Source: Eukaryota sp. GEM-RC1 (taxonomy: Eukaryota). Taken from it: a stretch of 64,000 bases of DNA. Where the stretch lies: assembly GCA_040285855.1 (NCBI GenBank), contig JAUFOQ010000016.1, positions 1,240,001-1,304,000 of the forward strand. Direction: 5' to 3'. Of the stretch, positions 1 through 64,000 are shown piece by piece (positions within the stretch are counted from its first letter, which is position 1; the number at the start of each line of letters is the position of its first letter). A model generated the notes under the pieces. It saw nothing but the letters and a program-made list of their open reading frames with translations. It ran no database searches and was not told where the DNA came from. The translations under genes were made by a program, and so were the position numbers.

Positions 1-617
1 GATTGGGTAGAACAGAGTGTGGTGGAAGAAAAACAGATGTGAAGTTACATGGACGACCAAAAAGTTTGCGTTTCTTAGTATATTCAAGAACAGAAGCAAA
101 GCCTAAAGAAAAGGACATGGAAAGAGGATCTACTAGTAGATAGGAGTTTTTCTCAGAAATGAAAAACGTTTTACCTTGATCAGTTTAGCATTAACAGCAT
201 TGCTACATCATGTACTATAATAATACAAAGTAGACCGTACATCCTTCTCACTGTACACGAGTTGTCACATCTCCAGTTAACATCATGTCCAAAATCATGT
301 TTCTTTCGATATTTGTAAAAACACAGTTCGATGACTTAAACACTTAATTGTTTTAATCAGTTTTTGTTGGATTTAAATATAGAGTAGGAGAAACCCTTGG
401 TCTTGTTGCCAAAGTTGTTTGAATATTTCTAAGTCGACTGTATCAAGTACCTGTATCACCAAGTTGTACAATGACTTCTTCCGCAAATTACGCATGTTCC
501 ACGCCCAGTTTCTTCGTGCTGCTCTTTCATTCAATTTCAAAATAGGAATAAAACAAAGTTGAATTTACTTTTTTTAATGGAATTTATGGCAAATTTAATG
601 AATTTAATACATGTAGT

Positions 618-900
618 CTAATACTCAATATCATCAAAGCAAGATTCCTTAGAATCGAACCTTGTTGAAGCTTTGTCTTCATAATGCACACTGACGGATA
701 ATAAAGAATTCGAAATCATTGTGGGAACTGCTTTTAGAATTGTAAAGACAATTCTGTTCTGCCAAAAAGAGTGGTCCAAAAAAATTGAATATACTAGTAA
801 GTGATTCTCGTAGATTGCTGAATCGCATACAGAAACAGATCTGGAGATCACAGGTTCGCAAACAACGTTTTAGAAATCGTTCAATTCAAACAACAAGTAG
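618..900 (-). pseudogene. Degenerate 3' fragment of an RLE-type non-LTR retrotransposon
   Basis: Translation FWQNRIVFTILKAVP resembles the C-terminus EWKNRIVFSIYRNMP of the element at 20.8-23.6 kb. Confidence 0.5.
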
Positions 901-1155
901 GACAATAGTTTCTTCTACTGTTATACCAGTAAGATCAGCTTAATTCAGCTGGCCGTCTATCAAAATTGAAAAAGGGTTCAACTCGACATTGTTTATTGTT
1001 CTAGATTTAATATCTGTTAATTTTAATGAATGAACACAATTTTTAAGTGCAAATAGCGTGTTCAAAAAGGTTTGACTATTCTTTCTTTCTTGAAGTTTTT
1101 GGAACAATATTCCAATTATGGATAAATCACTGGAAAAAACTCAACAAACAATAAA

Positions 1156-2842
1156 CTAAAAGAAAATCCAAAGCACAAACACCAAGACCACGAATAAAAA
1201 CACTCTAAAATCCGCAATAACACGGATCCGCTGCATACTCTCCGCAACTTCCTCCCCTCTTCTCCTCTCAATCATTCGTAAGAACCAAACAACTAAATAA
1301 ACGACTGCACTGATCTCATTCCTCCTTATTGGTCTCTCATACTGCTTCCCCACCACTCTAACTGACTCAGGAGGACAATAACCCTCTCCAGTAACAGCCT
1401 GGGCATAACCACGTTCAGTAAGGACACTACTAGACCTCATCTCAGCACTGGTTTCATGAAGAGAAGGAAGGAGTTCAGAAGCATCACTCTCTGGAGAAGG
1501 AATATTAAAAACTTTACAAAAAATGTCAATACACTGACGACTTTTTCTGTACAATCGTAGTCGCTGCTGATATTCCTCATGGTTATCTGAAATAGGCAAC
1601 CAACGTAGAAAGAAAGAGACCTTGTTAGGCTCGACAGGTCGACTCATTAGTGATAAATTAGAAATGATTGATTGAGCTCCAGTAATCAAACCCTGACTCT
1701 TAAAAAGTAAACTCGGGATCATACTTAAGTCTATCAAATTCAAACTCTAAATTCCTACAGGTCCATGATATCAGTCCGACCGTTGTGGTATCCCCATTGA
1801 AGGCCAATGCTTCAGATCCAGGTCTTCTCAATGGAGAAAGATACATTGGAGAGTCTAAAGGACGGTGAGAGACAAAAGAAGATGTTGAAACTGATGAAAC
1901 AAAATCCTTAAAAACAGGGTTGAATGTGGCAAGTAGAGAACACGTGGTGAGGGCAGAGGATTGATTGAAGAATCGAGCATTGCTTTTGATTAATTTGATT
2001 ATTGGGTGAATGTATAATAAATAATTGATTGAGACCCATTCCTTGTCAGTCAGACCTGTGCAATAGTTTTTGATTAGAGAAAGGTCTCCTAAACTCGTGA
2101 CTGATTGGAAATGGTCAAAAGACGACGTTGAAGAGCTAGGAATTTCATTGACCTTTTTAAAATTTCAATTTGCTTTGATTTCTTCTGAAATGCGTTAAAA
2201 ATGAAACAAAGAGAGCTGTGAGATAGAACTCTAGAAGATTTGTCATTGATGATTGATTTTTCAAGAGAAATGAATAGAAATAGATGGTAAAACAGTGACG
2301 TTGGTAAACCATCATCAGTTTCAGAGAAGTTCAACCATGATTGACAAAGTTTGGAAAAGATCTTGCAACGAGATGAAGACATACTGGATCTTGGGCGAGC
2401 TATCAACAGAGGAATAGCAAAAGCAAGGAAATCTAATGGTGTAAAAGATAGAGTGTGTAAGTTTTGTTGTGCTTTTGACATGATTAACTGAATAAGAGGA
2501 CCGTTACTTCTGTCTGATGTAGATGTTGCAGGGGCAGATAGCAAGGGTAGAAGGAAAGGAGGTATCATGGACATGGGGATTGAGCACCGAAAGTCAGAAT
2601 TGTTTGATAGTAAATCGGCTGCTTTGTAGAGATAGCCTTTGCTGTAAAAAGAGAAGGGAGGAACATGTGGTTGCTGACTGTGTGCTTGAAAAGAAGATGG
2701 GATCATACCCTATCCCGAGAATTTGGTTTGAAAGGGACTGAAATATGGTAAACAGGGAGTGAAAGTCATGAGTAAGAGAGGCTTTCTCCAGAGCCTTCTT
2801 CAGCTTAGACTTGTCTCGGAGAAGTTTCTCTTGAGTCAACAT
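1156..2842 (-). CDS. SMPD4: SMPD4/neutral sphingomyelinase 3-like protein, split over several frames
   Basis: LSFTPLDFLAF, LTERGYAQ..ERPIRRNE and a C-terminal TM helix (IRVIADFRVFLFVVLVFVLWIFF) resemble SMPD4; joins ORFs 2594-2878, 2089-2706 and 1156-1743. Confidence 0.6.
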
Positions 2843-3030
2843 TTGTAATTGAAAATTTGAAGATCTTGAAAGTTTCAATCTGAAACCATTGTTTTTCTTT
2901 TGTGGTCAATTAACTCTTAAAGGAAAGGCCAATGTTACTATCACTTCTTTGAAGAAATACAAATTTCTTGCATGTAAAATCCAATTTAAAAAACGAAAAA
3001 TAACTGTTTATAATACTCAAATAAATACAT

Positions 3031-6000
3031 CTAAAGTAAATTGTCGTCACCGGATCTTAACAAAGCATGCTCCAAATCACTCAAATCAGAAGGATTGGAG
3101 ATACCCATGGAAGTGGTAGACTTGATATAGTAATAAACACGTTGACCAATAACTCCCAGAGCACCTGCGCAAAGAGCCAAAATAAGATACATCCAAATAG
3201 GATTACCAATGAGATCCTTACATTCAGGTCCAAAATAACCAGAAGCACAGAAGTTACATCTAGCTCCGGCCCAGAATCCTCGAACATTGTTGTTGAAGCA
3301 CTCGCATTGGTCATCATTACAAACACCGTTTCCGTTACAAAGCATTTCAGAAGAACAAATAGGAGTTTTACATTCAGATCCCTTATACAAAGGATGGCAC
3401 TCATCACAATGACGGCCAGCCCAGTACCCATTCTTAGAATCTTCAAAACAAATACAGGAACCATTGAGACGACACTCACCATTGTTAGAACAAGTGGTGT
3501 CTGCATCACAATTGTAGATAGCTTCAGCTTCAATAACAAAAGGACAAGCAGATGTCGTGCCTTCAACAGCAAAGTACATTCTTCCAGCAAGCAAATCTTC
3601 CTCTCCAATAGAAACAAACTGAATTCCCTTGCCTCCATGTTCAGCGTTGTACTCCAGTGGGATGATGGTACTGATTAGAAGCAAATAGGGAAAGTCCAGA
3701 AACACAAGACTCAAACTCCTTAGAGAAAGGTTTAAGTGTAGCATTCAAGGAAACCATTCTTTCGTAAACTGGATCAGTAATTCTGTAGTTGAAGTACTTC
3801 TTCTCATTCAACATAACAGAAGAAGTAAAAGGAACTCTATCGGGAACATGGATAGAAGACATCAAGGAAAGAATGTAGAAGGAAGAACGTGAGTATCCGT
3901 TTACTGATACTAAGAAACTTCCTGAAACCGCACCCTTTTCTCCAGGTTGATCGTCATGCAACATCTCAATGTAAACAGGCTCAGTGCTACCAGAGGTCAT
4001 GTCTACACTGTAGTCATAACGAGAGGCTGAGGGTAGACCAACAGAAGAGACGTAGACTGAAACAAGGGAGGTGTTGGGAGCAAATGAAGGGGAATAGACC
4101 TGGATTCTTAACCAATGGTCAGAGTCAGATCCATCACTAGTAAAGAGATAGATCTGTTCAGGCATAGAAGGAGTTAGATCTCCCCAAAGGTACATTCCAC
4201 TGATTAAAGGAGAAACAAGAGCAACATAAAGCTCAAAGGGATCAGGGGTGCCATGAACAGTGGCAGTGTGAACGAGGGAAAAGTACCAGGTTAGTTGGTT
4301 GTCATACCCATAGTCCTCAACATCAGCCAAGAGAGTTTGACCAGGGGGAATAAGGTGATCGTGGCTTTGTTCAGTAGGATCACTCCAAAACTCTGAAACG
4401 AAGCACTTTAAGGGAGCTTCGGACTCCAAGGAAACGATTAGCTTGGCTCCAGCACTGGATCTGGTAGAGGGGGCAGCGAAGAAGAAGCGTTGGCGGTCTT
4501 TTGGTGCAATGAAGCCAACATTACGTTGATTGGAAGCAATAGGAGACATTTGCTGAGTGAAAGCTCTAATGGAGAAAGAGGAGGTAGCCAAACCACGAAC
4601 TCCAATGTAAACATAAGACTTACCCTTAAGATCTTCCTTGGGGATGACCAACTCCTTGACAGTACGGGAAGTGGTACTGGCTCTGTATGAGTGAGTCCAA
4701 GAAAGAGAAGAAGGAAGTTTATGGTTGAGATCAGCAAACACCTCAACAGCGGTGGAACTGTCAGAAGTGGCAGTGATGACGTGATCGGTGTCTTGGTTTT
4801 GGATAACCAATCTAAAGAAGACTGATTGTTGAGCTTCAATGTTAGATGCAATGGTTCTATCAGTGGTTAAACGATGAACGAAGTTGATCATTACTGGAAG
4901 ACTAGCGTGAGCATAGTCAGTGGGAGGAGATGTAATGGCAGTGTAGAAGTGCATGGCATCACCAGTCCAGAAAGAAGATTCATAATACAACAAACCATCA
5001 ACAGACTCAGCATCACTAGACTCCTCAGAGGGAAGCATTTGATAACGAGATCCGTACATCTTCAATCCAGAGAGTTGACTGGGGGTAAGAGAACCTGAAC
5101 ACCAACAGCAACGGCTTGACTTCTGAGCTCACGTGACATGACGAAGTACGTAGGGGTGATTGTTTCATTGGATTCGGAAGGAACGGGTAAGGAAGTGGTG
5201 AAACCAGGTAGAACAACGTGATGGGTTTGGGTGAGGTGAAGAGCGAATCGTACGGATTGATTAGGCATGGTAATAGTAGGAGCAACTCCAATGAAGACCT
5301 TCTCTACGTCTAAATGAAGAGAGGGGATTGAGATGATTCCTCCCTTTTCTAGGTAGGACACGTCATCATACTCAATGGCATCAGGATGGGGGTTCTCTTC
5401 GTTGAAAGAAACGTAGAAGAAGGAGGATTCCAGACGCCAATCCTCGGATGAGATTGCGGAGATGGGAAGGTCAGAGTCCTTCTTAACAGGGGAGTTCGAA
5501 GTGGGCGTAACAACCACGGGAGAGTTCACCGGTGAGGAGATCAAACTCCTTGACAACGCGTTTGGAGGGAACGGAAGCAGTGATGGAGAATCTGGTGGTG
5601 CCTGACACGTGGACAGCGAAGAACAAGGGGGATTTCTTGCTAACGGGGATGGAGGTGGTGAGTTCCTGTCCAGATACATCTTTCTTGGGGTCAGAGGAAG
5701 TAGGGCGGCCGTTGGTTTGGGAGTAGTGAACCTTAGTGACGCTTCCAGAGTGGACAGAAATCTTGAGAGAAATATCATCATCCGTAAAACAAACAGGGAT
5801 GTAATAGTAGGAGGTGGAAGAAGAACCACTGGTCAGAGTAGTAGGTCTGTCAGAACGAAGAGGAACAGCAGAAGTAGCGGTGATAGTGAAGGCATTAGAT
5901 GATCCTGAAGTAATCTCGACAGTGGGAACAACAGAGATGAAAAGTCTTCCATGACCCCATGTTGAAGGTGCTACAGTAACGAGATTAATACCACTAAAGG

Positions 6001-6223
6001 TGGCATTCCAAGAAGCGGGATACTGTTCCATTCCAACGTAAATGGACACAGGCTCTGAGAACTCAGCCCATATGACCGTTTCTTCATCGAAATTAGTATC
6101 AATGTAGAAGAAGACTGGAGTTCTTCCGGTTGGAAACCTTGAATCGAGCGCGATGTTTGACTCTAACTTCTTATGACTAGCAAGCGCTAATAACGCCAGA
6201 GACAGCAGTATAAGAAGACGCAT
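3031..6223 (-). CDS. ~1060-aa type I membrane protein: signal peptide, large luminal domain, EGF/laminin-EGF repeats, TM helix, short tail
   Basis: MRLLILLSLALLALA signal; CSNNGEC..CIC..GYWAG..CDEC repeats; TM WMYLILALCAGALGVIG. Four consecutive ORFs join at frame breaks near 5490, 5090 and 3655. Confidence 0.75.
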
Positions 6224-6276
6224 TTTACCCAATTTAAGTCACAATTCTTCCACTCCCCAGTCAATGTGCTCGATCA

Positions 6277-9200
6277 ATGACTGTCTCTAACAATGTCCTG
6301 AAAATCCAGAATCCCTTCTTTTCCAGTTCAGCAATTTCTATAGCTGGCTTTGAAACTGCTTTTCCCTATGAAACTCCTTATCCTACTCAAATTGACTTCA
6401 TGAAAAAGGTTTATCAAGCTATACATCACAGTGATAATGCCATTCTAGAATCTCCCACTGGTTGTGGTAAAACAGCATGTCTTCTGTCCACCACACTGAG
6501 TTATGCTCTCCATCATCGAAGTTTGGCGACTGTAGAAGGGCATGAAAACATCAAAATAATCTATGCATCGAGAACCCATTCACAGCTATCACAAGTTGCT
6601 TCTGAACTTACTAAACTTCCTTTTCTTGTACCTCCTTCTGTAGCTATGCTAGCTGGTAGAGATCGATACTGTCTCAATGAATATGTTCGAAAACAGCCTG
6701 GTAATGCTCAAGGAGCCCTGTGTCATCGTAACATTAAGGCTTGTGCGTATTCTCAAGTTTCAGAATGTACAAGAAAGTTCACTACTTCTGACATTGAAGA
6801 CTTTATGGGTTTCTGTGTAAATGCCTGTATTTGCCCTTACCTTTACTCCAAAGACTTAGCCAAGACTGCTGATATCGTCCTTATGCCCTACAACTACTTG
6901 CTCTCCTCAGCTTCACGTAAGGCTCTTGGGTTCTCCCTCAACAACTCTATCGTGATCCTAGATGAGGCCCATAACATTGCAGAAGCAGCCTCCGAGCAGA
7001 TGTCTATTGACCTATCAGCTCTAGGTTTAACAGCAGCCATTAGTGAGATTGAAGCAGTGATGGCGACTATTGAGTCTGGAGCTTCAATGGAAGGGATGGA
7101 TGGTGCTGACTTCAAGGAACAGACTCAACGTGCTAATCTTAAACAATTGTATGATCGACTATTGTTTCTGAAGAAGATGTGTTTGCAGTTATGTGAGATG
7201 ATTGACCAGCTGGCCAGTGAGATTGAAGTTGGCAAGTCTTTTTCAGATTTCCCCGGGACTGATATTATTCAAATATTTGCAAAAATTGGAATTAAAACCC
7301 CCGCACACGCTATAGCCTACGAGTCAACAATCCACACTATTCTCCTCAAATATCTCTCTCAATCAGTCTCACGTAACAGTAAGGGAACTATCTTCCTTCA
7401 ACGTCTGTCCTCTCTCCTAGTGGCTGTCTATGGTAATGGGACAAGGACTCTAACAGATCTGTTTAGATTGGTTGTTAGTAGAGGGAAGACTATCAGCGGA
7501 GCAGCAATGCATAACGATGACTCTGTTCTTTCCTATTGGTGTTTCAGTGGCAGTGTTGTTATGAGATCACTGTACCAAGCTGAGAACAACAAACCACGAT
7601 CCATTCTACTAGCCTCTGGAACTCTGTCTCCTTTACCTGCTTTAAAATGTGAGCTGGGAATTCCCTTTGGGGTTGAGTTTCAGGGTGAGCATATAGTGGA
7701 TCCTAAGAGAGTGTTGGTGTTAGTGGTAGACCGGGGTCCTGAGGGGGTTCTGTTGGACTCTTCTTATAAGAATAGAAAGAATGCACGTTATGTTCGTGAT
7801 TTGGGAACTTCCATCCTTAACTTCTCTTCTATTAATCCTGATGGTTCAATGATCTTCTTCCCTTCCTTCTCTTACATGGAGCATTGTTGGGAGTATTGGA
7901 ACAAAGAGGAGATAGGCCAAGCTCTGCAGGATAGACTAGAGTTGTTCTTTGAACGAGAGATTAAGGGAGTTGGGGAAGAAAGTCATGATGGGAAGGTTGA
8001 TCATAATGAAGTTCTTCAAAATTTTAAAAATTCTGTTACTCAAGAGAAACACGCTCTTCTCTTTGGCGTCTGTAGAGGTAAGGCTTCTGAAGGACTTGAC
8101 TTCAAAGATCGTGTAGGTAGATTGGTGATGATCCCTGGTATTCCCTATCCTCAGCTCTATGATCCTAGGGTGGTGCTCAAGAGACAGTATCTGGATGAGA
8201 ACAAGAAGAATCACCAGCAGAAGAATGTCAACCCCAATTTGATACTAAGTCAGGGTCAGTTTTCAAATATTTCAAATATTTCGGGACAGGAGTGGTACAT
8301 CCAATCAGCAATGAGAGCAGTCAATCAGGCTGTTGGTCGAATCATCAGACACGAGCATGATTATGGAGTGATTTGTTTGATGGACAGTCGATTTAAATCA
8401 CTCGCTGGATACCTTCCTAAATGGTTATCTAAACGTGTTACTGTTTGTAAACACTTTGGTGATGCCGTTAAGCATTTGTCTGGGTTTTATAAGGAGTTTG
8501 CTGATGAAAGGACGTCGTTGCTTGAGATTGAAAAGAAATCCCTTCAAAAACAACAGGATCTTGCAGATCAAGAGATCTTTAATCCATTGGGACCTCATCA
8601 AGAACTTCCGAATAGTGGAATTCAAGGGAATTCTCGTGGTGGAAACGTGGCAGTTCACAAGTCACTGAACCAACACGTGGTAACTGCCGTTGACAAGGAG
8701 CAGTTAGATTCTTCATTGTCAAGTATCTGCTCTAAATTCGGTGGGAATAAGCCAAAGGATTTTGAACATGTCAATATTAATGACTACACTCCTGCCCAAA
8801 CACTTGCCAATCAAGTCAGCAATCAATCGTTCTCTTCTCCCACTCAATCACAGGAACTGCCACGCTATAGGAGTGTCGGTCTGAAGAGCTCTTTTCTGAG
8901 CAAGTCAAGAGAAGTCAAAAGACCGAAGCTTGATGATGACGTCAAGTCACGTCAGGAAGAAGTCCAGGCTAAGATAGCCTCCGTGTTGAGTACAGATCAA
9001 CAGAAAGAATTACAGGGAGTCGTCAAGGAGTTTGTCCAAGGTATACATACTGTTCCTGCTTTTGTTTCCTTGATGTTTCATTATCTTAAGAACGCTGATT
9101 TAGTTGAGAATCTTGGGAACTTGTTACCACCAAAAAAGAAAAGCATTGTACTTTGAAGAATGTGAAAGAATTAAGTCAGGGAAAGTGGAAGAAGTGATTA

Positions 9201-9433
9201 ATGAGGGTCGTCAGTTATTAACTGGAGACCGATTGTTTTTGTTTGTTTCTAGTGTTCGACAATCACATCTTAAGGATTTTTGTATCTTTAATTTTTCTCA
9301 ACAGTTTATCTCGTATTTTGTTGGTAGTTTTGATACTCAAGTGGTTCATGATTTAGCTATGCGAATTGGCTCCATATTGAACGAAGATCGACGAAATGTG
9401 TTTTTGTCAAAAATTAAAAAAGCAGGAGTATGA
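6277..9433 (+). CDS. RTEL1: RTEL1/FANCJ-family Fe-S DEAH helicase (XPD family)
   Basis: ESPTGCGKT, YASRTHSQL, ILDEAHN, SGTLSP, GKASEGLDF, RAVNQAVGRIIRH; frame break in the A-run at ~9132 continues into ORF 9104-9433. Confidence 0.85.
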
Positions 9434-9790
9434 ATAGTAAAAACCTAACCTGACTAAGTGATGTCGGTGGTGTTTTATTGTTAGTTTTTATTAGTTTGTC
9501 GGGTAACTCTTAGGCTGTCTGGTCGTTGTTCCATATGTGTATGTTTTCAGGTAAGTAGATATTCTCCTCAGTTGAGTTTCAGATATTCATTGTCACGTGC
9601 ATGTTTTTTCAAAATATAATTTATTAAACCAGTTTGTACTCAATTTATGATAACAGAGATCTAGATGATCTATTTTTGTATATTGTATAGTCAAAGATGT
9701 TGATAACATCTGTTGAAAAATGGACAGTGTTCAAATTCAACCATTTCCCTGCATTTCTTTCCTACATTCTTCCCTCACAAATTTCTACAC

Positions 9791-11066
9791 ATGGCATCTC
9801 GATCTGTTCGCAAAGCGTACGTCTTATCTTTACATCTTATCTTTGTGCTCAAGTTCAAAATGTTGACGATGTTGATGAAATAGATGAAGTTGATGAAGCC
9901 CCTTGCTTTGGAAACCATAGACAGACTCACAGAAGCAGGCATATCATCCACGGATGTAAAGAAACTGAAAGAAGCTGGGTTCTATACCGTAAAAGCTGTC
10001 ATCATGCACACCAAGAAAGTATATTCATCACAATTCTCTTATGATAGGATCTATGTGCAGTACGAGGTCTTAGTGAAGCTAAAGTTGAAAAGATATTAGA
10101 AGCTGCTGGCAAACTTGTCTTCAGTGGCTTTGCTTCTGGAAGAGAAGTCGCCTCTCGTCGAGCTAACATTATCAAAATCAGTACAGGTTCAAGTGAATTT
10201 GATACCCTTCTTGGAGGAGGTATCGAGACCATGTCCATTACTGAAGTTTTTGGAGAATTTAGAACTGGTATGTGGCCATTGTTGTTTATCCTAGGAAAAA
10301 CCCAAATTTGTCACACACTATGTGTTACGACTCAGCTACCAAGAACTATGGGAGGAGCTCAAGGAAGAGTAGCATATATTGATACTGAAGGTACATTTAG
10401 ACCTGGTTTGTTTTGAAGTGTCTTCTCACAACAGAAAGAATTGAACCGATTGCTGAAAGATTTGGACTTGATGTAGATACAACATTGGACAATATTATAT
10501 ATGCTCGAGCATATACTCATGAACATCAAGTATGTCCATAATTATCATTAATCAAAGATGTCGCTTCTGGGTCAAATCGCTGAAAAGATGGCTGAAGATA
10601 ACTTCTCTTTGTTAATTATCGATTCTATAACAGCATTGTTCAGGGTAGATTTCTCAGGACGAGGGGAACTAGCAGAAAGACAACAGAAACTGGCTCAAAT
10701 GCTGAGTAAACTGGTTAAGGTTGCAGAAGATTACAAGTGTGTTTTAATTCAATGTGTTTTAATTTCAGTGTCGCTGTTTTTATTACCAACCGTGTGTTTC
10801 ACAAGCCGAACTAATCTCAGAGGTTATTGCTGATCCGGGTGCAGCAGCCATGTTTGTTGCCGATCCAAAAAAGGTATTGTGTTTGATTATACTAATATTA
10901 GCCTGCAGGAGGACATGTTTTAGCTCATGCATCAACATGTAGAATTTCTCTGAGGAAGGGTAGGGGTGATCAACGTATTGCTAAAATCTACGATTCACCA
11001 AGTCTTCCAGAAGCAGAAGCTACTTACTCTATTACTAATGGAGGTATTGTTGATGCAGATGGATAG
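9791..11066 (+). CDS. DMC1: Meiotic recombinase DMC1 with 8 tiny introns
   Basis: Spliced product contains [55 protein letters not shown] introns at 10019-10047, 10268-10294, 10406-10434, 10530-10557, 10737-10768, 10792-10820, 10874-10901, plus probable 9817-9845. Confidence 0.92.
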
Positions 11067-11363
11067 AAGCTGGCTTCTTGTGATTTATTTAAACGTATGA
11101 TTTGTATATCAAACACTAGCACCATGAAAGTGAAGTCTGTCATTTCTCAAAGAATTCTCGTAATTTTCACAGTATTTAATGGAATTTACAATTGTAAGAA
11201 ATGAATAAAGATTTTTTGATACATTGAGAACAACTTCGTGTACTATTGTAGCGAATCTCTATTCAGTCATGACTAAGAACTACAGTGATGTTGACATTTG
11301 AACATAATTTGGCTTTCACAATCTCCTGATAGCAGATGCTATAACTTGTAAATCACTACGACC

Positions 11364-12633
11364 ATGTTCTTCGGTGTAGTCAAGCAATCTCTTGATAACC
11401 AGCAAAAAAGACATCCACAAGATGCTCTGTCTATCCTTGTTGCATTACTTCATGAACAATTAACTCTTCCTGACTATGAAGGAGCTTCTAAAACTCTATC
11501 AACTCTACTCCATAATCCTCTAGCCGTGGAAAAATTCGATATCCTTTATCTCTGTGTCAAAACTGCTCTCCATCTCTTCCGTCTATCACATAGTACATTT
11601 ACTTCAATTGAACAATTCTTCACTTCCATTCTCCAATACGTTGAAATCTCTCCCAACAAAGCACGTGATAAAATCAGCATACGCCGTTTCCTCATCCATG
11701 AACTTGCCCTCTTCCTTCTTGGAAACTAAAGGCCCTTACGATGCTCTCTGCTTCTACCGTAGCAACTCCTCGGATACCGTCTTTGATTCGACTGTTTTCC
11801 CTCTCAAAGGTTTCTATGGACTCACTGCTACCTGGGTCCTTGTCTCTCATCGTGATCAGCCCTTCCTTTCAGAGATGGAGGTAACTAGAGTGAAACAAGA
11901 AGCTCAATCTAATCTCAATTCTGCCATAAAGTCGTGTCCTGACTGTCATCAGTTCGTGGAAGCCGCTGCTTGGATTGCAAATGACGTTGATGATGACCAA
12001 CCTTTTGATGAATCCAGGGTGGCCCAATTAGTTACAATGTTGGCAGACTCCGCCCCTCAAAATCCTTCCACTTGGCGTTTCTGTATGAACAATGTTCCTT
12101 TGAATGATCCTTATTACGTGTCAGTGATTGGCAATCTGATTGACTGTGATCCAGTGGCAGTTGATGCCCTTGCAATCGCTGTAGGAGTCGCTGTGTCCTC
12201 CAACGATACTTCTGCAGTGGTGAATGTATTAGACAGAGTTTCTGAAGCAATTTCCTTCACTTTAGATTTATACGGTAGTCAAGACTCCTCGTTAATCTGG
12301 GAATTAATGTTGAAGCTGTTGAAGACATTGGTTAGCATGGAAGTAAGTCTAGAAGAGTTTAGAGTGAATAACAGGTGGTGGGTTAATCATTTCTTTAGAT
12401 CTCTTAATTATGAGCGTCGTTTGTTTAATACTGACACTCCGACTGTATTAAAATTTAGGTATTTCGTGTTCCAACTCTTATTTCCTAACCTTAAAACTCA
12501 ACTCAAGAGGTTTGGTACTTTTGTTGATGAATTTGTTCCATTGGAGGAATCACTGGAGTCGTCATCAGAGTTGTCTGAAGAAGTTTCAACAGAGGTAGGT
12601 TCAAGTACTGATGAAGAGGGTTATAGTAGTTGA
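11364..12633 (+). CDS. Hypothetical helical protein with acidic tail
   Basis: ORFs 11364-11729 and 11554-12633 join with one extra base at ~11720. Confidence 0.55.
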
Positions 12634-13039
12634 CCAGTGAAGAAGATATTTTCAACACTATTTAAGTTACTTTGGTTTTTTGAATGGTAATTGTTTCTTT
12701 CGTCTAGTTTGTGTTCTTTTGCTTGTGGTTATTTTTTGTTGTTGATTTGTCTGCTGGGCTTTTTTGAGCTTTACTATGATTTGATTTGCATCTTGCCATT
12801 CTTGATTTGACAAGTACAATATTAGTATCCTTTTTAGATCATGAGTACTGGATTTTTGTCTATTCAGTCATCAAATATAATTAAAGTTCGATATCTTTTA
12901 AAGAAGAAAAACCGTCAGAAAATACTTGAAAACCCCAATTTTGAATTTCTGATAGTGGTAAGGATACCAATCAAAAATTCCTACCGTACTAAATGATGTG
13001 TTTAAAAAAATTCAATTAGAGACTATCTCACGTTTAAAG

Positions 13040-14939
13040 CAGGGATCGAAAAAATATATTGCAATACATTTCTAGCATAAAAAATGTACAATAAATATAT
13101 TGGAAAATGGGAAAATATCAGAAATGCCCACGTTTTTCTTTGGCATTATCAAAAATACCCACGCACATCTCGTCTATCAAAAATGCCCATATTGTACCAT
13201 GCTTTATTCGACAGCTACTTGTACTTCTATACCTCATCTTAACATCCATTGAGAACCTCGTTTGCATTATCGATGGATCTTTCCTCATCATCGTAATCTA
13301 CAAGATGAACTTCTTCCACTTCGACCTCGTCTCTATCTTGATCAAATTCTGCTAACCATCTATCTGCTTTTGTCATTCTTGCATGTTTAGCTTTCTTGGG
13401 GAAGGCTCCGTTGGGGAACCTTCTCCTGACGTCTTCCAGGAGTCTTCTGAACAAGAGGAGGATTGATTGTAGGATTCCTCTTGTTCCACTCTTTTACGAG
13501 TGGGATGATATGTATTCTGCCTTCGTAGGTTTGTTGTAGTTAACCAAAGAAAGGACCTCATCAATAGCTTCCAGAGGTCTCTTTTTCAGGTATGTTTACA
13601 ATAAAATGGACATCATTCATACCATCTACTTCATAAATATGATCGTTTGACCCTAAATGAATGTTCAGCAAAGTAGTTTATTTTGAATGGATAGAAGGGG
13701 AGAGTAGCTATTTTACGGGAAACTCGCTTATCAGGACGGACAGAAGTGGCTCTAAGAACGAAGGAGCAATCACATGTCTAATTAGACAAATTGACACACG
13801 ATCTGGATCTGATTTAACAGTCTTAGATTCAGCATCGACACGCAAATTGTGTACAGAAACAGCATTTAGAAGCCGCTTCTTTGATTCAAAGAAGCGACCT
13901 TTTGCAGAGATTGAATAGCTTGAGAACAAAGTTGCAGCTATCTTTCAATCTGTTGTTGATCAGCACTCGATTCACTAGCCATAATGGTAGGGGGGATGTG
14001 GTGGGCAATTTTGATACGCCAAAATTACATGTGGGCAATTTTGATAGAGGGGTCTTGGAATGTGGGCATTTTTGCTATTTTCTCATTGGAAAATGTGATC
14101 ATTGCAATAAATATCTTGGAAACTGAGATGATTGCAATAAATAATTGCAATACATTGCAATATTTTGGGTAAAATTTGGTCCATGAAAAGTAAGAAATTG
14201 AGACGTTCTGCATTGTGCTGAAATTAACTGACTGAAAATCAACCACTAGTAGAACGTCACAGCTTTTAGTCGGTTACCCTTTCAGATACATGCATAAGAA
14301 CATTAATTATACTTCTTAACGTACAGTAAATACCGACACCGCTTCTGATCATAATGTACGCTCAGACTGTACAACCCATCTTTCTAATTTGCTCTTCTGT
14401 TGGTATCAATACTTATTTACTTCAATGGTTCCTATGATGTGATGTATGCGTGTTGCAACTTTTTAGTGAATCGTCACGTACGTATACCACGTTCATTACA
14501 GTCCCACCTACTACATGATAAGACTTCCCGCTTCCTGGTACAGACTCTGGGCAGGGATCGAAAAAAATTAATTGTATTGCTGGGTGCCACTATGATTGGA
14601 ACGTGTCGTTATTGATATTTAAATAAACACATGTACCAGTTTCCACCAATCTCATTGCTTGAAGTATGTGTTGAGTGATGACAATAGAGATGCAGAAACC
14701 AACTGTAGGTCCCCCTTTAACTTTTTTGGACTTGCAGTGGATATGCAGTAATAGAAAGTGTTCTTATGAACAAGACTTGTTAGAGTTACTCTGCATAAAT
14801 CTCGTTGTGACATATTGCAATATATTGCAATTAACCCTTTGTTGCAATAAATATATTGCGCATCAAAAGACGTGCAATATTTATTGCAATATAATTTATT
14901 TCAATATATTGCAATACAATTTATTTTTTTTGATCCCTG
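13040..14939. mobile_element. Non-autonomous hAT-type DNA transposon
   Basis: Termini CAGGGATC..AAAA / TTTTGATCCCTG; perfect 8-bp TSD GTTTAAAG at 13032-13039 and 14940-14947; extra internal TIR copy at ~14552. Confidence 0.85.
13109..14084. mobile_element. MULE-type non-autonomous element nested in the hAT element
   Basis: ~80-bp imperfect TIRs (GGGAAAAT..AAATGCCCAC / GTGGGCATTT..ATTTTCTC); 10-bp TSD ATTGGAAAAT at 13099-13108 and 14085-14094. Confidence 0.75.
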
Positions 14940-15142
14940 GTTTAAAGTTTAAACTTCTCAACTATTTCTTCTAAACCATAAAACCAAAACTGTGTTGGAT
15001 TTTGATGATTTAAAAATACATCTAAAATACAGGTGTGACAGTGAGGCTGGGGTTGTTAGTCCTAACAACTATCCAGAATAAGAGTAGAGAAAACAAAAAG
15101 CAATTGAAGAGATTAAACACTAAGAGATTAGAGGCGCAACTT

Positions 15143-16921
15143 ATGCCCCTTCGATTATCTGGTTCTTCAAATCTTCCTGCTAAGAAGACTAATGTAGGCT
15201 CAATAGATGAGCCTCTTACTTCACAATCACGCTCATCTTCACTTGATTTAGAACAAAAACTTCGTCACATCCTTGTTAAAAAGTCCTCAGTTCCCCAGTC
15301 TAAACCATCAACTACTCCCACTTCCACTCAATCTTTTCCATCAGCACCCCGTACTTGTCCCATAAGAAATAGATTTTCTAAGGACTCAATGACCTGGGAT
15401 TTCCAAACAGAAGACACTCTGAACGACTCCAACTCAATCTCAGCTGAACTCTTCACCTCATCTTCTCTTCCCACTCCCTCTAAGTCCTCTCTAGACTCTC
15501 TTCTTTCCTCCAAACATTGGTCAGAAAAGTCTCTTTCTGAAATGACTCCCCGAGACTGGAGAATCTTACGAGAAGACTTTTACATTAGAATTAAAGGGAA
15601 CACTGTTAATCCAATAAGAAACTGGAATGAAGCCTCCATTGATTCTGAACTTCTGGCGGTGATTAGTTCCTTTGGGTTTAAAACTCCCACTCCAGTTCAA
15701 ATGCAGGCAATACCTGTCGCTCTCGACTGTCATGATAGTGATTTGATTGCTATTGCCAAAACGGGCAGTGGAAAGACGTTAGCTTATCTTATTCCTTTAT
15801 TTGAGCATATTTTAAACAGACCTAAAATCACTCCAATCAATGCTGATTTAGGACCTTATGCACTAATCATTGGTCCCACACGTGAGCTAGTCAATCAGAT
15901 TCATCAAGAAGCTCTCAAGATTGCACCAAAGTTAGGAATCAACATTAAGTGTCTTTTTGGAGGTGTCTCTCTTGAATCTCAATGTAGTGGCCTGTCAGCT
16001 GGTCTCGGGTTCGACTCCCACTCGGAGCATTCTCCTGGAGTTCACTTGATCATTGCTACCCCAGGGAGACTGAAGGATGCTGTCTCCCGTCGTTTTATCT
16101 CTCTTGCTCAATGTGATTCTGTTGTGTTGGATGAGTGTGACAAAATGATTGCACTGGGATTTATTGATCAGATTGAAAGTATTCTTTCGTTTCTACCTGC
16201 TTCTAATACTTCTTCTTTCGAGTTTGATAGGGACTCTGACTCAGTTCTACCTAAAGTTAGGTTTAGAAAGACTCTAATGTTCTCAGCTACTTTCCCTCAA
16301 GATTTAGAAGACATTGCTTTAAAGTTCCTTAGAAACCCTGTTTTCCTTGCTGTTGGAACAGTGGGAAAGGTGTCTGAGACTGTTACCCAGAAGGTAATCT
16401 TTTGTAGAAGTGAAGCTAATAAGAAAAACAAGTTAGTTGAGGTCATTTCGCAGTATTCAGATACTCTAATTATTGTGTTTGTCAACACAAAGAAATCTAC
16501 AGACAACATTGCCAAGTTTTTACGTGGAAATGGCCTACCTGCCCAATCTGTTCATGGAGGAAAGACTCAGGAACAGCGGCAGTCAACAATGTCAGGATTC
16601 AAGTCAAGTAAGTTTGATGTGTTGGTAGCGACAGATCTGGCTGGTAGAGGTCTGGATATAAGTGAAGTTTCTGTTGTAATTAACTTTGAACTTCCCACTA
16701 ACATTGATGACTACGTTCATAGGCTAGGAAGGACTGGAAGAGCCGGTAGAGAAGGAGTGGCTGTTAGTTTAGTAGATGAGGGGGATTCAGATATGTTTTA
16801 TGATTTGAGAAAGATGTTAATTGATTGCAATCAGGCTGTTCCAAGTGAGCTCGAAAAGCATGAAAAAAGTCACGTCCAAGTTGACAGTCGTAATCGAAGG
16901 TCGAAGATTTTCACTGTTTAA
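15143..16921 (+). CDS. PRP28: Pre-mRNA splicing DEAD-box helicase Prp28/DDX23
   Basis: Signature HWSEKSLSEMTPRDWRILREDF, AKTGSGKT, DECD, SAT, HRLGRTGRAG; start inferred at ATG 15143. Confidence 0.88.
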   Translation: MPLRLSGSSNLPAKKTNVGSIDEPLTSQSRSSSLDLEQKLRHILVKKSSVPQSKPSTTPTSTQSFPSAPRTCPIRNRFSKDSMTWDFQTEDTLNDSNSISAELFTSSSLPTPSKSSLDSLLSSKHWSEKSLSEMTPRDWRILREDFYIRIKGNTVNPIRNWNEASIDSELLAVISSFGFKTPTPVQMQAIPVALDCHDSDLIAIAKTGSGKTLAYLIPLFEHILNRPKITPINADLGPYALIIGPTRELVNQIHQEALKIAPKLGINIKCLFGGVSLESQCSGLSAGLGFDSHSEHSPGVHLIIATPGRLKDAVSRRFISLAQCDSVVLDECDKMIALGFIDQIESILSFLPASNTSSFEFDRDSDSVLPKVRFRKTLMFSATFPQDLEDIALKFLRNPVFLAVGTVGKVSETVTQKVIFCRSEANKKNKLVEVISQYSDTLIIVFVNTKKSTDNIAKFLRGNGLPAQSVHGGKTQEQRQSTMSGFKSSKFDVLVATDLAGRGLDISEVSVVINFELPTNIDDYVHRLGRTGRAGREGVAVSLVDEGDSDMFYDLRKMLIDCNQAVPSELEKHEKSHVQVDSRNRRSKIFTV

Positions 16922-17630
16922 GGGATTGGTCGTATGGAATTTGTTGATGACGAGGGATTAGATCGGGTGCTGTGCATTCTAGATCGATCATTGTTTGAAA
17001 TTGTGACATCAAACAAAGTTTTTGAACTGTGTTTAAAAAATGTTTAACAAATGTTGTATGGGCGTGTTTTCTTGTCTTGATTTTTTTTCGGTCGTTGTTG
17101 TTGTTCTTTGACATGTTTCTTTCAATTCGATAATGGTTTTTTCAGTACGGGAATATTCATTTGGTTTTTTTCATAAACCTCTATCTTTTCCGAAAACATC
17201 GAAAGAATGTTAATACATATTTTTACAATCCTTTATTTAAGTCTGTTCAGCAGAAGACTTATCATCATGCTGTTGTGACAAGACAGCCTGGACACTCGGA
17301 CATTGACAACATTTGTTAGTAACTTATTCAGACTAGGTCTTTAATGTTAGTTTACAAAAAAAAGGGAGCTTCAAATATGCATCTACCCTAAGGTGGACTG
17401 AATGGTCTCAAAAATACCTAACAAGCAGGGGGAACTAGACAGTGTTTGAGTGATAATTCAATGGATACATTACATTTACTCAATCATTGGAGATGTATTT
17501 TGTGTTGATCACCACTGTTCCTTAACATCATATGCCTAAACATGGAGAACAATGTCTTTGACAGTTATCAACTACAAATCTTGAAGATTCTCAATCAAAT
17601 TGCCACTTTAGACTCTCCTCCTTCTTCAAA

Positions 17631-18264
17631 ATGGTCCTACAACGTTCTGTCTATGACTACATCTTCAAACTTATTGTCATCGGTAATACGGCCACAGGAA
17701 AAAGCTCTCTTCTTTCTAGATATGTGGAACACAAATTTGATGATCAAATGACACATACTATTGGCGTTGAGTTTGGAAGTTCACTTATCTCCATTGATGG
17801 AAAAACGATCAAACTCCAAATCTGGGACACTGCCGGTCAAGAGCGTTTTGCTGTATCTTTCAGTTCTTCCTAGCTCATCACAGGCAGTTACCCGAAGTTA
17901 CTATCGTTCTGCTGTCGGATGCATTCTTGTTTATGATGTGACACGTCGCGAAACTTTTAATCAAATTTCTGTTTGGCTACAAGAAGCAAGAACTTTAGCA
18001 GACCCAGAGTGTGTCATGTGCCTCGTTGGCAATAAGACTGATATTTCTGCACGTGCAGTTTCTACTGAAGAAGGGCATAAGTTTGCACAGGAGAACGGTC
18101 TGATCTTTGTTGAAACATCAGCCAAACTTAACACTAATGTTGAAGATCTTTTTGTCAATACTGCACAGGCCATATACGAACAAGTAAAAGTTGGAAAACT
18201 ACAGGGACATTCTTCTCCAGCATCACAGCCTCAACCGTCATCGGGTGATTCTTGTTCTTGTTAA
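17631..18264 (+). CDS. Rab GTPase of the Rab4/Rab14 group
   Basis: [36 protein letters not shown]-terminal CSC; 31-nt intron 17853-17883. Confidence 0.88.
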
Positions 18265-18279
18265 TATACATGTACATAA

Positions 18280-18660
18280 AGATCCAATTAACAGTCTTAC
18301 ATTGTTCCTTAAAGAAGTAATCTGGTAATCCTAGAGGTTATGATATTGAGTTCTGGATTTTGTTCATATCCCACAGTTTCTCTTCTATAAATACAAGTAA
18401 GTCAACTATTGACTCAAATGACCAGCACTCGATGTATACGTGGCAGTAATGGTTTTCTGACAGACAAAAATTTGTCTTCACCCCAACATTCCAGATCCAA
18501 TTAACAGTTCTACATTGTACCTTAAAGAAGTAATCTGGTAATCCTAGAGGTTATGATATTGAGTTCTGGTTTTTCTTCCTATCCCACAGTTTTTGTTCTA
18601 TAAATACAAGTAAGTTAACTATTGACTCAAATGACCAGCACTCGATGGTTACGTGGCGGT
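18280..18660. repeat. Two ~165-bp direct repeats (period ~213 bp)
   Basis: AGATCCAATTAACAG..TAAAGAAGTAATCTGGTAATCCTAGAGG..GACCAGCACTCGATG begins at ~18280 and ~18493. Confidence 0.9.
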
Positions 18661-18898
18661 ACAGTCAACCCTGTCTATAGCGTCACTATATGTCCTTACG
18701 CTATAACCAGTTTTACGCAATATCCAATAAATTCACTGTGCAGTTCAACCAATCGAGTTGAGTCTTTATAAACATTACAAGCTAAGAGAACTAAGTGTGA
18801 GTCGATGGATCATCAGCACAGTAGATGAAAGAACCATAGCAGCAACCAGATCATCACTCAACACCAAAATCTTGAGGTAGTTACTAGTGGTTGCATCG

Positions 18899-19279
18899 CC
18901 AATTCCGTTCCGTTCAGACTTCACTAAAGATTTGATTGCAAAGGGATTGGGGATGAAGTATCCAATGTAGGATGAGCTCCAGCTCTCCTCTCTCTACACC
19001 GCTCCAACTGCACCGCTCTCAATGTATTGTGGGTTCTTCTGTATCTCCAATTCCGTTCCGTTCAGACTTCACTAAAGATTTGATTGCAAAGGGATTGGGG
19101 ATGAAGTATCCAATGTAGGATGAGCTCCAGCTCTCCTCTCTACACCGCTCCAACTGCACCGCTCTCAATGTATTGTGGGTTCTTCTGTATCTCCAATTCC
19201 GTTCCGTTCAGACTTCACTAAAGATTTGATTGCAAAGGGATTGGGGATGAAGTATCCAATGTAGGATGAGTTCCAGCTT
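18899..19279. repeat. Tandem repeat, ~147-bp unit, ~2.5 near-identical copies
   Basis: CCAATTCCGTTCCGTTCAGACTTCACTAAAGATTTGATTGC recurs at ~18899, ~19047 and ~19193. Confidence 0.92.
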
Positions 19280-19937
19280 GGGATTGGGGATAACGTAGTT
19301 GTAGTTGTAGTTTTCTATGTATTTTGACGGGGCCAATGTCTTTTGATTGTTGAGCCTAGTCATGTGGGGTTATCCTTCTTTATTCGTTTTCACTGTGTGA
19401 TTTTGAATTTAGAATGAAAGATCTCACCCCAACAATACTACCCACGTGTAACAAGTAGTATTTACGTGTTTATGAAAAATAAAATCGTAAATTATAATAC
19501 TAAATTCTGAATACAATCGTGTTCCGCACAGGCTTCACTAAAGTAGTCCAAAATTCCAAATTAAAGTAAAGTGAAGTACTTTACTTTAAGCTTTACTTTA
19601 CTTTAACAAATAAAGTTACTTTAAGGACATTAAAGTGGGATCCGATCTCAACTCCTCTCCCATACATTCTCTCCTGAAAATTGAAAATAGATTTCCATGA
19701 CATTCATTCCTTCCGAAGAATGGAAGTCAGTATGTGAAGTTGTAGAGGTGTTGGGAAAAACATGTGCCCGCATACATTGCAAACTGTGCGACCAAAACTA
19801 CTCAGTCAATCGATGGGCTATGGAGGTACACTACATCCCGAATCTTCATCCTAAACGACCAATAAAGATGTGGTTCAAGTTGAAGAAGTGAACCCATATG
19901 AAGATGTGGTCCAAGTTGATCCATAGTGAAAATGATA

Positions 19938-20656
19938 CAGTCAGGTTCCTGTAATTTCAACCCCCATAATTTCAAGGATCCTCTAATTTCAAGGTCCCAA
20001 AATGTTACTTCCGATACCTCTAACATCAACTTTTCTCTAATATAACTGCTATCAGCTTCTAGAGCTACTTAAGAGCATCTTCTGGAACGTCGATATGAGT
20101 CTGCATGGAATTTCCTGTTTACGAGCCCTTAGTGTTCTGATAGCTATCTAAGTACATTCTAGCTATGCTGATTATTGATAGAGTCAGTTTGATGTTACTT
20201 TGTGTGTCATAAATCCTGTTTTCGCGTTTGCCTGCGTTCCAACTGGTGGTTTTCTTCCACTCACTTACATCCCAAAATACTTAACTATGAAACTCCAACG
20301 TCTTCTTCGTTGTTGTGGTAGTACTGTTGGTTACTCATTTCCGCAAATCTTGCTAAAAGTGATCTGAAACATGCAAAACTCAGCTCTACACGTTACGTTG
20401 ACGAAGTTCACGGAAAAGGACATCATTGACACCCTTACGGACGACAAGATCAACGAGAAATCAACACTTATCGAATCAGTGCGATTCAGGTAAAGGACTA
20501 AGCAATACAATGAAGAATTGGTGTTTTATTAGGTTATACAGAGACTACAGAGCGTATCATGAGTGAAAGTAGTTGAGAAGATAGAGAGATCCTATAAATT
20601 CAAGGTTCCTGTAATTTCAAGGTCCGGACAGGGTTGAAATTATAGGAACCTGACTG
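19938..20656. mobile_element. Tc1/mariner(pogo)-type MITE
   Basis: 26-bp TIR CAGTCAGGTTCCT(G/A)TAATTTCAACCC, TA on both sides. Confidence 0.88.
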
Positions 20657-20744
20657 TATATTCTTAAGCTCACCCGCTTTCCATTAAGAATTGTAGTTTT
20701 TGGTGAGTTTCTACAATAAAACATGTATAATAGTGTACTTTTGG

Positions 20745-23616
20745 AGAGATGTTTATTCGGCACCCAATAAGGTAACCTTTCTACAAACTATGAAATTGTA
20801 AAAACAAACAAATAATACTAAGATTAAATCCAAACGACTTCATCACCACCCGGTAAAAGATTATGTTTATCTACATGAACCTTCACACCAAACTTGTACA
20901 ATTTCTCAATTAATCTAGAGAAATAGAAAGGCATATTCCGATATATGGAAAACACTATACGGTTTTTCCATTCAGCCATTCTAAACTTACGCTTCTTTTC
21001 TTTACACAATTCTTCGAAATCCTTGAAAAATTGATCACCAGCAGGACTAATAGATCCAAAAGAGAAACAGCAAAAGGTTGAAACACAAATTTGGAATATG
21101 AGTTTCTATTTAATTCTTCTACTTGAGAGTCATACTTGGTGTGTTTGAGCTTTTCAGCTGCTGTTAATGGATTAAATGAAGAATCTAATATCCTACTAAC
21201 ACAAGATTTGTTACATACATCTACTGTAGTAAAATCCATTAATGCTTGACTCGATTTAAGCCACGGAGTATGTAGATCCCCTCGTTTTTGATCAGTAAAT
21301 TCATTTTCTGAAAGATGATTCAAAACTGGTTCAACTTTAGAGTGAAAACCATGTGCTTTAAACATGGAATAACAAGAATCACGTACACCATCATGAATTA
21401 CTGCACGGAGATGAATAAAATAACGACAATTAATTAAATGACGAAAAACACCATTAGCTCCACAAGAGCACGTTGAATAGTTTAATAAATTTGCAGGCCA
21501 AATAGCCAAACGAAGACGCATATTGATCATCCAAGCTTCATCAGATAGATGTAATCCATACACCTTTGGAATTTGAGAAATAAATCCAGAAGGTCCACTA
21601 TTACAAAGATCGATTAAAAAAGCAGCGAACTCGGGACTATTAGTTTTAGCCAAGCTAATACGATTATTAAAGTCCAAGAGTTCAAACTCCTTGTCAATTT
21701 ATTTTGCAGCTTACATACAGCAGATGGTAGAGATGAAATATTTTTAAAGGAGTCTCCTTCAAATGAGCAGGGAACAAAGATTCCCACATTTCAGGAGACA
21801 AAGATGATAACAAATCTTTAGCAGATTGAATCCAACGGCAATTACTGGAATTCAACAGATTGATTCCATCCAAGGGAAACCGTTTCAAAAATTCAAACAT
21901 AAAATTCTTAACACCTCCTAAAAGAGCAGATTTTCTAATGATTTTTGCATGGGTGAAACCTACTCCTGCGAATTCAGAAGAATAAAAAGCATGAAATGGA
22001 ATCTTAGACTCATCAATTTCAGCCAAGTTAGAGAGAAAATTTGTTCTAATAGAATTAAATTTCTTGGCAAATGTTTCAGTAAGGGAATACTAGTAGTCTA
22101 ATGAACGTAAAAAATGATTAATTTTCCCGGAAAAACAGACCTGAAGCATAGCAAAGGAAACATGTTTGCTCACATCTAAAGATAATATTTGATTTAGTTT
22201 TTCTTCAATTGTAGTTAATGAACTCTCCAATTCTGAATGAATTTTCTCATAATTTCCCAAAAACGTGCCAAGGAAACGAAAACATTAAGTAGAATAATCG
22301 ATGATAGGAATATTACAAAAACCAAGATTAGAAACATTCGAAGACTTAACAACAAGAAAACACTTATCAAAATTGATTGTTAAACCAATACTCAAAGAAA
22401 GTTCGATGAAACGTGAAAAACACTTTTTGAGAACGTCAACTGGAGCGATCAGCGAAGAATCATCAGCATAAGCACAAATTTTAACAGTTGGAAATTCTAA
22501 TTGTAAGATTTTAAATAATTTTTGCAGAGCGAGACAAAACAAAAAAGGACCCAAAGGATCACCTTGCTTAACCCCTCTAGTTGATTTAATATCAAACTTG
22601 TCATAAATTAAATTCGACGCTTTACCATAAAAAATATTAAAATAGGGAATCAACTGAGGAAAAAATTTAGAAAGTTCGTCAGATATAGTTGATCTTAAAA
22701 CACAATTAAATGCATTTTTAAAATCAATGTTCAAAATGGCATTTTCCTCATTTGAATGAAAAAGAAAATCAGAGGTTAAAGCAGCACACGTAGTACCATC
22801 AGGAACTCCAACTGCAAATTGAAACGGTCTAAAGAATTCAACAGAGGAATCTCTGACTCTCCTAAAGCACAAAGTTGAAAAAATACGAGAAATTGTTTCA
22901 CCCACTGCAATTGGTCTCACACCTCCATTTGGTTTGCTTAAAGCCACTAATCTAGAAGAGCAAAGAGCATGAGGTAATTTCTTTGTGCCTAATAAAACTT
23001 CATTAAAGAAAACAGCAAGATCTTCACAAATTTCAGGAACAGCATTAACGGCAATTTTAAAATGATCAAAACTCATTCCAGAAGGACCAGCAGCACGACC
23101 AGAAGGGGATGACGAAATTAATTGTAAAATTTCATCAACTAAAACAGGTTTGTTAGTCCAGTACGACATAGAAAGTTCACCAAAAACCGGATTGCCTGAA
23201 AATTCTTCAACAGGGTGTAATTTTTTCAGTTTTTCAACAGTTTCAACAGAAACTTCAGCTGGAAGTGTGTGATTAAGGGAGGACAAAGCAGAAGAAAACT
23301 GACCTCGTAAAACAAGATTTTGAAATCTTTTAGCAATAAACTTATCACTAACTTGAGACTTAAGAACAGGTTTAATTTTTCTATTGGACTTCTTAACAAT
23401 TGACAACATATATCGCCAAAAGGTGCGGGATTCCAAATTCCACCACGTAAAATTTGTGTCACACTTCTAAGAGCAGTCCCGACATTAACGGCCGCCATTG
23501 GAGATATCATGATAGGAATTCTAAATTGTGGACGACATACATCAATAGGTGAACAATCAAAACACACAAGAAGTGGACGATTGGATTTATTTTTCCCAGA
23601 AACAAAACTTACTTAC
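20745..23616 (-). mobile_element. 5'-truncated RLE-type (CRE/NeSL/R2-like) non-LTR retrotransposon, frameshifted
   Basis: RT motifs RPIAVGE, DFKNAFN, GVKQGDPLGP, YADD (22285-23436); C-terminal CSCG..H..C, HDGVRD, KRGDL, AAEKLKHTKY; candidate 10-bp TSD GTACTTTTGG at 20735-20744 and 23617-23626. Confidence 0.88.
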
Positions 23617-23824
23617 GTACTTTTGGTGTCACAGAGTTTATTTACTGTGCTCAAAAAGCCAAGTAATCAAGATTGAGGATTGTCACTTTACAGTTTCAAA
23701 ATCTTAAAGTAAAGTGAAGTAAAGTAAAGCAAAGTCACTTTATCACTTTACTACTTTAGTGAAGCCTGGTTCCGTATACAAATTTGCTTCGCCAATCTTC
23801 GTTAAAACTCCCCTTCCCACAACA

Positions 23825-24160
23825 ATGCTGTCGTCAATTGTTTCCTCCGTCCGATCCTCCATCCCTTCCCTTCTTAATAGTTACTCCCAAGTTGCATGTC
23901 TTTCCGTCAACAATCGCTTCCAAAATGTGCCTAAGGTCCAGCAGATCTTAACAGACTATGGATGTAGCATCAAGACACGTGTAGGTCTTCATCACACGGT
24001 ATGTATCATTTCGTCACACTCATTCAAGGACCCTGAATGCTCCACCAGTGGTTTAATCATCCTTGCAATGGACTCCAAGAATCGCAACATGTCTCAAAGA
24101 TGTCTTGATGAACTTAATTCTGTTCAGGGAGTCTCTGTAAAAACTGTAGAGTTCAACTAG
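23825..24160 (+). CDS. Small ACT-like protein resembling the bacterial TM1266 'iron-only hydrogenase system regulator' family, with N-terminal extension
   Basis: NRFQNVPKVQQILTDYGCSIKTRVGLH..CSTSGLIIL..L..VQGVSVKTVEF; probable 30-nt intron 23999-24028. Confidence 0.7.
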   Translation: MLSSIVSSVRSSIPSLLNSYSQVACLSVNNRFQNVPKVQQILTDYGCSIKTRVGLHHTVCIISSHSFKDPECSTSGLIILAMDSKNRNMSQRCLDELNSVQGVSVKTVEFN

Positions 24161-24254
24161 ATTTCCTGTCTTTATTGTACATACAAAATAATGCACATTT
24201 GTATTTGCAAGTCTTTGATGATATCATATAAGTTCATACTGTTTGTTTTCTCTC

Positions 24255-25472
24255 TGATTTTGAGAAAATGGTCAAAAAAAAGAATGAACAAGAAATTTGA
24301 TTTCAAATTTTGGTTGAATCGTATTGTTTTTACAATATTTAAAACAATTCCTATCATGATTTCAAAAGCTCTATTAGCTCTCAGTGTTTTTTATGAAGAA
24401 GTAATCGTATGGCAATGATTGTTGCTTTAATGATATTGAATTCTAGTATTTGTGTTAATTTTAATGTTTTTAATAAAGTTCATCTATTGAAAAAAAGTAA
24501 TCGCATCAACAGCCGTTAGTTCGTCATTGACTGATGGAACTATGACATCAGCCGTTCTTTACCAAAACTCTTATCAGAATCACTATTTTTTAATTATTGA
24601 TTTCAAAGATTCGATTTTGTGGGACTTACACATTGCACGAATTTGATCTATGACAGCATCATGAATGCAAGTCCTAAAATGTTGTGATCCATTGAAGATC
24701 TTTGGACAACAATCCATAAATCTGTCGAATTTGGTTAATCAAAGCAACTGAACATCTGTCCTTCAAATTGATTAAAACCAGAATAACAAATGTAGAGCGT
24801 GAAGAACTTTAAGTGTTTTTAATTTCAGGAACTTTGATTTTATCCAACTCTTGTTGAATCTAAATCAAGTAATCATCAAGATTTTTGACAACATCCTCCT
24901 TTTTACCAATAAAAAACAATCAAGAAATCAGAAAGATGATTAATAAAAGGTACTCAATTGAACGAATTGTTAACAAATTAGGTTCTTTTCCTATACCGAA
25001 ACACTTTTCAATATTTAGATATAAACCCATCTCTTCATTCAAAGTGGCAGCTTCTGCAGAAATTGCTTAGTCTCAAAATGTGCAATAAAGGAAACGCCTT
25101 CAATCTAGATGTAAGCCAAATCCTTTGATGAACAATACAAGTCAAGCAAAACTGAAAGTCAAATGTCTTGTTCATTCTTTTTTTACAACTATCTCAACAT
25201 CAGAGAAAACAAAGAGCTTCTTTACCAAGTCGAACATAAATTGAAATGGCAATAGGACATAATTCGTACTCAACATGTCTAGAATGTTTGAGAGTAGTCA
25301 AGGGAACATCATATTTGTTTCTCTTGTATTGTTCTGAAAAATCAAGTGGAGACATTGTTAGCATCCTTAAATGCCCTTTTTGCAAACATTCACAGTAATC
25401 GTATGGCAATGATTGTTGCTTTAATGATATTGAATTCTAGTATTTGTGTTTATTTTAATGTTTTTAATAAAG
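24255..25472. pseudogene. Cluster of degenerate RLE non-LTR fragments
   Basis: + strand KFDFKFWLNRIVFTIFK (~24290); - strand HFRTCIHDAVIDQIRAMCKSH (~24610-24680); 79-bp direct repeat at 24400-24478 and 25394-25472. Confidence 0.6.
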
Positions 25473-25688
25473 AGGTTGACCAAAAAAAAGTTCATACTGT
25501 TTTAGAATTGTTGCTTAAACATTTGCACTACTTCTATTTACACTTATTTATCACATCAAAAATCAATTTTGTCCGATCACTACAGTAGCAGCATCATTGA
25601 TGATGCAATTGAACTCTTGAGTACGTGAACATGTCATGTCATCGGAGTCTGCAATATGCTTTTTCGATAGAAATTTTTACTTTCCTCT

Positions 25689-26402
25689 ATGAGTAATACA
25701 CAGACCCGTCGTAAGTGTCTTCTAAAAGTAATCATCCTTGGTGATTCTGGGTACGGTCTCCCTCTTTAACGTTTATCTCAGTGTCGGAAAAGTTCTCTTC
25801 TCCACCAATATGTCAACAAGAAATTCACAGCTCAGTATAAAGCCACTATAGGTATCTCTTGCTGTTCTCCGTGACTAACTTCAGGAGCCGACTTTCTCAA
25901 CAAAGACATCATGGTTGAAGACCGCTTAGTTACTATGCAACTTTGGGACACAGCAGGTCAAGAACGCTTCCAAAGTCTTGGCGTTGCTTTCTACAGAGGC
26001 GCAGATTGCTGCGTCCTAGTCTTCGATGTCAATGACGCCAAAACTTTTGATAGCATTGAAAGCTGGAGAGAGGAGTTCCTGATTCAGGCCGCTCCCTCCG
26101 ATGTTGATACCTTCCCGTTCGTTCTTCTCGGAAACAAGATTGATATTTCTCAAAACAGAAGTGTGCCAAATAGGAGGGCAACTGCTTGGTGTCAGTCCAA
26201 AGGTGATATTCCATTCTTTGAAACGTCTGCAAAGGAAAATCACAACATCGTATGTTGCTCTTAACAATCCTTATTTCAGGAACAAGCTTTCCAAACTGTT
26301 GCCAAAATGGCCTTAACAAGAGAAGAAGTTGCACCTATGTGGTTACCTGAAGAATGTGAACTCAATGCCACAAGTAATCCATCAGGCGGATGCTCATGCT
26401 AA
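25689..26402 (+). CDS. RAB7: Rab7 GTPase
   Basis: [43 protein letters not shown], terminal CSC; introns 25751-25781, 25852-25884, 26250-26279. Confidence 0.95.
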
Positions 26403-26603
26403 TTTATATATATTGTATGTTTAGACTTTGTTTTATTCTTCCGAATTAAACCATTTTTGTATAGCTTTAAAACTACATGTAAAACGAACAATTATGAAGG
26501 ATTTTCATTTAGAGCTGCCAAACGATTAGATTCAACCCATAAGTTAATCGACTCGTTGGTGTTGTCCAAGTGTGACTTGACTTACTCAGAATAAAGTCGT
26601 CAG

Positions 26604-28421
26604 TAGAGTTGCCGTCGACTCGACTCAGATAAGTGTGAGTACGCTCGAACTCGCACTTGAATCGAGTCGAGCGTACTCAGTCTGCAGACTCAATGTCTAT
26701 GTTTTTTTCTCGTCGTTTTTCAACATTTTACTGATCAGACATTATAGAATGCTTGTTAAACAAACACCACGTGATGTGGCTTTACTCTTGAATATAAAGA
26801 TGGATTTACAACCTATATGGTACGAACTTTTCTGACGTTTGAAGTCGATTATGTCTACAAAGAAGTTTATAACGAAAGTAGAAATTACTTGATGTTCTTC
26901 TGAACATAGTTGCAAAATTCAAAATACAGTATTTTTTTGTATTACTAGTATGTATTATTTCTGTATTATGTATTGTATTTTTTTCTGCAAAAGTGTATTT
27001 GTATTTGTATTTTTTGTATTTTTTCCCTGCCCTAAAATCCCTTTAGTTGATGACAATGACTGAAGTAAATGAGGAAAACACTCAAAAGCGGATCGTTCCG
27101 ATCAATTATACCATTGTATGGTACAATTGGGCCATGTATTATTTTAGCAACTTGCAGAAATACCTGTACAATTGTCTGCTGAATTTTCTAAACGTTCCAG
27201 TACAGTACGTCAACGGCGTATGCTAGATGACTAAAAAGTGAAACACCGATCAAAGTCAAGTAACAAAAATTTAGAAACGCTTAATAATGTTCATCCCCAA
27301 GAATTGAAAAATACCAAATGATGTAAAGTTGTGCAATCTCCAGTAGCTTCACTACTGTCAGTCAGTGATGCAGATTCAAAACCCTGATGAGACGAGCTAC
27401 ACGACACTCAGTTTGATCCTGTTTTGAAGATGTACGTGTGGTCTTTGGGGACTATGATTTCGAGTTTAAACATATTTACCTACAAGCGGTATATTAAGAC
27501 GATTTACAACAAATGTACGGGACAAAAAGTGTCCAACGTCACATTGTATAACTGTATAACTCCACGTCAGTTCTTTAAACGTGGACTAAATGAACATTTG
27601 AACCGTCGGTGCATTTTAGAATCGAAAGAACAATTGGGGTGATTAATGAAAAGAAGTCTAAGACTGTATACTGAAGAGTTGAACCATGATAACCCTGAAG
27701 ATCAATCACGTTTGCAGTGGTTGGACTCAATACAGTTAGTTAAATACTTGCGATATGCAAGACAAAAATACACTTAATACAGTATTCTGTATTGTATTTG
27801 TTTTCTGTATCTGTATTGTATTTTTGTATTCTGTATTTTTTGTATTCTGTATTGTATTATTTTTTTTGTCCGTGTATTTTGCAACTATGCTTCTGAAGGA
27901 CCATAGATGAACACCAAACTTTATTGTGAAGAGGTGAAAATGAAATTGAAAATAATTGTTCTAGTTACTACAGTACATATAGATCATAGAGATAACTCAA
28001 AGCCATTAGCAGCCCAAAACCTAACACTCAAGAGGGCTCGTACAATTTTGGGGTGGAGATGTAATCATTAGAAGGTGGAAGAGTTGGTAATGTAATGTAT
28101 ACTGTAACTTCTACATTACTTTTATTTTAGTCCTTATTTAGTGTTTTCTTGTTGTGTGTTTTTTCGGCATATAAAGACGTTTTGACTTCCACCATAACTC
28201 TCTTCAAAATGGTTTTTGCATAGTTAATAGGTTATACGATGCCTTATGATCTTCAATTTATGACGTTAAAAACAAATAAAAACAAAAATTAGGACATCGT
28301 CTTGAGTGCAGACTCAGCGTACTCGACTCGACTCGGAAAACTTTGAGTACACTCGGACTCGACTCACAGAATTTTGAGTACGCTCAGACTCAGACTCGAG
28401 TCGAGTCGATCGGCAACTCTA
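26604..28421. mobile_element. Non-autonomous hAT-type element with GACTC/GAGT-rich subterminal repeats
   Basis: TIR TAGAGTTGCCG / CGGCAACTCTA; perfect TSD GTCGTCAG at 26596-26603 and 28422-28429. Confidence 0.88.
26905..27889. mobile_element. Second hAT-type element nested in the previous one
   Basis: TIR CATAGTTGCAAAAT / ATTTTGCAACTATG; perfect TSD CTTCTGAA; TGTAT subterminal repeats. Confidence 0.88.
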
Positions 28422-28539
28422 GTCGTCAGCTCTCCGTTATAACATTTTCCAAATTGAATTATAATTGATGAAGTGTATAAATGACTGACAATACATAGCA
28501 AAAGTGTTTCAGTGGTACAGTTCTGAAGTTCATGACAGG

Positions 28540-29497
28540 TGTTGTGGATGTATTATAGAATTATCTTCTTTTTAAATCTTCTCTTCTTGAATTTAAGAGT
28601 CTTTCGGCATCAATAATTATTGGCCCAAACTGGTAATCTGTTTTTCGAACTATACTAACCATAGAATAATGAACGTTAAAACAACGTGCCAAAGAACTAT
28701 ACCAAGGCTGACAGTCACAACAGTGGAGAGTATTAGCAGGTTCATGCTGGAATACTCTGCTTGTGATAAAGTCGGAACTGATGGTACAAGACTCACTCTG
28801 CGGGATTGTGTCGAAGAGGACTTATTGGAGTCCATCTCCTTTGTCAACCCAGATGTCACCAAGAGTGACGAAGAACTGAGGAACTTTCTAGAATCTTCCT
28901 GTGAATATGCCTCTATCGAAGAAGTCTATGAAGCTTTCCTCCAGCTGAAAATGGATTCTACTATCACAAATCCTCGAGCCCGAGTATTGGATTACACAAA
29001 ACAAGTAGTTGCTGTCAAACGCCGGGCAAAGAAATACGAACTCCCAGAAAAAGCCGTATTGTCTAGATTTGTTAAGGGTGTTTTGCCAAAAGGTCTCTCC
29101 GAATCTCTCAAAACTCGTGTAGCTGATGGCTATTTCAGCTCCTTGTCTGAACTCGTTGAAGTTACCATCGAAGATCTCACTGACTTTGAACGTGTAAACC
29201 AATGGAAGTCTCGGAGTCGACTGTCTTCCTCATCTGAAATGGTAGATACACCAGATGTTAAGCAAGTTCGCCATGGAGAGGCCTTGTCAAAGAAGTTGTG
29301 CTTTAAATGCGGAGAACAGGGACATATCGCCTCTGTGTGTCCGACAAAGCTCAACGCTCATCGTATCAATATGTTGAGATGCACCAACCCTCTAGAGCAC
29401 TTGAAAGAACTGGAGAAAGAGTGATGTTGTGGATGTATTATAGAATTGTCTTCTTTTTAAATCTTCTCTTCTTGAATTTAAGAGTCTTTCGACATCA
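28540..29497 (+). mobile_element. Miniature gag-only LTR retroelement
   Basis: 73-bp TG..CA LTRs at 28540-28612 and 29425-29497 (2 differences); 4-bp TSD CAGG; purine-rich tract before the 3' LTR. Confidence 0.9.
28669..29424 (+). CDS. Gag-like protein with CCHC zinc knuckle
   Basis: Intact 251-aa ORF containing CFKCGEQGHIASVC; fills the space between the LTRs. Confidence 0.85.
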   Translation: MNVKTTCQRTIPRLTVTTVESISRFMLEYSACDKVGTDGTRLTLRDCVEEDLLESISFVNPDVTKSDEELRNFLESSCEYASIEEVYEAFLQLKMDSTITNPRARVLDYTKQVVAVKRRAKKYELPEKAVLSRFVKGVLPKGLSESLKTRVADGYFSSLSELVEVTIEDLTDFERVNQWKSRSRLSSSSEMVDTPDVKQVRHGEALSKKLCFKCGEQGHIASVCPTKLNAHRINMLRCTNPLEHLKELEKE

Positions 29498-30234
29498 CAG
29501 GGGTATGAAAACAATATTACTTTTCCAATATTAATTTCCGTTCTTTGAGGTGGAGCAATATCTATTGTTATACCGCATAATTATTGCAAAATTGTAGTAT
29601 TGCCATTATACTTCGAGTTGTTCATTTCGTTGTTTTTCTTCACCATTTGGACTTGCAAAACCTGTTGTGTTGCCTTGTGTGTAAAAATAGTGAGAGTTGT
29701 TTTGCAGGCAATGATTTCAAATTGATAAGGGCTGTCATTTGAGCTCAGTTCGAGTGTTTAATGATGTACAATGCATATTTTTTCCCTCATACTTCTTTAA
29801 TTTTACATTGTCATAATTTCGTCTAATGAATGAAGAGGTAGACAATGGAATTGAAAGTATTTCGGATATTTCTGATGATGCTGGACAATAGAATATGTGG
29901 TTTTGTTTGCGATATATACACAATATGATTCATATTGTTGTAATACTGAATCATTTTGCAATAATGGTTGAAGAATTGTAATATTTATTGGCGCTTTTTC
30001 AGAATTGCAATATTAATTTCGTGGCTAAAATACATTTGTATTTATTGCAATACATTGTACTGTTTTCACACCCCTGGTTCATGTACAATGTAAAAAATTA
30101 TAGACATTGACAAATACATTAGAAAATGATATTGTTATTGATCAGGGAGAACTGATAAATATGTTAATAGATATGCTTCTGTGATTCGATGAAAATATAT
30201 ATTGGAATATTTAATCCTTACTAGTAGTTGTGAT

Positions 30235-30971
30235 CAGCAATGTAAAAATATCTTATTGTTATCTTATGGTTTTTCTGACATCCAACGATAAATATATTGT
30301 CTGGACTGGTATCTTATCTTATTTATAGGTTATCTTGAGTCAAAACAATAAATATATCTTCAATAACGACAGTAACTAATCACTAAGAACAAAAAGTTCA
30401 TCAATTTCATCAACTGGCGCCTGGCTAAGTTGAGATTCGACATCAGGATGTCTTGTTAAAATTTGTTCAATAGTTGACTGATCCCACAGATCAATATTGT
30501 ACAATAAGAACAGTTGCTTTTCTAGAGCTTCTGAGCTCAAATTTGGCCTAGTGTCTCCTAAATTTCTTTTAGCTCTGCTGAAAAGTCTCTCAACTTCATT
30601 GTTAGTTGCTGGAATCCAACTTAAATCTATATATTTTCGGTCTTGATTAGTTCGTTGCTGTTTACGTTTGTTTATTCTTTCATTTGAGCAATGGGAAGAT
30701 TTGGAGCAGGAACAACAGCTTCAAAATAGTGAAGAGCAACCGTTTTTGGTCGAACACCAATATCTGCGAGACGCTTGGAAAATGACATCAAGATAAGAAT
30801 CTGGTTAGAGAAAGAAAATGGAAGTTCTTGACTTATCTTATCTTATTGCAATATATCGTATATTGTTGAGTTTTCAAGATAAATATATTGCGGAGAGAGA
30901 GTGTCACAATAAGATAACAATAAATATATTTATTGTTATTGTACAATATATTTATTTATTTTACATTGCTG
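30235..30971 (-). mobile_element. Internally deleted hAT element retaining the transposase C-terminal dimerisation domain
   Basis: TIR CAGCAATGTAAAA; perfect TSD GTTGTGAT; minus-strand WIPATNNEVERLFSRAKRNLGDTRPNLSSEALEKQLFL (~30480-30625). Confidence 0.9.
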
Positions 30972-31523
30972 GTTGTGATACCATTTAGTAAGACAACAAA
31001 TACTAAATGAAACAAACTTAGTAATCAACACCAATGTCTACCACTTCACCATCATAGCATATATCACTTCTTGTGTTAACAATGTATTTAACTAAAAGTA
31101 AATTCCGGTCTTCATAGACAAACAGTTGTTTATCAAGAATGTCTGGCTTAACAGAAGGACGACGATGGATTTCTACTTTAGTTTAGCTTTACTGGACAGT
31201 CATGTCGCTGTAATAGTTTCATGGTAAGATGTATGGAAATAAAGTCCAGATACTTGTAATTTTATCTTACTTCTTGTTGTTGACAGCAATGTAACAGTGA
31301 CACAATTGCAATTGATAAGTAAGGAACGGCCTAACATCAATGAACAACGGCATTTCAGTTCAAATGTGTGTGTATTGTGCTCAACTCTAAGTGTTTGACT
31401 TCAAATTGAAGTCTTCAATCATGTATACTTAAATATTGCAATGTCAGGCAACCTCTGAAATAGTCCAAAATTAGTATATTTTCCAACATTGATTATAGTA
31501 CAATGTATTGCAATATCAATATA

Positions 31524-32525
31524 CAGTCTTCCCTCGGTTTAGTGCCACCTCGGTTTAGTGCCACCTCGGTTTAGTGCCACACCTCGGTTTAGTGCCAAAT
31601 TTTCGCTTCCAAACATTTGTCGATCGATCTTTCCTTCTCTATCGACCGTTCCTCGATCGATCTCCCGTCTATCTATATGTACAATAAACACGCTTACATT
31701 CTATAGTCTTTGGCTTCATATTTGGAACCCAACACTAACCTTTCTTCTCATCACACACTTTCCTTCTGAAGATGTTTTACAAAGAGTCTTCTGTGTTATC
31801 TAGACACACTCAACACCAAATCACGCCAAAAATGTCCCACTTCCTTTCTTATTCTGTTCTCATCCTTTGATTTGATATATATAAGGGTAGAATTGGGAGT
31901 GTTTACAATTTGGACTCAACGGGAACATTTTCCGCCGTGACCGGATGACGACTTTACTAGAGACGTTTTGCTAGAGAAAGAAGGCACCAAGAACGTTGAA
32001 TGATCCCATATACCCTCTCAGGGGTTAGAATATCCTTCGTCTTGAAGGCAACCACATGTTCTTCCCTCTTCGTTGACGGATTTCGCTGGTCTTTCTCCGT
32101 TTTCATTCCTTCAACAGCTTTCTACTCAACGTTCTCATCTGATTTCTCCTTTCAAATTCTTTCTTTGGGATGAGTTTTTGTCTTCTCTATGCTTTCTGTT
32201 TCTGGGCTGATACTTCTTCAGTGATCTCAGATGTACTTGTTGTCTGGTAAACTTCATTCCTAGCTCTTCGTTGTTCGCTAAAACATCATGAATGATATCA
32301 AATTTCTCAATGTGTCACTGCCTTTTTCTTGAAACCCTTTCTCTCCCATATGATGGCCAATGGTACCCCACTAGTATCACCAGTAGATGCACGTCTGTTA
32401 TAGCTTTTATTTCACATAACAATAAACATCCATCATCATCTGTTCACACTGCACGGAACAATCCCTCGATATAGTGCCGACCTCGGTTTAGTGCCAAACA
32501 GCGGCACTAAACCGAGGGAAGACTG
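31524..32525. mobile_element. Tc1/mariner(pogo)-type MITE
   Basis: TIR CAGTCTTCCCTCGGTTTAGTGCC, TA flanks, tandem CCTCGGTTTAGTGCCA subterminal repeats; diverged inverted internal copy at ~45050-45210. Confidence 0.88.
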
Positions 32526-32688
32526 TATATTAGCGTTCCCTACATTACATTTTTTGGTAAGGCCGAATTGCGTTGGAACTGTTTTGTATTATTGTTTCGT
32601 GATGATGTATTCAAACGAATTAGTAAACTACTACATTAGTTTTTAGCAGGAAATATACATGTACAGCAGATTTAGAAAAACGCTATGT

Positions 32689-33594
32689 CTATGTATATGA
32701 CACTGGGATGTGTTCAGGAAGAACAAGTCGACTATACAAAGAGTCTGCATCAAGAACAGGAGCAACTGCAACACAACCACGCGTATTAGCAAAATCAGCA
32801 TCAGGGTTGTACTCGATTAATTCCTTGTCCATGTTGAAAACAGTACCTCCCATACTGACTATTATTGCCTCACCAGCACAAGTGTCCCAACGTTTAGTTC
32901 TTCCGAGGCACTGAATAAAAGCATGAGAAAAACCTCTAATTACGGTTAAAAGCTTAGTCCCAGTCCCATTATTGTGGAGGACTGACTTATGTCCAAGATT
33001 TTGGACAACATTATCCACAAAGCTTTTTTGTGAAAGAGTATCACTAACAGTAATAACCATCTCATCTGAAGGAGGCCATTGAGGATTGAGTGGCTTTCCA
33101 TCAATAAAAGCTCCAATTCCAATAATTCCGTATACGAGTTCAAAACCTGAATTAACGTTCAGAGGTTGAGAGATAATGCCTGCAACAGGCCTACCTTTAA
33201 AGGATATCCCCAAAAGAAACGAAACTGATTCATATTCTTTTTGAACAAAGTAAGAAGTCCCGTCCAACGGATCTATCCACACTACCAATTCAGACAGGTC
33301 ATACTCTGGGAGAGCTAAAGAAACAGGATCGGTTTGAGTCTTGTATTCTAAAGGGATATCCACTGGTTTAGCTTCAATACTTTCTTCTCCAATAACTCTG
33401 ACTGAGGGAAAATGATACTTAAGAGCATTCACAATGACTTCTTCGATGTGTAGATCTACAGAAGTGACATAGTCTATAGTTTCAGGATCTTTCATGAAGA
33501 CATCGACTTGACCTTGAGAATCGAGTCGTAGAACTTTGTTTGCTGTATGTGCTAAGGAAAGACAGAAATTGAAGAGATCGGAAAAGGAAGACAT
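32689..33594 (-). CDS. BPNT1: 3'(2'),5'-bisphosphate nucleotidase / inositol monophosphatase family
   Basis: DYVTSVD, IGEE, VVWIDPLDGT, KRWDTCAGEAI. Confidence 0.85.
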   Translation of the reverse strand: MSSFSDLFNFCLSLAHTANKVLRLDSQGQVDVFMKDPETIDYVTSVDLHIEEVIVNALKYHFPSVRVIGEESIEAKPVDIPLEYKTQTDPVSLALPEYDLSELVVWIDPLDGTSYFVQKEYESVSFLLGISFKGRPVAGIISQPLNVNSGFELVYGIIGIGAFIDGKPLNPQWPPSDEMVITVSDTLSQKSFVDNVVQNLGHKSVLHNNGTGTKLLTVIRGFSHAFIQCLGRTKRWDTCAGEAIIVSMGGTVFNMDKELIEYNPDADFANTRGCVAVAPVLDADSLYSRLVLPEHIPVSYT

Positions 33595-33622
33595 TATGTA
33601 TAGTAAAAAACCAAAATAGCTA

Positions 33623-34058
33623 TTAGGACGTGGATTCTTGTCTGAAATGAGGAAAACAACAACAGAACATACACAACAATCATTACATAACCAGTTGATG
33701 TATCGGGTGTGATGATGATTTCGTTTTTTCCGTTCGTAGACGTATGAGATTCAATTCTTGATTATCTTTGTTATGAGATCAGTAAAGGAGAACTAACAAA
33801 CTTGAGACTCATCGAAATCTTTAAGTAGAGATTGAGCTTTTTGTACAAGAGGAGAAAATACAGATGCAAACTGAGGTGATGGAATGGAGAAGGATCCTCA
33901 TACATGTACAGATTTTTCGGAATCAAGTTTCCAGCTTTTGATGGGGATACCATCCTGATTTATGATGAGAACACCAGTAACACCAGCATGAGAAGTAATT
34001 CGGCGAAGAGATTCTTCAACTTCCATAAGATAGGATTAGGGGGAAAGTTTACCTGCAT
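33623..34058 (-). CDS. DYNLRB: Dynein light chain, roadblock type (missed by ORF track; 3-4 tiny introns)
   Basis: Spliced: EVEESLRRITSHAGVTGVLIINQDGIPIKS..KAQSLLKDFD..ELNLIRLRTEKNEIIITPD..YVMIVVQ; start at 34058 or 34026. Confidence 0.85.
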
Positions 34059-34075
34059 TTTTTTGTGTAAACACT

Positions 34076-35730
34076 ATGAGTGACTATACATCACTGTTTT
34101 ATCAACTAACTGATCCCAGGAAAAGGGTTCGATCAGAAGATCTACATGCTCTCACAAAGAAACAGATCACGACAGTTCTGACAACCAATTCATGGCCTTG
34201 CAAAAGAATGGAAGTAAGACGGATCTAGTTCTTAAGCTACAAGCTTTACTTGCCACTGGAACTCTGGTACAACCATCAATTCCAAAAACACCCATCCAGA
34301 AATCTTCACAACCTCTCATTTCAAAATGGATCACACCAAAACCTGAAGACGATCCGTGGTCTTCAGGAGACGAATGTCCACCGTTCAAATACGAAGACTT
34401 TCTACCTGTTATTCGAAAAGAACATCTTCAAGTCAACCAACACCATCAAAACGCTCAAATTCTAAATCTGAACCAAAGATCTCTACCCCAATCACAATTT
34501 GTGACTCATCACCATCTCTTTTATCTTCTTCCTTCAATGATCAGGTGCTACAAAACAGTGATTGCTTTTTAGAAGTGGCTTCTGGAGAGACATCAAATGA
34601 TACACCAAAATATGATGAAATCATTTCTGATGATGATGACGTTCCTACTCAAGTTCCCGATAACGACTGTAATTTAAATCTTAACGAGTGTTTTTCTGTG
34701 GGAGAAGAGCCAACGGTTATTGTTCAAAAAGAAAGTGAAGAACCAATCAAAAACAGCTCAACATGTCAACTGCCGACCTTTAGTAAGTATCAAATGGATC
34801 TAATTTACCGATCTGACCCTCATCAGAAATCATTTGCAACTACTCTGAAGAACATCCCTTTAACAAGCGCAAAACAATCTGCTACTCGAGATTCAATTTG
34901 GACTCACGTTGGAGAAAAGGTAGTTATAATTGCAGATTCTTATATCCGATTTATCAAACACTACAATAGAGAATACCAAGCCCAGCTTGATATGCTAACT
35001 ATCAAAAAGGATCTAGTTTTCGGTGAAATTCATGCAATTGACACAACATTAATTCCAGAATCAGTGCCAAAAGATATGCAGAAATATTGGCAAAATTTAG
35101 AAATTGTTGATGATGAGAACAACCATTTCGTTGTACCCTTCCTACCCAGATTACTGTCAGATACTCCTGAACACGTAATTCCAATGATTCACTACATGTC
35201 TGCAATCAACCGATCGAAACCACCAATAGGGTCAATTGTAAGTATTCCTTTCGCCAAGGAGACGAGAAAGAAATCTAATACAGTGAAGTACAAACCAATG
35301 CCTGTGGAATGGACTATGTTTCTGATTATTGATTACTTTGACAATGGTTCAACTAATAATTTTGAAACAATTGCTGGAATGTTAGTTGAGAAGAATCGAT
35401 CTAGCTGTACTATTTGTCCTTTAGACATTCAAGGTCCCAATTTAATATCAATGTGGGATTTTGGAAGAAATCGAAGGAGGAAGAAGCATTAAAACGATTA
35501 AAAAGTTCATACCAGAATTTGAAGGCAACTTGAAGGAATTCATTCTGAACCACCCAGCTTTTCAAATTGTAAGCAAAATACAAGGTCAGAAACTGAAGAA
35601 TCTTCAAAACGATCAATTTATTACTGAGCTTGATAAGATAGTTCAATCAAACATTAGCACAGAGATGGAAGGTAGTTGTGAAATAGTATTATCCCATTGT
35701 TTAAAGAGAATAATACAGAAATATATCTAA
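34076..35730 (+). CDS. Hypothetical protein with N-terminal SAP-like motif, frame-broken
   Basis: LHALTKKQI../LQKNGSKTDLVLKL then ORFs 34356-35492 and 35461-35730. Confidence 0.45.
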
Positions 35731-35757
35731 CACACAAGTATTCTAATGACAAAGCAC

Positions 35758-38700
35758 TTAGTCATCTTCATCCTTAATTCGAGATTTCTTGCTTTTAGGC
35801 ACCAAATCGTCTTCCATATCAGAAAGAGTGGCCTCTTCTCCAAAAGAGGCAGGTTCCGCTGATTGACTGGATTCCACTTCAGAATCGACATCACTTTCCT
35901 CTTTCTTCAACCTCATCTTGGATCCTCCCTTACGAGTTATACGTTGACCCACAGTCCTCTTCCGATCTTCCATTTCAGTGATAAGATCAGGGTTCATTGG
36001 CTGATACTCATCCTCACCTTCTTCAACAACAAAACTCTTACGTTCTTTGCCCATACGTTTACCTTCCGCTTGTTGTTGAGCCCAAAGCTGAGTAATCTGG
36101 ACGAGCCGTTCCTTATCCCTTCTAGCTTGCTCAATCCACTTCCCTTCTTCTTCTTTCTTCTGTTCCTCAACCAAAACTTCCTGTTGTTTGGCATCCTTCA
36201 TGGCATTCTTTTTAACCAGCTCCTGTTCCCTTCTCGTCTGTTGAATCTCATCATATTTCATTTTTAACTTGGAGGTAGAAACTATCATTGATGTTAACAT
36301 CCCGTACAGCTCGAGTAGCAACCGCACGAATCATTTTAGCCCTAATTTTTGAATATTTCAATAAATTAACAGCTGTTTCCTTTTGCACAGGATGGTGATA
36401 CAACTCACCGAAATCTAAACCTTCCAGCTCGGCACTTCCAGCACATTGATATAACCAAGCTAGAAAAAGACATCGTTGCTTGGCAAACTTAACCAGCGTT
36501 GTTCCTCGTTTAGAAGACTTCGCCAACTTCTCGTAATCAATGTCAATTTCATCACGTTGTTTCCAAATGGTCTTGTTAGTGTCCAAATGTTGTTTAACAG
36601 CGATCAACGCAATCATGGCTTGATCAGAAATAAAATTTAAATTATGTGGGCACAATTTCAAACCCTTGGTTAAATACCACAAAGCCCTCGTATACTCATC
36701 AGCAGAAGCCAACACTTTTGCAGCAAACTGGCAAACTTCCCCAGCCAAGTCTCTAAAACTCTTGCCAGATTGAGAGAAAGGTTGTGTCCTACTAGTAAGT
36801 AGAGTCACAGCTCTATCGTAACATCTAACAGAAGATCTAAAGTCCTTTAAACCATGGTGAGCATGACCCATGTTGATCCAAAGGTCAATATTAGAGTCCA
36901 TAATCACAGGAGAACTCTCGCGAATTCTTGTGAGCAGAGTAAGCGCCATTGCTGAATGATTAAGTTGACCTAGAACGGAAGCAATTCCAAGAGCAGCAAA
37001 TGAATTCAGTTTACGGAACTCAATTACTTTTGTATAGTATTGTACCGCATTGTCAAACCACTTCTTTGAGGACGACCCGTCTCTTCTCATTAAACTCTGC
37101 CTTCCAGTGTGAAGAGCGAAGTTTCCCAAGGCAAGGAAAGCATATGGTTCGAAATTCCAAATCTGTTGGACATTGGTGAAAGCTTCATACGCTTTCTCAA
37201 ACTCCTTCTTTCTCATGAAGAAGTTACCCATTTCATTTCTTAAATCAGAATTGAAGGGATTAGCGTAGATTCCTAACTTAAGCCATCGAAGACCATGATG
37301 AGTATCAGCTCCATTGTCCAAGGAAGACAAACGTAGGTAAGCAGGAACGAAGGAAGGAAAGTCAATGACGATCTCCTTGTAAAGTTTAACTGCTGAGGGG
37401 AAATCTCCCTGTAATTCCAAGAGTTTAGCATGGGCAAACTTACAATGATTCTTGGCATATTCACCAACTCTGTCTTCAGTTCGAGCTAAGATCTGTCGGG
37501 TTAAGTCAAGATACTTGGAAATGCTTGTGAAATCATTACCAATCATTAAATACAAAACTGCAATCGTATAGGTCAATTGATAGGGCACCTCCATCGCTTT
37601 GAGCTCTAATAACGACTTACACTTCAGAAAACACGTGACTGCTTCAGAAAAGAGTGATGTAGTACCAGAATCTCACCAGACAAAGCCCAATCCTCGTGAT
37701 TAGAGCTCACATCCTTCAACAACTTAGAAGAAAAGTCAATAGCTTTCTGAGGATGACTAAACTTAAGATGACGATGAGCTAGGAGTCTCATTACTGAAGA
37801 CGAATGGGGGAGTTTAGCACCTAATTCAGCTAAAACACTGAAGGCATATGAAATCTGAGCATCGTCACGTCCTAGAGTGAATCCAATCTGACCAAGAGCA
37901 AACATTGCTGGGATGTGTTCCCCTCCTCTCTTCTTACATCCTTCTACTACTTTACGAAGACAGTTCATAGCGTCAGCAGATCGATTGGCCACTTGGTGAG
38001 TGACGCCCTCCACGTACCAGCACTCAAGTGTCGTGACTGGATTGATTGACCGTGATTGAGCTTCTCTTACGACAGCAAGAGCTCCATCGTAATCACCCAC
38101 ATTGATCAGAGACTTAGCTAAGAACAAAAGAGCAGAAGGGGAGGTAGAAACAAGAGAAAGAGAAGAATGTAGGTGATCAAGAGACTCCTTGGAAAAGTGA
38201 TGATCATAAGAGACATAGGCTAAGTAGAAAGAAAGAAGAGACAGAAGGGCAGTGGGCTTACCTTCCAAAGTCTCCTGAGCTCGTTGAAGAGCAATACCAG
38301 CTTTATACAGATCGTTTAGTTTAATAAAGCAGAAACCCATCAGGCAGTAGACATAAGGTAAGAAGACGGGAGCTCCGCAATGACCATCCAAACAATAAAC
38401 TAAGAGCTTTCTAAGACTATCTAGGGCTGCTTTGAGTCTATTCTCTTGTAGTTCAATGAGGGCGTGAAGATACAGAGCAGGGATGTTCTTGGAATCAGCT
38501 GATTGAACTACTGTGATGTGAGTGTTGGCTTTGTCTACATCTCCACGAGTTAAAGAAACAACAGCTTTAGCGAGAAGAACTAGATTGGAAGTGGAATCAG
38601 CAGACTCAGCCATAGAGAGATAGGAATCCACTTGAGTTGCCTGCTGGGTGGAGAGAACGTCAGCAGTGCTAGAGAGGAGTTGAGGGAGGTAGAACATGGA

Positions 38701-38988
38701 TAGAGAGACCAGGATAGATATACGGTCCAAGTGTAACTCAGGGTAGTTAGCAGCAGCAGCTCCGGCTTCTAATGTTACAGCAAGAATTCTTCTGAAGTCG
38801 TCTGTTCTGCCAGCACTGAGATATTGTAAGGCCACAAGTTGAAAAACAGAAAGAGGAGCGATTTCTCCTCTAAGAACATCTAGAACCTCATCACATGGGG
38901 GAAGCTTTTCCGAGAAGTTTAGACGAATTGCCTTAAGTGTAGAATCGAGGGTAGGGACATGGATGTTTGGAATGGGCTTTGTGTACAT
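35758..38988 (-). CDS. CTR9: PAF1 complex TPR subunit CTR9
   Basis: N-terminal VLDVLRGEIAPL..ALQY..G..DDFRRIL, TPR repeats, YAFLALGN, charged tail; frame breaks at ~37650 and ~36260. Confidence 0.8.
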
Positions 38989-39055
38989 TCAACAAAAAAG
39001 TTGGAAACTTTGATAAGATAACCAACCACAACCCCTTTTCACTTCATCCTTCACA

Positions 39056-41620
39056 ATGTTACCCGGAATCAAGGAGGTCGAGGTCCAATTTGCTGAAAAA
39101 GAGCGAAAGACTACCCTGATCTGTGGACCTTTGGGTGCTGCATTAAGTGCTGCAGTATCAAAACTTAGTTCTGCAGATTACATTGCCATCGACGTTCGTG
39201 ACGATTGTCATTGTAATCGATCAACATTAGTCATTGCTTCCTTAGATTGTGTCATTGTCAGTGCAGTTAAACCCTTAGACTTCCCCAGTACTGTTAAAGC
39301 CTTCTACTCTCTTTTAATAGATTCTTCTCCTACCAAAGTTGTCTACAACACAGCCTCTTCTCTTCTAGCTAATCTTCTAGGACCATCTAAATCCCGTGTC
39401 GTCAAGGGATCGTCATCTTCCTTTACTGATCTAACACTGTCAGAATTATGGCGTAATCTAGCTCTTCAAGTTTCGGCCATCCCCATTTTGCCAATCCTGT
39501 CCATTCCTTCTGTGTCCACAGCTCTTCGTGGTTCCTCTGACATCCCGTCTGCTCTCAATGAACTCTCTGTTCGAATCTCCAATGTTTCCCACCTATCTTC
39601 TTCTTCTCCTGACGCATCTGCCATGAGACTTAACATGAGCATCGCCCAAGCTTCCTGGATGACTCTCAAACTCTTCTACTCTCTCCTAGATCGTAATTAC
39701 CTCTCATTCCCTCTTTGTCGTTGGACCATCATACCACCTCGAATCTACTGTAATTCTAAGTCTGGTTGTGCTATCAGGATCTCTTCATTTCAAGAGGCCT
39801 GCCAGCACATTGATTCTGGTCACAAACTCTCTTCTACTATACCCCAAATAGCAGTTAAAGTTGTCAAAACCTTCCATCCTTTTACTCTACTCAATACCCC
39901 TTGTAAATCCCTTGTTTTGGCGGGAGCTTTTGCTAATCACGTGTTGAATTGTCAGATGTGTCAAGTGAAAACGCCTGAAAAGATCGATTCTTGTTCTTTT
40001 TGTTTTCTTCCACTCATTACTAACACTGGTATGGGTAGTTGTTCTTGTAGAAAGAAAACTGTCAAGTCAGAGCCCTCTCCTAAAACTCCTAGTAGTAGAA
40101 CCACTGACAAACAATCTCGCCCAGTTTCCTCCAATCAGGTCACGTCATCATTCTTGGAAACTCCCAAGCAAGAACCTCGATATCCAACTCCATTGAATAC
40201 GCCGTCAAGTAGTAGTTTTGTATGCGTGTTTTGTTCTGATGAATCAACGTCACCATGTCAGTCAGTCGATGATCTCTTCTCCAATCACTTGAGCCCCATT
40301 CTTCAGAAGTTGCCTTCAATCATGGGATTTACTTCATTTACTTGTGATAAATGTCACTCATTATTCAACGACCTATCTTCCTTTATATCCCACCCATGTA
40401 GACTTCCCTTTAACTCATCCTCTTGCATAATGTGTAAGTGCATTGCCTGTGGTGTGGTCATCCCCGCTTCTTACTCAGCTGATCACGTCTCCATGTGTAA
40501 GTGCTGGGCTCCGGAAGCAATCGCTTCCCCTTCTCCACGTCTACTTGATCGTAAACGACTGTCCTCAGTTACCACTCCAGTTAAGGAGATTGAAGAGAAG
40601 AAAGAGAAGGTGGTGGAGTCGTCATCATCGGACTCCTCAGATTCGTCTGTTTACGACTCGTCTTCTTATGATTCTTCTTCTTCTACTGATAGCTCTTCAA
40701 GTGAATCTGATGTGAGCTCGGATGAAGAGGAAATAGTGGAAGTTAAGGAGGATCGCTTTCAGTGTGGGTTTTGTTCTCAATCATTTGATCACTCTATTAG
40801 AGCTCTTGTTGGTCATGCTGAACAGAATCATCAACGTCAAATGTTCGTATCTCTAATGCAAGTTCCTGGCTTCCCACCTTTAGATCGAAACAGTCCCATT
40901 CGATTCAGTAAATCCAACACTATCAAATGTACTCTATGTAACATCCCCAAACACCGAAAGAATCTTCCTTCTAACCCAAGACTACCTTCTGAAAGGAGTC
41001 AGTTTGAGAAGACTTACCCAGCTGTGATGCATTTGATCAAGTATCATCCCGAGTTCTCCTTTGAGGGAACTCCACCTCTAGTGTTTAGTTGTAAGTGTAG
41101 TTGTGGCCAGCTTCTGCATTCAGTAGAGGAGGCAAAGGGACATTTGCAGTCGTGCTCAATCTTAACAGTGTTACAAGCAAAGGAAGCTCCAGCTACTCCT
41201 AAAGAGAAGGTAAAGAAAAAGAAAGAGCCCAAGCTTAGCCAATGTGTCTTTTGTAAGCAAGATTTTCCTCAGTTTTCTCTTCATGATCACGTCATCAAAC
41301 ATCATCCTGAGAAAGTTGTTGAAACTGCAGCGTCACCAGCTGTCTGTGTTCCTCAGATTATTATGAAGTTCTTGGGAGTACGTGTTGATCGTCCTCATAG
41401 TGCAAAGAAATTCAACTGTTCACTATGTTCAATGACCAATCAATCAATTGCAAATATTGTTAAACATTTCATGTCACATAACGATCCTTCTGGGTTTATT
41501 TCTCTTGCTGGAGTTGAATCTAAATATGTGTGCACTCTTTGCGAGTTCTCTTTTAAGGATAATTCAGAGGAAGATATTATCAATCATTTTAAAGAGTTCC
41601 ATCGTATTTCTCAAGCTTAG
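39056..41620 (+). CDS. 854-aa multi-C2H2 zinc-finger protein, possible degenerate N-terminal exonuclease-like domain
   Basis: Many CxxC..H..H/C motifs; Ser/acidic tract; uninterrupted ORF. Confidence 0.7.
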   Translation: MLPGIKEVEVQFAEKERKTTLICGPLGAALSAAVSKLSSADYIAIDVRDDCHCNRSTLVIASLDCVIVSAVKPLDFPSTVKAFYSLLIDSSPTKVVYNTASSLLANLLGPSKSRVVKGSSSSFTDLTLSELWRNLALQVSAIPILPILSIPSVSTALRGSSDIPSALNELSVRISNVSHLSSSSPDASAMRLNMSIAQASWMTLKLFYSLLDRNYLSFPLCRWTIIPPRIYCNSKSGCAIRISSFQEACQHIDSGHKLSSTIPQIAVKVVKTFHPFTLLNTPCKSLVLAGAFANHVLNCQMCQVKTPEKIDSCSFCFLPLITNTGMGSCSCRKKTVKSEPSPKTPSSRTTDKQSRPVSSNQVTSSFLETPKQEPRYPTPLNTPSSSSFVCVFCSDESTSPCQSVDDLFSNHLSPILQKLPSIMGFTSFTCDKCHSLFNDLSSFISHPCRLPFNSSSCIMCKCIACGVVIPASYSADHVSMCKCWAPEAIASPSPRLLDRKRLSSVTTPVKEIEEKKEKVVESSSSDSSDSSVYDSSSYDSSSSTDSSSSESDVSSDEEEIVEVKEDRFQCGFCSQSFDHSIRALVGHAEQNHQRQMFVSLMQVPGFPPLDRNSPIRFSKSNTIKCTLCNIPKHRKNLPSNPRLPSERSQFEKTYPAVMHLIKYHPEFSFEGTPPLVFSCKCSCGQLLHSVEEAKGHLQSCSILTVLQAKEAPATPKEKVKKKKEPKLSQCVFCKQDFPQFSLHDHVIKHHPEKVVETAASPAVCVPQIIMKFLGVRVDRPHSAKKFNCSLCSMTNQSIANIVKHFMSHNDPSGFISLAGVESKYVCTLCEFSFKDNSEEDIINHFKEFHRISQA

Positions 41621-41694
41621 TCAGTGGTTGTGTTGTTAGTTTTTAATTAGTTAGTCTTTTTGTTTAGTTTTGATTTTATTTTGTAATAATTTAT

Positions 41695-42771
41695 TTATAA
41701 ATTTCTAAGTTCGTTTAGTGATTTGATAATCAATTCTTCTATTGTTGACAGATCAAGGCGTACTGATAAAATGTCTTTCGGTTTGTATTGTTTCTTTGGA
41801 TTAGTACACATTGGTATTGACAGCATTTTACCATTTCGAACCAAATCCGGACAGGGAACGTGGTAGTCAATCAGTTTGATTGCTGAAGGGAAAATAGGAA
41901 CTGATGAACAATCAAAGGGACAGATTCGAACAATCACAGCTGGTTCAATCAAAAGTTTAGCTAAAGAGTCAAATTCCTGTGATCTGTCGACATAAAACAA
42001 AATAGACGTCCCAAAAAATAGCCGAACTTGTTCAACAACATTCAACAAAAGACTGTCTATGACACGAAAGCTGAAGGAATACTGTCGAGAAAGATAACCC
42101 ATGGATGAAGACCACCTTGAGTTCAAAACAGGAGTAGAAATAGAATAGTTTAAAGAATCATAATTGAGAAAGACTATTTTTGGCGGGGAATCACATTTAC
42201 AAGGAATTCTCAGTTTAATCTTCATTGCATCTTTCCACCTAAACAGCGAGTTCGCATCAAAATCTAAAGAAATCGAATCAAATTCAGGTAAAGATCTAGG
42301 AAGTACTAAATTAGAGAGGGAAAAGTAACTAAAACTCGGGGAAATAACTCTGGAAACAAAGGGTTCAATCAGATCAATAAACGAAGATTGACTTTCAAAG
42401 ACTTCAAGATTGAGAAAGAGAGCAATTTTTGAGGAATAAAGATCAACTAAGTGAATCAGAAGAGGAAGTAGCTTGTTGAAGAGAAAGTCAAGGTCTGATT
42501 CAAGTGGAGGAATCCGAGATAGATCGAGGACAGGTTCAGAAAATGTATACCGTGGAAGAGGAATAGTTGAATAACAAAGAATAGAATCATCAGCAATAGA
42601 TATATTAGTAGACGCTAGACCAATACCTTGAAGAGTTACTGAACAGATATTGGATTGGTAGAGGACATGAGAGATTGAAGTGTAATTTGAATGAAATCGA
42701 ACTCTAGTTTGAAGGCTAACACAGATCGAAACAAGTTGAAGCAGACAAGCGAATTTTATGAAGTGCCGCAT
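41695..42771 (-). CDS. Hypothetical protein with predicted signal peptide
   Basis: 358-aa ORF with hydrophobic N-terminus. Confidence 0.6.
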   Translation of the reverse strand: MRHFIKFACLLQLVSICVSLQTRVRFHSNYTSISHVLYQSNICSVTLQGIGLASTNISIADDSILCYSTIPLPRYTFSEPVLDLSRIPPLESDLDFLFNKLLPLLIHLVDLYSSKIALFLNLEVFESQSSFIDLIEPFVSRVISPSFSYFSLSNLVLPRSLPEFDSISLDFDANSLFRWKDAMKIKLRIPCKCDSPPKIVFLNYDSLNYSISTPVLNSRWSSSMGYLSRQYSFSFRVIDSLLLNVVEQVRLFFGTSILFYVDRSQEFDSLAKLLIEPAVIVRICPFDCSSVPIFPSAIKLIDYHVPCPDLVRNGKMLSIPMCTNPKKQYKPKDILSVRLDLSTIEELIIKSLNELRNL

Positions 42772-42959
42772 AATAGGAGATATCTTAAGTGTAGAACTGA
42801 CTCGCAGAACATAAAGGTGGTTTGATACAGGATCACCATCATATACCAGGTACTTTGAAGCATTCTAGTGACAATTTCGTTAGATAACAGAGCTCCTGTT
42901 ATGGAGAAGAACTTGTTTGGACCAAATTTGTTCCAACTTCCAATCACTTATCCGATCTT

Positions 42960-43743
42960 ATGCAACGAGAATGCCCTTCTTGTTTTGAGAGATTTCTATC
43001 AAAAGATCTACTCTTTTCCCATATAAAAACATGCAAACCTGAAGCTCTTTCACCTCTACCCAAACGAGTTGACCTTACTGCTCAAAACGATTCGGAAGAA
43101 TATGTATCCTCACCACGAACTAAAGATACCTCTTCTGTTTTAGCACGATCTCAACAAATGCACGACCGTGTGAAGGATTCTTATGTACGATGTTCTTACT
43201 GTGAGAGAACATTTCTACCGTCTCGTATACAAGCTCACGAACGAGCATGTGTAGAGAAAAAAACAACAAGAGCGCCAACCAAAGTCACCTTCTCTAAGTC
43301 GTCCTGGCACGCCCAAAAACCTTAAGAATACTGCCAGACCTTCTTCTCGTACATCTAAACCCCGTCAATCCATAGATTCCCCTTATGCGTCTCCAAGATC
43401 CACAGCCACTACTACTACCACTAAAGTAGCACCCGCTGTAGAGTCTTTTTCTGAACCTGTGTCTGCACCCACATTCACCTCAAAATATCTCTTGGAAGAA
43501 ACTCTTGGTATTAAAGTTTTTGGCTTCATAAACAAATCCAAGGATCGTGTTTGTCTGGGCGAGGTTATCATTGATTGTAACACTACTATTAATCACGTTG
43601 TGTCAATGATCAAGGAGCAATTGAACATTGATAGTTCTACTTTGTTGAAGAACTCTGAAGTTCCTATTCATGACAGTCAGGGTTTCATTCCAGCGTTCTG
43701 TTTTTTTAAATCTGCAACGGATACTATAACTGTCCTTCGATAG
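42960..43743 (+). CDS. C2HC zinc-finger protein
   Basis: CPSCFERF..HIKTC and CSYCERTF..HERAC; frame break at ~43320 into the 43459-43743 frame. Confidence 0.65.
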
Positions 43744-43784
43744 AGTTTTTTGTATATTTGTAACATAAATAATGACTATTCAAT

Positions 43785-44291
43785 TTATTGCTGAGCATTC
43801 ATTAATAGTTCTTGAGGAAGTTTTTTGGGTTGGAAGCCTAATAGTTTTACTAGATTAGCTCTGATTGAAGCAGAACACAAAGCATAGAGGAAAGACATTG
43901 AACAGTCCGTGAAGTCCTCTCCTGCAAGCCGACGATGAGAGATTTTCTTAATGAGACCAAATGGTTCAAAAGGAAGTTTAGCAACAACAACACCATCAAA
44001 TCGTTTGGATAACAGACGATAAGCAACAACCATAATGATACCAAGGAAGAAGGTTCCCTTGGCTTTCATTATTTGGATGTTCTTGTTTTCTTGACGAAGA
44101 GTGTCTTCTGTCTTTTGCAGCGTTTTTTGGTCTCCGTATTTACCTTTCTCCCACTTATCTAAGAGAGTGCTAATTTTGTTTTTCATGTTTTTGTACTTTG
44201 AGGTACGATAAACAAAGAGCCATCCTAAAAGTTCCGAAACAAGACTGACAGAAATGGAAAACAGAACAACTAAGAGAAGAGGAGGAATCAT
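43785..44291 (-). CDS. TMCO1: TMCO1 (DUF106/Oxa1 superfamily)
   Basis: WLFVYRTSKYK, FDGVVVAKLPFEPF, SHRRLAGEDFTDCSMSFLYALC. Confidence 0.92.
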   Translation of the reverse strand: MIPPLLLVVLFSISVSLVSELLGWLFVYRTSKYKNMKNKISTLLDKWEKGKYGDQKTLQKTEDTLRQENKNIQIMKAKGTFFLGIIMVVAYRLLSKRFDGVVVAKLPFEPFGLIKKISHRRLAGEDFTDCSMSFLYALCSASIRANLVKLLGFQPKKLPQELLMNAQQ

Positions 44292-45869
44292 TCTTAGTAA
44301 TGTAAACAGCTTCACCAGTTAATAGAACAACAATCTCTCAAATTACAACACTATGAATCATGGATTCGCTCAGTACAACATCTACTTCCTTCTGAGTACG
44401 TTTCTCCCAGCATCTACACACACAAATCCCAACCAACAGTCCCCGATGAAGACATTATTTGCATTTCCGATGCTGACGATTCGTATTTAACATGTCCTGA
44501 TGATAGTGATCTTGTTCGACAACAGAAACAGGATGCTGAGACTGTTCTCACCGCTTGGGACGTTCCGACTCATAAGAAACGTGAAATGATTGGAAAAATT
44601 AAAGGTCCAAAACGTGAATCTTTTGATTTCTGGGCTATTAGGGATCCCAATGGGGAGGAATTGTAATGAACTTTTTCTCTTGTTTTGTCCATTTGAAGAA
44701 GTTAGCACAAAAAGTAGAAAAGTTGTTTGGTTTATTGATGAAGATAAATAAGCATCAGAATTGACTATGATTCTGGAGTATCTTCTGACTTATAGTATGA
44801 GATTGATACATAGTACGAGTGATAACACTAAGAGAAGAGAAATCTATATTAGACAAGAATGTTACATGTTTGTTGATGAATCAGTAAGACGAGAGTTGAC
44901 TAAGTGATGTAAGTTGAAAGAGAGATAAGAAGCAAGACTGAGACTTGAGAGGGAACATGGGCTCATTCAATGTTCTTGGTATCTCCTTCCTCCAGCAAAA
45001 CGTCTCTACGGAAGCCGTTGAGACCAAATTGTGACCGCGTCCAATTATACTTTAATTTATATCAAAACAAAGGATAAGAACAGAAAAAGAAAGGAAGTGG
45101 GACATTTGTAGCGTGATCGTGTGTAAAGTGTGTCTAGAAAACCAATACGACTCTTTGTACAGCATCTTCAGAAGGAAAGCGTGTGAAGAGAAGAAATGTT
45201 GGTGTTGGGTTGTGAAAAGAAAGATGTGAATTGTTTAAAGAACAACTGAAAGGAGCAAATTCATGGTCAATTGTCTATGTAGAGGACACTGAAAAGTGAA
45301 AAATGAAGACAATCGTCAATAAATGTCTTGACTGACATGACACTGTAGACACATCTATAAATACCAACAACATACAAAATGGCCTATTTTCTGCTCACAT
45401 GTCGATGTTCATTCATTCGACGGTTATGAGAGGCCTGTTTTTGGTGGGAAAGTCATCCTATCAAATCAGGTGGAATTCTACAGAAGCAACTTCTGTAGAT
45501 ATCTTGTATCCATACAGCCTGGGTGGGACCGGGCGGCAATATGCTATTCAAAGGCATCATTGTTCAATCAAAACCCCAAGGAAGGCATTTTTGGTCATTG
45601 ATCCAATTCAATCCAAATTTTTTATTTTTTCGAAGTCGAGGGTTTTATATGGGAGTATGTGTGTTGTTTTTGGCAGTCAGGCCTATCATTTTTACATGCC
45701 CAGCATGGTGATAGAACCACCAGGGCAACACACTGCTTTCCAGCCCCCAAACTTGCCTCCTTGTAAAATTCAGTGGATCGGTGGTGGTGGTGGTGGTTTT
45801 GGTGGTGGTGGTCAAATTTTATTGAAGTGTCGTTTTTTGCAAATTTCTGTCAGTTTTGATTGTAGACTG

Positions 45870-45923
45870 CAGTTCAAAATTGATCTTACGTCTGATGGTG
45901 ATGTGGAATCCAATCCAGGTCCA
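45870..45923 (+). other. 2A-like ribosomal skipping (StopGo) peptide
   Basis: QFKIDLTSDGDVESNPG|P matches the D(V/I)ExNPGP consensus; core at 45900-45923. Confidence 0.85.
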
Positions 45924-46571
45924 CAATCTGATCCCAATTCTGATCCCATCGGTACAAGATTGAGTCTTTCAAGTCTTGGTACAGAACCTGCTCATAAGAA
46001 GAAAACTGTACTGTCCGAATCTCCTTTGCAGTTTCTAGAAGCTGAGGAGTTATATCTTTTCTGGACATTGAATCTCTTTCGGCAAAAGAATTGCATACTG
46101 TAAAACTCCCTAAAACTTCGGAGAAAAAAGATGCTGCAGACGATGAACTCGATTCAGAAGCCAAACCAATCTCTGAATTGTCTGAAGAACCAGATCAGTT
46201 GAAACCTGACTTTGAAAATGATTCAATCATCCAGATTGGAATCCAACTTGTAAATACTTTTGAACATCCTTTACAAGAGTCAAGGAGTTTCTTGTTTACT
46301 TCTAAGCGAGTTCTTACTGATGATCTCAATGCTGAAGTTCTTCATTTTGAAAATGAAAAGGAAATGTTGGTTGAATTTATTCATCTCCTGAAATTGGAAG
46401 AGCCAAAACTCATTTGTGGCTACAATTTAAATTCATTTGATTTGCCGTTTATTGTTCGTCGATGTCAACTGCTTGGTGTGGAAATCAATTTCTTAATTAA
46501 ACTGGGTGAAGGTTCTGTTTGTTGTCTGTGGTTTTTTCAAAGATGGGCTAAAAAATCAAATCTTGCTTCTA

Positions 46572-47368
46572 CAGTATCCTCTCTATATCTTCTCGCCTTT
46601 GGGAACACAAAAAACCGAGAAGATATAGAGAGCGAGAAGATATACAATTATGTTTAAAACCCAAATAATACATATGTTTATTAAGTCTACTCAATAACAA
46701 TCACATGTGCATTGTTTGAAGAGTGGAAAAAGTGCATCAAAGTTCTTTGGCTCAATTCTTCAACTCTTAATTCCTGAAACTCACGTTAAACTTCATCCAA
46801 AGTGTATTACGAGGAGTGTTTTCAGTGAAAGTTGACAGAAACATAGGATTGCAAAGCTGTAAGAGCATTTTATACTTCTGTTCTAGAGACTTCAGCTTGT
46901 GGTTGCCAGAATTACGTCTTCAGTGATTATCATCAGTGACAAGTTCATTTCCACAAACAAAACAAGAGCTGCATCTAGTTCAGAATATTTTAATGTTCGT
47001 GTCCTTTTGATTGTCTTAACTTCTTTTCTAGTGTAATTGCTTGTTCAAGAATTTGAGCACGTCGTTTGAGTATTTTTACTATAGTTGTTCGGTGAGGAGG
47101 TGCAGGAAAATTGAAGGTTTCTTTGGCCACAGGGCTAGATCGGTATTCTTTAAGTGTGCATTTTTATCAGCATACTAAATGAGTAGCGCTGATTGTTTGA
47201 CACCAATTTCTACGGGTTTTGGTTTACGATGTTTGATAGTTTGGCTCATAAAAAGCGAGAAGATATAAACCGAGAAGTTAGATAACCAAATGACTTAGGG
47301 AATTGAAAAAAGCGAGAATTTATAGAGAGTGAGAAGATATACAGCGAGAAGATATAGAGAGGATACTG
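46572..47368. mobile_element. Tc1/mariner-type MITE inserted in the exonuclease coding region
   Basis: Perfect 25-bp TIR CAGTATCCTCTCTATATCTTCTCGC; TA TSD at 46570-46571 and 47369-47370. Confidence 0.92.
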
Positions 47369-50326
47369 TATTTGGTCTCTGGATTTGTATCAACTCTTAC
47401 GTTCTACTTATACGTTTCCCGGAGGTAGATCATTGGAAAATGTTGTTTCATATCTGTTTGAAGGTTCACACATTCAAAAATTGGGTCTTTTATCCGAAGA
47501 TGAGAAAGTTCGTCTTACAACTAAGTACAAGAGTCAAGGTTATGAAGTGCTAAGAAATCAAACTACTTTAGCCAAGTTGAAAGAAATTGAACGTTTGTGG
47601 AATGGTTCAGATGAAGACCGTAGGTCTCTTGCTTGTTATTGTATTAACGATGTTGAATTATGTCGTTACTTAGTAGACTTCTTCTTAGATAAAAAATTGC
47701 AAACAATGTTGTTTCTTCCTGCTGTTAAATCTGTTAAATGTGATCTTCGTCAAAATCTAAACGATTCCAATCCCCAAGATCAACAATCTGATCTTAATGA
47801 ATTTCGCAGAATTGGAAAGAATTTTAGTAGAATCAATACCAGAGGTAGAATGCTCTTAAAGTTATTCTTTATTGATGAATATGATCGTCAAATAAATGAA
47901 AAACCTCACGAATTACCCAACTTGGACATTCTTCAAGAAAAAACAAGGTTCTAGAGTCTTTATGGTGGTCTGTTTGTCAAAAAGAAGTGAATTGGAACAC
48001 TACTATGAAAAACAAGGTTGTGATGAAAAGATGCAAGTATTGTACAACAAAATTGAACAGGAAGAAGAAGAGATCGAAATGGAAGATTCGGAAACTGTGG
48101 AACTTGTAGAAAGAAAATCGAAAAGAGGTACTGTGTCTAGTGAGCTTGTCTCAATGAGATGTAGGATGGCCCACCTATGTTTTGATTATTACTTGCCAAT
48201 TCTCGAAATGATCTCCGTTGAACAAAATGTCGCGTCATGGACAAATTCACAACCTCAAGTTTTTGAGAAAGATTACGATTTCCTAGCTCCTTCCTACAAA
48301 TTAATGGATCAAATTTTGAAATACCATTCAAGACATGTACGTGCAAATTATGCTACTCATTTGAAAATGCACTTTCATGAATACATTTTCCGTGCCATGA
48401 ACATTTGTTTGAATAAAAAATCGAGAATAACAGAGTTAAAAAGACCATGCGATTGAAAAACAAGAATTGTTGACCCAGTTCAAACAATTGAGAGAAAAAA
48501 TTATTGATTGTAAAATTTCTGAAATCAATTTTGACTTATTTGAAAATCCTGAAAGAAGTATTTGTAGAAATTTTAAAGACTATCTGGAAAGTCATTTTAC
48601 TTCAATATTTGTCAAAGATAAAAACTTATTCTATTCTCAAAAGGTCCATCCAATGAAGTTGTTGTCTCATGCAATTTTTATTACAAGGCTTGTTAGAGCT
48701 GAAACTGATGAAAGAGGAAATCCTTGCAGTATTCCAAATTGTCTTCCTTTTACAGACACTGTCATTCCACATCATTTTAGAGTTGACACTAAAGTTGTAT
48801 TAGGTAATTTCTTCAAAAAGAAGCCATGTCTGAAGCTCAAGATTTAGAATCCAAGATTTCTGGGGACAAAATTTTCAAAAAACAAACAAAGAAATTTTAC
48901 ACAAGTCGTTCTGTCCAATACGGAACAGAAATCTGGGATTCCCTACTTAACAGAGATGCTAGATGCTTCAAATCTACTAAGGCAAATTACTCCTTTAAAA
49001 ACTCACTCCAAACTGATGGTGTTTCAGTTTCACTTGTTTTACAAAGAAACGATTTAGTAGGAAAAAAATATTCTACAATTCAATTGCATACTGAAGAAAA
49101 GTATCTGGATGATTTAACCGATGCCGATATTGAGGAATTAAATCTCAGAGAAAGAACTCTTGTGGGCATTGATCCAAATAAGTATGCCCCAATTGTTGCT
49201 GTCACAGAAAAGTCTGCTGAGGAATTGGAAAAGAAGGAATCAAAGAAGATGCAACCACAAGGCCACGAAAGCCATCAGGACGTGTCATTAAAAACAGAAG
49301 AAACCACAGAACACCCAAACCTGAAGTTCAAGTCTCTAAAGATGTTAAGCTGAGAGAAAAAGACAAGTTTAAGAAGTTTGTTTATACTCAAGGAGAACGT
49401 AACTACGACTCCAAATTCAAAAAATACCGTAAAACAGAACAACGAAAGCTCGAATCGACTACCTGTCTTGATGTAACTGGTAAAGATGCAATGAATCTCT
49501 TCTCTGCTGCTGTCAATCAAGGACAAAAACAATCTTGTGTTCGTGGAGAGTTTTGTCAGTACATCTATCAAAAAGAACTGTTTAACCTGAGAACTTGGAA
49601 TTTGTATAGTGCTACTTGGTTTAGAAAGAGGCAACTTCAATTGTACTCCAACAAAAAACGGGGAGAAGACCAAATGATCAACCGTTTCAAGAAAAAATTT
49701 GGTGAACCAAACAAAGTTCTCATCGGTTATGGTGATTGGAACGACTCTGCTTTTCGCTCGAAAGGTTTTATTCCGACAATTAAAGGAAAAGCAATGAGGA
49801 AGCTATTTACAAAAGCAGGGTTCAAGATTTTTCTAGTGGATGAGTACCGAACTAGTAAGTGTTGCTCTAAGTGTGTTAAGGACGGAATATTTGGAGAAAA
49901 TACCCACAATCATGGAATCACATGTCCAGATCCAAACATCCATCGAAAGAAGAAACGGAAAAGAAGTGGCTGAAGTGGTACTGTAAGAAAAACAGTATGG
50001 ATTTCCAAGAAGAGTGGAGAAAAGCTGAAGAGGAATTTGAGAAACGTGCTGAAGTGAAACCGTGGGGTTTGCTCAAGTGTAAGTATTGTACTACTATGTG
50101 GGACAGGGATTTCAATTCAGGCATCAACATTATGGAAATCATGAAGGCAAAGTTAGCTGGGCTACCCAGGCCAACTATTCTCAGCAGAAGCCAATCTGAA
50201 CAAATGACTTCTGAGATTAGTTGTGTACAATGTCTTGAGACTGAGGAGAGTGAGGAAAAGGACGTCGTTGCAGAAGATGAGAGTGAAGAAAATGTGGACG
50301 TTTTGATCGATCAGTCTGGATCTTAG

Positions 50327-50545
50327 TTTTACAAACTTTTTAGTCTACCTTAACCAGTAGGCAGCATTTAGTGTTGATTTCCTTCTTAATTGAGGAGGAA
50401 TCATTGATCAAAATTTTTGAATAATATAGAAGATTAACTTTGCATCATCAACAGCTCAACACTGGTTACACTGCATCAACGTCGGATTCTAGTGTAAAGA
50501 TTAATCCTAACAGAAATTCGTTTGATCGTATGTCCATGTAGTTTA
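50327..50545 (+). ncRNA. Candidate Fanzor omegaRNA scaffold
   Basis: Directly 3' of the Fanzor stop; stems at 50343-50362, 50375-50403, 50408-50420 and 50432-50506 (enclosing 50467-50496); boundaries uncertain. Confidence 0.55.
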
Positions 50546-50721
50546 GTTTACTAGTCCCTATCTATATTTTTGTTGTTTGATTGTCTCAGCACATATCTCC
50601 CACCTCTATGATCATAAATTCTGTTTGATTGGGCAAAATGGATCTATGGATTTTATAAAAATGTGTCATGGTTAAGCATCCAAAAAGAAATTCACAGTAT
50701 CCAAAGTGTGAATGCTTTCCC

Positions 50722-51369
50722 ATGTACTTTGAGAAACAACGCGCTGCTCTTTGTGCAGTTCATGCAATCAACAATCTACTTCAACGACATGTATTTACTG
50801 AGTCTGATTTTGCTGAAATAGCTGCTGGTCTCTCTGCTACAGAATCTCAATTAGGAGCATCTGAACCAGTTTCATACCACGTCTCTCTTTCAGGTGACTT
50901 CTCTATTGAAGTCATAAATAAAGCCTTGGAATTCTTTGGTATTCAGCTGATCAATCTTAAGTCCTCTGAACCCACTGCCGTTTCCATTAGAAACAATCCA
51001 ACCAGTGCAGAAGCCTTCGTTTTGAATAGAAACACTGCTGATTCTGGGCACTGGCTCTCAATCAGATCTGTCAATGGCCAATTCATTGAACTAGATTCCC
51101 TGAAACCAACTCCCGTACCCATCAGTCACACTCTTCTCGAACTCACAATTGATCAGTACCTAAGAGAAGGCTACACTGTGTTTGTTTGTAACAGTCCACT
51201 TCCAAGTGATCATGACTTGGCAGCGTTTGAATCAAATCCACCTGATTCTTCTGATACTGAGTATATGACATCTGAAGAAGAACAACAACACGAACAACAA
51301 CAGAGGATGGTTGAACAAGAGCGAGCTGATTTTGCTGTTGCTATGGCACGATCAATGATGGAAAAATGA
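50722..51369 (+). CDS. ATXN3: Ataxin-3/Josephin deubiquitinase with C-terminal UIM
   Basis: YFEKQ..LCAVHAINNLLQ, GDFSIEVI, HWLSIR, LDSL, DFAVAMARSM. Confidence 0.9.
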   Translation: MYFEKQRAALCAVHAINNLLQRHVFTESDFAEIAAGLSATESQLGASEPVSYHVSLSGDFSIEVINKALEFFGIQLINLKSSEPTAVSIRNNPTSAEAFVLNRNTADSGHWLSIRSVNGQFIELDSLKPTPVPISHTLLELTIDQYLREGYTVFVCNSPLPSDHDLAAFESNPPDSSDTEYMTSEEEQQHEQQQRMVEQERADFAVAMARSMMEK

Positions 51370-51384
51370 ATAAAAGAGACCGTT

Positions 51385-54300
51385 TTAATCAAAAGACAAT
51401 AAATAAATTACAATCAAAAAATACACTAAATAGACAAAATTACAAAAAATCTCAAGTTGATCCACAACAAAAGACCTATCGACACTTCCCTCAAAATAAG
51501 CTCCACATCTATCACAACTACTGGCGTTATCTGACAAAACAATACAACTTCCAGTAATAGAGACCTGTACAGAATCCTGACATTGCGGACAGAAAGCGAA
51601 ATGATCAGAATCAAATAGAAGGGGATCATCGCATTGAGGACAATTGACAGAGAAAGAAGAAGTTGAATCAACTTGTGACAGCTCTTCAATCAAACCCTGA
51701 CACTTCTTTTCCACAGAGGAATTGTTTGTCTGATTGGCCAGAATAACAGCAGTCCGAAGCAGATCACGTGCTAATGACGGACAGATAGACGACAGCTTAC
51801 GTCCAGCAATGGAGAGCAAGACGCAACGATGTTTCGGGAGGATGTCGGGAATAGTGGAATATATTGATCGTTCCAAGAACTGTGGATCCAATGGTTTTAG
51901 AGAAATAAGAATATTTAAAACTGTTAGATAGCCACCAACCAACGAAACGTCATCATCTTCGTACAGCTCATCTAACAATCCCCTTTTAAGCAAACTCTTG
52001 GACTCAATGAATTGTCCTTTCTCCAGTAGGGAGAACACTGGTTTTAGGAACGACCCTGCAGCAACAACTGGTGTAGTTGAGATGGAACGTCGTAAGGGAA
52101 CTGGAGAGACAAAGGAATCTAAAGCAAAGTCTTCATCGTTATGGGATTCGACTTCTTCAATCATGTTGAGCTCGACTTTAATCACTGGTTCGTCATCACT
52201 ATCAGAAACATCATCATGATCTTCAACGATCTCTTCTTCAGGGGCAACCATGCACCCTAGTGAATCTATTGAATTTCCATCTTCATCTGTTCTAACTACC
52301 ATTGGAGGAAGTTGTAAAAGACTCGATTTGATATCAGTTTTTGCCATCTCCTGCAGCATCATGTTTCTAAAGGAAAACCTTGGAAAAGTAAACGATAAAG
52401 ACTCTACACACGAATCACTCTCCAATAAGTAAATCAACTCTTCATCTTTCTGTTGAGAAGAACATTCCAAACCAGTACTGGAGAACAGATCAACCATTAG
52501 AGGATCCTTGCATTGAGACAAGAAGTGGTTTGCAAGAGACTTTAAGGAGGAGTTAGAAGGATCTGAAACGAAAAGAGCGAAGACTCCTTCAAAGAACTTT
52601 CGTTTCCCCATGGCATAACAGGAAGTTTTAGTTTTAGTGAGTTTGAGTGCATGCAAAGAGACGAGTTCGAGACATTTGTCAGCGGTTTCAGAGGTTAAAA
52701 AACTAGAAAAATTAAGGAGATAACGAAGAGCAACTTGGAGCTGATCAATCAAACATAATGCAGTTACTATTTTAAGCAACAGCTCAGGATTGGAAACTAG
52801 CACGTTCTCAAGCACATCTTCTTGCAGTGACTCTAACAATGATGAGGAAACCCCAGAACATTTATTCTGAGCTAAAACCAAAGCAGTTTCAATCAGTCGA
52901 TGACAAGGAATTTGATCAATTCTACCAATAAAAGACAATACATCAGTTACTAGAGAAGGATTGGTGAAAGAGTAGAGCTCAAGCAAATGAGGAAGGAAGG
53001 AATAGGGAGTGGTCGTGATTGAGATGTCGATTACTGGGGACTGTGTTAGTAGGAAACCTTCCGCAATCAAGATTCGATCAAAAGGATAGAGATCACGTGT
53101 CCCTGATTGATTGTAATGAGCTTTTCTATTTTAGTAGATGAGTCTGAGTGTAGTAGATACACCGCATTAGAAGTCGAAAGTAAAAGCAAAGGTCCTAACC
53201 AATTAAGAGAAGGTGACAATAGGTCAAAATCAAGTGAGAATTGATTAGTGATTGAACACGAGGAGTCAGAAAACTCCAACACAAACACTGAATTCAAAAC
53301 TAAAAGAGCGGCAACCGATTCATCCTGCCAAATCAAGAAAGGTCTCGAACTAGTAGCAATAAGCTCAGGATCAGAAATAGAAAAACACAATTGGAAGAAC
53401 TTTCCACTTCCATCATCAGCCCCAGAATTCTCGAATTGAACTCCGGTTAAAGTACAATCACCAGAATGTAACTCAATAGAGAGGTAAAGAGCAAAACAAA
53501 CTGAAGAGAAAGGAGGAAGTAAGAAGTGGATAAGTGAATCACTTTGATCTGTAAGGTTAGATATTGAATGAGAAGAAACTGAAAGGGAATAGAGATCAGT
53601 CTGATTGAATGAGTTGTAATCAGAAGTACTGACAGCAACATCACTATTACAATCAAAAGCAATTGATTGATTACCAGAAACACTATGAATAACAGAAATC
53701 GAGTCATCTTGTAACTCAAGAATAGAAAGGTTTACAGTAGAAACATCTGTCCGATGTATTAGAGCTATTCTATTGGGAGGGCAATGCTTGAGAGCTAGAA
53801 CATTACCACAAAAGAAAGGAACTTGCCAATGTTTGTTCGACGCATCCTTGTCAAGAGAGACGTCAGTGATGTGACCGTTGGAGATAGTGAAAAGCCGACC
53901 ATCAATGACGTGAGATGAAGAGGGAGGGGAGAGAGAGGGGAGGAGCAGACGAGTGGCGGGAATGGGAAGCTGGTAGGAGAAGACAAATGCGGAATGTGGG
54001 ACAAATAGGTATGGAGCTGATGGAGAGAAGGAGGGTGCAGGGAAAGAATGAGAAGGGGTTCCTGTGAGGTGATCGAGATTAGTAACACTCCAAGAGAATA
54101 GAGATGATGAAACAATAGGAGAGGGAGTAAGATCAAGACAGAGAGTGAAGGGAGACTGGTAGAGTGGAAAGATTAGGAGGAAGAAGGCGTTTGAGTAGGG
54201 GTGAGTAGTGATGAGAGTGGACTGTACACATGATTTTGATGGAACCTTTGCTATTTCTTTAAGAGAGAAGTCCGAGGGAGAGGAACAGGTGGACGCTAGA

Positions 54301-55100
54301 GTGAGGACAAGAACAGTTCCGTCAGAGAAGGAGACTGCAATGAGACCTTTGATTGTGGGATCTGATGATGGCATCGGGCAGGGTAGAGCTGATACATGGG
54401 TGACAGTGGCTTTGGTGGAAATTCCGTTTAGTTTAGCTGTGGTAAGCAAACACATGATGGAGAAAGGACACACAACGATACGTAAGAAGAGGGGTGGGGT
54501 TAGGAGAAACAAGAGAAGAGAAGTTCCAAAGACGTAGTGTACCATTCTTAGAAGTGGAAACAATCATATCGGAGAAGAAAGTAATGTTATTGGTGGATCG
54601 TCGGTGCAGTTTTACAGTTAGATCATGACTAGGACCACGTATGGACACTTTGCCAGAGTTTTGAATGAAAAAACAGCATCCATTTGGATGATGAGCAGCA
54701 AAAATGGCGGGTTTGGAAAAGGATTTGGTATCAGAAAGTAGTGGTTCTAGAGTAAGAGAAGACTGTGAGAACTGTAGAAGTTTTCCAGTACTTGTTGCTA
54801 AATCATAAGTACCAGGAACAGTGCCATTAGAAACACTAATGACATCATCGTACAAGTCTATTAGATGTGTACAAGTTCTTTTCAAAGGAGAGACTTTGAA
54901 TAGTGCCTTATTACTGCTAATCAAGAGTTCTGAATGGGGTAACCAGCAAATTGCAGTAGGAGCTAAGGAATTTGACGGTAGACCATCAAGAACAATTGCA
55001 GAAAAAAGACTGCATTGGGAAATGGGAGAGAAGCACAGCAACAGAAGTTGATTGTTGGAACCAAAATTTTGAAGAATTCAATTCATTCATTACAAGAGCC
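51385..55100 (-). CDS. Large hypothetical protein (beta-propeller-like N-half, helical region, Cys-rich C-terminus), frame-broken
   Basis: Consecutive ORFs 54433-55041, 53067-54563 and 51385-53070; WD-like STSKNGTLRLWN; start uncertain. Confidence 0.55.
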
Positions 55101-55789
55101 TATCTGTTTAAGTTTCTGATTGATTTTACGTCACAAATTTTCGTGTATTTGAACAATAAAACTCTTGACAGATCAGCAATAAATTTAGCATGTATTTTGC
55201 AGTTTTCATACGGCGGAGGCACGAGAGGATATATTTTTTAAGGAGTCTCGTTTAAGTGAGCAGGGAACACTAACTCCAACATTTTGAGGGACAATGGTTA
55301 CACCAAATTTTGGACAGATTGAAACAGTCCTACTCACACTGAAAGATAATATCTAATTTAATCTTGATTCAATAAGCATGATAGTTGGTGAATCTTCCAT
55401 TTGAGAATGAATTGGTTGTTGTTGCAAAACCAGTTTTGTTGCATTATGTGTAAAAATAGTGAGTGTTATTTTATCGGCAATGATTTTTGTTTGTTGTATT
55501 GTCATAATGTCTGTCATTTGAGTTCAGTTGGAGGGTTAACTGAACTACAATGAAAATTAGATTCTTTTCCTCACACTTCTTTGATTCTACATTGTCATAA
55601 TTTCTTCTAATGAATGACGATGTCAACAATGGTATTGACATTATTTCGGATGTTTCTGATGATGATGGACAATAGAATATGTGGGCTTGTTTGTGACAAA
55701 TACACATTATGATCAATACCGTTGCAATATTGAAATAGTGCAATATTGATTGGCGCTATTGCAGAATTGCAATATTTATAGAAATAAAA

Positions 55790-56165
55790 AAACGGATTTA
55801 TGTGCGGAGAAAAACACATAATAAGAAAACAACAAATAAATAAACACTATTAAAAGAAATTGTCAAACGAACTACCTAATTCCGAAAAGTAGTTGCCTCC
55901 AAACAACTTGGACAAAATGGAATCAACATATCTATGCATGGACCTAAAAATCGAAAAAGCAAATTTACCCTTCCAGTACGATCTGTTAAACTTCTTGCCA
56001 AATTCTGAACACAAATTTTCAAATAAATGTAAAAACTCATTGGTAGAAGAACCGAAATTTCCGTACAAAGAAACTGCAAAAGGCTGAAAGACGATATTAT
56101 TGTGTCTTCGTGAATTCAATGCAGCAACTTGATGTGCGTACTTAGACACTTTGGCGTTCTCAGCG
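55790..56165 (-). pseudogene. 3' fragment of an RLE non-LTR element inside a hAT-MITE copy
   Basis: AENAKVSKY..FQPFAVSLYG..WKGKFAFSIFR; flanks resemble 29650-30076, with TIR end TGTTTTCAGACCCCTG at ~56217. Confidence 0.7.
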
Positions 56166-56499
56166 TCTTTCAGCGGAAATACGTTTATATTTATTGCGAT
56201 ATTGTTTTCAGACCCCTGTTGATGAATTTCCATTTTTGCTGAACATGTTGAGAAACTGGTCATTTACGTGACGATTGTCGAAGAAAAAGTCAATCTGATT
56301 AACTTTACAGACAATGTTTTATTACAAAAGTTGGGTTTATTGTTTATGTACATGAGTAAAGGCGAGACGTTTTTATGTCGTGCAATTCTTAGGAAGAAGA
56401 AAACTGATGATCAAACAAAGTAGAGCGCTCCAGTTTCTGGAAGTCGGAAATTCAAACTAGAAGCCTAGACGAACTTTCTCTCCCCAGTAACACATCAAC

Positions 56500-57148
56500 A
56501 ATGGTTATTCTATTTGGCAGATTCGATCTCACCGCTAACACATTGATGTTCATCGTCTCCCTTTATGTGACATCGGTGTGTTTTTGTTTTTTCACTGGCT
56601 GCTGGTCTCTATCAGCTCGCCATTCTCGCCGAGGACTACAATTTTATAGCACGTAAAGTAGTCCGATATCTGGTGATCGGCTCCACCTTTGTAATTTTCT
56701 ACTCTTGGATCTTCCAGAGAGTCTCTTTCACTTATATTGTCCTACCCTTGGTTGCAAGGGCTATATATGTTTCGATTATCAAGGGATCCACTCTACTCAA
56801 TTACCAATCCCTTAAACCACTTGCTGCTGCTATACTTTTAGTCATCAATTGTATACGTTGGTACCACTTCTATCGTACCCGTTTCTACAGCCAAGTATTG
56901 GAGGCTGTTGTCTATCTTTTGCAGTGGAACTTCTACCCGCTTTTGCTCTATTGACCACTTTGTCAGTGAACGAGCCTTTGCTTCCTGGAGCAATGCCGGA
57001 TGAAGATTCTCAACGATCTCACAGAATTCCCTTAATCGTAGATACTTTAAGAAAGGTGTCTGACTTTTTATTAACTAAAATGAATCCGGTCCTTGTCAAG
57101 TTGAACCTAACACAACGTCGAAGTGCTGGTTCAAATCTCTTAATGTAA
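56500..57148 (+). CDS. Hypothetical multi-pass membrane protein, frame-broken or intron-containing
   Basis: Hydrophobic ORF segments 56673-56954 and 56849-57148. Confidence 0.4.
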
Positions 57149-57209
57149 ACTTCCTATAGAGATTTTAACAAATAAAATCTAATTTTTGATCAACATATAA
57201 TGTACTGTA

Positions 57210-57719
57210 CTATATGAATTTGGGGATTTCGATATCACCAGTCGCAAATGGATTAGCATGTACAACTATACGAGTTACTTTGGGAGGTTGTAACGGTCGA
57301 TAATCTGTATCTATTTCAAGACGTTCAAACTCCTGTAAAGTGTTATCCCCATCAATAAGGTGACCAATTATAGAAGAAGAATCAAGATCAAGTAATGCTG
57401 CTAAAGTGATGTAAAACTGTGATCCTGCTTGCTTATTTTCATCAAGTACAAGAGCAATAACACCACGAGAATCATGGCTAAGTGTCTGAGTGGGAGAAGG
57501 TGTGAACGACTTACGAACAATGGAAGAACCTGTTCTACCTGAAACAGACTCTGTGTCTCCACCTTGTATAATAAAACCAGGAACACAACGATGAAAAATA
57601 GAATTAATGTAGGCTCCTTCAGCACAAAGTGCCAAGAAATTGAAACAAGCTACAGGAGATATATCAGCAAAGAGTTCTATCTTGAGTGATCCCAAAGTTG
57701 TGAACACAGTTACACTCAT
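57210..57719 (-). CDS. Cyclophilin-type PPIase (PPIL3-like, divergent)
   Basis: MSVTVFTTLGSLKIELF, NFLALCA, FHRCVPGFIIQGGD, GSQFYIT, HANPFA. Confidence 0.88.
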   Translation of the reverse strand: MSVTVFTTLGSLKIELFADISPVACFNFLALCAEGAYINSIFHRCVPGFIIQGGDTESVSGRTGSSIVRKSFTPSPTQTLSHDSRGVIALVLDENKQAGSQFYITLAALLDLDSSSIIGHLIDGDNTLQEFERLEIDTDYRPLQPPKVTRIVVHANPFATGDIEIPKFI

Positions 57720-57742
57720 TAACAGAAGAACTGGAATTTTCT

Positions 57743-58403
57743 CAGTGTTGCGTCATTGTTTGCCATACACGTATGGACTCCCATACGTCCATACGCCCAT
57801 ACGCGTATGGCATTTTCTGTTTTTGCCATACGCATTTTGTCTACATGTATCTTTTTTTGAACTTCTTCGACGCAGAGACTCTATGACATGTTTATAATTA
57901 TGTAGATAAATATACTTTATTGAAAATCAAACCTCCACATCATCCATCTCATTGGAAAAATTATCACCATCATGATACCATCTATGCTTCCATTGCTGGA
58001 TGTCTTTGAACTGAGTTTCATTGATGTGTATAGAAACCAGTTTTTGGCGCGTTCTATTTTCAGTCTTTTTTTGATCTCATCTCACGTGTTTTAAAAATAG
58101 TTCTATAAAGGAAAAAAACTACAAAAAAATCTGTTTCGCCGTTTGTTGTGAATAAATGAGTACGTCCTCAAACTCTGTCACACGATTCTACAGAGCATAC
58201 TTGTTTTACTAATTTGATGACAAATTGAAGTGTATGAGATGGTACTTAGACATTGTGAAGCAAAGAGATGTCGGAAAGATTCTGCTAGACATGGCTTGAT
58301 GGCCATTGTCAGCCATTCTGCCATTCTGCCATTCTACCATACATCCATACGCCCATACGCGTATGGCAAATTTAATTTAGGTTATGGCTTAAGCGCAACA
58401 CTG
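57743..58403. mobile_element. hAT-type MITE with CCATAC/GTATGG subterminal repeats
   Basis: TIR CAGTGTTGCG / CGCAACACTG; perfect TSD AATTTTCT at 57735-57742 and 58404-58411. Confidence 0.85.
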
Positions 58404-58462
58404 AATTTTCTTCTACAAGAACAGGTTATTGTTCTGCCTTATCAGGACACAGATACTGTACA

Positions 58463-59635
58463 AATGCTCGCTCGCTACATTTCAGCTGACAACCAGCTTC
58501 GTAAGCTTAATTTAAACAATCTCTTCTCATCTTCTTTGTCTTTTAATAATGTTCAAGACTTCAATCATAGTCTAAAGCAGCTTATTGAACACTTACAACA
58601 AACAGATCCCACCTTTTCCCATAAATACGCCCTCACTGTTCTCCACAGAATTCACCACTCAGAACTGGATCAATTAAGATCAAAATGGACTAACGCACTT
58701 CATTGTTTTTCTTCTCAATCATTGGCCAAAGAATTGAAATCTGCTGAACAACATTATAAACAATCACTGCAAAAGAATGCAAGTGATGCTGTTGTTCGTA
58801 AATACCTTTACAGTATGATATGCTCGCCAAACTTGTTCCCCAGTATTCTCTCTTTCAAGAAGTCGATCAGCAATTGAATGACTTCAAACAAAGCGTGGGA
58901 ATTCTGGAACATGAAGAAGCACTGGATGTTCTGTCATGTCAAGCTACCCCAAAAGTTATTAATTCTGGACATGTTAATGATGTAATATCTGCTTTTGTGG
59001 TATTTGATTATTTTAAAGCTCCGTGTCCTTCAAATCTGACTATTCTTTCTGATGTTCAAATAGGCAAAATCTCATTTGATAGACTATTGGTTCAACTTCA
59101 TCAACGTCATGGACAGATATTTGCTCATGTTGTTTGTTCAATCGAACTCGTGCATGATCCCAACTTAATAGGAAAGCGTTTTTCTCAAAGGCAACAACAA
59201 CTCAAGTGGCTTAAAGGCAACCACAGTGGTGTTGAAAATCTGTTCAAATGCAGTGTTTTCCCTGAAGGAGTGTTTACTTCAAGTCAAACACTACACGATT
59301 CAATGGAAATCAATTTCACCTCCGAATCGTTCTCCACTTCCTTTTCATTTCACTCTGTTCATCAGTGTTACTTACATGATATCTACTTTTTCACCCCCAA
59401 CTCTGAAATTCTTTCACTTGATAATGATCTTGTAGAATACCTCAAAAATAGACTGTGCGGAGATGTTTATATTAATAATCAGGAGTCGATAACCCATTTG
59501 ATGACGGATCTTGAGAAGAAACGATCTAAAGCCCCGTCATCTCAAGATGTTCTTCAAATGAAACTAGACTGTGCCCCAAATGAAATAATAATTGTTGAGG
59601 CATTGATAAAACAAAATGTTTCTCATGAAAACTAA
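58463..59635 (+). CDS. Hypothetical protein, one frame break near 58820
   Basis: Joins the host part of ORF 58230-58877 (from MLARYIS) to 58820-59635. Confidence 0.5.
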
Positions 59636-59639
59636 ATGA

Positions 59640-60566
59640 CTAGCTCAGAGAAAGCTTCTTCTTGATAAACAAAAGATAACCTGTGTGAAAACGATCTGTA
59701 GGTGATTTCTTATGGACAAAGTACTCATCTTGGATTCTAGTAATGGAAACGTCATCAGAAAGTTCTTCAATTAACTTAGATGTTCGTTCAGACAGTCTAC
59801 AGCTTTTCTTGTTGGTTAAGGGTTTAAGATCATAAGGGAAACATTGCACGGCTATAACCTCATGATCAAAGAATCCTTGATGTTCAGATAATGCAGAAAC
59901 TGTACGCTGCACTTGCTCCATTGAAGGTGAAAAGGAACAGAAGATGCCGTGATCACGAAGTACCTCGTGAACATGGTTGATGCAGAGCCAAGGAGATGGT
60001 ACGTCCAGGAAGAGAGCATCAGCTTGACCAACAGATAAATGATTGTCGAGGAGGAAGCCATTTTCAATGACATCTCGATGTCCTGAAAAGACTATATCAC
60101 TAAGTCCGTGGTCCTGAAATTCTTGCAGTGCTTGAGCAGCTCTGCCTTCATGGAATTCGTAAGTAAACACACGGCCAGATGGAGCGACTGCTCTGGCTAA
60201 CGAATGTGTCAGGGAACCAGAACCTGTTCCTGCTTCAACAGCAACACTGCCGGGAAGGAGATTCAGTCTGTCAATGATGATGGAAATGTCTGGAGTGTAC
60301 ATTATTTGAGTTCTATGTGACAGAGTAAGAGTCCATAGTTCAGGACTCATTTGGAGAACTCGTGCAAAGTATTGTTTTTTTGAGGCATTAGAGATGAGAG
60401 TTCCGTATTCTCTTCCGATCATATCATCATGACGAAATAGACCTCTAACTGTCTGGATGAAGTGACCTGGACTGATGGTAAGAGGGTACATTTGTCCTCT
60501 TGAGAGAAATAGGACAACATGGTCTCCATCCGTAATTATATTATCATTATAAGTAAGAAAGTCCAT
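59640..60566 (-). CDS. TRM61: tRNA (adenine58-N1) methyltransferase catalytic subunit
   Basis: ELWTLTLSHRTQIMY, EAGTGSGS, FLDVPSPW, SFSPSMEQV, HTGYL. Confidence 0.95.
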   Translation of the reverse strand: MDFLTYNDNIITDGDHVVLFLSRGQMYPLTISPGHFIQTVRGLFRHDDMIGREYGTLISNASKKQYFARVLQMSPELWTLTLSHRTQIMYTPDISIIIDRLNLLPGSVAVEAGTGSGSLTHSLARAVAPSGRVFTYEFHEGRAAQALQEFQDHGLSDIVFSGHRDVIENGFLLDNHLSVGQADALFLDVPSPWLCINHVHEVLRDHGIFCSFSPSMEQVQRTVSALSEHQGFFDHEVIAVQCFPYDLKPLTNKKSCRLSERTSKLIEELSDDVSITRIQDEYFVHKKSPTDRFHTGYLLFIKKKLSLS

Positions 60567-60909
60567 GTGAAGAGTGGAAGAGGTGTAGTTGGGGTTGAAG
60601 ATTGTTGATCAAAAAAGTCAATTTGGGTTTCCGAATATTGTTTCTACAATATTGTATTACAATTGAAACAGTGTATAATATATGTATTACAATTTTAACG
60701 GTGTTGTCTCGTGTAGACAAGTCCTCTGTTAGATTTTGTTATATTCGTTCACAAAAGTAGTAGGATAAGACTGGAGTTGTTTCAAGACTTTCTTGTACAC
60801 AGAAATGTTGTAAAAAGCCAAAGTGTAAATCCTATTTTCGAAACAATAAGAAATCCACTCACTTGTAGTGATCACGCGAAAATACTATGAATTTAAGGAA
60901 ATTTAGAAA

Positions 60910-61278
60910 AAAGCGGACTTATGTGCGAAGAAAAAAACAACAAATAAATAAAGACTATTAAAACAAATTATCAAACGAACTACCTAATTCCGTAAAGTAA
61001 TTCCCTCCAAACAACTTGGACAAAATAAAATCAACACATCTATACATAGATCTAAAAATCGCAAATGCAAAGTTACTCTTCCAGTACGATCTGTTAAACT
61101 TCTTGCCAAATTCTGAACACAAATTTTCAAATAAATTTAAAGACTCCATGGTAGAAGAACCGAAATTTCCGTACAAAGGAACTGCAAAAGGCTGACAGAC
61201 GATAATATTGTGTCTTCGTCAATTCAATGCAGCAACTTGATGTACGTACAGTACTTAGACACTTTAGCGTTCTCAACG
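60910..61278 (-). pseudogene. 3' fragment of an RLE non-LTR element, paralog of 55790-56165
   Basis: Near-identical YGNFGSST..LFENLCSEFGKKFNRSYWK and shared 3' UTR. Confidence 0.75.
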
Positions 61279-61324
61279 AATTTACATATCTAGACTGTAC
61301 TTTTCTTTGTCAAATCTTCTTCAA

Positions 61325-62014
61325 ATGTCACTTGTTAAACTTGATATCACTCACAATGTTCTTCCTCAACGTTTTGCTGAGATTCGCTTTGAACTCAGCC
61401 TGACCATTAAAGACCTTAAAGAAAGACTTCACAAACACACAGGAACTCTCCCAGAATCAATGAAAGTCCAACTGCTTGACTTGGAGGGAACTCATCTATG
61501 TAATCTTGACGATGATGACCTACAACTTGGTTTCTTCGGTGTTGAGAATGACATGACACTCCATGTTATTGATGTAAATCCATCCTCTCAAGTCATTGAC
61601 CTTAATGACGTATCAAAAGTAGAAAAGTTTGAACTTTCCGAAGAACAGTATAGTAAACGTCAAGATTCTTTCAGAAAATGGAAACAAAACAATACCACAT
61701 GTTGTACCTCTTGTACGTCTTGCTCTAAACCAGCGCCCAAGGACTATACAGAGGCCCTCAGTAAGATTGAAGTCGGTAATCGCTGTGAAGTTCAATTAGG
61801 AGCAAAACGAGGAACTGTCCGTTATGTTGGTAGTGTTAATGGCGACGGTCCTTTTGTTGGTGTTGAACTTGATGAACCGCTGGGCAAAAATGATGGTTCT
61901 GTGAAAGGGGTTGAGTATTTTTCTTGTGCTGCGAAGTATGGACTTTTTGTACGGCCTGACAAGCTGAATATGGGAGATTTTCCAAAGTTCGATGATTCAG
62001 ATCTTTCTGATTAG
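61325..62014 (+). CDS. TBCB: Tubulin-folding cofactor B (Ubl + CAP-Gly)
   Basis: VEKFELSEEQYSKRQDSFRKWK; GVELDEPLGKNDGSVKGVEYF. Confidence 0.93.
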   Translation: MSLVKLDITHNVLPQRFAEIRFELSLTIKDLKERLHKHTGTLPESMKVQLLDLEGTHLCNLDDDDLQLGFFGVENDMTLHVIDVNPSSQVIDLNDVSKVEKFELSEEQYSKRQDSFRKWKQNNTTCCTSCTSCSKPAPKDYTEALSKIEVGNRCEVQLGAKRGTVRYVGSVNGDGPFVGVELDEPLGKNDGSVKGVEYFSCAAKYGLFVRPDKLNMGDFPKFDDSDLSD

Positions 62015-64000
62015 GTTTGGTTTGTTTTGTAATGAACTCTTTGTATTTGTCAGGTCTTGTTTGATTATTGTTATGTAACACCATTGCTTGTAATTATTTC
62101 TGTATGTCTAAATATAAACCTTTCTTGGCGTTCAGCAATAATTTATCAACTCTAGTCGTTGTTTAATCATATACAGTATATTCTTTTTTAGAAAAGAGAT
62201 GTTGGACTCGTTGTTCTAGGGTCTGGGAATAAATATTTGTATTTAATATTTAAACTAAATATGGATATTTACGGAAACCGGCTATTGATGGAGGGTACAA
62301 AAATACATATCATAGTTAAAAAAAGTAAAAACAAATACATATCATATTAAAAGGAAATTATGTGAAAATGTGTTGTTCGCTAACTATTGGAAAAAATCCC
62401 TTTGGTTTGACCACATTCTCGTTGAATAGATCACTGTGTCTACACTAAAATAATTCCTTCTTAACACTGAAACCTGTCTGGAATGTACACACAAAACCTG
62501 CAGAGGTAGACTTAGAACGTGTTAGATTACGTTTTTGAAGTGTTGTGTTTTTCAAGAGGATAAGGGTACCAGTTTATGAACAGAAAATAAAGGATAAAGG
62601 ATAAAAGTGAAAAAATGGTGTTAACTTGGGGCGGTAACATTGTGAAGTGTGGTGACTTCCTTATTTCCATTGAATAAATAATATAAATAAATGCAATTAT
62701 TTATTTCCGCCAATATGCAATAACTCATATTGATTTAAGAGTTCTCTTCGATATTGTATTTCAATGTTTTTTCCTGACCTCTACTCTGTACAGTACAAAC
62801 GACGTGAAAACAATTTATTGGGCTTGCAAGATTTTGATATGTGTAATAGTTGTTTTTGATTGCAACAAATTTTCCAATGATTGTCCATTAACAATACACT
62901 GGCAATAATGCTTTGTTAAGAAATGCCCATTTTTTAGTCATTAACTTATTCAGAATGCTTAAAGACAGTTTATTGATGGAGGGGTACAAAAATACATGTC
63001 ATAATAAAAGCTGTGAAACACTAGACACCGAAAATTCCTGGTCAACAGTACCACAGTTTTTATACAACATTGTGGATATTGATTTAAAAATATTAGGCAT
63101 CATTTTTCAAAATCGACTTCACCAACACCCTTTGAAGCAGTACTTTCCTTCATTATTAAGGCTGTTCAAAAGACAGGATATGATCATCAGAACGTGGGTC
63201 AGGTTGCCTCACATTGGGTCTCGGGCTATGTCAAGGTATATCAGATTCGGTCTTCTCTGCTCAATGTCTGTGCTCTAGTTCAAAATTATGAAAGATTGAC
63301 ATCATACACTAGCTAAATATTCTGAGATGTGTGGTTTATACTATCTTGTAGAGGTGTGAATGACACAGTTTACAAGTTTACGATGATCAAGCTCTTGTCT
63401 GTCTGAGTGCAGGGTTAGAATTTGGTTTTGAATTGAAAGATATAAAAAGTAGTTATTTTACTATTTTGCTTTTAACTATTTATTCTAAATGTAATAGAAA
63501 AAGCAACTAAAATTTGATATCGTTAAAAGAACACCCTTGCTATAAAATTTTACAACAGCTTTGTCCACTTAGAAGGAACTCACAGCTATTACAGCTCTGG
63601 AGATGATTAGGGGAATTGTTTTTCCCACTGTTTTTCCACCCAACGTTTTTGAAAATAAGGTAAAAACAATGCGATTGATCCATAACATATGATCAAAACG
63701 TTTGTTCATCCTATTTTTTAAACTTATTTCCGAAATTGTATAAATAATTCAATGCACTTTGACCAAAGCGACCATAGATTGATACAGCAAAAGCGCATAA
63801 TTTAGAGCATCAATGATTCTTTGTCCTTAACCTGTTTGGCTTGTTCAGAAATGTCTAAAGGGGAAGTTTCAGAGTAAACATTCTTTAAGGATGTCATTTT
63901 ACAAACATCCACAGACACTACATCGAATCCATAGTTATCTTTCGAATAATTTTTCTTGTGTATATACATATTAATTCTGAATGCCATATGGACAATTCCA

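Follow-up and report, generated by a model that had tools for sequence, protein, structure and literature searches.

2A peptides have been reported in RNA viruses, in non-LTR retrotransposons and in a few cellular genes. The purpose of an N-terminal 2A in a mobile element is a standing question, for which two ideas are on offer: the 2A may insulate the protein against what precedes it, or it may throttle a harmful enzyme. In single-ORF non-LTR retrotransposons (L1Tc, Ingi, CR1, L2, Rex1 and Crack) a class A 2A is found close to the beginning of a single long ORF; a short leader precedes it, its position is conserved, and damaged copies occur (accessible parts of PMC3708506 and PMC3894237). Two 2A surveys (accessible portions of PMC12338488 and bioRxiv 10.64898/2026.09.24.754024) mention eukaryotes and reverse-transcribing elements alongside RNA viruses. 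Supergroup-4 picornaviruses (aalivirus B1, limnipivirus B1, kunsagivirus C1 and WCP) possess 2As of the type DLTxDGDVESNPGP; according to the accessible text of PMC11512398, 2A1 and 2A3 of aalivirus B1 are highly active, skipping and continuing, and 2A1 of limnipivirus B1, 2A1 of kunsagivirus C1 and the WCP peptides terminate only. Fanzor1 nucleases (SpuFz1, PpFz1 and GtFz1; Saito et al. 2023, PMC10432273; PMC3627910; PMC10530073; accessible parts) combine a RuvC D-E-D set with a zinc finger, and their genes are multi-copy, sit at transposase-free loci and have a structured stretch past the stop codon. The family B polymerase Pol delta bears a DEDDy proofreading exonuclease (PF03104).

The 64,000-nt stretch of Eukaryota sp. 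GEM-RC1 DNA analysed here (the window) holds, between the host genes TMCO1 (43788-44318, minus strand) and Josephin (50659-51366), an element that invites comparison with each of these systems (Table 1). It shares the N-terminal class A 2A and its setting with the retrotransposons; unlike them, it carries an exonuclease-Fanzor1 downstream in place of a reverse transcriptase or APE, and one leader-2A is common to unrelated proteins. Pfam returned no reverse transcriptase or APE domain after the 2A, either in the window pieces or in the intact relatives, which sets the element apart from APE-type non-LTR retrotransposons. Unlike the picornavirus peptides, this 2A belongs to a eukaryotic DNA element and its upstream product is seemingly without a protein function. 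The nuclease matches Fanzor1 in fold and sequence and shares the features of that family listed above, the structured stretch past the stop codon as a weak candidate; in contrast to the Fanzor1 proteins of the cited sources, it has double the length, because a PolB-type exonuclease forms its N-terminal part, and it comes with a 2A and in some cases a Ulp1 protease. The exonuclease has the same PF03104 domain as Pol delta, with ExoI-III intact in subfamilies A-C, but it is fused to Fanzor without any polymerase domain, and in three other subfamilies that keep the domain the catalytic residues are lost.

Table 1. Features of the element and their positions in the window.
Feature	Position	Strand	Basis or remarks
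Open domain-less leader, 182 codons	45336..45881	+	ORF scan, Pfam, codon score
TATA-like CTATAAATA, then A-rich ATG (45379)	45355..45381	+	sequence
(GGT)n microsatellite, (GGT)6-TTT-(GGT)4	45780..45812	+	sequence
Class A 2A/StopGo-like motif DLTSDGDVESNPGP	45882..45923	+	sequence; viral matches
Predicted skip site	between Gly 45918-45920 and Pro 45921-45923	+	motif position
Linker from 2A to exonuclease	45924..46056	+	sequence
First 1-nt break, T-run	46057..46060	+	read through in P0182, P0196; common to P0181
DEDDy PolB-type 3'-5' exonuclease, first part	46061..46569	+	PF03104 E 6e-16; ExoI 46061-46072, ExoII 46421-46441
MITE, 801 bp, TA both sides, 27-nt perfect inverted ends	46570..47370		missing from sibling P0196
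Exonuclease, second part, and link to Fanzor	47370..47936	+	ExoIII YCIND 47637-47651
Fanzor1, pieces parted by 1-nt breaks, no internal stops	47939..50326	+	motifs, homology
Hairpin-rich stretch after stop codon, candidate omega-RNA scaffold	50327..50510	+	z -2.0

The 2A motif lies in frame +3 and is the sole NPGP in a six-frame translation of the 64-kb window. Its core, GDVESNPGP (45897-45923), agrees with the class A C-terminal consensus GD(V/I)ExNPGP (accessible part of PMC3708506), and the chance expectation for D[VI]ExNPGP in 64 kb is 3.2e-5 matches. Thirteen of its 14 residues are identical to those of the tested picornavirus 2As named above (PMC11512398, accessible text); the residues farther upstream, which decide the outcome, differ. 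The frame of the motif is free of stops from 45336 to 46103, and ExoI follows in frame +2 some 47 codons past the 2A, close to the ~45 given in the preliminary description of this DNA. That description had made the 2A part of the exonuclease-Fanzor gene, and this assignment is borne out: in the siblings P0182 and P0196 and in records of subfamilies B, C and D the motif is in frame with the exonuclease, and a check for intact copies in which it is missing or out of frame returned in-frame motifs in the intact relatives. The linker contains a basic HKKK patch at 45993, a possible nuclear signal. Judged by sequence, a multi-copy 2A-exonuclease-Fanzor1 element has this motif as its conserved head. 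We think it somewhat probable that this candidate StopGo frees a junk leader from a Pro-initiated exonuclease-Fanzor1 whose front end is swappable.

The relatives of the element document how well the arrangement is kept. Copies 68-99% identical to window segments carry the name Eukaryota sp. GEM-RC1, and the siblings P0182 and P0196 (81-95% identical) run unbroken from the 2A into the exonuclease. A search with the Fanzor end yielded three long proteins among 334 candidates, all from Eukaryota sp. TZLM3-RCL (a Skoliomonas according to the accessible part of PMC11316075) and each a 2A-exonuclease in one frame, while 7 of the 196 proteins collected combine 2A, ExoI and the three RuvC motifs in one record; these seven full-layout records, with 2A, exonuclease and RuvC motifs in a single frame, belong to the related protist. 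Four subfamilies have a visible start, A (window), B (P0001), C (P0002) and D (P0157), and GD[VI]ExNPGP is present in 4/4 even though their exonucleases are just 20-38% identical to one another, so the proposed check of conservation across copies finds the motif kept in four diverged subfamilies. Subfamilies E and F (P0095 and P0136) are annotated from a later Met and stand outside this count; three B records (P0006, P0009 and P0014) are also annotated from a later Met and have no 2A. The canonical motif occurs in 19 of the 23 records that show the region (window included) and is damaged in four.

Such damage bears on the idea that the motif is inherited and now mostly read through or bypassed, with the nuclease starting at a downstream AUG or keeping the leader as a disordered tail. 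The four damaged copies of 23 would fit it, as would the Met that subfamilies B, C and D have 28-38 residues past the 2A and the many retrotransposon 2As that proved inactive when tested (PMC3708506, accessible part). We nevertheless regard this history as decidedly improbable: the eight core positions are retained by four subfamilies with flanks that cannot be aligned, and subfamily A has no AUG before ExoI. Its first Met after the 2A falls at +148 residues, inside the exonuclease, so that only translation running across the 2A can yield the whole enzyme.

In a wider search, the best 150 matches among 1.84 billion representatives include six with NPGP and eight with the exonuclease, and every carrier of either among those 150 is named TZLM3-RCL or GEM-RC1. 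At 21 distant Fanzor loci (7 viral and 14 metagenomic, several of them short) we counted no NPGP and no exonuclease match, and searches with exonuclease patterns or close queries brought up no relatives in viral contigs or metagenomes. The 2A pattern matched 62 stretches of short viral contigs; at none of these loci did either the exonuclease or the Fanzor give a match. For the RuvC region, a quickly built tree of 68 rows (all 8 named rows plus the first 60 out of the remaining 81, with 12 near-duplicates dropped) unites the eight named rows and two fragments on one long branch with an SH-aLRT of 100. Since hits with either feature are confined to two names, the 21 distant loci have neither 2A nor exonuclease and the tree gives a single branch, the 2A-exonuclease-Fanzor1 architecture looks lineage-specific within what was searched.

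Downstream of the linker, all three DEDDy motifs are present (ExoI DxE as LDIE, ExoII NxxxFD as YNLNSFD and ExoIII YxxxD as YCIND). The Fanzor1 part contains the RuvC motifs GIDPN (49165), DEYRTS (49839) and DRDFNS (50102) and the zinc-finger motifs CSKC (49863) and CKYC (50078); the combination that marks Fanzor1, a RuvC D-E-D with zinc finger and a terminal RD motif, is thus found as GIDPN, DEYRTSKCCSKC, CKYC and DRDFNS. The protein has a TnpB-like zinc-ribbon end in the window, and Pfam reports PF07282 in the relatives; PF26935 is listed in the annotation of P0001 and P0003. A sequence search with P0012 retrieved SpuFz1 (E 8e-13) and GtFz1 (E 6e-7). A structural model of P0001 built from 87 sequences (mean pLDDT 72.5, pTM 0.73) has low confidence over residues 1-144, followed by exonuclease and Fanzor1 folds, and in Foldseek its seven top hits are Fanzor structures (E 1e-18), followed by family B polymerases (E 4e-5). 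A single-sequence fold of P0196 reached a mean pLDDT of 34.8. In the clusters of P0157, P0095 and P0136 the exonuclease domain is retained and its catalytic Asp, Glu and Tyr are lost; three subfamilies thus keep the domain without catalytic residues, which suggests that binding may matter too. P0157 (subfamily D) has a Ulp1 protease directly after the 2A.

The window copy itself is interrupted. The MITE splits the exonuclease, and seven 1-nt breaks, six of them in A- or T-runs, part the coding sequence into nine translated segments without a single nonsense codon (0 internal stops). The preliminary description had recognised one frame break and located it at GAGGAG near 46045, with FLEAEGVISFLDIES as the intact reading; the MITE and six further breaks downstream must be added to that count, and the siblings move the first break to the T-run. 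P0182 and P0196 read FLEAEELY[L/F]FLDIES there, which points to a one-base shortfall in the run (restored as LYLFLDIES), and the homologue P0012 reads CYLFLDIET. A programmed frameshift was considered for this site and rejected, because the siblings read in frame across it. Five breaks in total are read through by siblings: 46057, those at 48438 and 48815 (both P0186 and P0027), 49229 (P0039) and 49959 (P0026). Some are shared, 46057 with P0181, 47938 with P0196 and 49229 with P0186, and the break near 47960 is covered by no sibling protein. As the break at 47938 is unread by subfamily A siblings (P0196 also ends there), evidence that exonuclease and Fanzor are fused comes from B and C only. 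The sibling records named GEM-RC1 come from Nanopore assemblies corrected with Illumina reads (PMC11316075, accessible part), and most of the 1-nt breaks may be long-read errors, since homopolymer slips without nonsense codons fit errors in repeats. The window copy is dead or dormant, inactivated by the MITE.

Upstream of the motif, the leader is open and domain-less, as had been proposed: its 182 codons are stop-free, with no match in Pfam and no usable match in the Atlas. Openness of this length ahead of the 2A is far from trivial (analytic p 3.9e-6); none of 20000 base shuffles stayed open, and a single one of 5000 Markov simulations did. The codon score of the leader, from a small in-sample model trained on 17 window ORFs, is -0.04 to -0.08; the coding pieces score +0.03 to +0.22, and controls from non-coding DNA score -0.13 to +0.04. 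The leader appears merely open, with codon use like that of non-coding DNA, and the upstream product looks like junk. Six ATGs are in frame (45399, 45405, 45426, 45657, 45696 and 45705); the ATG at 45379 opens a 16-codon frame one base off that of the leader, and together with the TATA-like CTATAAATA it is a possible promoter or start. The (GGT)n tract, to which the preliminary description had drawn attention, stands at the coordinates it gave, but a role as glycines does not: the length varies from 5 to 11 codons among siblings, P0182 has a Trp run instead, and the tract is not conserved. It falls outside the five top G4 scores of the window. No stable RNA structure was detected before the 2A (z +0.4), and an IRES is therefore not favoured.

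The length of the open leader would also be expected if a bigger gene further upstream (of a Helitron, LINE or virus-like parent) ended in it or contributed it as a spliced exon, in which case the 2A would part two real proteins in the manner of a polyprotein. The leader is open far beyond chance, and Ulp1-like and exonuclease partners stand behind the same front end, as described below. We hold this to be improbable, given that the plus strand between 44666 and 45336 has no ORF of at least 80 codons, that the leader combines the absence of a domain or Atlas match with non-coding codon use, and that leaders contain tandem repeats and range from 37 to 187 residues. Translation of the leader by read-through from a host gene, suggested earlier, finds no support: an in-frame stop at 45333-45335 stands just before it, and the nearest upstream ORF ends at 44666. 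That ORF (44301-44666, 121 codons, no Pfam match) lies between TMCO1 and the element. A 266-nt segment upstream of the leader (44946-45211) is 76% identical, in inverted orientation, to the interior of a MITE at 31518-32531, which is TA-flanked with 29-nt inverted ends; the ends of the 44946-45211 copy itself were not found. We considered this segment as part of the element and set it aside, as it resembles a MITE interior and could not be tied to the element.

Leader and 2A might instead form a dual-targeting signal, sending the unskipped product to a membrane compartment and the skipped one to the nucleus. Dual targeting has been demonstrated for a sea-urchin-type 2A-like signal (PMC4981915, accessible part), and some leaders are hydrophobic (best 12-residue hydropathy of 2.57 in P0157). 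The 161-residue leader of the window, however, reaches only 1.66, the B and C leaders go as low as 1.26-1.43, and a secreted nuclease would have no evident use, all of which makes this proposal very hard to credit.

In the reading that we prefer, the leader is discarded and its front end can be swapped. The suggestion that the element might be expressed from variable leaders is supported by the relatives: leaders are diverse even inside a subfamily as well as from one to another, and proteins with nothing else in common start with one leader-2A. Comparison of nine leaders by blastp gave no between-subfamily matches; leaders span 37 to 187 residues, with tandem repeats in P0003, P0178 and P0179, and in subfamily C several unrelated far-upstream leaders are joined to one 37-residue proximal part. 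The 77-residue leader-2A of P0001 recurs in P0029, P0030 and P0032 (70/77, 72/77 and 67/77 identical, respectively), and past the terminal Pro of NPGP the next 30 residues share only 3, 2 and 0 positions with P0001. Behind the shared front end, P0029 continues with a sequence that has an ExoI-like motif (by eye), P0030 with a Ulp1-like protease (Pfam E 0.03; Atlas 0.95) and P0032 with 36 residues. P0058 also has a P0001-type leader-2A, with a deletion and a damaged motif, and continues into a different PolB-type exonuclease (E 6e-16); the latter is closer in layout to Pol delta and may come from another kind of element that bears a polymerase. P0183 and P0184 of subfamily A have leader, 2A and 14 more residues in common before a tail absent from the window. 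All of the relatives are predicted proteins or gene models, whose junctions could be predicted introns or assembly artefacts.

How such an arrangement would work can be outlined as follows. Ribosomes would initiate at an AUG within the leader, which would be let go at NPG, and most ribosomes would go on from Pro; the nuclease would thereby gain one fixed N-terminus with a basic patch, whatever leader stood upstream, and the part of the ribosomes that terminate would cap nuclease output. With the nuclease thus insulated from whatever precedes the 2A, elements would be able to swap front ends of leader and 2A at the 2A boundary. As the least certain steps, the freed protein may cut RNA-specified DNA and the exonuclease may trim the ends, favouring copying of the element during repair. 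In its broadest form, to which we give rather less than even chances, the proposal is of a clan of protist mobile elements with a portable leader-2A cassette acting as a universal translation starter, which ends at the NPGP codons and is swapped among unrelated cargo genes that have no start codon of their own. The main cargo would be an RNA-guided nuclease with an end-trimming exonuclease, and the cargoes as a whole would comprise active exonuclease-Fanzor1, Ulp1-exonuclease-Fanzor1 and other exonucleases.

Partial termination could also be the point of the motif rather than a by-product. That close tested viral 2As in part only terminate makes a throttle the main rival: the 2A would be active but chiefly terminate, keeping a genotoxic nuclease scarce while the RNA still served as omega-RNA precursor, with release of the leader secondary. 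Four close tested viral 2As of the DLTxDGDVESNPGP type give the upstream product only (PMC11512398, accessible text), a down-regulating role was earlier proposed for retrotransposon 2As (PMC3894237, accessible part), and the out-of-frame AUGs at 45379, 45541 and 45649 in the leader region point to low output. On the other hand, aalivirus 2As of the same type continue efficiently (PMC11512398, accessible text), and a throttle alone leaves junctions exactly after NPGP in unrelated proteins unexplained. We judge it rather unlikely as the chief function; it is compatible with release of the leader from the nuclease, and the two are not exclusive.

As to mobility, Pfam identified no transposase and no Rep-helicase at the locus, and we found no terminal inverted repeats or target duplication: the best inverted and direct flank matches were equalled by 195/300 and 168/300 shuffles, in a comparison of one copy that may have overlooked short ends. 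The CTAG sites that follow the stop codon have no clear hairpin (by eye, one copy). The fold of the stretch following the stop was matched in stability by 3 of 200 shuffles, making it a weak candidate omega-RNA; Rfam gave no match there, three sub-threshold hits being rejected. An 8-nt pairing of 50351 with 50461 was dismissed as within chance, and the SpuFz1 RNA is without a pseudoknot. Elsewhere in the window, a third element (19935-20659) has 29-nt inverted ends that open with TA-CAGT, similar to the other two MITEs, and non-LTR retrotransposon pieces (20958-23466, minus strand; RVT_1 E 1e-20) have no 2A motif nearby. A 275-codon ORF with a CCHC zinc knuckle lies between two 73-nt direct repeats that are 97% identical (28540-29497), and dispersed and tandem repeats of 150-400 nt occur at 55774-56165 and 60891-61278, at 29653-30017 and 55422-55779, and at 18280-19278.

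In the literature covered, the main texts of openly available papers, we found no 2A on a Fanzor or a DNA transposon, nor did we find an exonuclease-Fanzor fusion. Judged by their listings, papers that treat Fanzor together with a 2A peptide do not concern natural loci, and those on Fanzor with an exonuclease are engineering work and reviews. The main texts of PMC3627910, PMC10530073, PMC10432273, PMC10711439 and PMC10288648 never use the word 'exonuclease'. By sequence comparison, a real and conserved 2A heads a family of exonuclease-Fanzor1 elements that is undescribed in this literature, and there are signs of a portable leader-2A module. Here nature has fused an exonuclease to Fanzor1 and kept the two active sites intact, something that genome engineers assemble by hand, and the element offers a candidate case of StopGo on the ribosome of a deep-branching protist. 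Because the upstream product is junk-like and interchangeable, the two ideas about N-terminal 2As in mobile elements, leader insulation versus throttling of a harmful enzyme, would be directly testable with natural variants.

What the first reader, a model, noticed from the sequence alone, without database searches (positions are those of the whole stretch)
50327..50560. Hairpin-rich candidate omegaRNA and element right end
Seen: consecutive stems after the Fanzor stop, namely GTCTAC/GTAGGC, TGATT(T)CCTTCTT-AATT-GAGGAGGAATCA, TCAAA/TTTGA, and GATTAACTT/AAGATTAATC enclosing TACACT/AGTGTA. Established: TnpB/Fanzor guide RNAs come from the element's 3' end, with the guide taken from flanking DNA. 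Inference: the scaffold ends around 50510-50545 and the following bases, upstream of ataxin-3, would form the guide.
Basis: partly seen in the sequence, partly recalled or inferred. Interest (0 to 1): 0.7.

Follow-up and report, generated by a model that had tools for sequence, protein, structure and literature searches.

The report
Guide RNA of exonuclease-fused Fanzor
These hairpins are likely the guide-RNA end of a broken jumping gene whose DNA-cutting Fanzor protein (predicted to be RNA-guided) is joined to a proofreading-type exonuclease, a fusion absent from the papers searched, and the RNA scaffold likely ends near 50,498, directly before what is likely the tail of a retrotransposon.

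Summary
All listed stems are in the sequence, but the stretch folds no better than shuffles (z -0.38); only the 50375-50403 hairpin (pair probability 0.86-0.99) and the TTACACT/AGTGTAA hairpin (0.86-0.89) are stable. The gene upstream is a Fanzor1 with all three RuvC residues. No DNA of close copies and no RNA reads were obtainable. Distant giant-virus Fanzor1 scaffolds share the order hairpin, ATCAAA(A)TTTTTG linker, GTGTAAA end; the window matches it (3 of 318 blocks), although a covariance model does not (5.4 bits) and the viral long-range stem is not predicted here. Bases 50500-50600 resemble the 3' tail of a CRE-like retrotransposon. The larger finding is the protein: one gene joining a 2A-like leader, a PolB-type 3'-5' exonuclease with intact motifs and Fanzor1, intact (1473 aa) in a related Skoliomonas species and absent from the other relatives examined. 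This copy is broken by an 801-bp insertion. Verdict: likely omegaRNA (0.6) of a new Fanzor1 variant; a retrotransposon-carried Fanzor with a fixed guide remains possible (0.15).

The parts
45356..45363 (+). TATA-like box, candidate promoter of the element (inferred)
   Evidence: TATAAATA 43 nt before the ATG of the leader ORF; function untested
45399..45923 (+). Leader ORF ending in a 2A-like motif DGDVESNPGP (45894-45923)
   Evidence: Only NPGP motif in the six frames of the window; the same motif, DGDVEANPGP, precedes the exonuclease in P0024 and P0172
46046..46569 (+). PolB-type (DEDDy) 3'-5' exonuclease, first half: ExoI LDIES 46061-46075, ExoII GYNLNSFD 46418-46441
   Evidence: Pfam PF03104 E 5.7e-16; motif positions; alignment to P0024
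46570..47370 (.). 801-bp insertion with perfect 27-nt terminal inverted repeats (TA at both ends), breaking the exonuclease frame
   Evidence: P0024/P0013 align up to and resume after it
47371..47717 (+). Exonuclease, second half: ExoIII YCINDVE 47637-47657, in the same unbroken frame as the Fanzor1 N-terminus
47718..50326 (+). Fanzor1: TDG 49012, RuvC-I DPN 49165-49182, RuvC-II DEYRTS plus zinc finger 49833-49874, RuvC-III RDFN 50102-50116; five frameshifts, no in-frame stop
   Evidence: N-terminus by profile of 62 stand-alone Fanzor1 proteins, E 5.9e-6; PDB hits SpuFz1 2.5e-9, PpFz1 3.5e-8, GtFz1 0.004; frameshift-aware alignment
50343..50362 (+). 6-bp hairpin 5' of the predicted scaffold; membership in the RNA unknown
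   Evidence: -6.6 kcal/mol, 18 of 200 shuffles as good
50375..50403 (+). [quoted passage not shown]
   Evidence: -11.7 kcal/mol, 2 of 200 shuffles as good; pair probability 0.86-0.99; sits where SL1 sits in the viral scaffolds
50405..50421 (+). Linker resembling the viral linker plus 5' strand of their terminal stem
   Evidence: 11.6 bits against the clade-2 descriptor; the long-range pairing itself has probability about 0 here
50466..50497 (+). Terminal hairpin TTACACT/AGTGTAA, the likely last stem of the scaffold in this copy
   Evidence: pair probability 0.86-0.89; alone not better than shuffles, 57 of 200
50492..50498 (+). GTGTAAA end motif; predicted element end at about 50496 and scaffold end at 50497-50499
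   Evidence: the viral right ends read GTGTA then A/T then A in 63 of 63 loci where the motif was found; the motif occurs 13 times on the + strand of the window
50499..50514 (+). Predicted guide (about 15 nt)
   Evidence: inferred from the 14-15 nt guides of published Fanzor1 RNAs; no match better than 12 of 15 elsewhere in the window
50500..50600 (+). Likely diverged 3' tail of a CRE-like (RLE) non-LTR retrotransposon
   Evidence: 14.5 bits, E 0.0013, 30 shuffled windows at most 8.4; best three independent tiles of 2124 are the tails at 60908-61000(-), 55790-55890(-), 28104-28185(+); 2 of 110 T-rich control queries score as high
50668..51369 (+). Host ataxin-3 (Josephin) gene; conserved part begins at ATG 50722
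   Evidence: Pfam PF02099 E 3.5e-36

Best explanation
The stretch is likely the omegaRNA end of a Fanzor1 element whose gene joins a 2A-like leader, a PolB-type exonuclease and Fanzor1; the scaffold is predicted to run from about 50375 to 50498, and the next ~15 nt would be the guide. Shown: the gene's domains and catalytic motifs; the exonuclease ExoIII motif and the Fanzor1 N-terminus lie in one unbroken frame; the same three-part protein is intact in named Skoliomonas records; this copy is interrupted by an 801-bp insertion. Inferred: the element is transcribed from a TATA-like box at 45356; ribosome skipping at the 2A-like motif would release the exonuclease-Fanzor protein from a throw-away leader; the 3' end of the transcript would be trimmed to an omegaRNA (SL1, linker, terminal stem, guide); the complex would cut DNA that matches the guide next to a TAM, i.e. 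the emptied insertion site; the exonuclease would nibble the 3' ends of that cut so that it cannot simply be re-ligated and is repaired from the element-bearing allele (homing). The retrotransposon-like tail at 50500-50600 is read as flank: a short 5'-truncated copy beside which the element landed or which landed at its end. This copy probably makes no protein, but its RNA could load on protein from intact copies.
For: Fanzor1 identity; model of the paralogue P0013 matches only Fanzor1 structures at E < 1e-3, 7 of 7. Published Fanzor1 RNAs are 75-150 nt, come from the 3' end, include the target duplication and end in a double-stranded stem. Viral relatives show a sharp boundary 2 nt after GTGTA and a covarying scaffold: 87.7% of cells paired, 18 of 23 pairs changed on both sides; the base after GTGTA covaries with the internal strand in 58 of 59 loci. 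Four-segment descriptor from viral clade 1: 22.8 bits at 50385-50500, 5 of 276 blocks as high (the target's included), 1 of 300 shuffles. Descriptor from clade 2, fetched later: the site ranks 3rd of 128,000 positions, 3 of 318 blocks, 5 of 500 shuffles, and is the only one of the three with a hairpin directly 5'. Within 50100-50700 the covariance model's best alignment is also 50368-50500. Fusion; found in 10 of 192 fetched proteins, all Skoliomonas-named, and no tblastn hit in the loci held then.
Against: Covariance model R1 scores the site 5.4 bits (E 0.61 in 601 nt) while 16 unrelated window sites score 9.8-13.4 and held-out viral loci 34-101 bits (68 of 80 loci hit); a sequence-only profile misses it too. 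The viral-type long-range stem has probability about 0 and costs 7.5 kcal/mol here, against 0.88-1.0 in 15 of 16 viral RNAs. No left inverted repeat and no target duplication beyond chance (longest shared word 9 nt) and no transposase, so the mode of mobility is not shown. Folding is unremarkable. The exonuclease motifs are degenerate in the 13-member P0013 family, so exonuclease activity is not needed by every family.
Confidence: 0.6

Rival explanations
1. The element is a non-autonomous retroelement: it ends at about 50600, borrows the reverse transcriptase of a CRE-like partner through the shared 3' tail, and carries the omegaRNA inside, so that every copy has the same fixed guide.
For: The tail alignment starts at 50500, exactly after the predicted scaffold end; only three other such tails lie in 64 kb. 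No inverted repeats, target duplication or transposase. An N-terminal 2A-like motif is typical of non-LTR elements (PMC3708506, passages). The left flank holds no retrotransposon sequence, as would be expected had a DNA element inserted into a long retro copy.
Against: The tail is only about 65-70% like the window's copies, which are 86% alike and belong to a young family; 2 of 110 control queries score as high. No T/A tail or target duplication at 50600. A tail-only piece also lies at 28104-28185 without any Fanzor. Locus tags of 40 Fanzor and 28 retro genes in the named genome are adjacent only once (only listed members used). The scaffold ends in a motif that in the viral relatives is a Mariner-type inverted-repeat end. 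A 2026 review finds no evidence and no advantage for retrotransposons encoding Fanzor (PMC13565253, passages).
Confidence: 0.15
2. The hairpins are ordinary AT-rich 3'-untranslated and intergenic DNA; the omegaRNA has decayed or lies elsewhere, for example over the acidic tail of the ORF (50190-50326), as in viral relatives whose RNA overlaps the reading frame.
For: Whole-region z -0.38; hairpin strength matched by 12 of 71 blocks; covariance model and profile negative; in clade 1 the end lies 121-242 nt after the RP motif, here it would be about 330 nt.
Against: Two descriptors from different viral clades pick the same site and end; 50200-50510 has no better candidate; the gene has no in-frame stop in 908 aligned codons, so the copy looks young and its RNA should still be recognisable.
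Confidence: 0.2
3. One reading: the scaffold runs to 50506-50545, either through the outer GATTAA/TTAATC stem with a TTAA duplication or to a Helitron-like CTAG end at 50554.
For: The outer stem can be drawn and is in the MFE of 50430-50510; TTAA at 50501-50504; CTAG at 50489-50492 and 50551-50554.
Against: Outer stem probability 0.05 in context; no GC-rich hairpin before any CTRR (best -3.8 kcal/mol); 50500-50610 folds worse than shuffles, z +0.96 and aligns to retrotransposon tails.
Confidence: 0.05

Closest known systems
Fanzor1 omegaRNAs of SpuFz1, PpFz1 and GtFz1 (Saito 2023 PMC10432273, section 7 and passages; Xu 2024 PMC11423790, section 5, passages and Table S3)
   Same: Fanzor1 protein with TDG, DPN, rearranged RuvC-II glutamate six residues before the zinc finger; RNA from the 3' end; a first stem-loop with a 7-bp core; a last stem ending in TA(A) directly before the guide; predicted length about 140 nt with guide, inside the 75-150 nt range.
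   Different: No terminal inverted repeats found (Spu-1 has 30-nt ones); protein about twice as long through the leader and exonuclease; no expression or copy data here.
Mariner-type Fanzor1 elements of giant viruses (PGv-1 kind; Bao and Jurka 2013 PMC3627910, passages; loci L001-L167 fetched here)
   Same: 28-49% identity over the RuvC region; collinear hairpin, ATCAAA(A)TTTTTG-type linker and GTGTAAA end.
   Different: The viral elements have about 25-nt inverted repeats (28 of 63 loci show the left copy at 19 or more of 25) and a long-range terminal stem; the window has neither, and the Skoliomonas proteins form their own clade (SH-aLRT 99, quick tree).
Non-LTR retrotransposons with N-terminal 2A-like peptides (L1Tc, Ingi, CR1, L2, Crack; Odon 2013 PMC3708506, passages)
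   Same: GD(V/I)ExNPGP motif near the start of the long ORF.
   Different: No reverse transcriptase or APE in this element; what follows the motif is an exonuclease-Fanzor protein.
Proofreading exonuclease domain of family B DNA polymerases (Pfam PF03104; Pol delta 3iay)
   Same: ExoI DxE, ExoII N..D and ExoIII Y...D motifs present in the window and in P0024.
   Different: No polymerase domain; fused to an RNA-guided-type nuclease; motifs lost in the P0013 family.

Membership tests
Fanzor1 protein | RuvC D, E, D with the glutamate six residues before the C4 zinc finger | tested here: met
   GIDPNK 49165, LVDEYRTSKCCSKC 49833, DRDFN 50102; criterion from PMC13565253
Fanzor1 protein | TDG motif in the WED domain | tested here: met
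   TDGVS 49012-49026; criterion from PMC10711439
Fanzor1 protein | Closest solved structures are Fanzor1 | tested here: met
   sequence hits SpuFz1, PpFz1, GtFz1; model of paralogue P0013 (mean pLDDT 62.5) gives 7 of 7 matches under E 1e-3 to Fanzor1
Fanzor1 protein | RNA-guided DNA cleavage next to a TAM | not testable with these tools
   needs biochemistry
Fanzor1 omegaRNA | Encoded at the 3' end of the gene, overlapping or following the stop | tested here: met
   candidate starts 49 nt after the stop
Fanzor1 omegaRNA | Conservation among copies ending at a sharp boundary, guide variable | not testable with these tools
   no genome, no reads, no close copy as DNA
Fanzor1 omegaRNA | First stem-loop of 7 bp | tested here: inconclusive
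   7-bp core with a 5-bp extension, probability 0.86-0.99, but hairpins of this strength are common
Fanzor1 omegaRNA | Double-stranded terminal stem including the target duplication, directly before the guide | tested here: inconclusive
   local TTACACT/AGTGTAA stem 0.86-0.89; viral-type long-range stem about 0
Fanzor1 omegaRNA | Expressed small RNA bound by the protein | not testable with these tools
   no sequencing run could be listed
Giant-virus Mariner-Fanzor1 scaffold family (model R1 built here) | Significant covariance-model score | tested here: not met
   5.4 bits against 34-101 for held-out viral loci
Mariner/PGv-1-type Fanzor1 transposon | Terminal inverted repeats with TA duplication | tested here: not met
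   best match to the reverse complement of the right end is 14 of 20, outside the element; longest shared word 9 nt
Mariner/PGv-1-type Fanzor1 transposon | DDE transposase in the element | tested here: not met
   none among the ORFs 44301-50326; non-autonomous members would also lack it
Non-autonomous partner of a CRE-like non-LTR retrotransposon | 3' tail shared with the autonomous partner | tested here: inconclusive
   E 0.0013-0.0017, 0 of 2000 block shuffles, 2 of 110 control queries as high; whether the tail belongs to the element is untested
Non-autonomous partner of a CRE-like non-LTR retrotransposon | Target duplication and simple-repeat tail at the 3' end | tested here: not met
Helitron | 3' CTRR preceded by a GC-rich hairpin | tested here: not met
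   four CTRR sites, upstream folds -0.9 to -3.8 kcal/mol
DEDDy proofreading exonuclease (PolB type) | ExoI, ExoII and ExoIII acidic motifs | tested here: met
   window and P0024/P0172/P0174; degenerate in P0013/P0007
2A/StopGo peptide | D(V/I)ExNPGP core | tested here: met
   45894-45923; P0174 carries NLGP; skipping itself not testable

The most novel reading that the evidence does not exclude
A Fanzor carried by a retrotransposon: a 2A-led exonuclease-Fanzor1 gene and its omegaRNA sit inside a non-autonomous element that is copied by a CRE-like reverse transcriptase through its 3' tail, so the guide is fixed, retrotransposon-derived and aimed at other retro copies, where the fused exonuclease prepares the cut for insertion or destroys the competitor.
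Probability: 0.15. Interest if true: 0.85.

Novelty: new variant of a known kind. Interest (0 to 1): 0.58.

Why it matters
An omegaRNA after a Fanzor gene is expected; fixing its end at about 50498 gives the scaffold needed to test the enzyme. The protein is what a specialist would notice: a natural fusion of an RNA-guided-type nuclease with a proofreading-type 3'-5' exonuclease behind a 2A-like leader, multi-copy in two Skoliomonas species, intact in one family and catalytically decayed in another, which is a ready-made comparison for what end-trimming does for homing (nuclease-exonuclease fusions are, from my recall, built on purpose in genome editing). No paper holding both 'Fanzor' and 'metamonad' was found, and searches for the fusion listed none that describes it. 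If the tail belongs to the element, it would contradict the current statement that retrotransposons do not encode Fanzor.

Tried and rejected
No whole genome is held. Close copies as DNA: none in viral contigs by protein or by a 22-nt pattern, none in metagenome contigs by the single protein, none in prokaryote genomes. No second copy of 50200-50700 in the window apart from the tail. Rfam: nothing at threshold in 49800-50900 or 44300-46100, so no known ribozyme in the leader. RNAalifold on A2 found only 9 pairs; the four-helix structure was set by hand from the covariation and then counted, so control (b) leans towards it. The mixed alignment A5 of both viral clades was out of register and was not used. 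The right-end pattern was written after seeing the sequences; 3 of 66 loci had no match and were dropped, and 6 more loci had been dropped earlier as too short or lacking the anchor, 5 of 64 loci lacked the anchors and 13 non-redundant ones built the descriptor. Spliced-guide idea (from earlier notes): removing the 28-nt GT...AG stretch 50465-50492 does not restore the viral-type stem (probability 0); rejected. Insertion into a long retro copy: no retro similarity on the left flank at DNA or protein level. Locus-tag adjacency of Fanzor and retro genes: 1 pair, not informative. The careful tree did not finish; the quick tree (61 rows, 201 columns) was used. The exonuclease part of the P0013 model has pLDDT under 50 and gave no fold evidence. 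ESM Atlas gave only 0.84-0.85 leads to PolB exonucleases. The first P0013 search did not return the RCL fusions, so word-based searches under-count this family. Supplements: 9 files of PMC10432273 hold none of five terms (Skoliomonas, Metamonada, GEM-RC1, TZLM, exonuclease), one PDF unreadable; supplements of PMC10530073 and PMC10711439, which list many Fanzors, were not searched and may contain these proteins.

Full report
1. Observation. As a whole the stretch does not fold better than chance: z -0.38, 64 of 200 shuffles as good. Sub-stretches picked afterwards give z -2.0 to -2.7, a level reached by 6 of 100 arbitrary windows, and 12 of 71 GC-matched blocks have an equally strong hairpin. 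In the ensemble of 50370-50520 two stems are stable, 50381-50387/50392-50398 (0.86-0.99) and TACACT/AGTGTA (0.86-0.89); the outer GATTAA/TTAATC stem is not (0.05). Rfam has no match at threshold.

2. The gene. The ORF pieces 47896-50326 are a Fanzor1: the only meaningful PDB sequence hits are SpuFz1, PpFz1 and GtFz1, and TDG, DPN, DEYRTS plus zinc finger and RDFN are all present. The nearest database protein, P0001, is 93-97% identical and named by its source as a Skoliomonas (GEM-RC1) protein; it differs by substitutions, so it is another copy or strain. Further families in the same named genome have 13, 26 and 5 members at 90% identity. The host is therefore likely a Skoliomonas-type metamonad; which record the window comes from was not established. 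The fusion is shown in the DNA: ORF 47358-47951 holds the ExoIII motif and, in the same frame, the N-terminus of stand-alone Fanzor1 (profile of 62 non-Skoliomonas proteins, positions 10-62, E 5.9e-6). P0024 and P0172 (named TZLM3-RCL, 1473 and 1479 aa) are intact single proteins with 2A-like motif, exonuclease with all three motifs, and Fanzor1; P0013 (1182 aa) is an exonuclease-Fanzor fusion with decayed exonuclease motifs and no 2A core. These are predicted proteins, whose DNA I could not see. The exonuclease was found in 10 of 192 fetched proteins, all Skoliomonas-named, and gave no tblastn hit in the loci. The six Skoliomonas-type Fanzors in the tree form one clade (SH-aLRT 99, quick tree, long branches). 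Against P0024 the Fanzor part has five frameshifts and no in-frame stop in 908 aligned codons, the breaks lying at or beside short base runs; a sixth separates leader and exonuclease. A host Rab gene in the window has a frame break in an A-run too, and the named genomes are nanopore assemblies (PMC11316075, section 6), so the shifts may be assembly errors. The 801-bp insertion is real and would inactivate this copy.

3. Where the RNA ends. No close copy was available as DNA, so I used 167 loci of distant relatives, mostly giant-virus contigs at 28-49% identity (best segment; one 24-residue hit at 67%). In clade 1, 63 of 66 non-redundant loci have a GTGTA-type end, followed by A/T and A in all 63 and by variable sequence after that; 28 of 63 show the left inverted repeat, as in the Mariner-type PGv-1 elements (PMC3627910, passages). 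Their scaffold has four helices with 87.7% of cells paired and 18 of 23 pairs changed on both sides (35 sequences); the terminal stem covaries with the first flanking base (45 TTT/A, 13 TAT/T, 1 discordant, 4 unscored), in line with the report that Fanzor1 RNAs take the target duplication into a terminal double-stranded stem (PMC10711439, passages). The covariance model finds 68 of 80 held-out loci at 34-101 bits but not the window: best local alignment 50368-50500 at 5.4 bits, below 16 chance sites. The window's RNA is therefore not a member of that RNA family by score. The order of short elements is nevertheless kept. A four-segment descriptor from clade 1 scores 22.8 bits at 50385-50500 (5 of 276 blocks as high, 1 of 300 shuffles; training sequences 26-60). 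Clade 2, fetched afterwards, has SL1, a TAA(C/T)CAAATTTTT(A/G) linker and a GGTGTAAAA end; its descriptor ranks the window's 50405/50490 site 3rd of 128,000 positions, 3 of 318 blocks, 5 of 500 shuffles, and of the three it alone has a hairpin directly upstream. Both descriptors were shaped after viewing the data, so I read them as p of about 0.01-0.02 at best. The structure is not kept: the viral-type long-range stem has probability about 0 here, against 0.88-1.0 in 15 of 16 viral RNAs, because TTACACT at 50466 pairs with the end instead. A local last hairpin directly before the guide is the layout of SpuFz1 and PpFz1 (PMC11423790, section 5). No left inverted repeat or target duplication was found, so the left end (between about 45212 and 45399) and the mode of mobility stay open.

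4. What follows the scaffold. The window holds 5'-truncated 3' ends of a CRE-like retrotransposon at 55774-56377(-) and 60891-61278(-) (zinc knuckle and RLE-type C-terminus in the 94%-identical P0021). A profile of their tails hits 50515-50600 at 14.5 bits, E 0.0013, with 30 shuffled windows at most 8.4. As a query, 50500-50610 finds these two tails and a third at 28104-28185 as its best tiles (55, 50, 43; background 32 or less among 2124 tiles; 0 of 2000 block shuffles), the alignment starting at 50500. A stricter control is less kind: 2 of 110 T-rich queries outside known repeats reach 55 and 4 reach 50. I take the homology as likely (about 0.75). It may be flank (best reading) or the element's own 3' end (novel reading); the left flank has no retro sequence, and tail-only pieces exist without Fanzor.

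5. Mechanism. Shown: domain order, motifs, fusion, insertion. Inferred from the known Fanzor1 pathway (PMC10432273, section 7; PMC10530073, section 8 and passages; PMC13565253, passages): 3'-end RNA with a 14-15 nt guide, cleavage of the emptied site, restoration by homologous repair. My own inference: the 2A-like motif frees the enzyme from the leader, and the exonuclease trims the 3' ends of the cut so that it is not re-ligated; trimming of the RNA's 3' end is the alternative. The decayed motifs in the P0013 family show that the activity can be lost. Confidence in the omegaRNA and its end: 0.6; in the exonuclease's role: lower, about 0.35.

6. Comparison and novelty. It works like SpuFz1/GtFz1 and the protein passes the Fanzor1 tests that could be run; the RNA passes none decisively; the element fails the Mariner and Helitron end tests. 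Literature searches: 'Fanzor' with 'metamonad' 0 papers; with 'exonuclease' and '2A peptide' 1, an IscB engineering paper (listing only); with 'retrotransposon', 'non-autonomous', 'fused' 2 listed (passages of one read); with 'TnpB', 'exonuclease domain', 'fusion' 3 (passages of PMC6338049 read, no such fusion); one search listed no Fanzor paper; PMC10711439 and PMC10530073 do not contain the word 'exonuclease'. The library lacks most subscription papers, and two large supplements were not searched. Earlier AI notes describe fungal Fanzors fused to a FEN1/EXO1-type 5' nuclease and 2A motifs in Helitrons; they are unchecked leads, the first suggesting that nuclease fusions recur, the second weakening 2A as a sign of a retroelement.

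7. Verdict. Observation partly confirmed; interpretation partly supported, with the end moved to about 50498. New variant of a known kind; interest 0.58, mainly for the 2A-exonuclease-Fanzor1 protein and the retro-tail question, both settled by one alignment of copies from public assemblies.

Noticed in passing
loci L002-L087, e.g. L021:5679-5800, L054:5679-5800: Giant-virus Mariner-Fanzor1 scaffolds form a four-helix RNA whose terminal stem covaries with the first base outside the TA duplication (TTTACA with TGTAAA, TATACA with TGTATA; 58 of 59 scored loci), so each element's RNA is matched to a TTTAAA- or TATATA-like target preference.
   Followed up: yes
loci L088-L159, e.g. L118:1745-1846: A second viral clade has a shorter scaffold: SL1, linker and one long rod without the middle stem-loop, with the same GGTGTAAAA end.
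   Followed up: partly
L117, about 6760-6880: One clade-2 scaffold carries an extra double-hairpin of about 50 nt inside the rod.
   Followed up: no
L144:4358-4484, L158:1103-1225, L111:6622-6727(-): Extra omegaRNA-like matches away from the Fanzor gene that brought the locus in; candidates for gene-less ghost elements or second Fanzor copies.
   Followed up: no
window 50528-50554: 27-nt GTATGT...TAG stretch that looks like the host's 28-33 nt introns (its first 10 nt equal those of a Rad51 intron near 10521); it overlaps the tail match and could be a 5'-UTR intron of ataxin-3 or chance.
   Followed up: partly
window 46570-47370, 31518-32531, 19935-20659: Three different non-autonomous elements with perfect or near-perfect 27-29 nt inverted repeats beginning TACAGT and sub-terminal direct repeats (pogo/Tc1-like by recall); 44946-45211 is 76% like the inside of the 31.5-kb one.
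   Followed up: partly
window 20958-23612(-), 24236-24480, 25131-25472, 63726-63794(-), 726-815(-), 55774-56377(-), 60891-61278(-): Several families of CRE-like RLE non-LTR retrotransposons, one with an RVT_1 ORF (22288-23466), the rest 5'-truncated.
   Followed up: partly
window 28540-29497: Gag-like ORF with a CCHC knuckle between 73-nt direct repeats (97% alike): a small LTR-type element without pol.
   Followed up: no
window about 25785 and 43253: Frame breaks in A-runs of host genes (a Rab GTPase and a zinc-finger gene), pointing to homopolymer errors in the assembly.
   Followed up: partly
P0003, P0171, P0045/P0181 (named GEM-RC1 proteins): Two Skoliomonas Fanzor1 families end in an extra CCHC zinc knuckle after the nuclease, unlike the acidic tail of the window's family and P0024.
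   Followed up: no
window 45546-45592 and about 12058-12105(-): 49-column match at about 80% between the leader ORF and the reverse strand of another gene; unexplained, possibly chance.
   Followed up: no
window 26600-26700 and 28300-28415: Clusters of GACTCGA/TCGAGTC short repeats forming related palindromic arrays around a 1.7-kb stretch; probably ends of another element.
   Followed up: no
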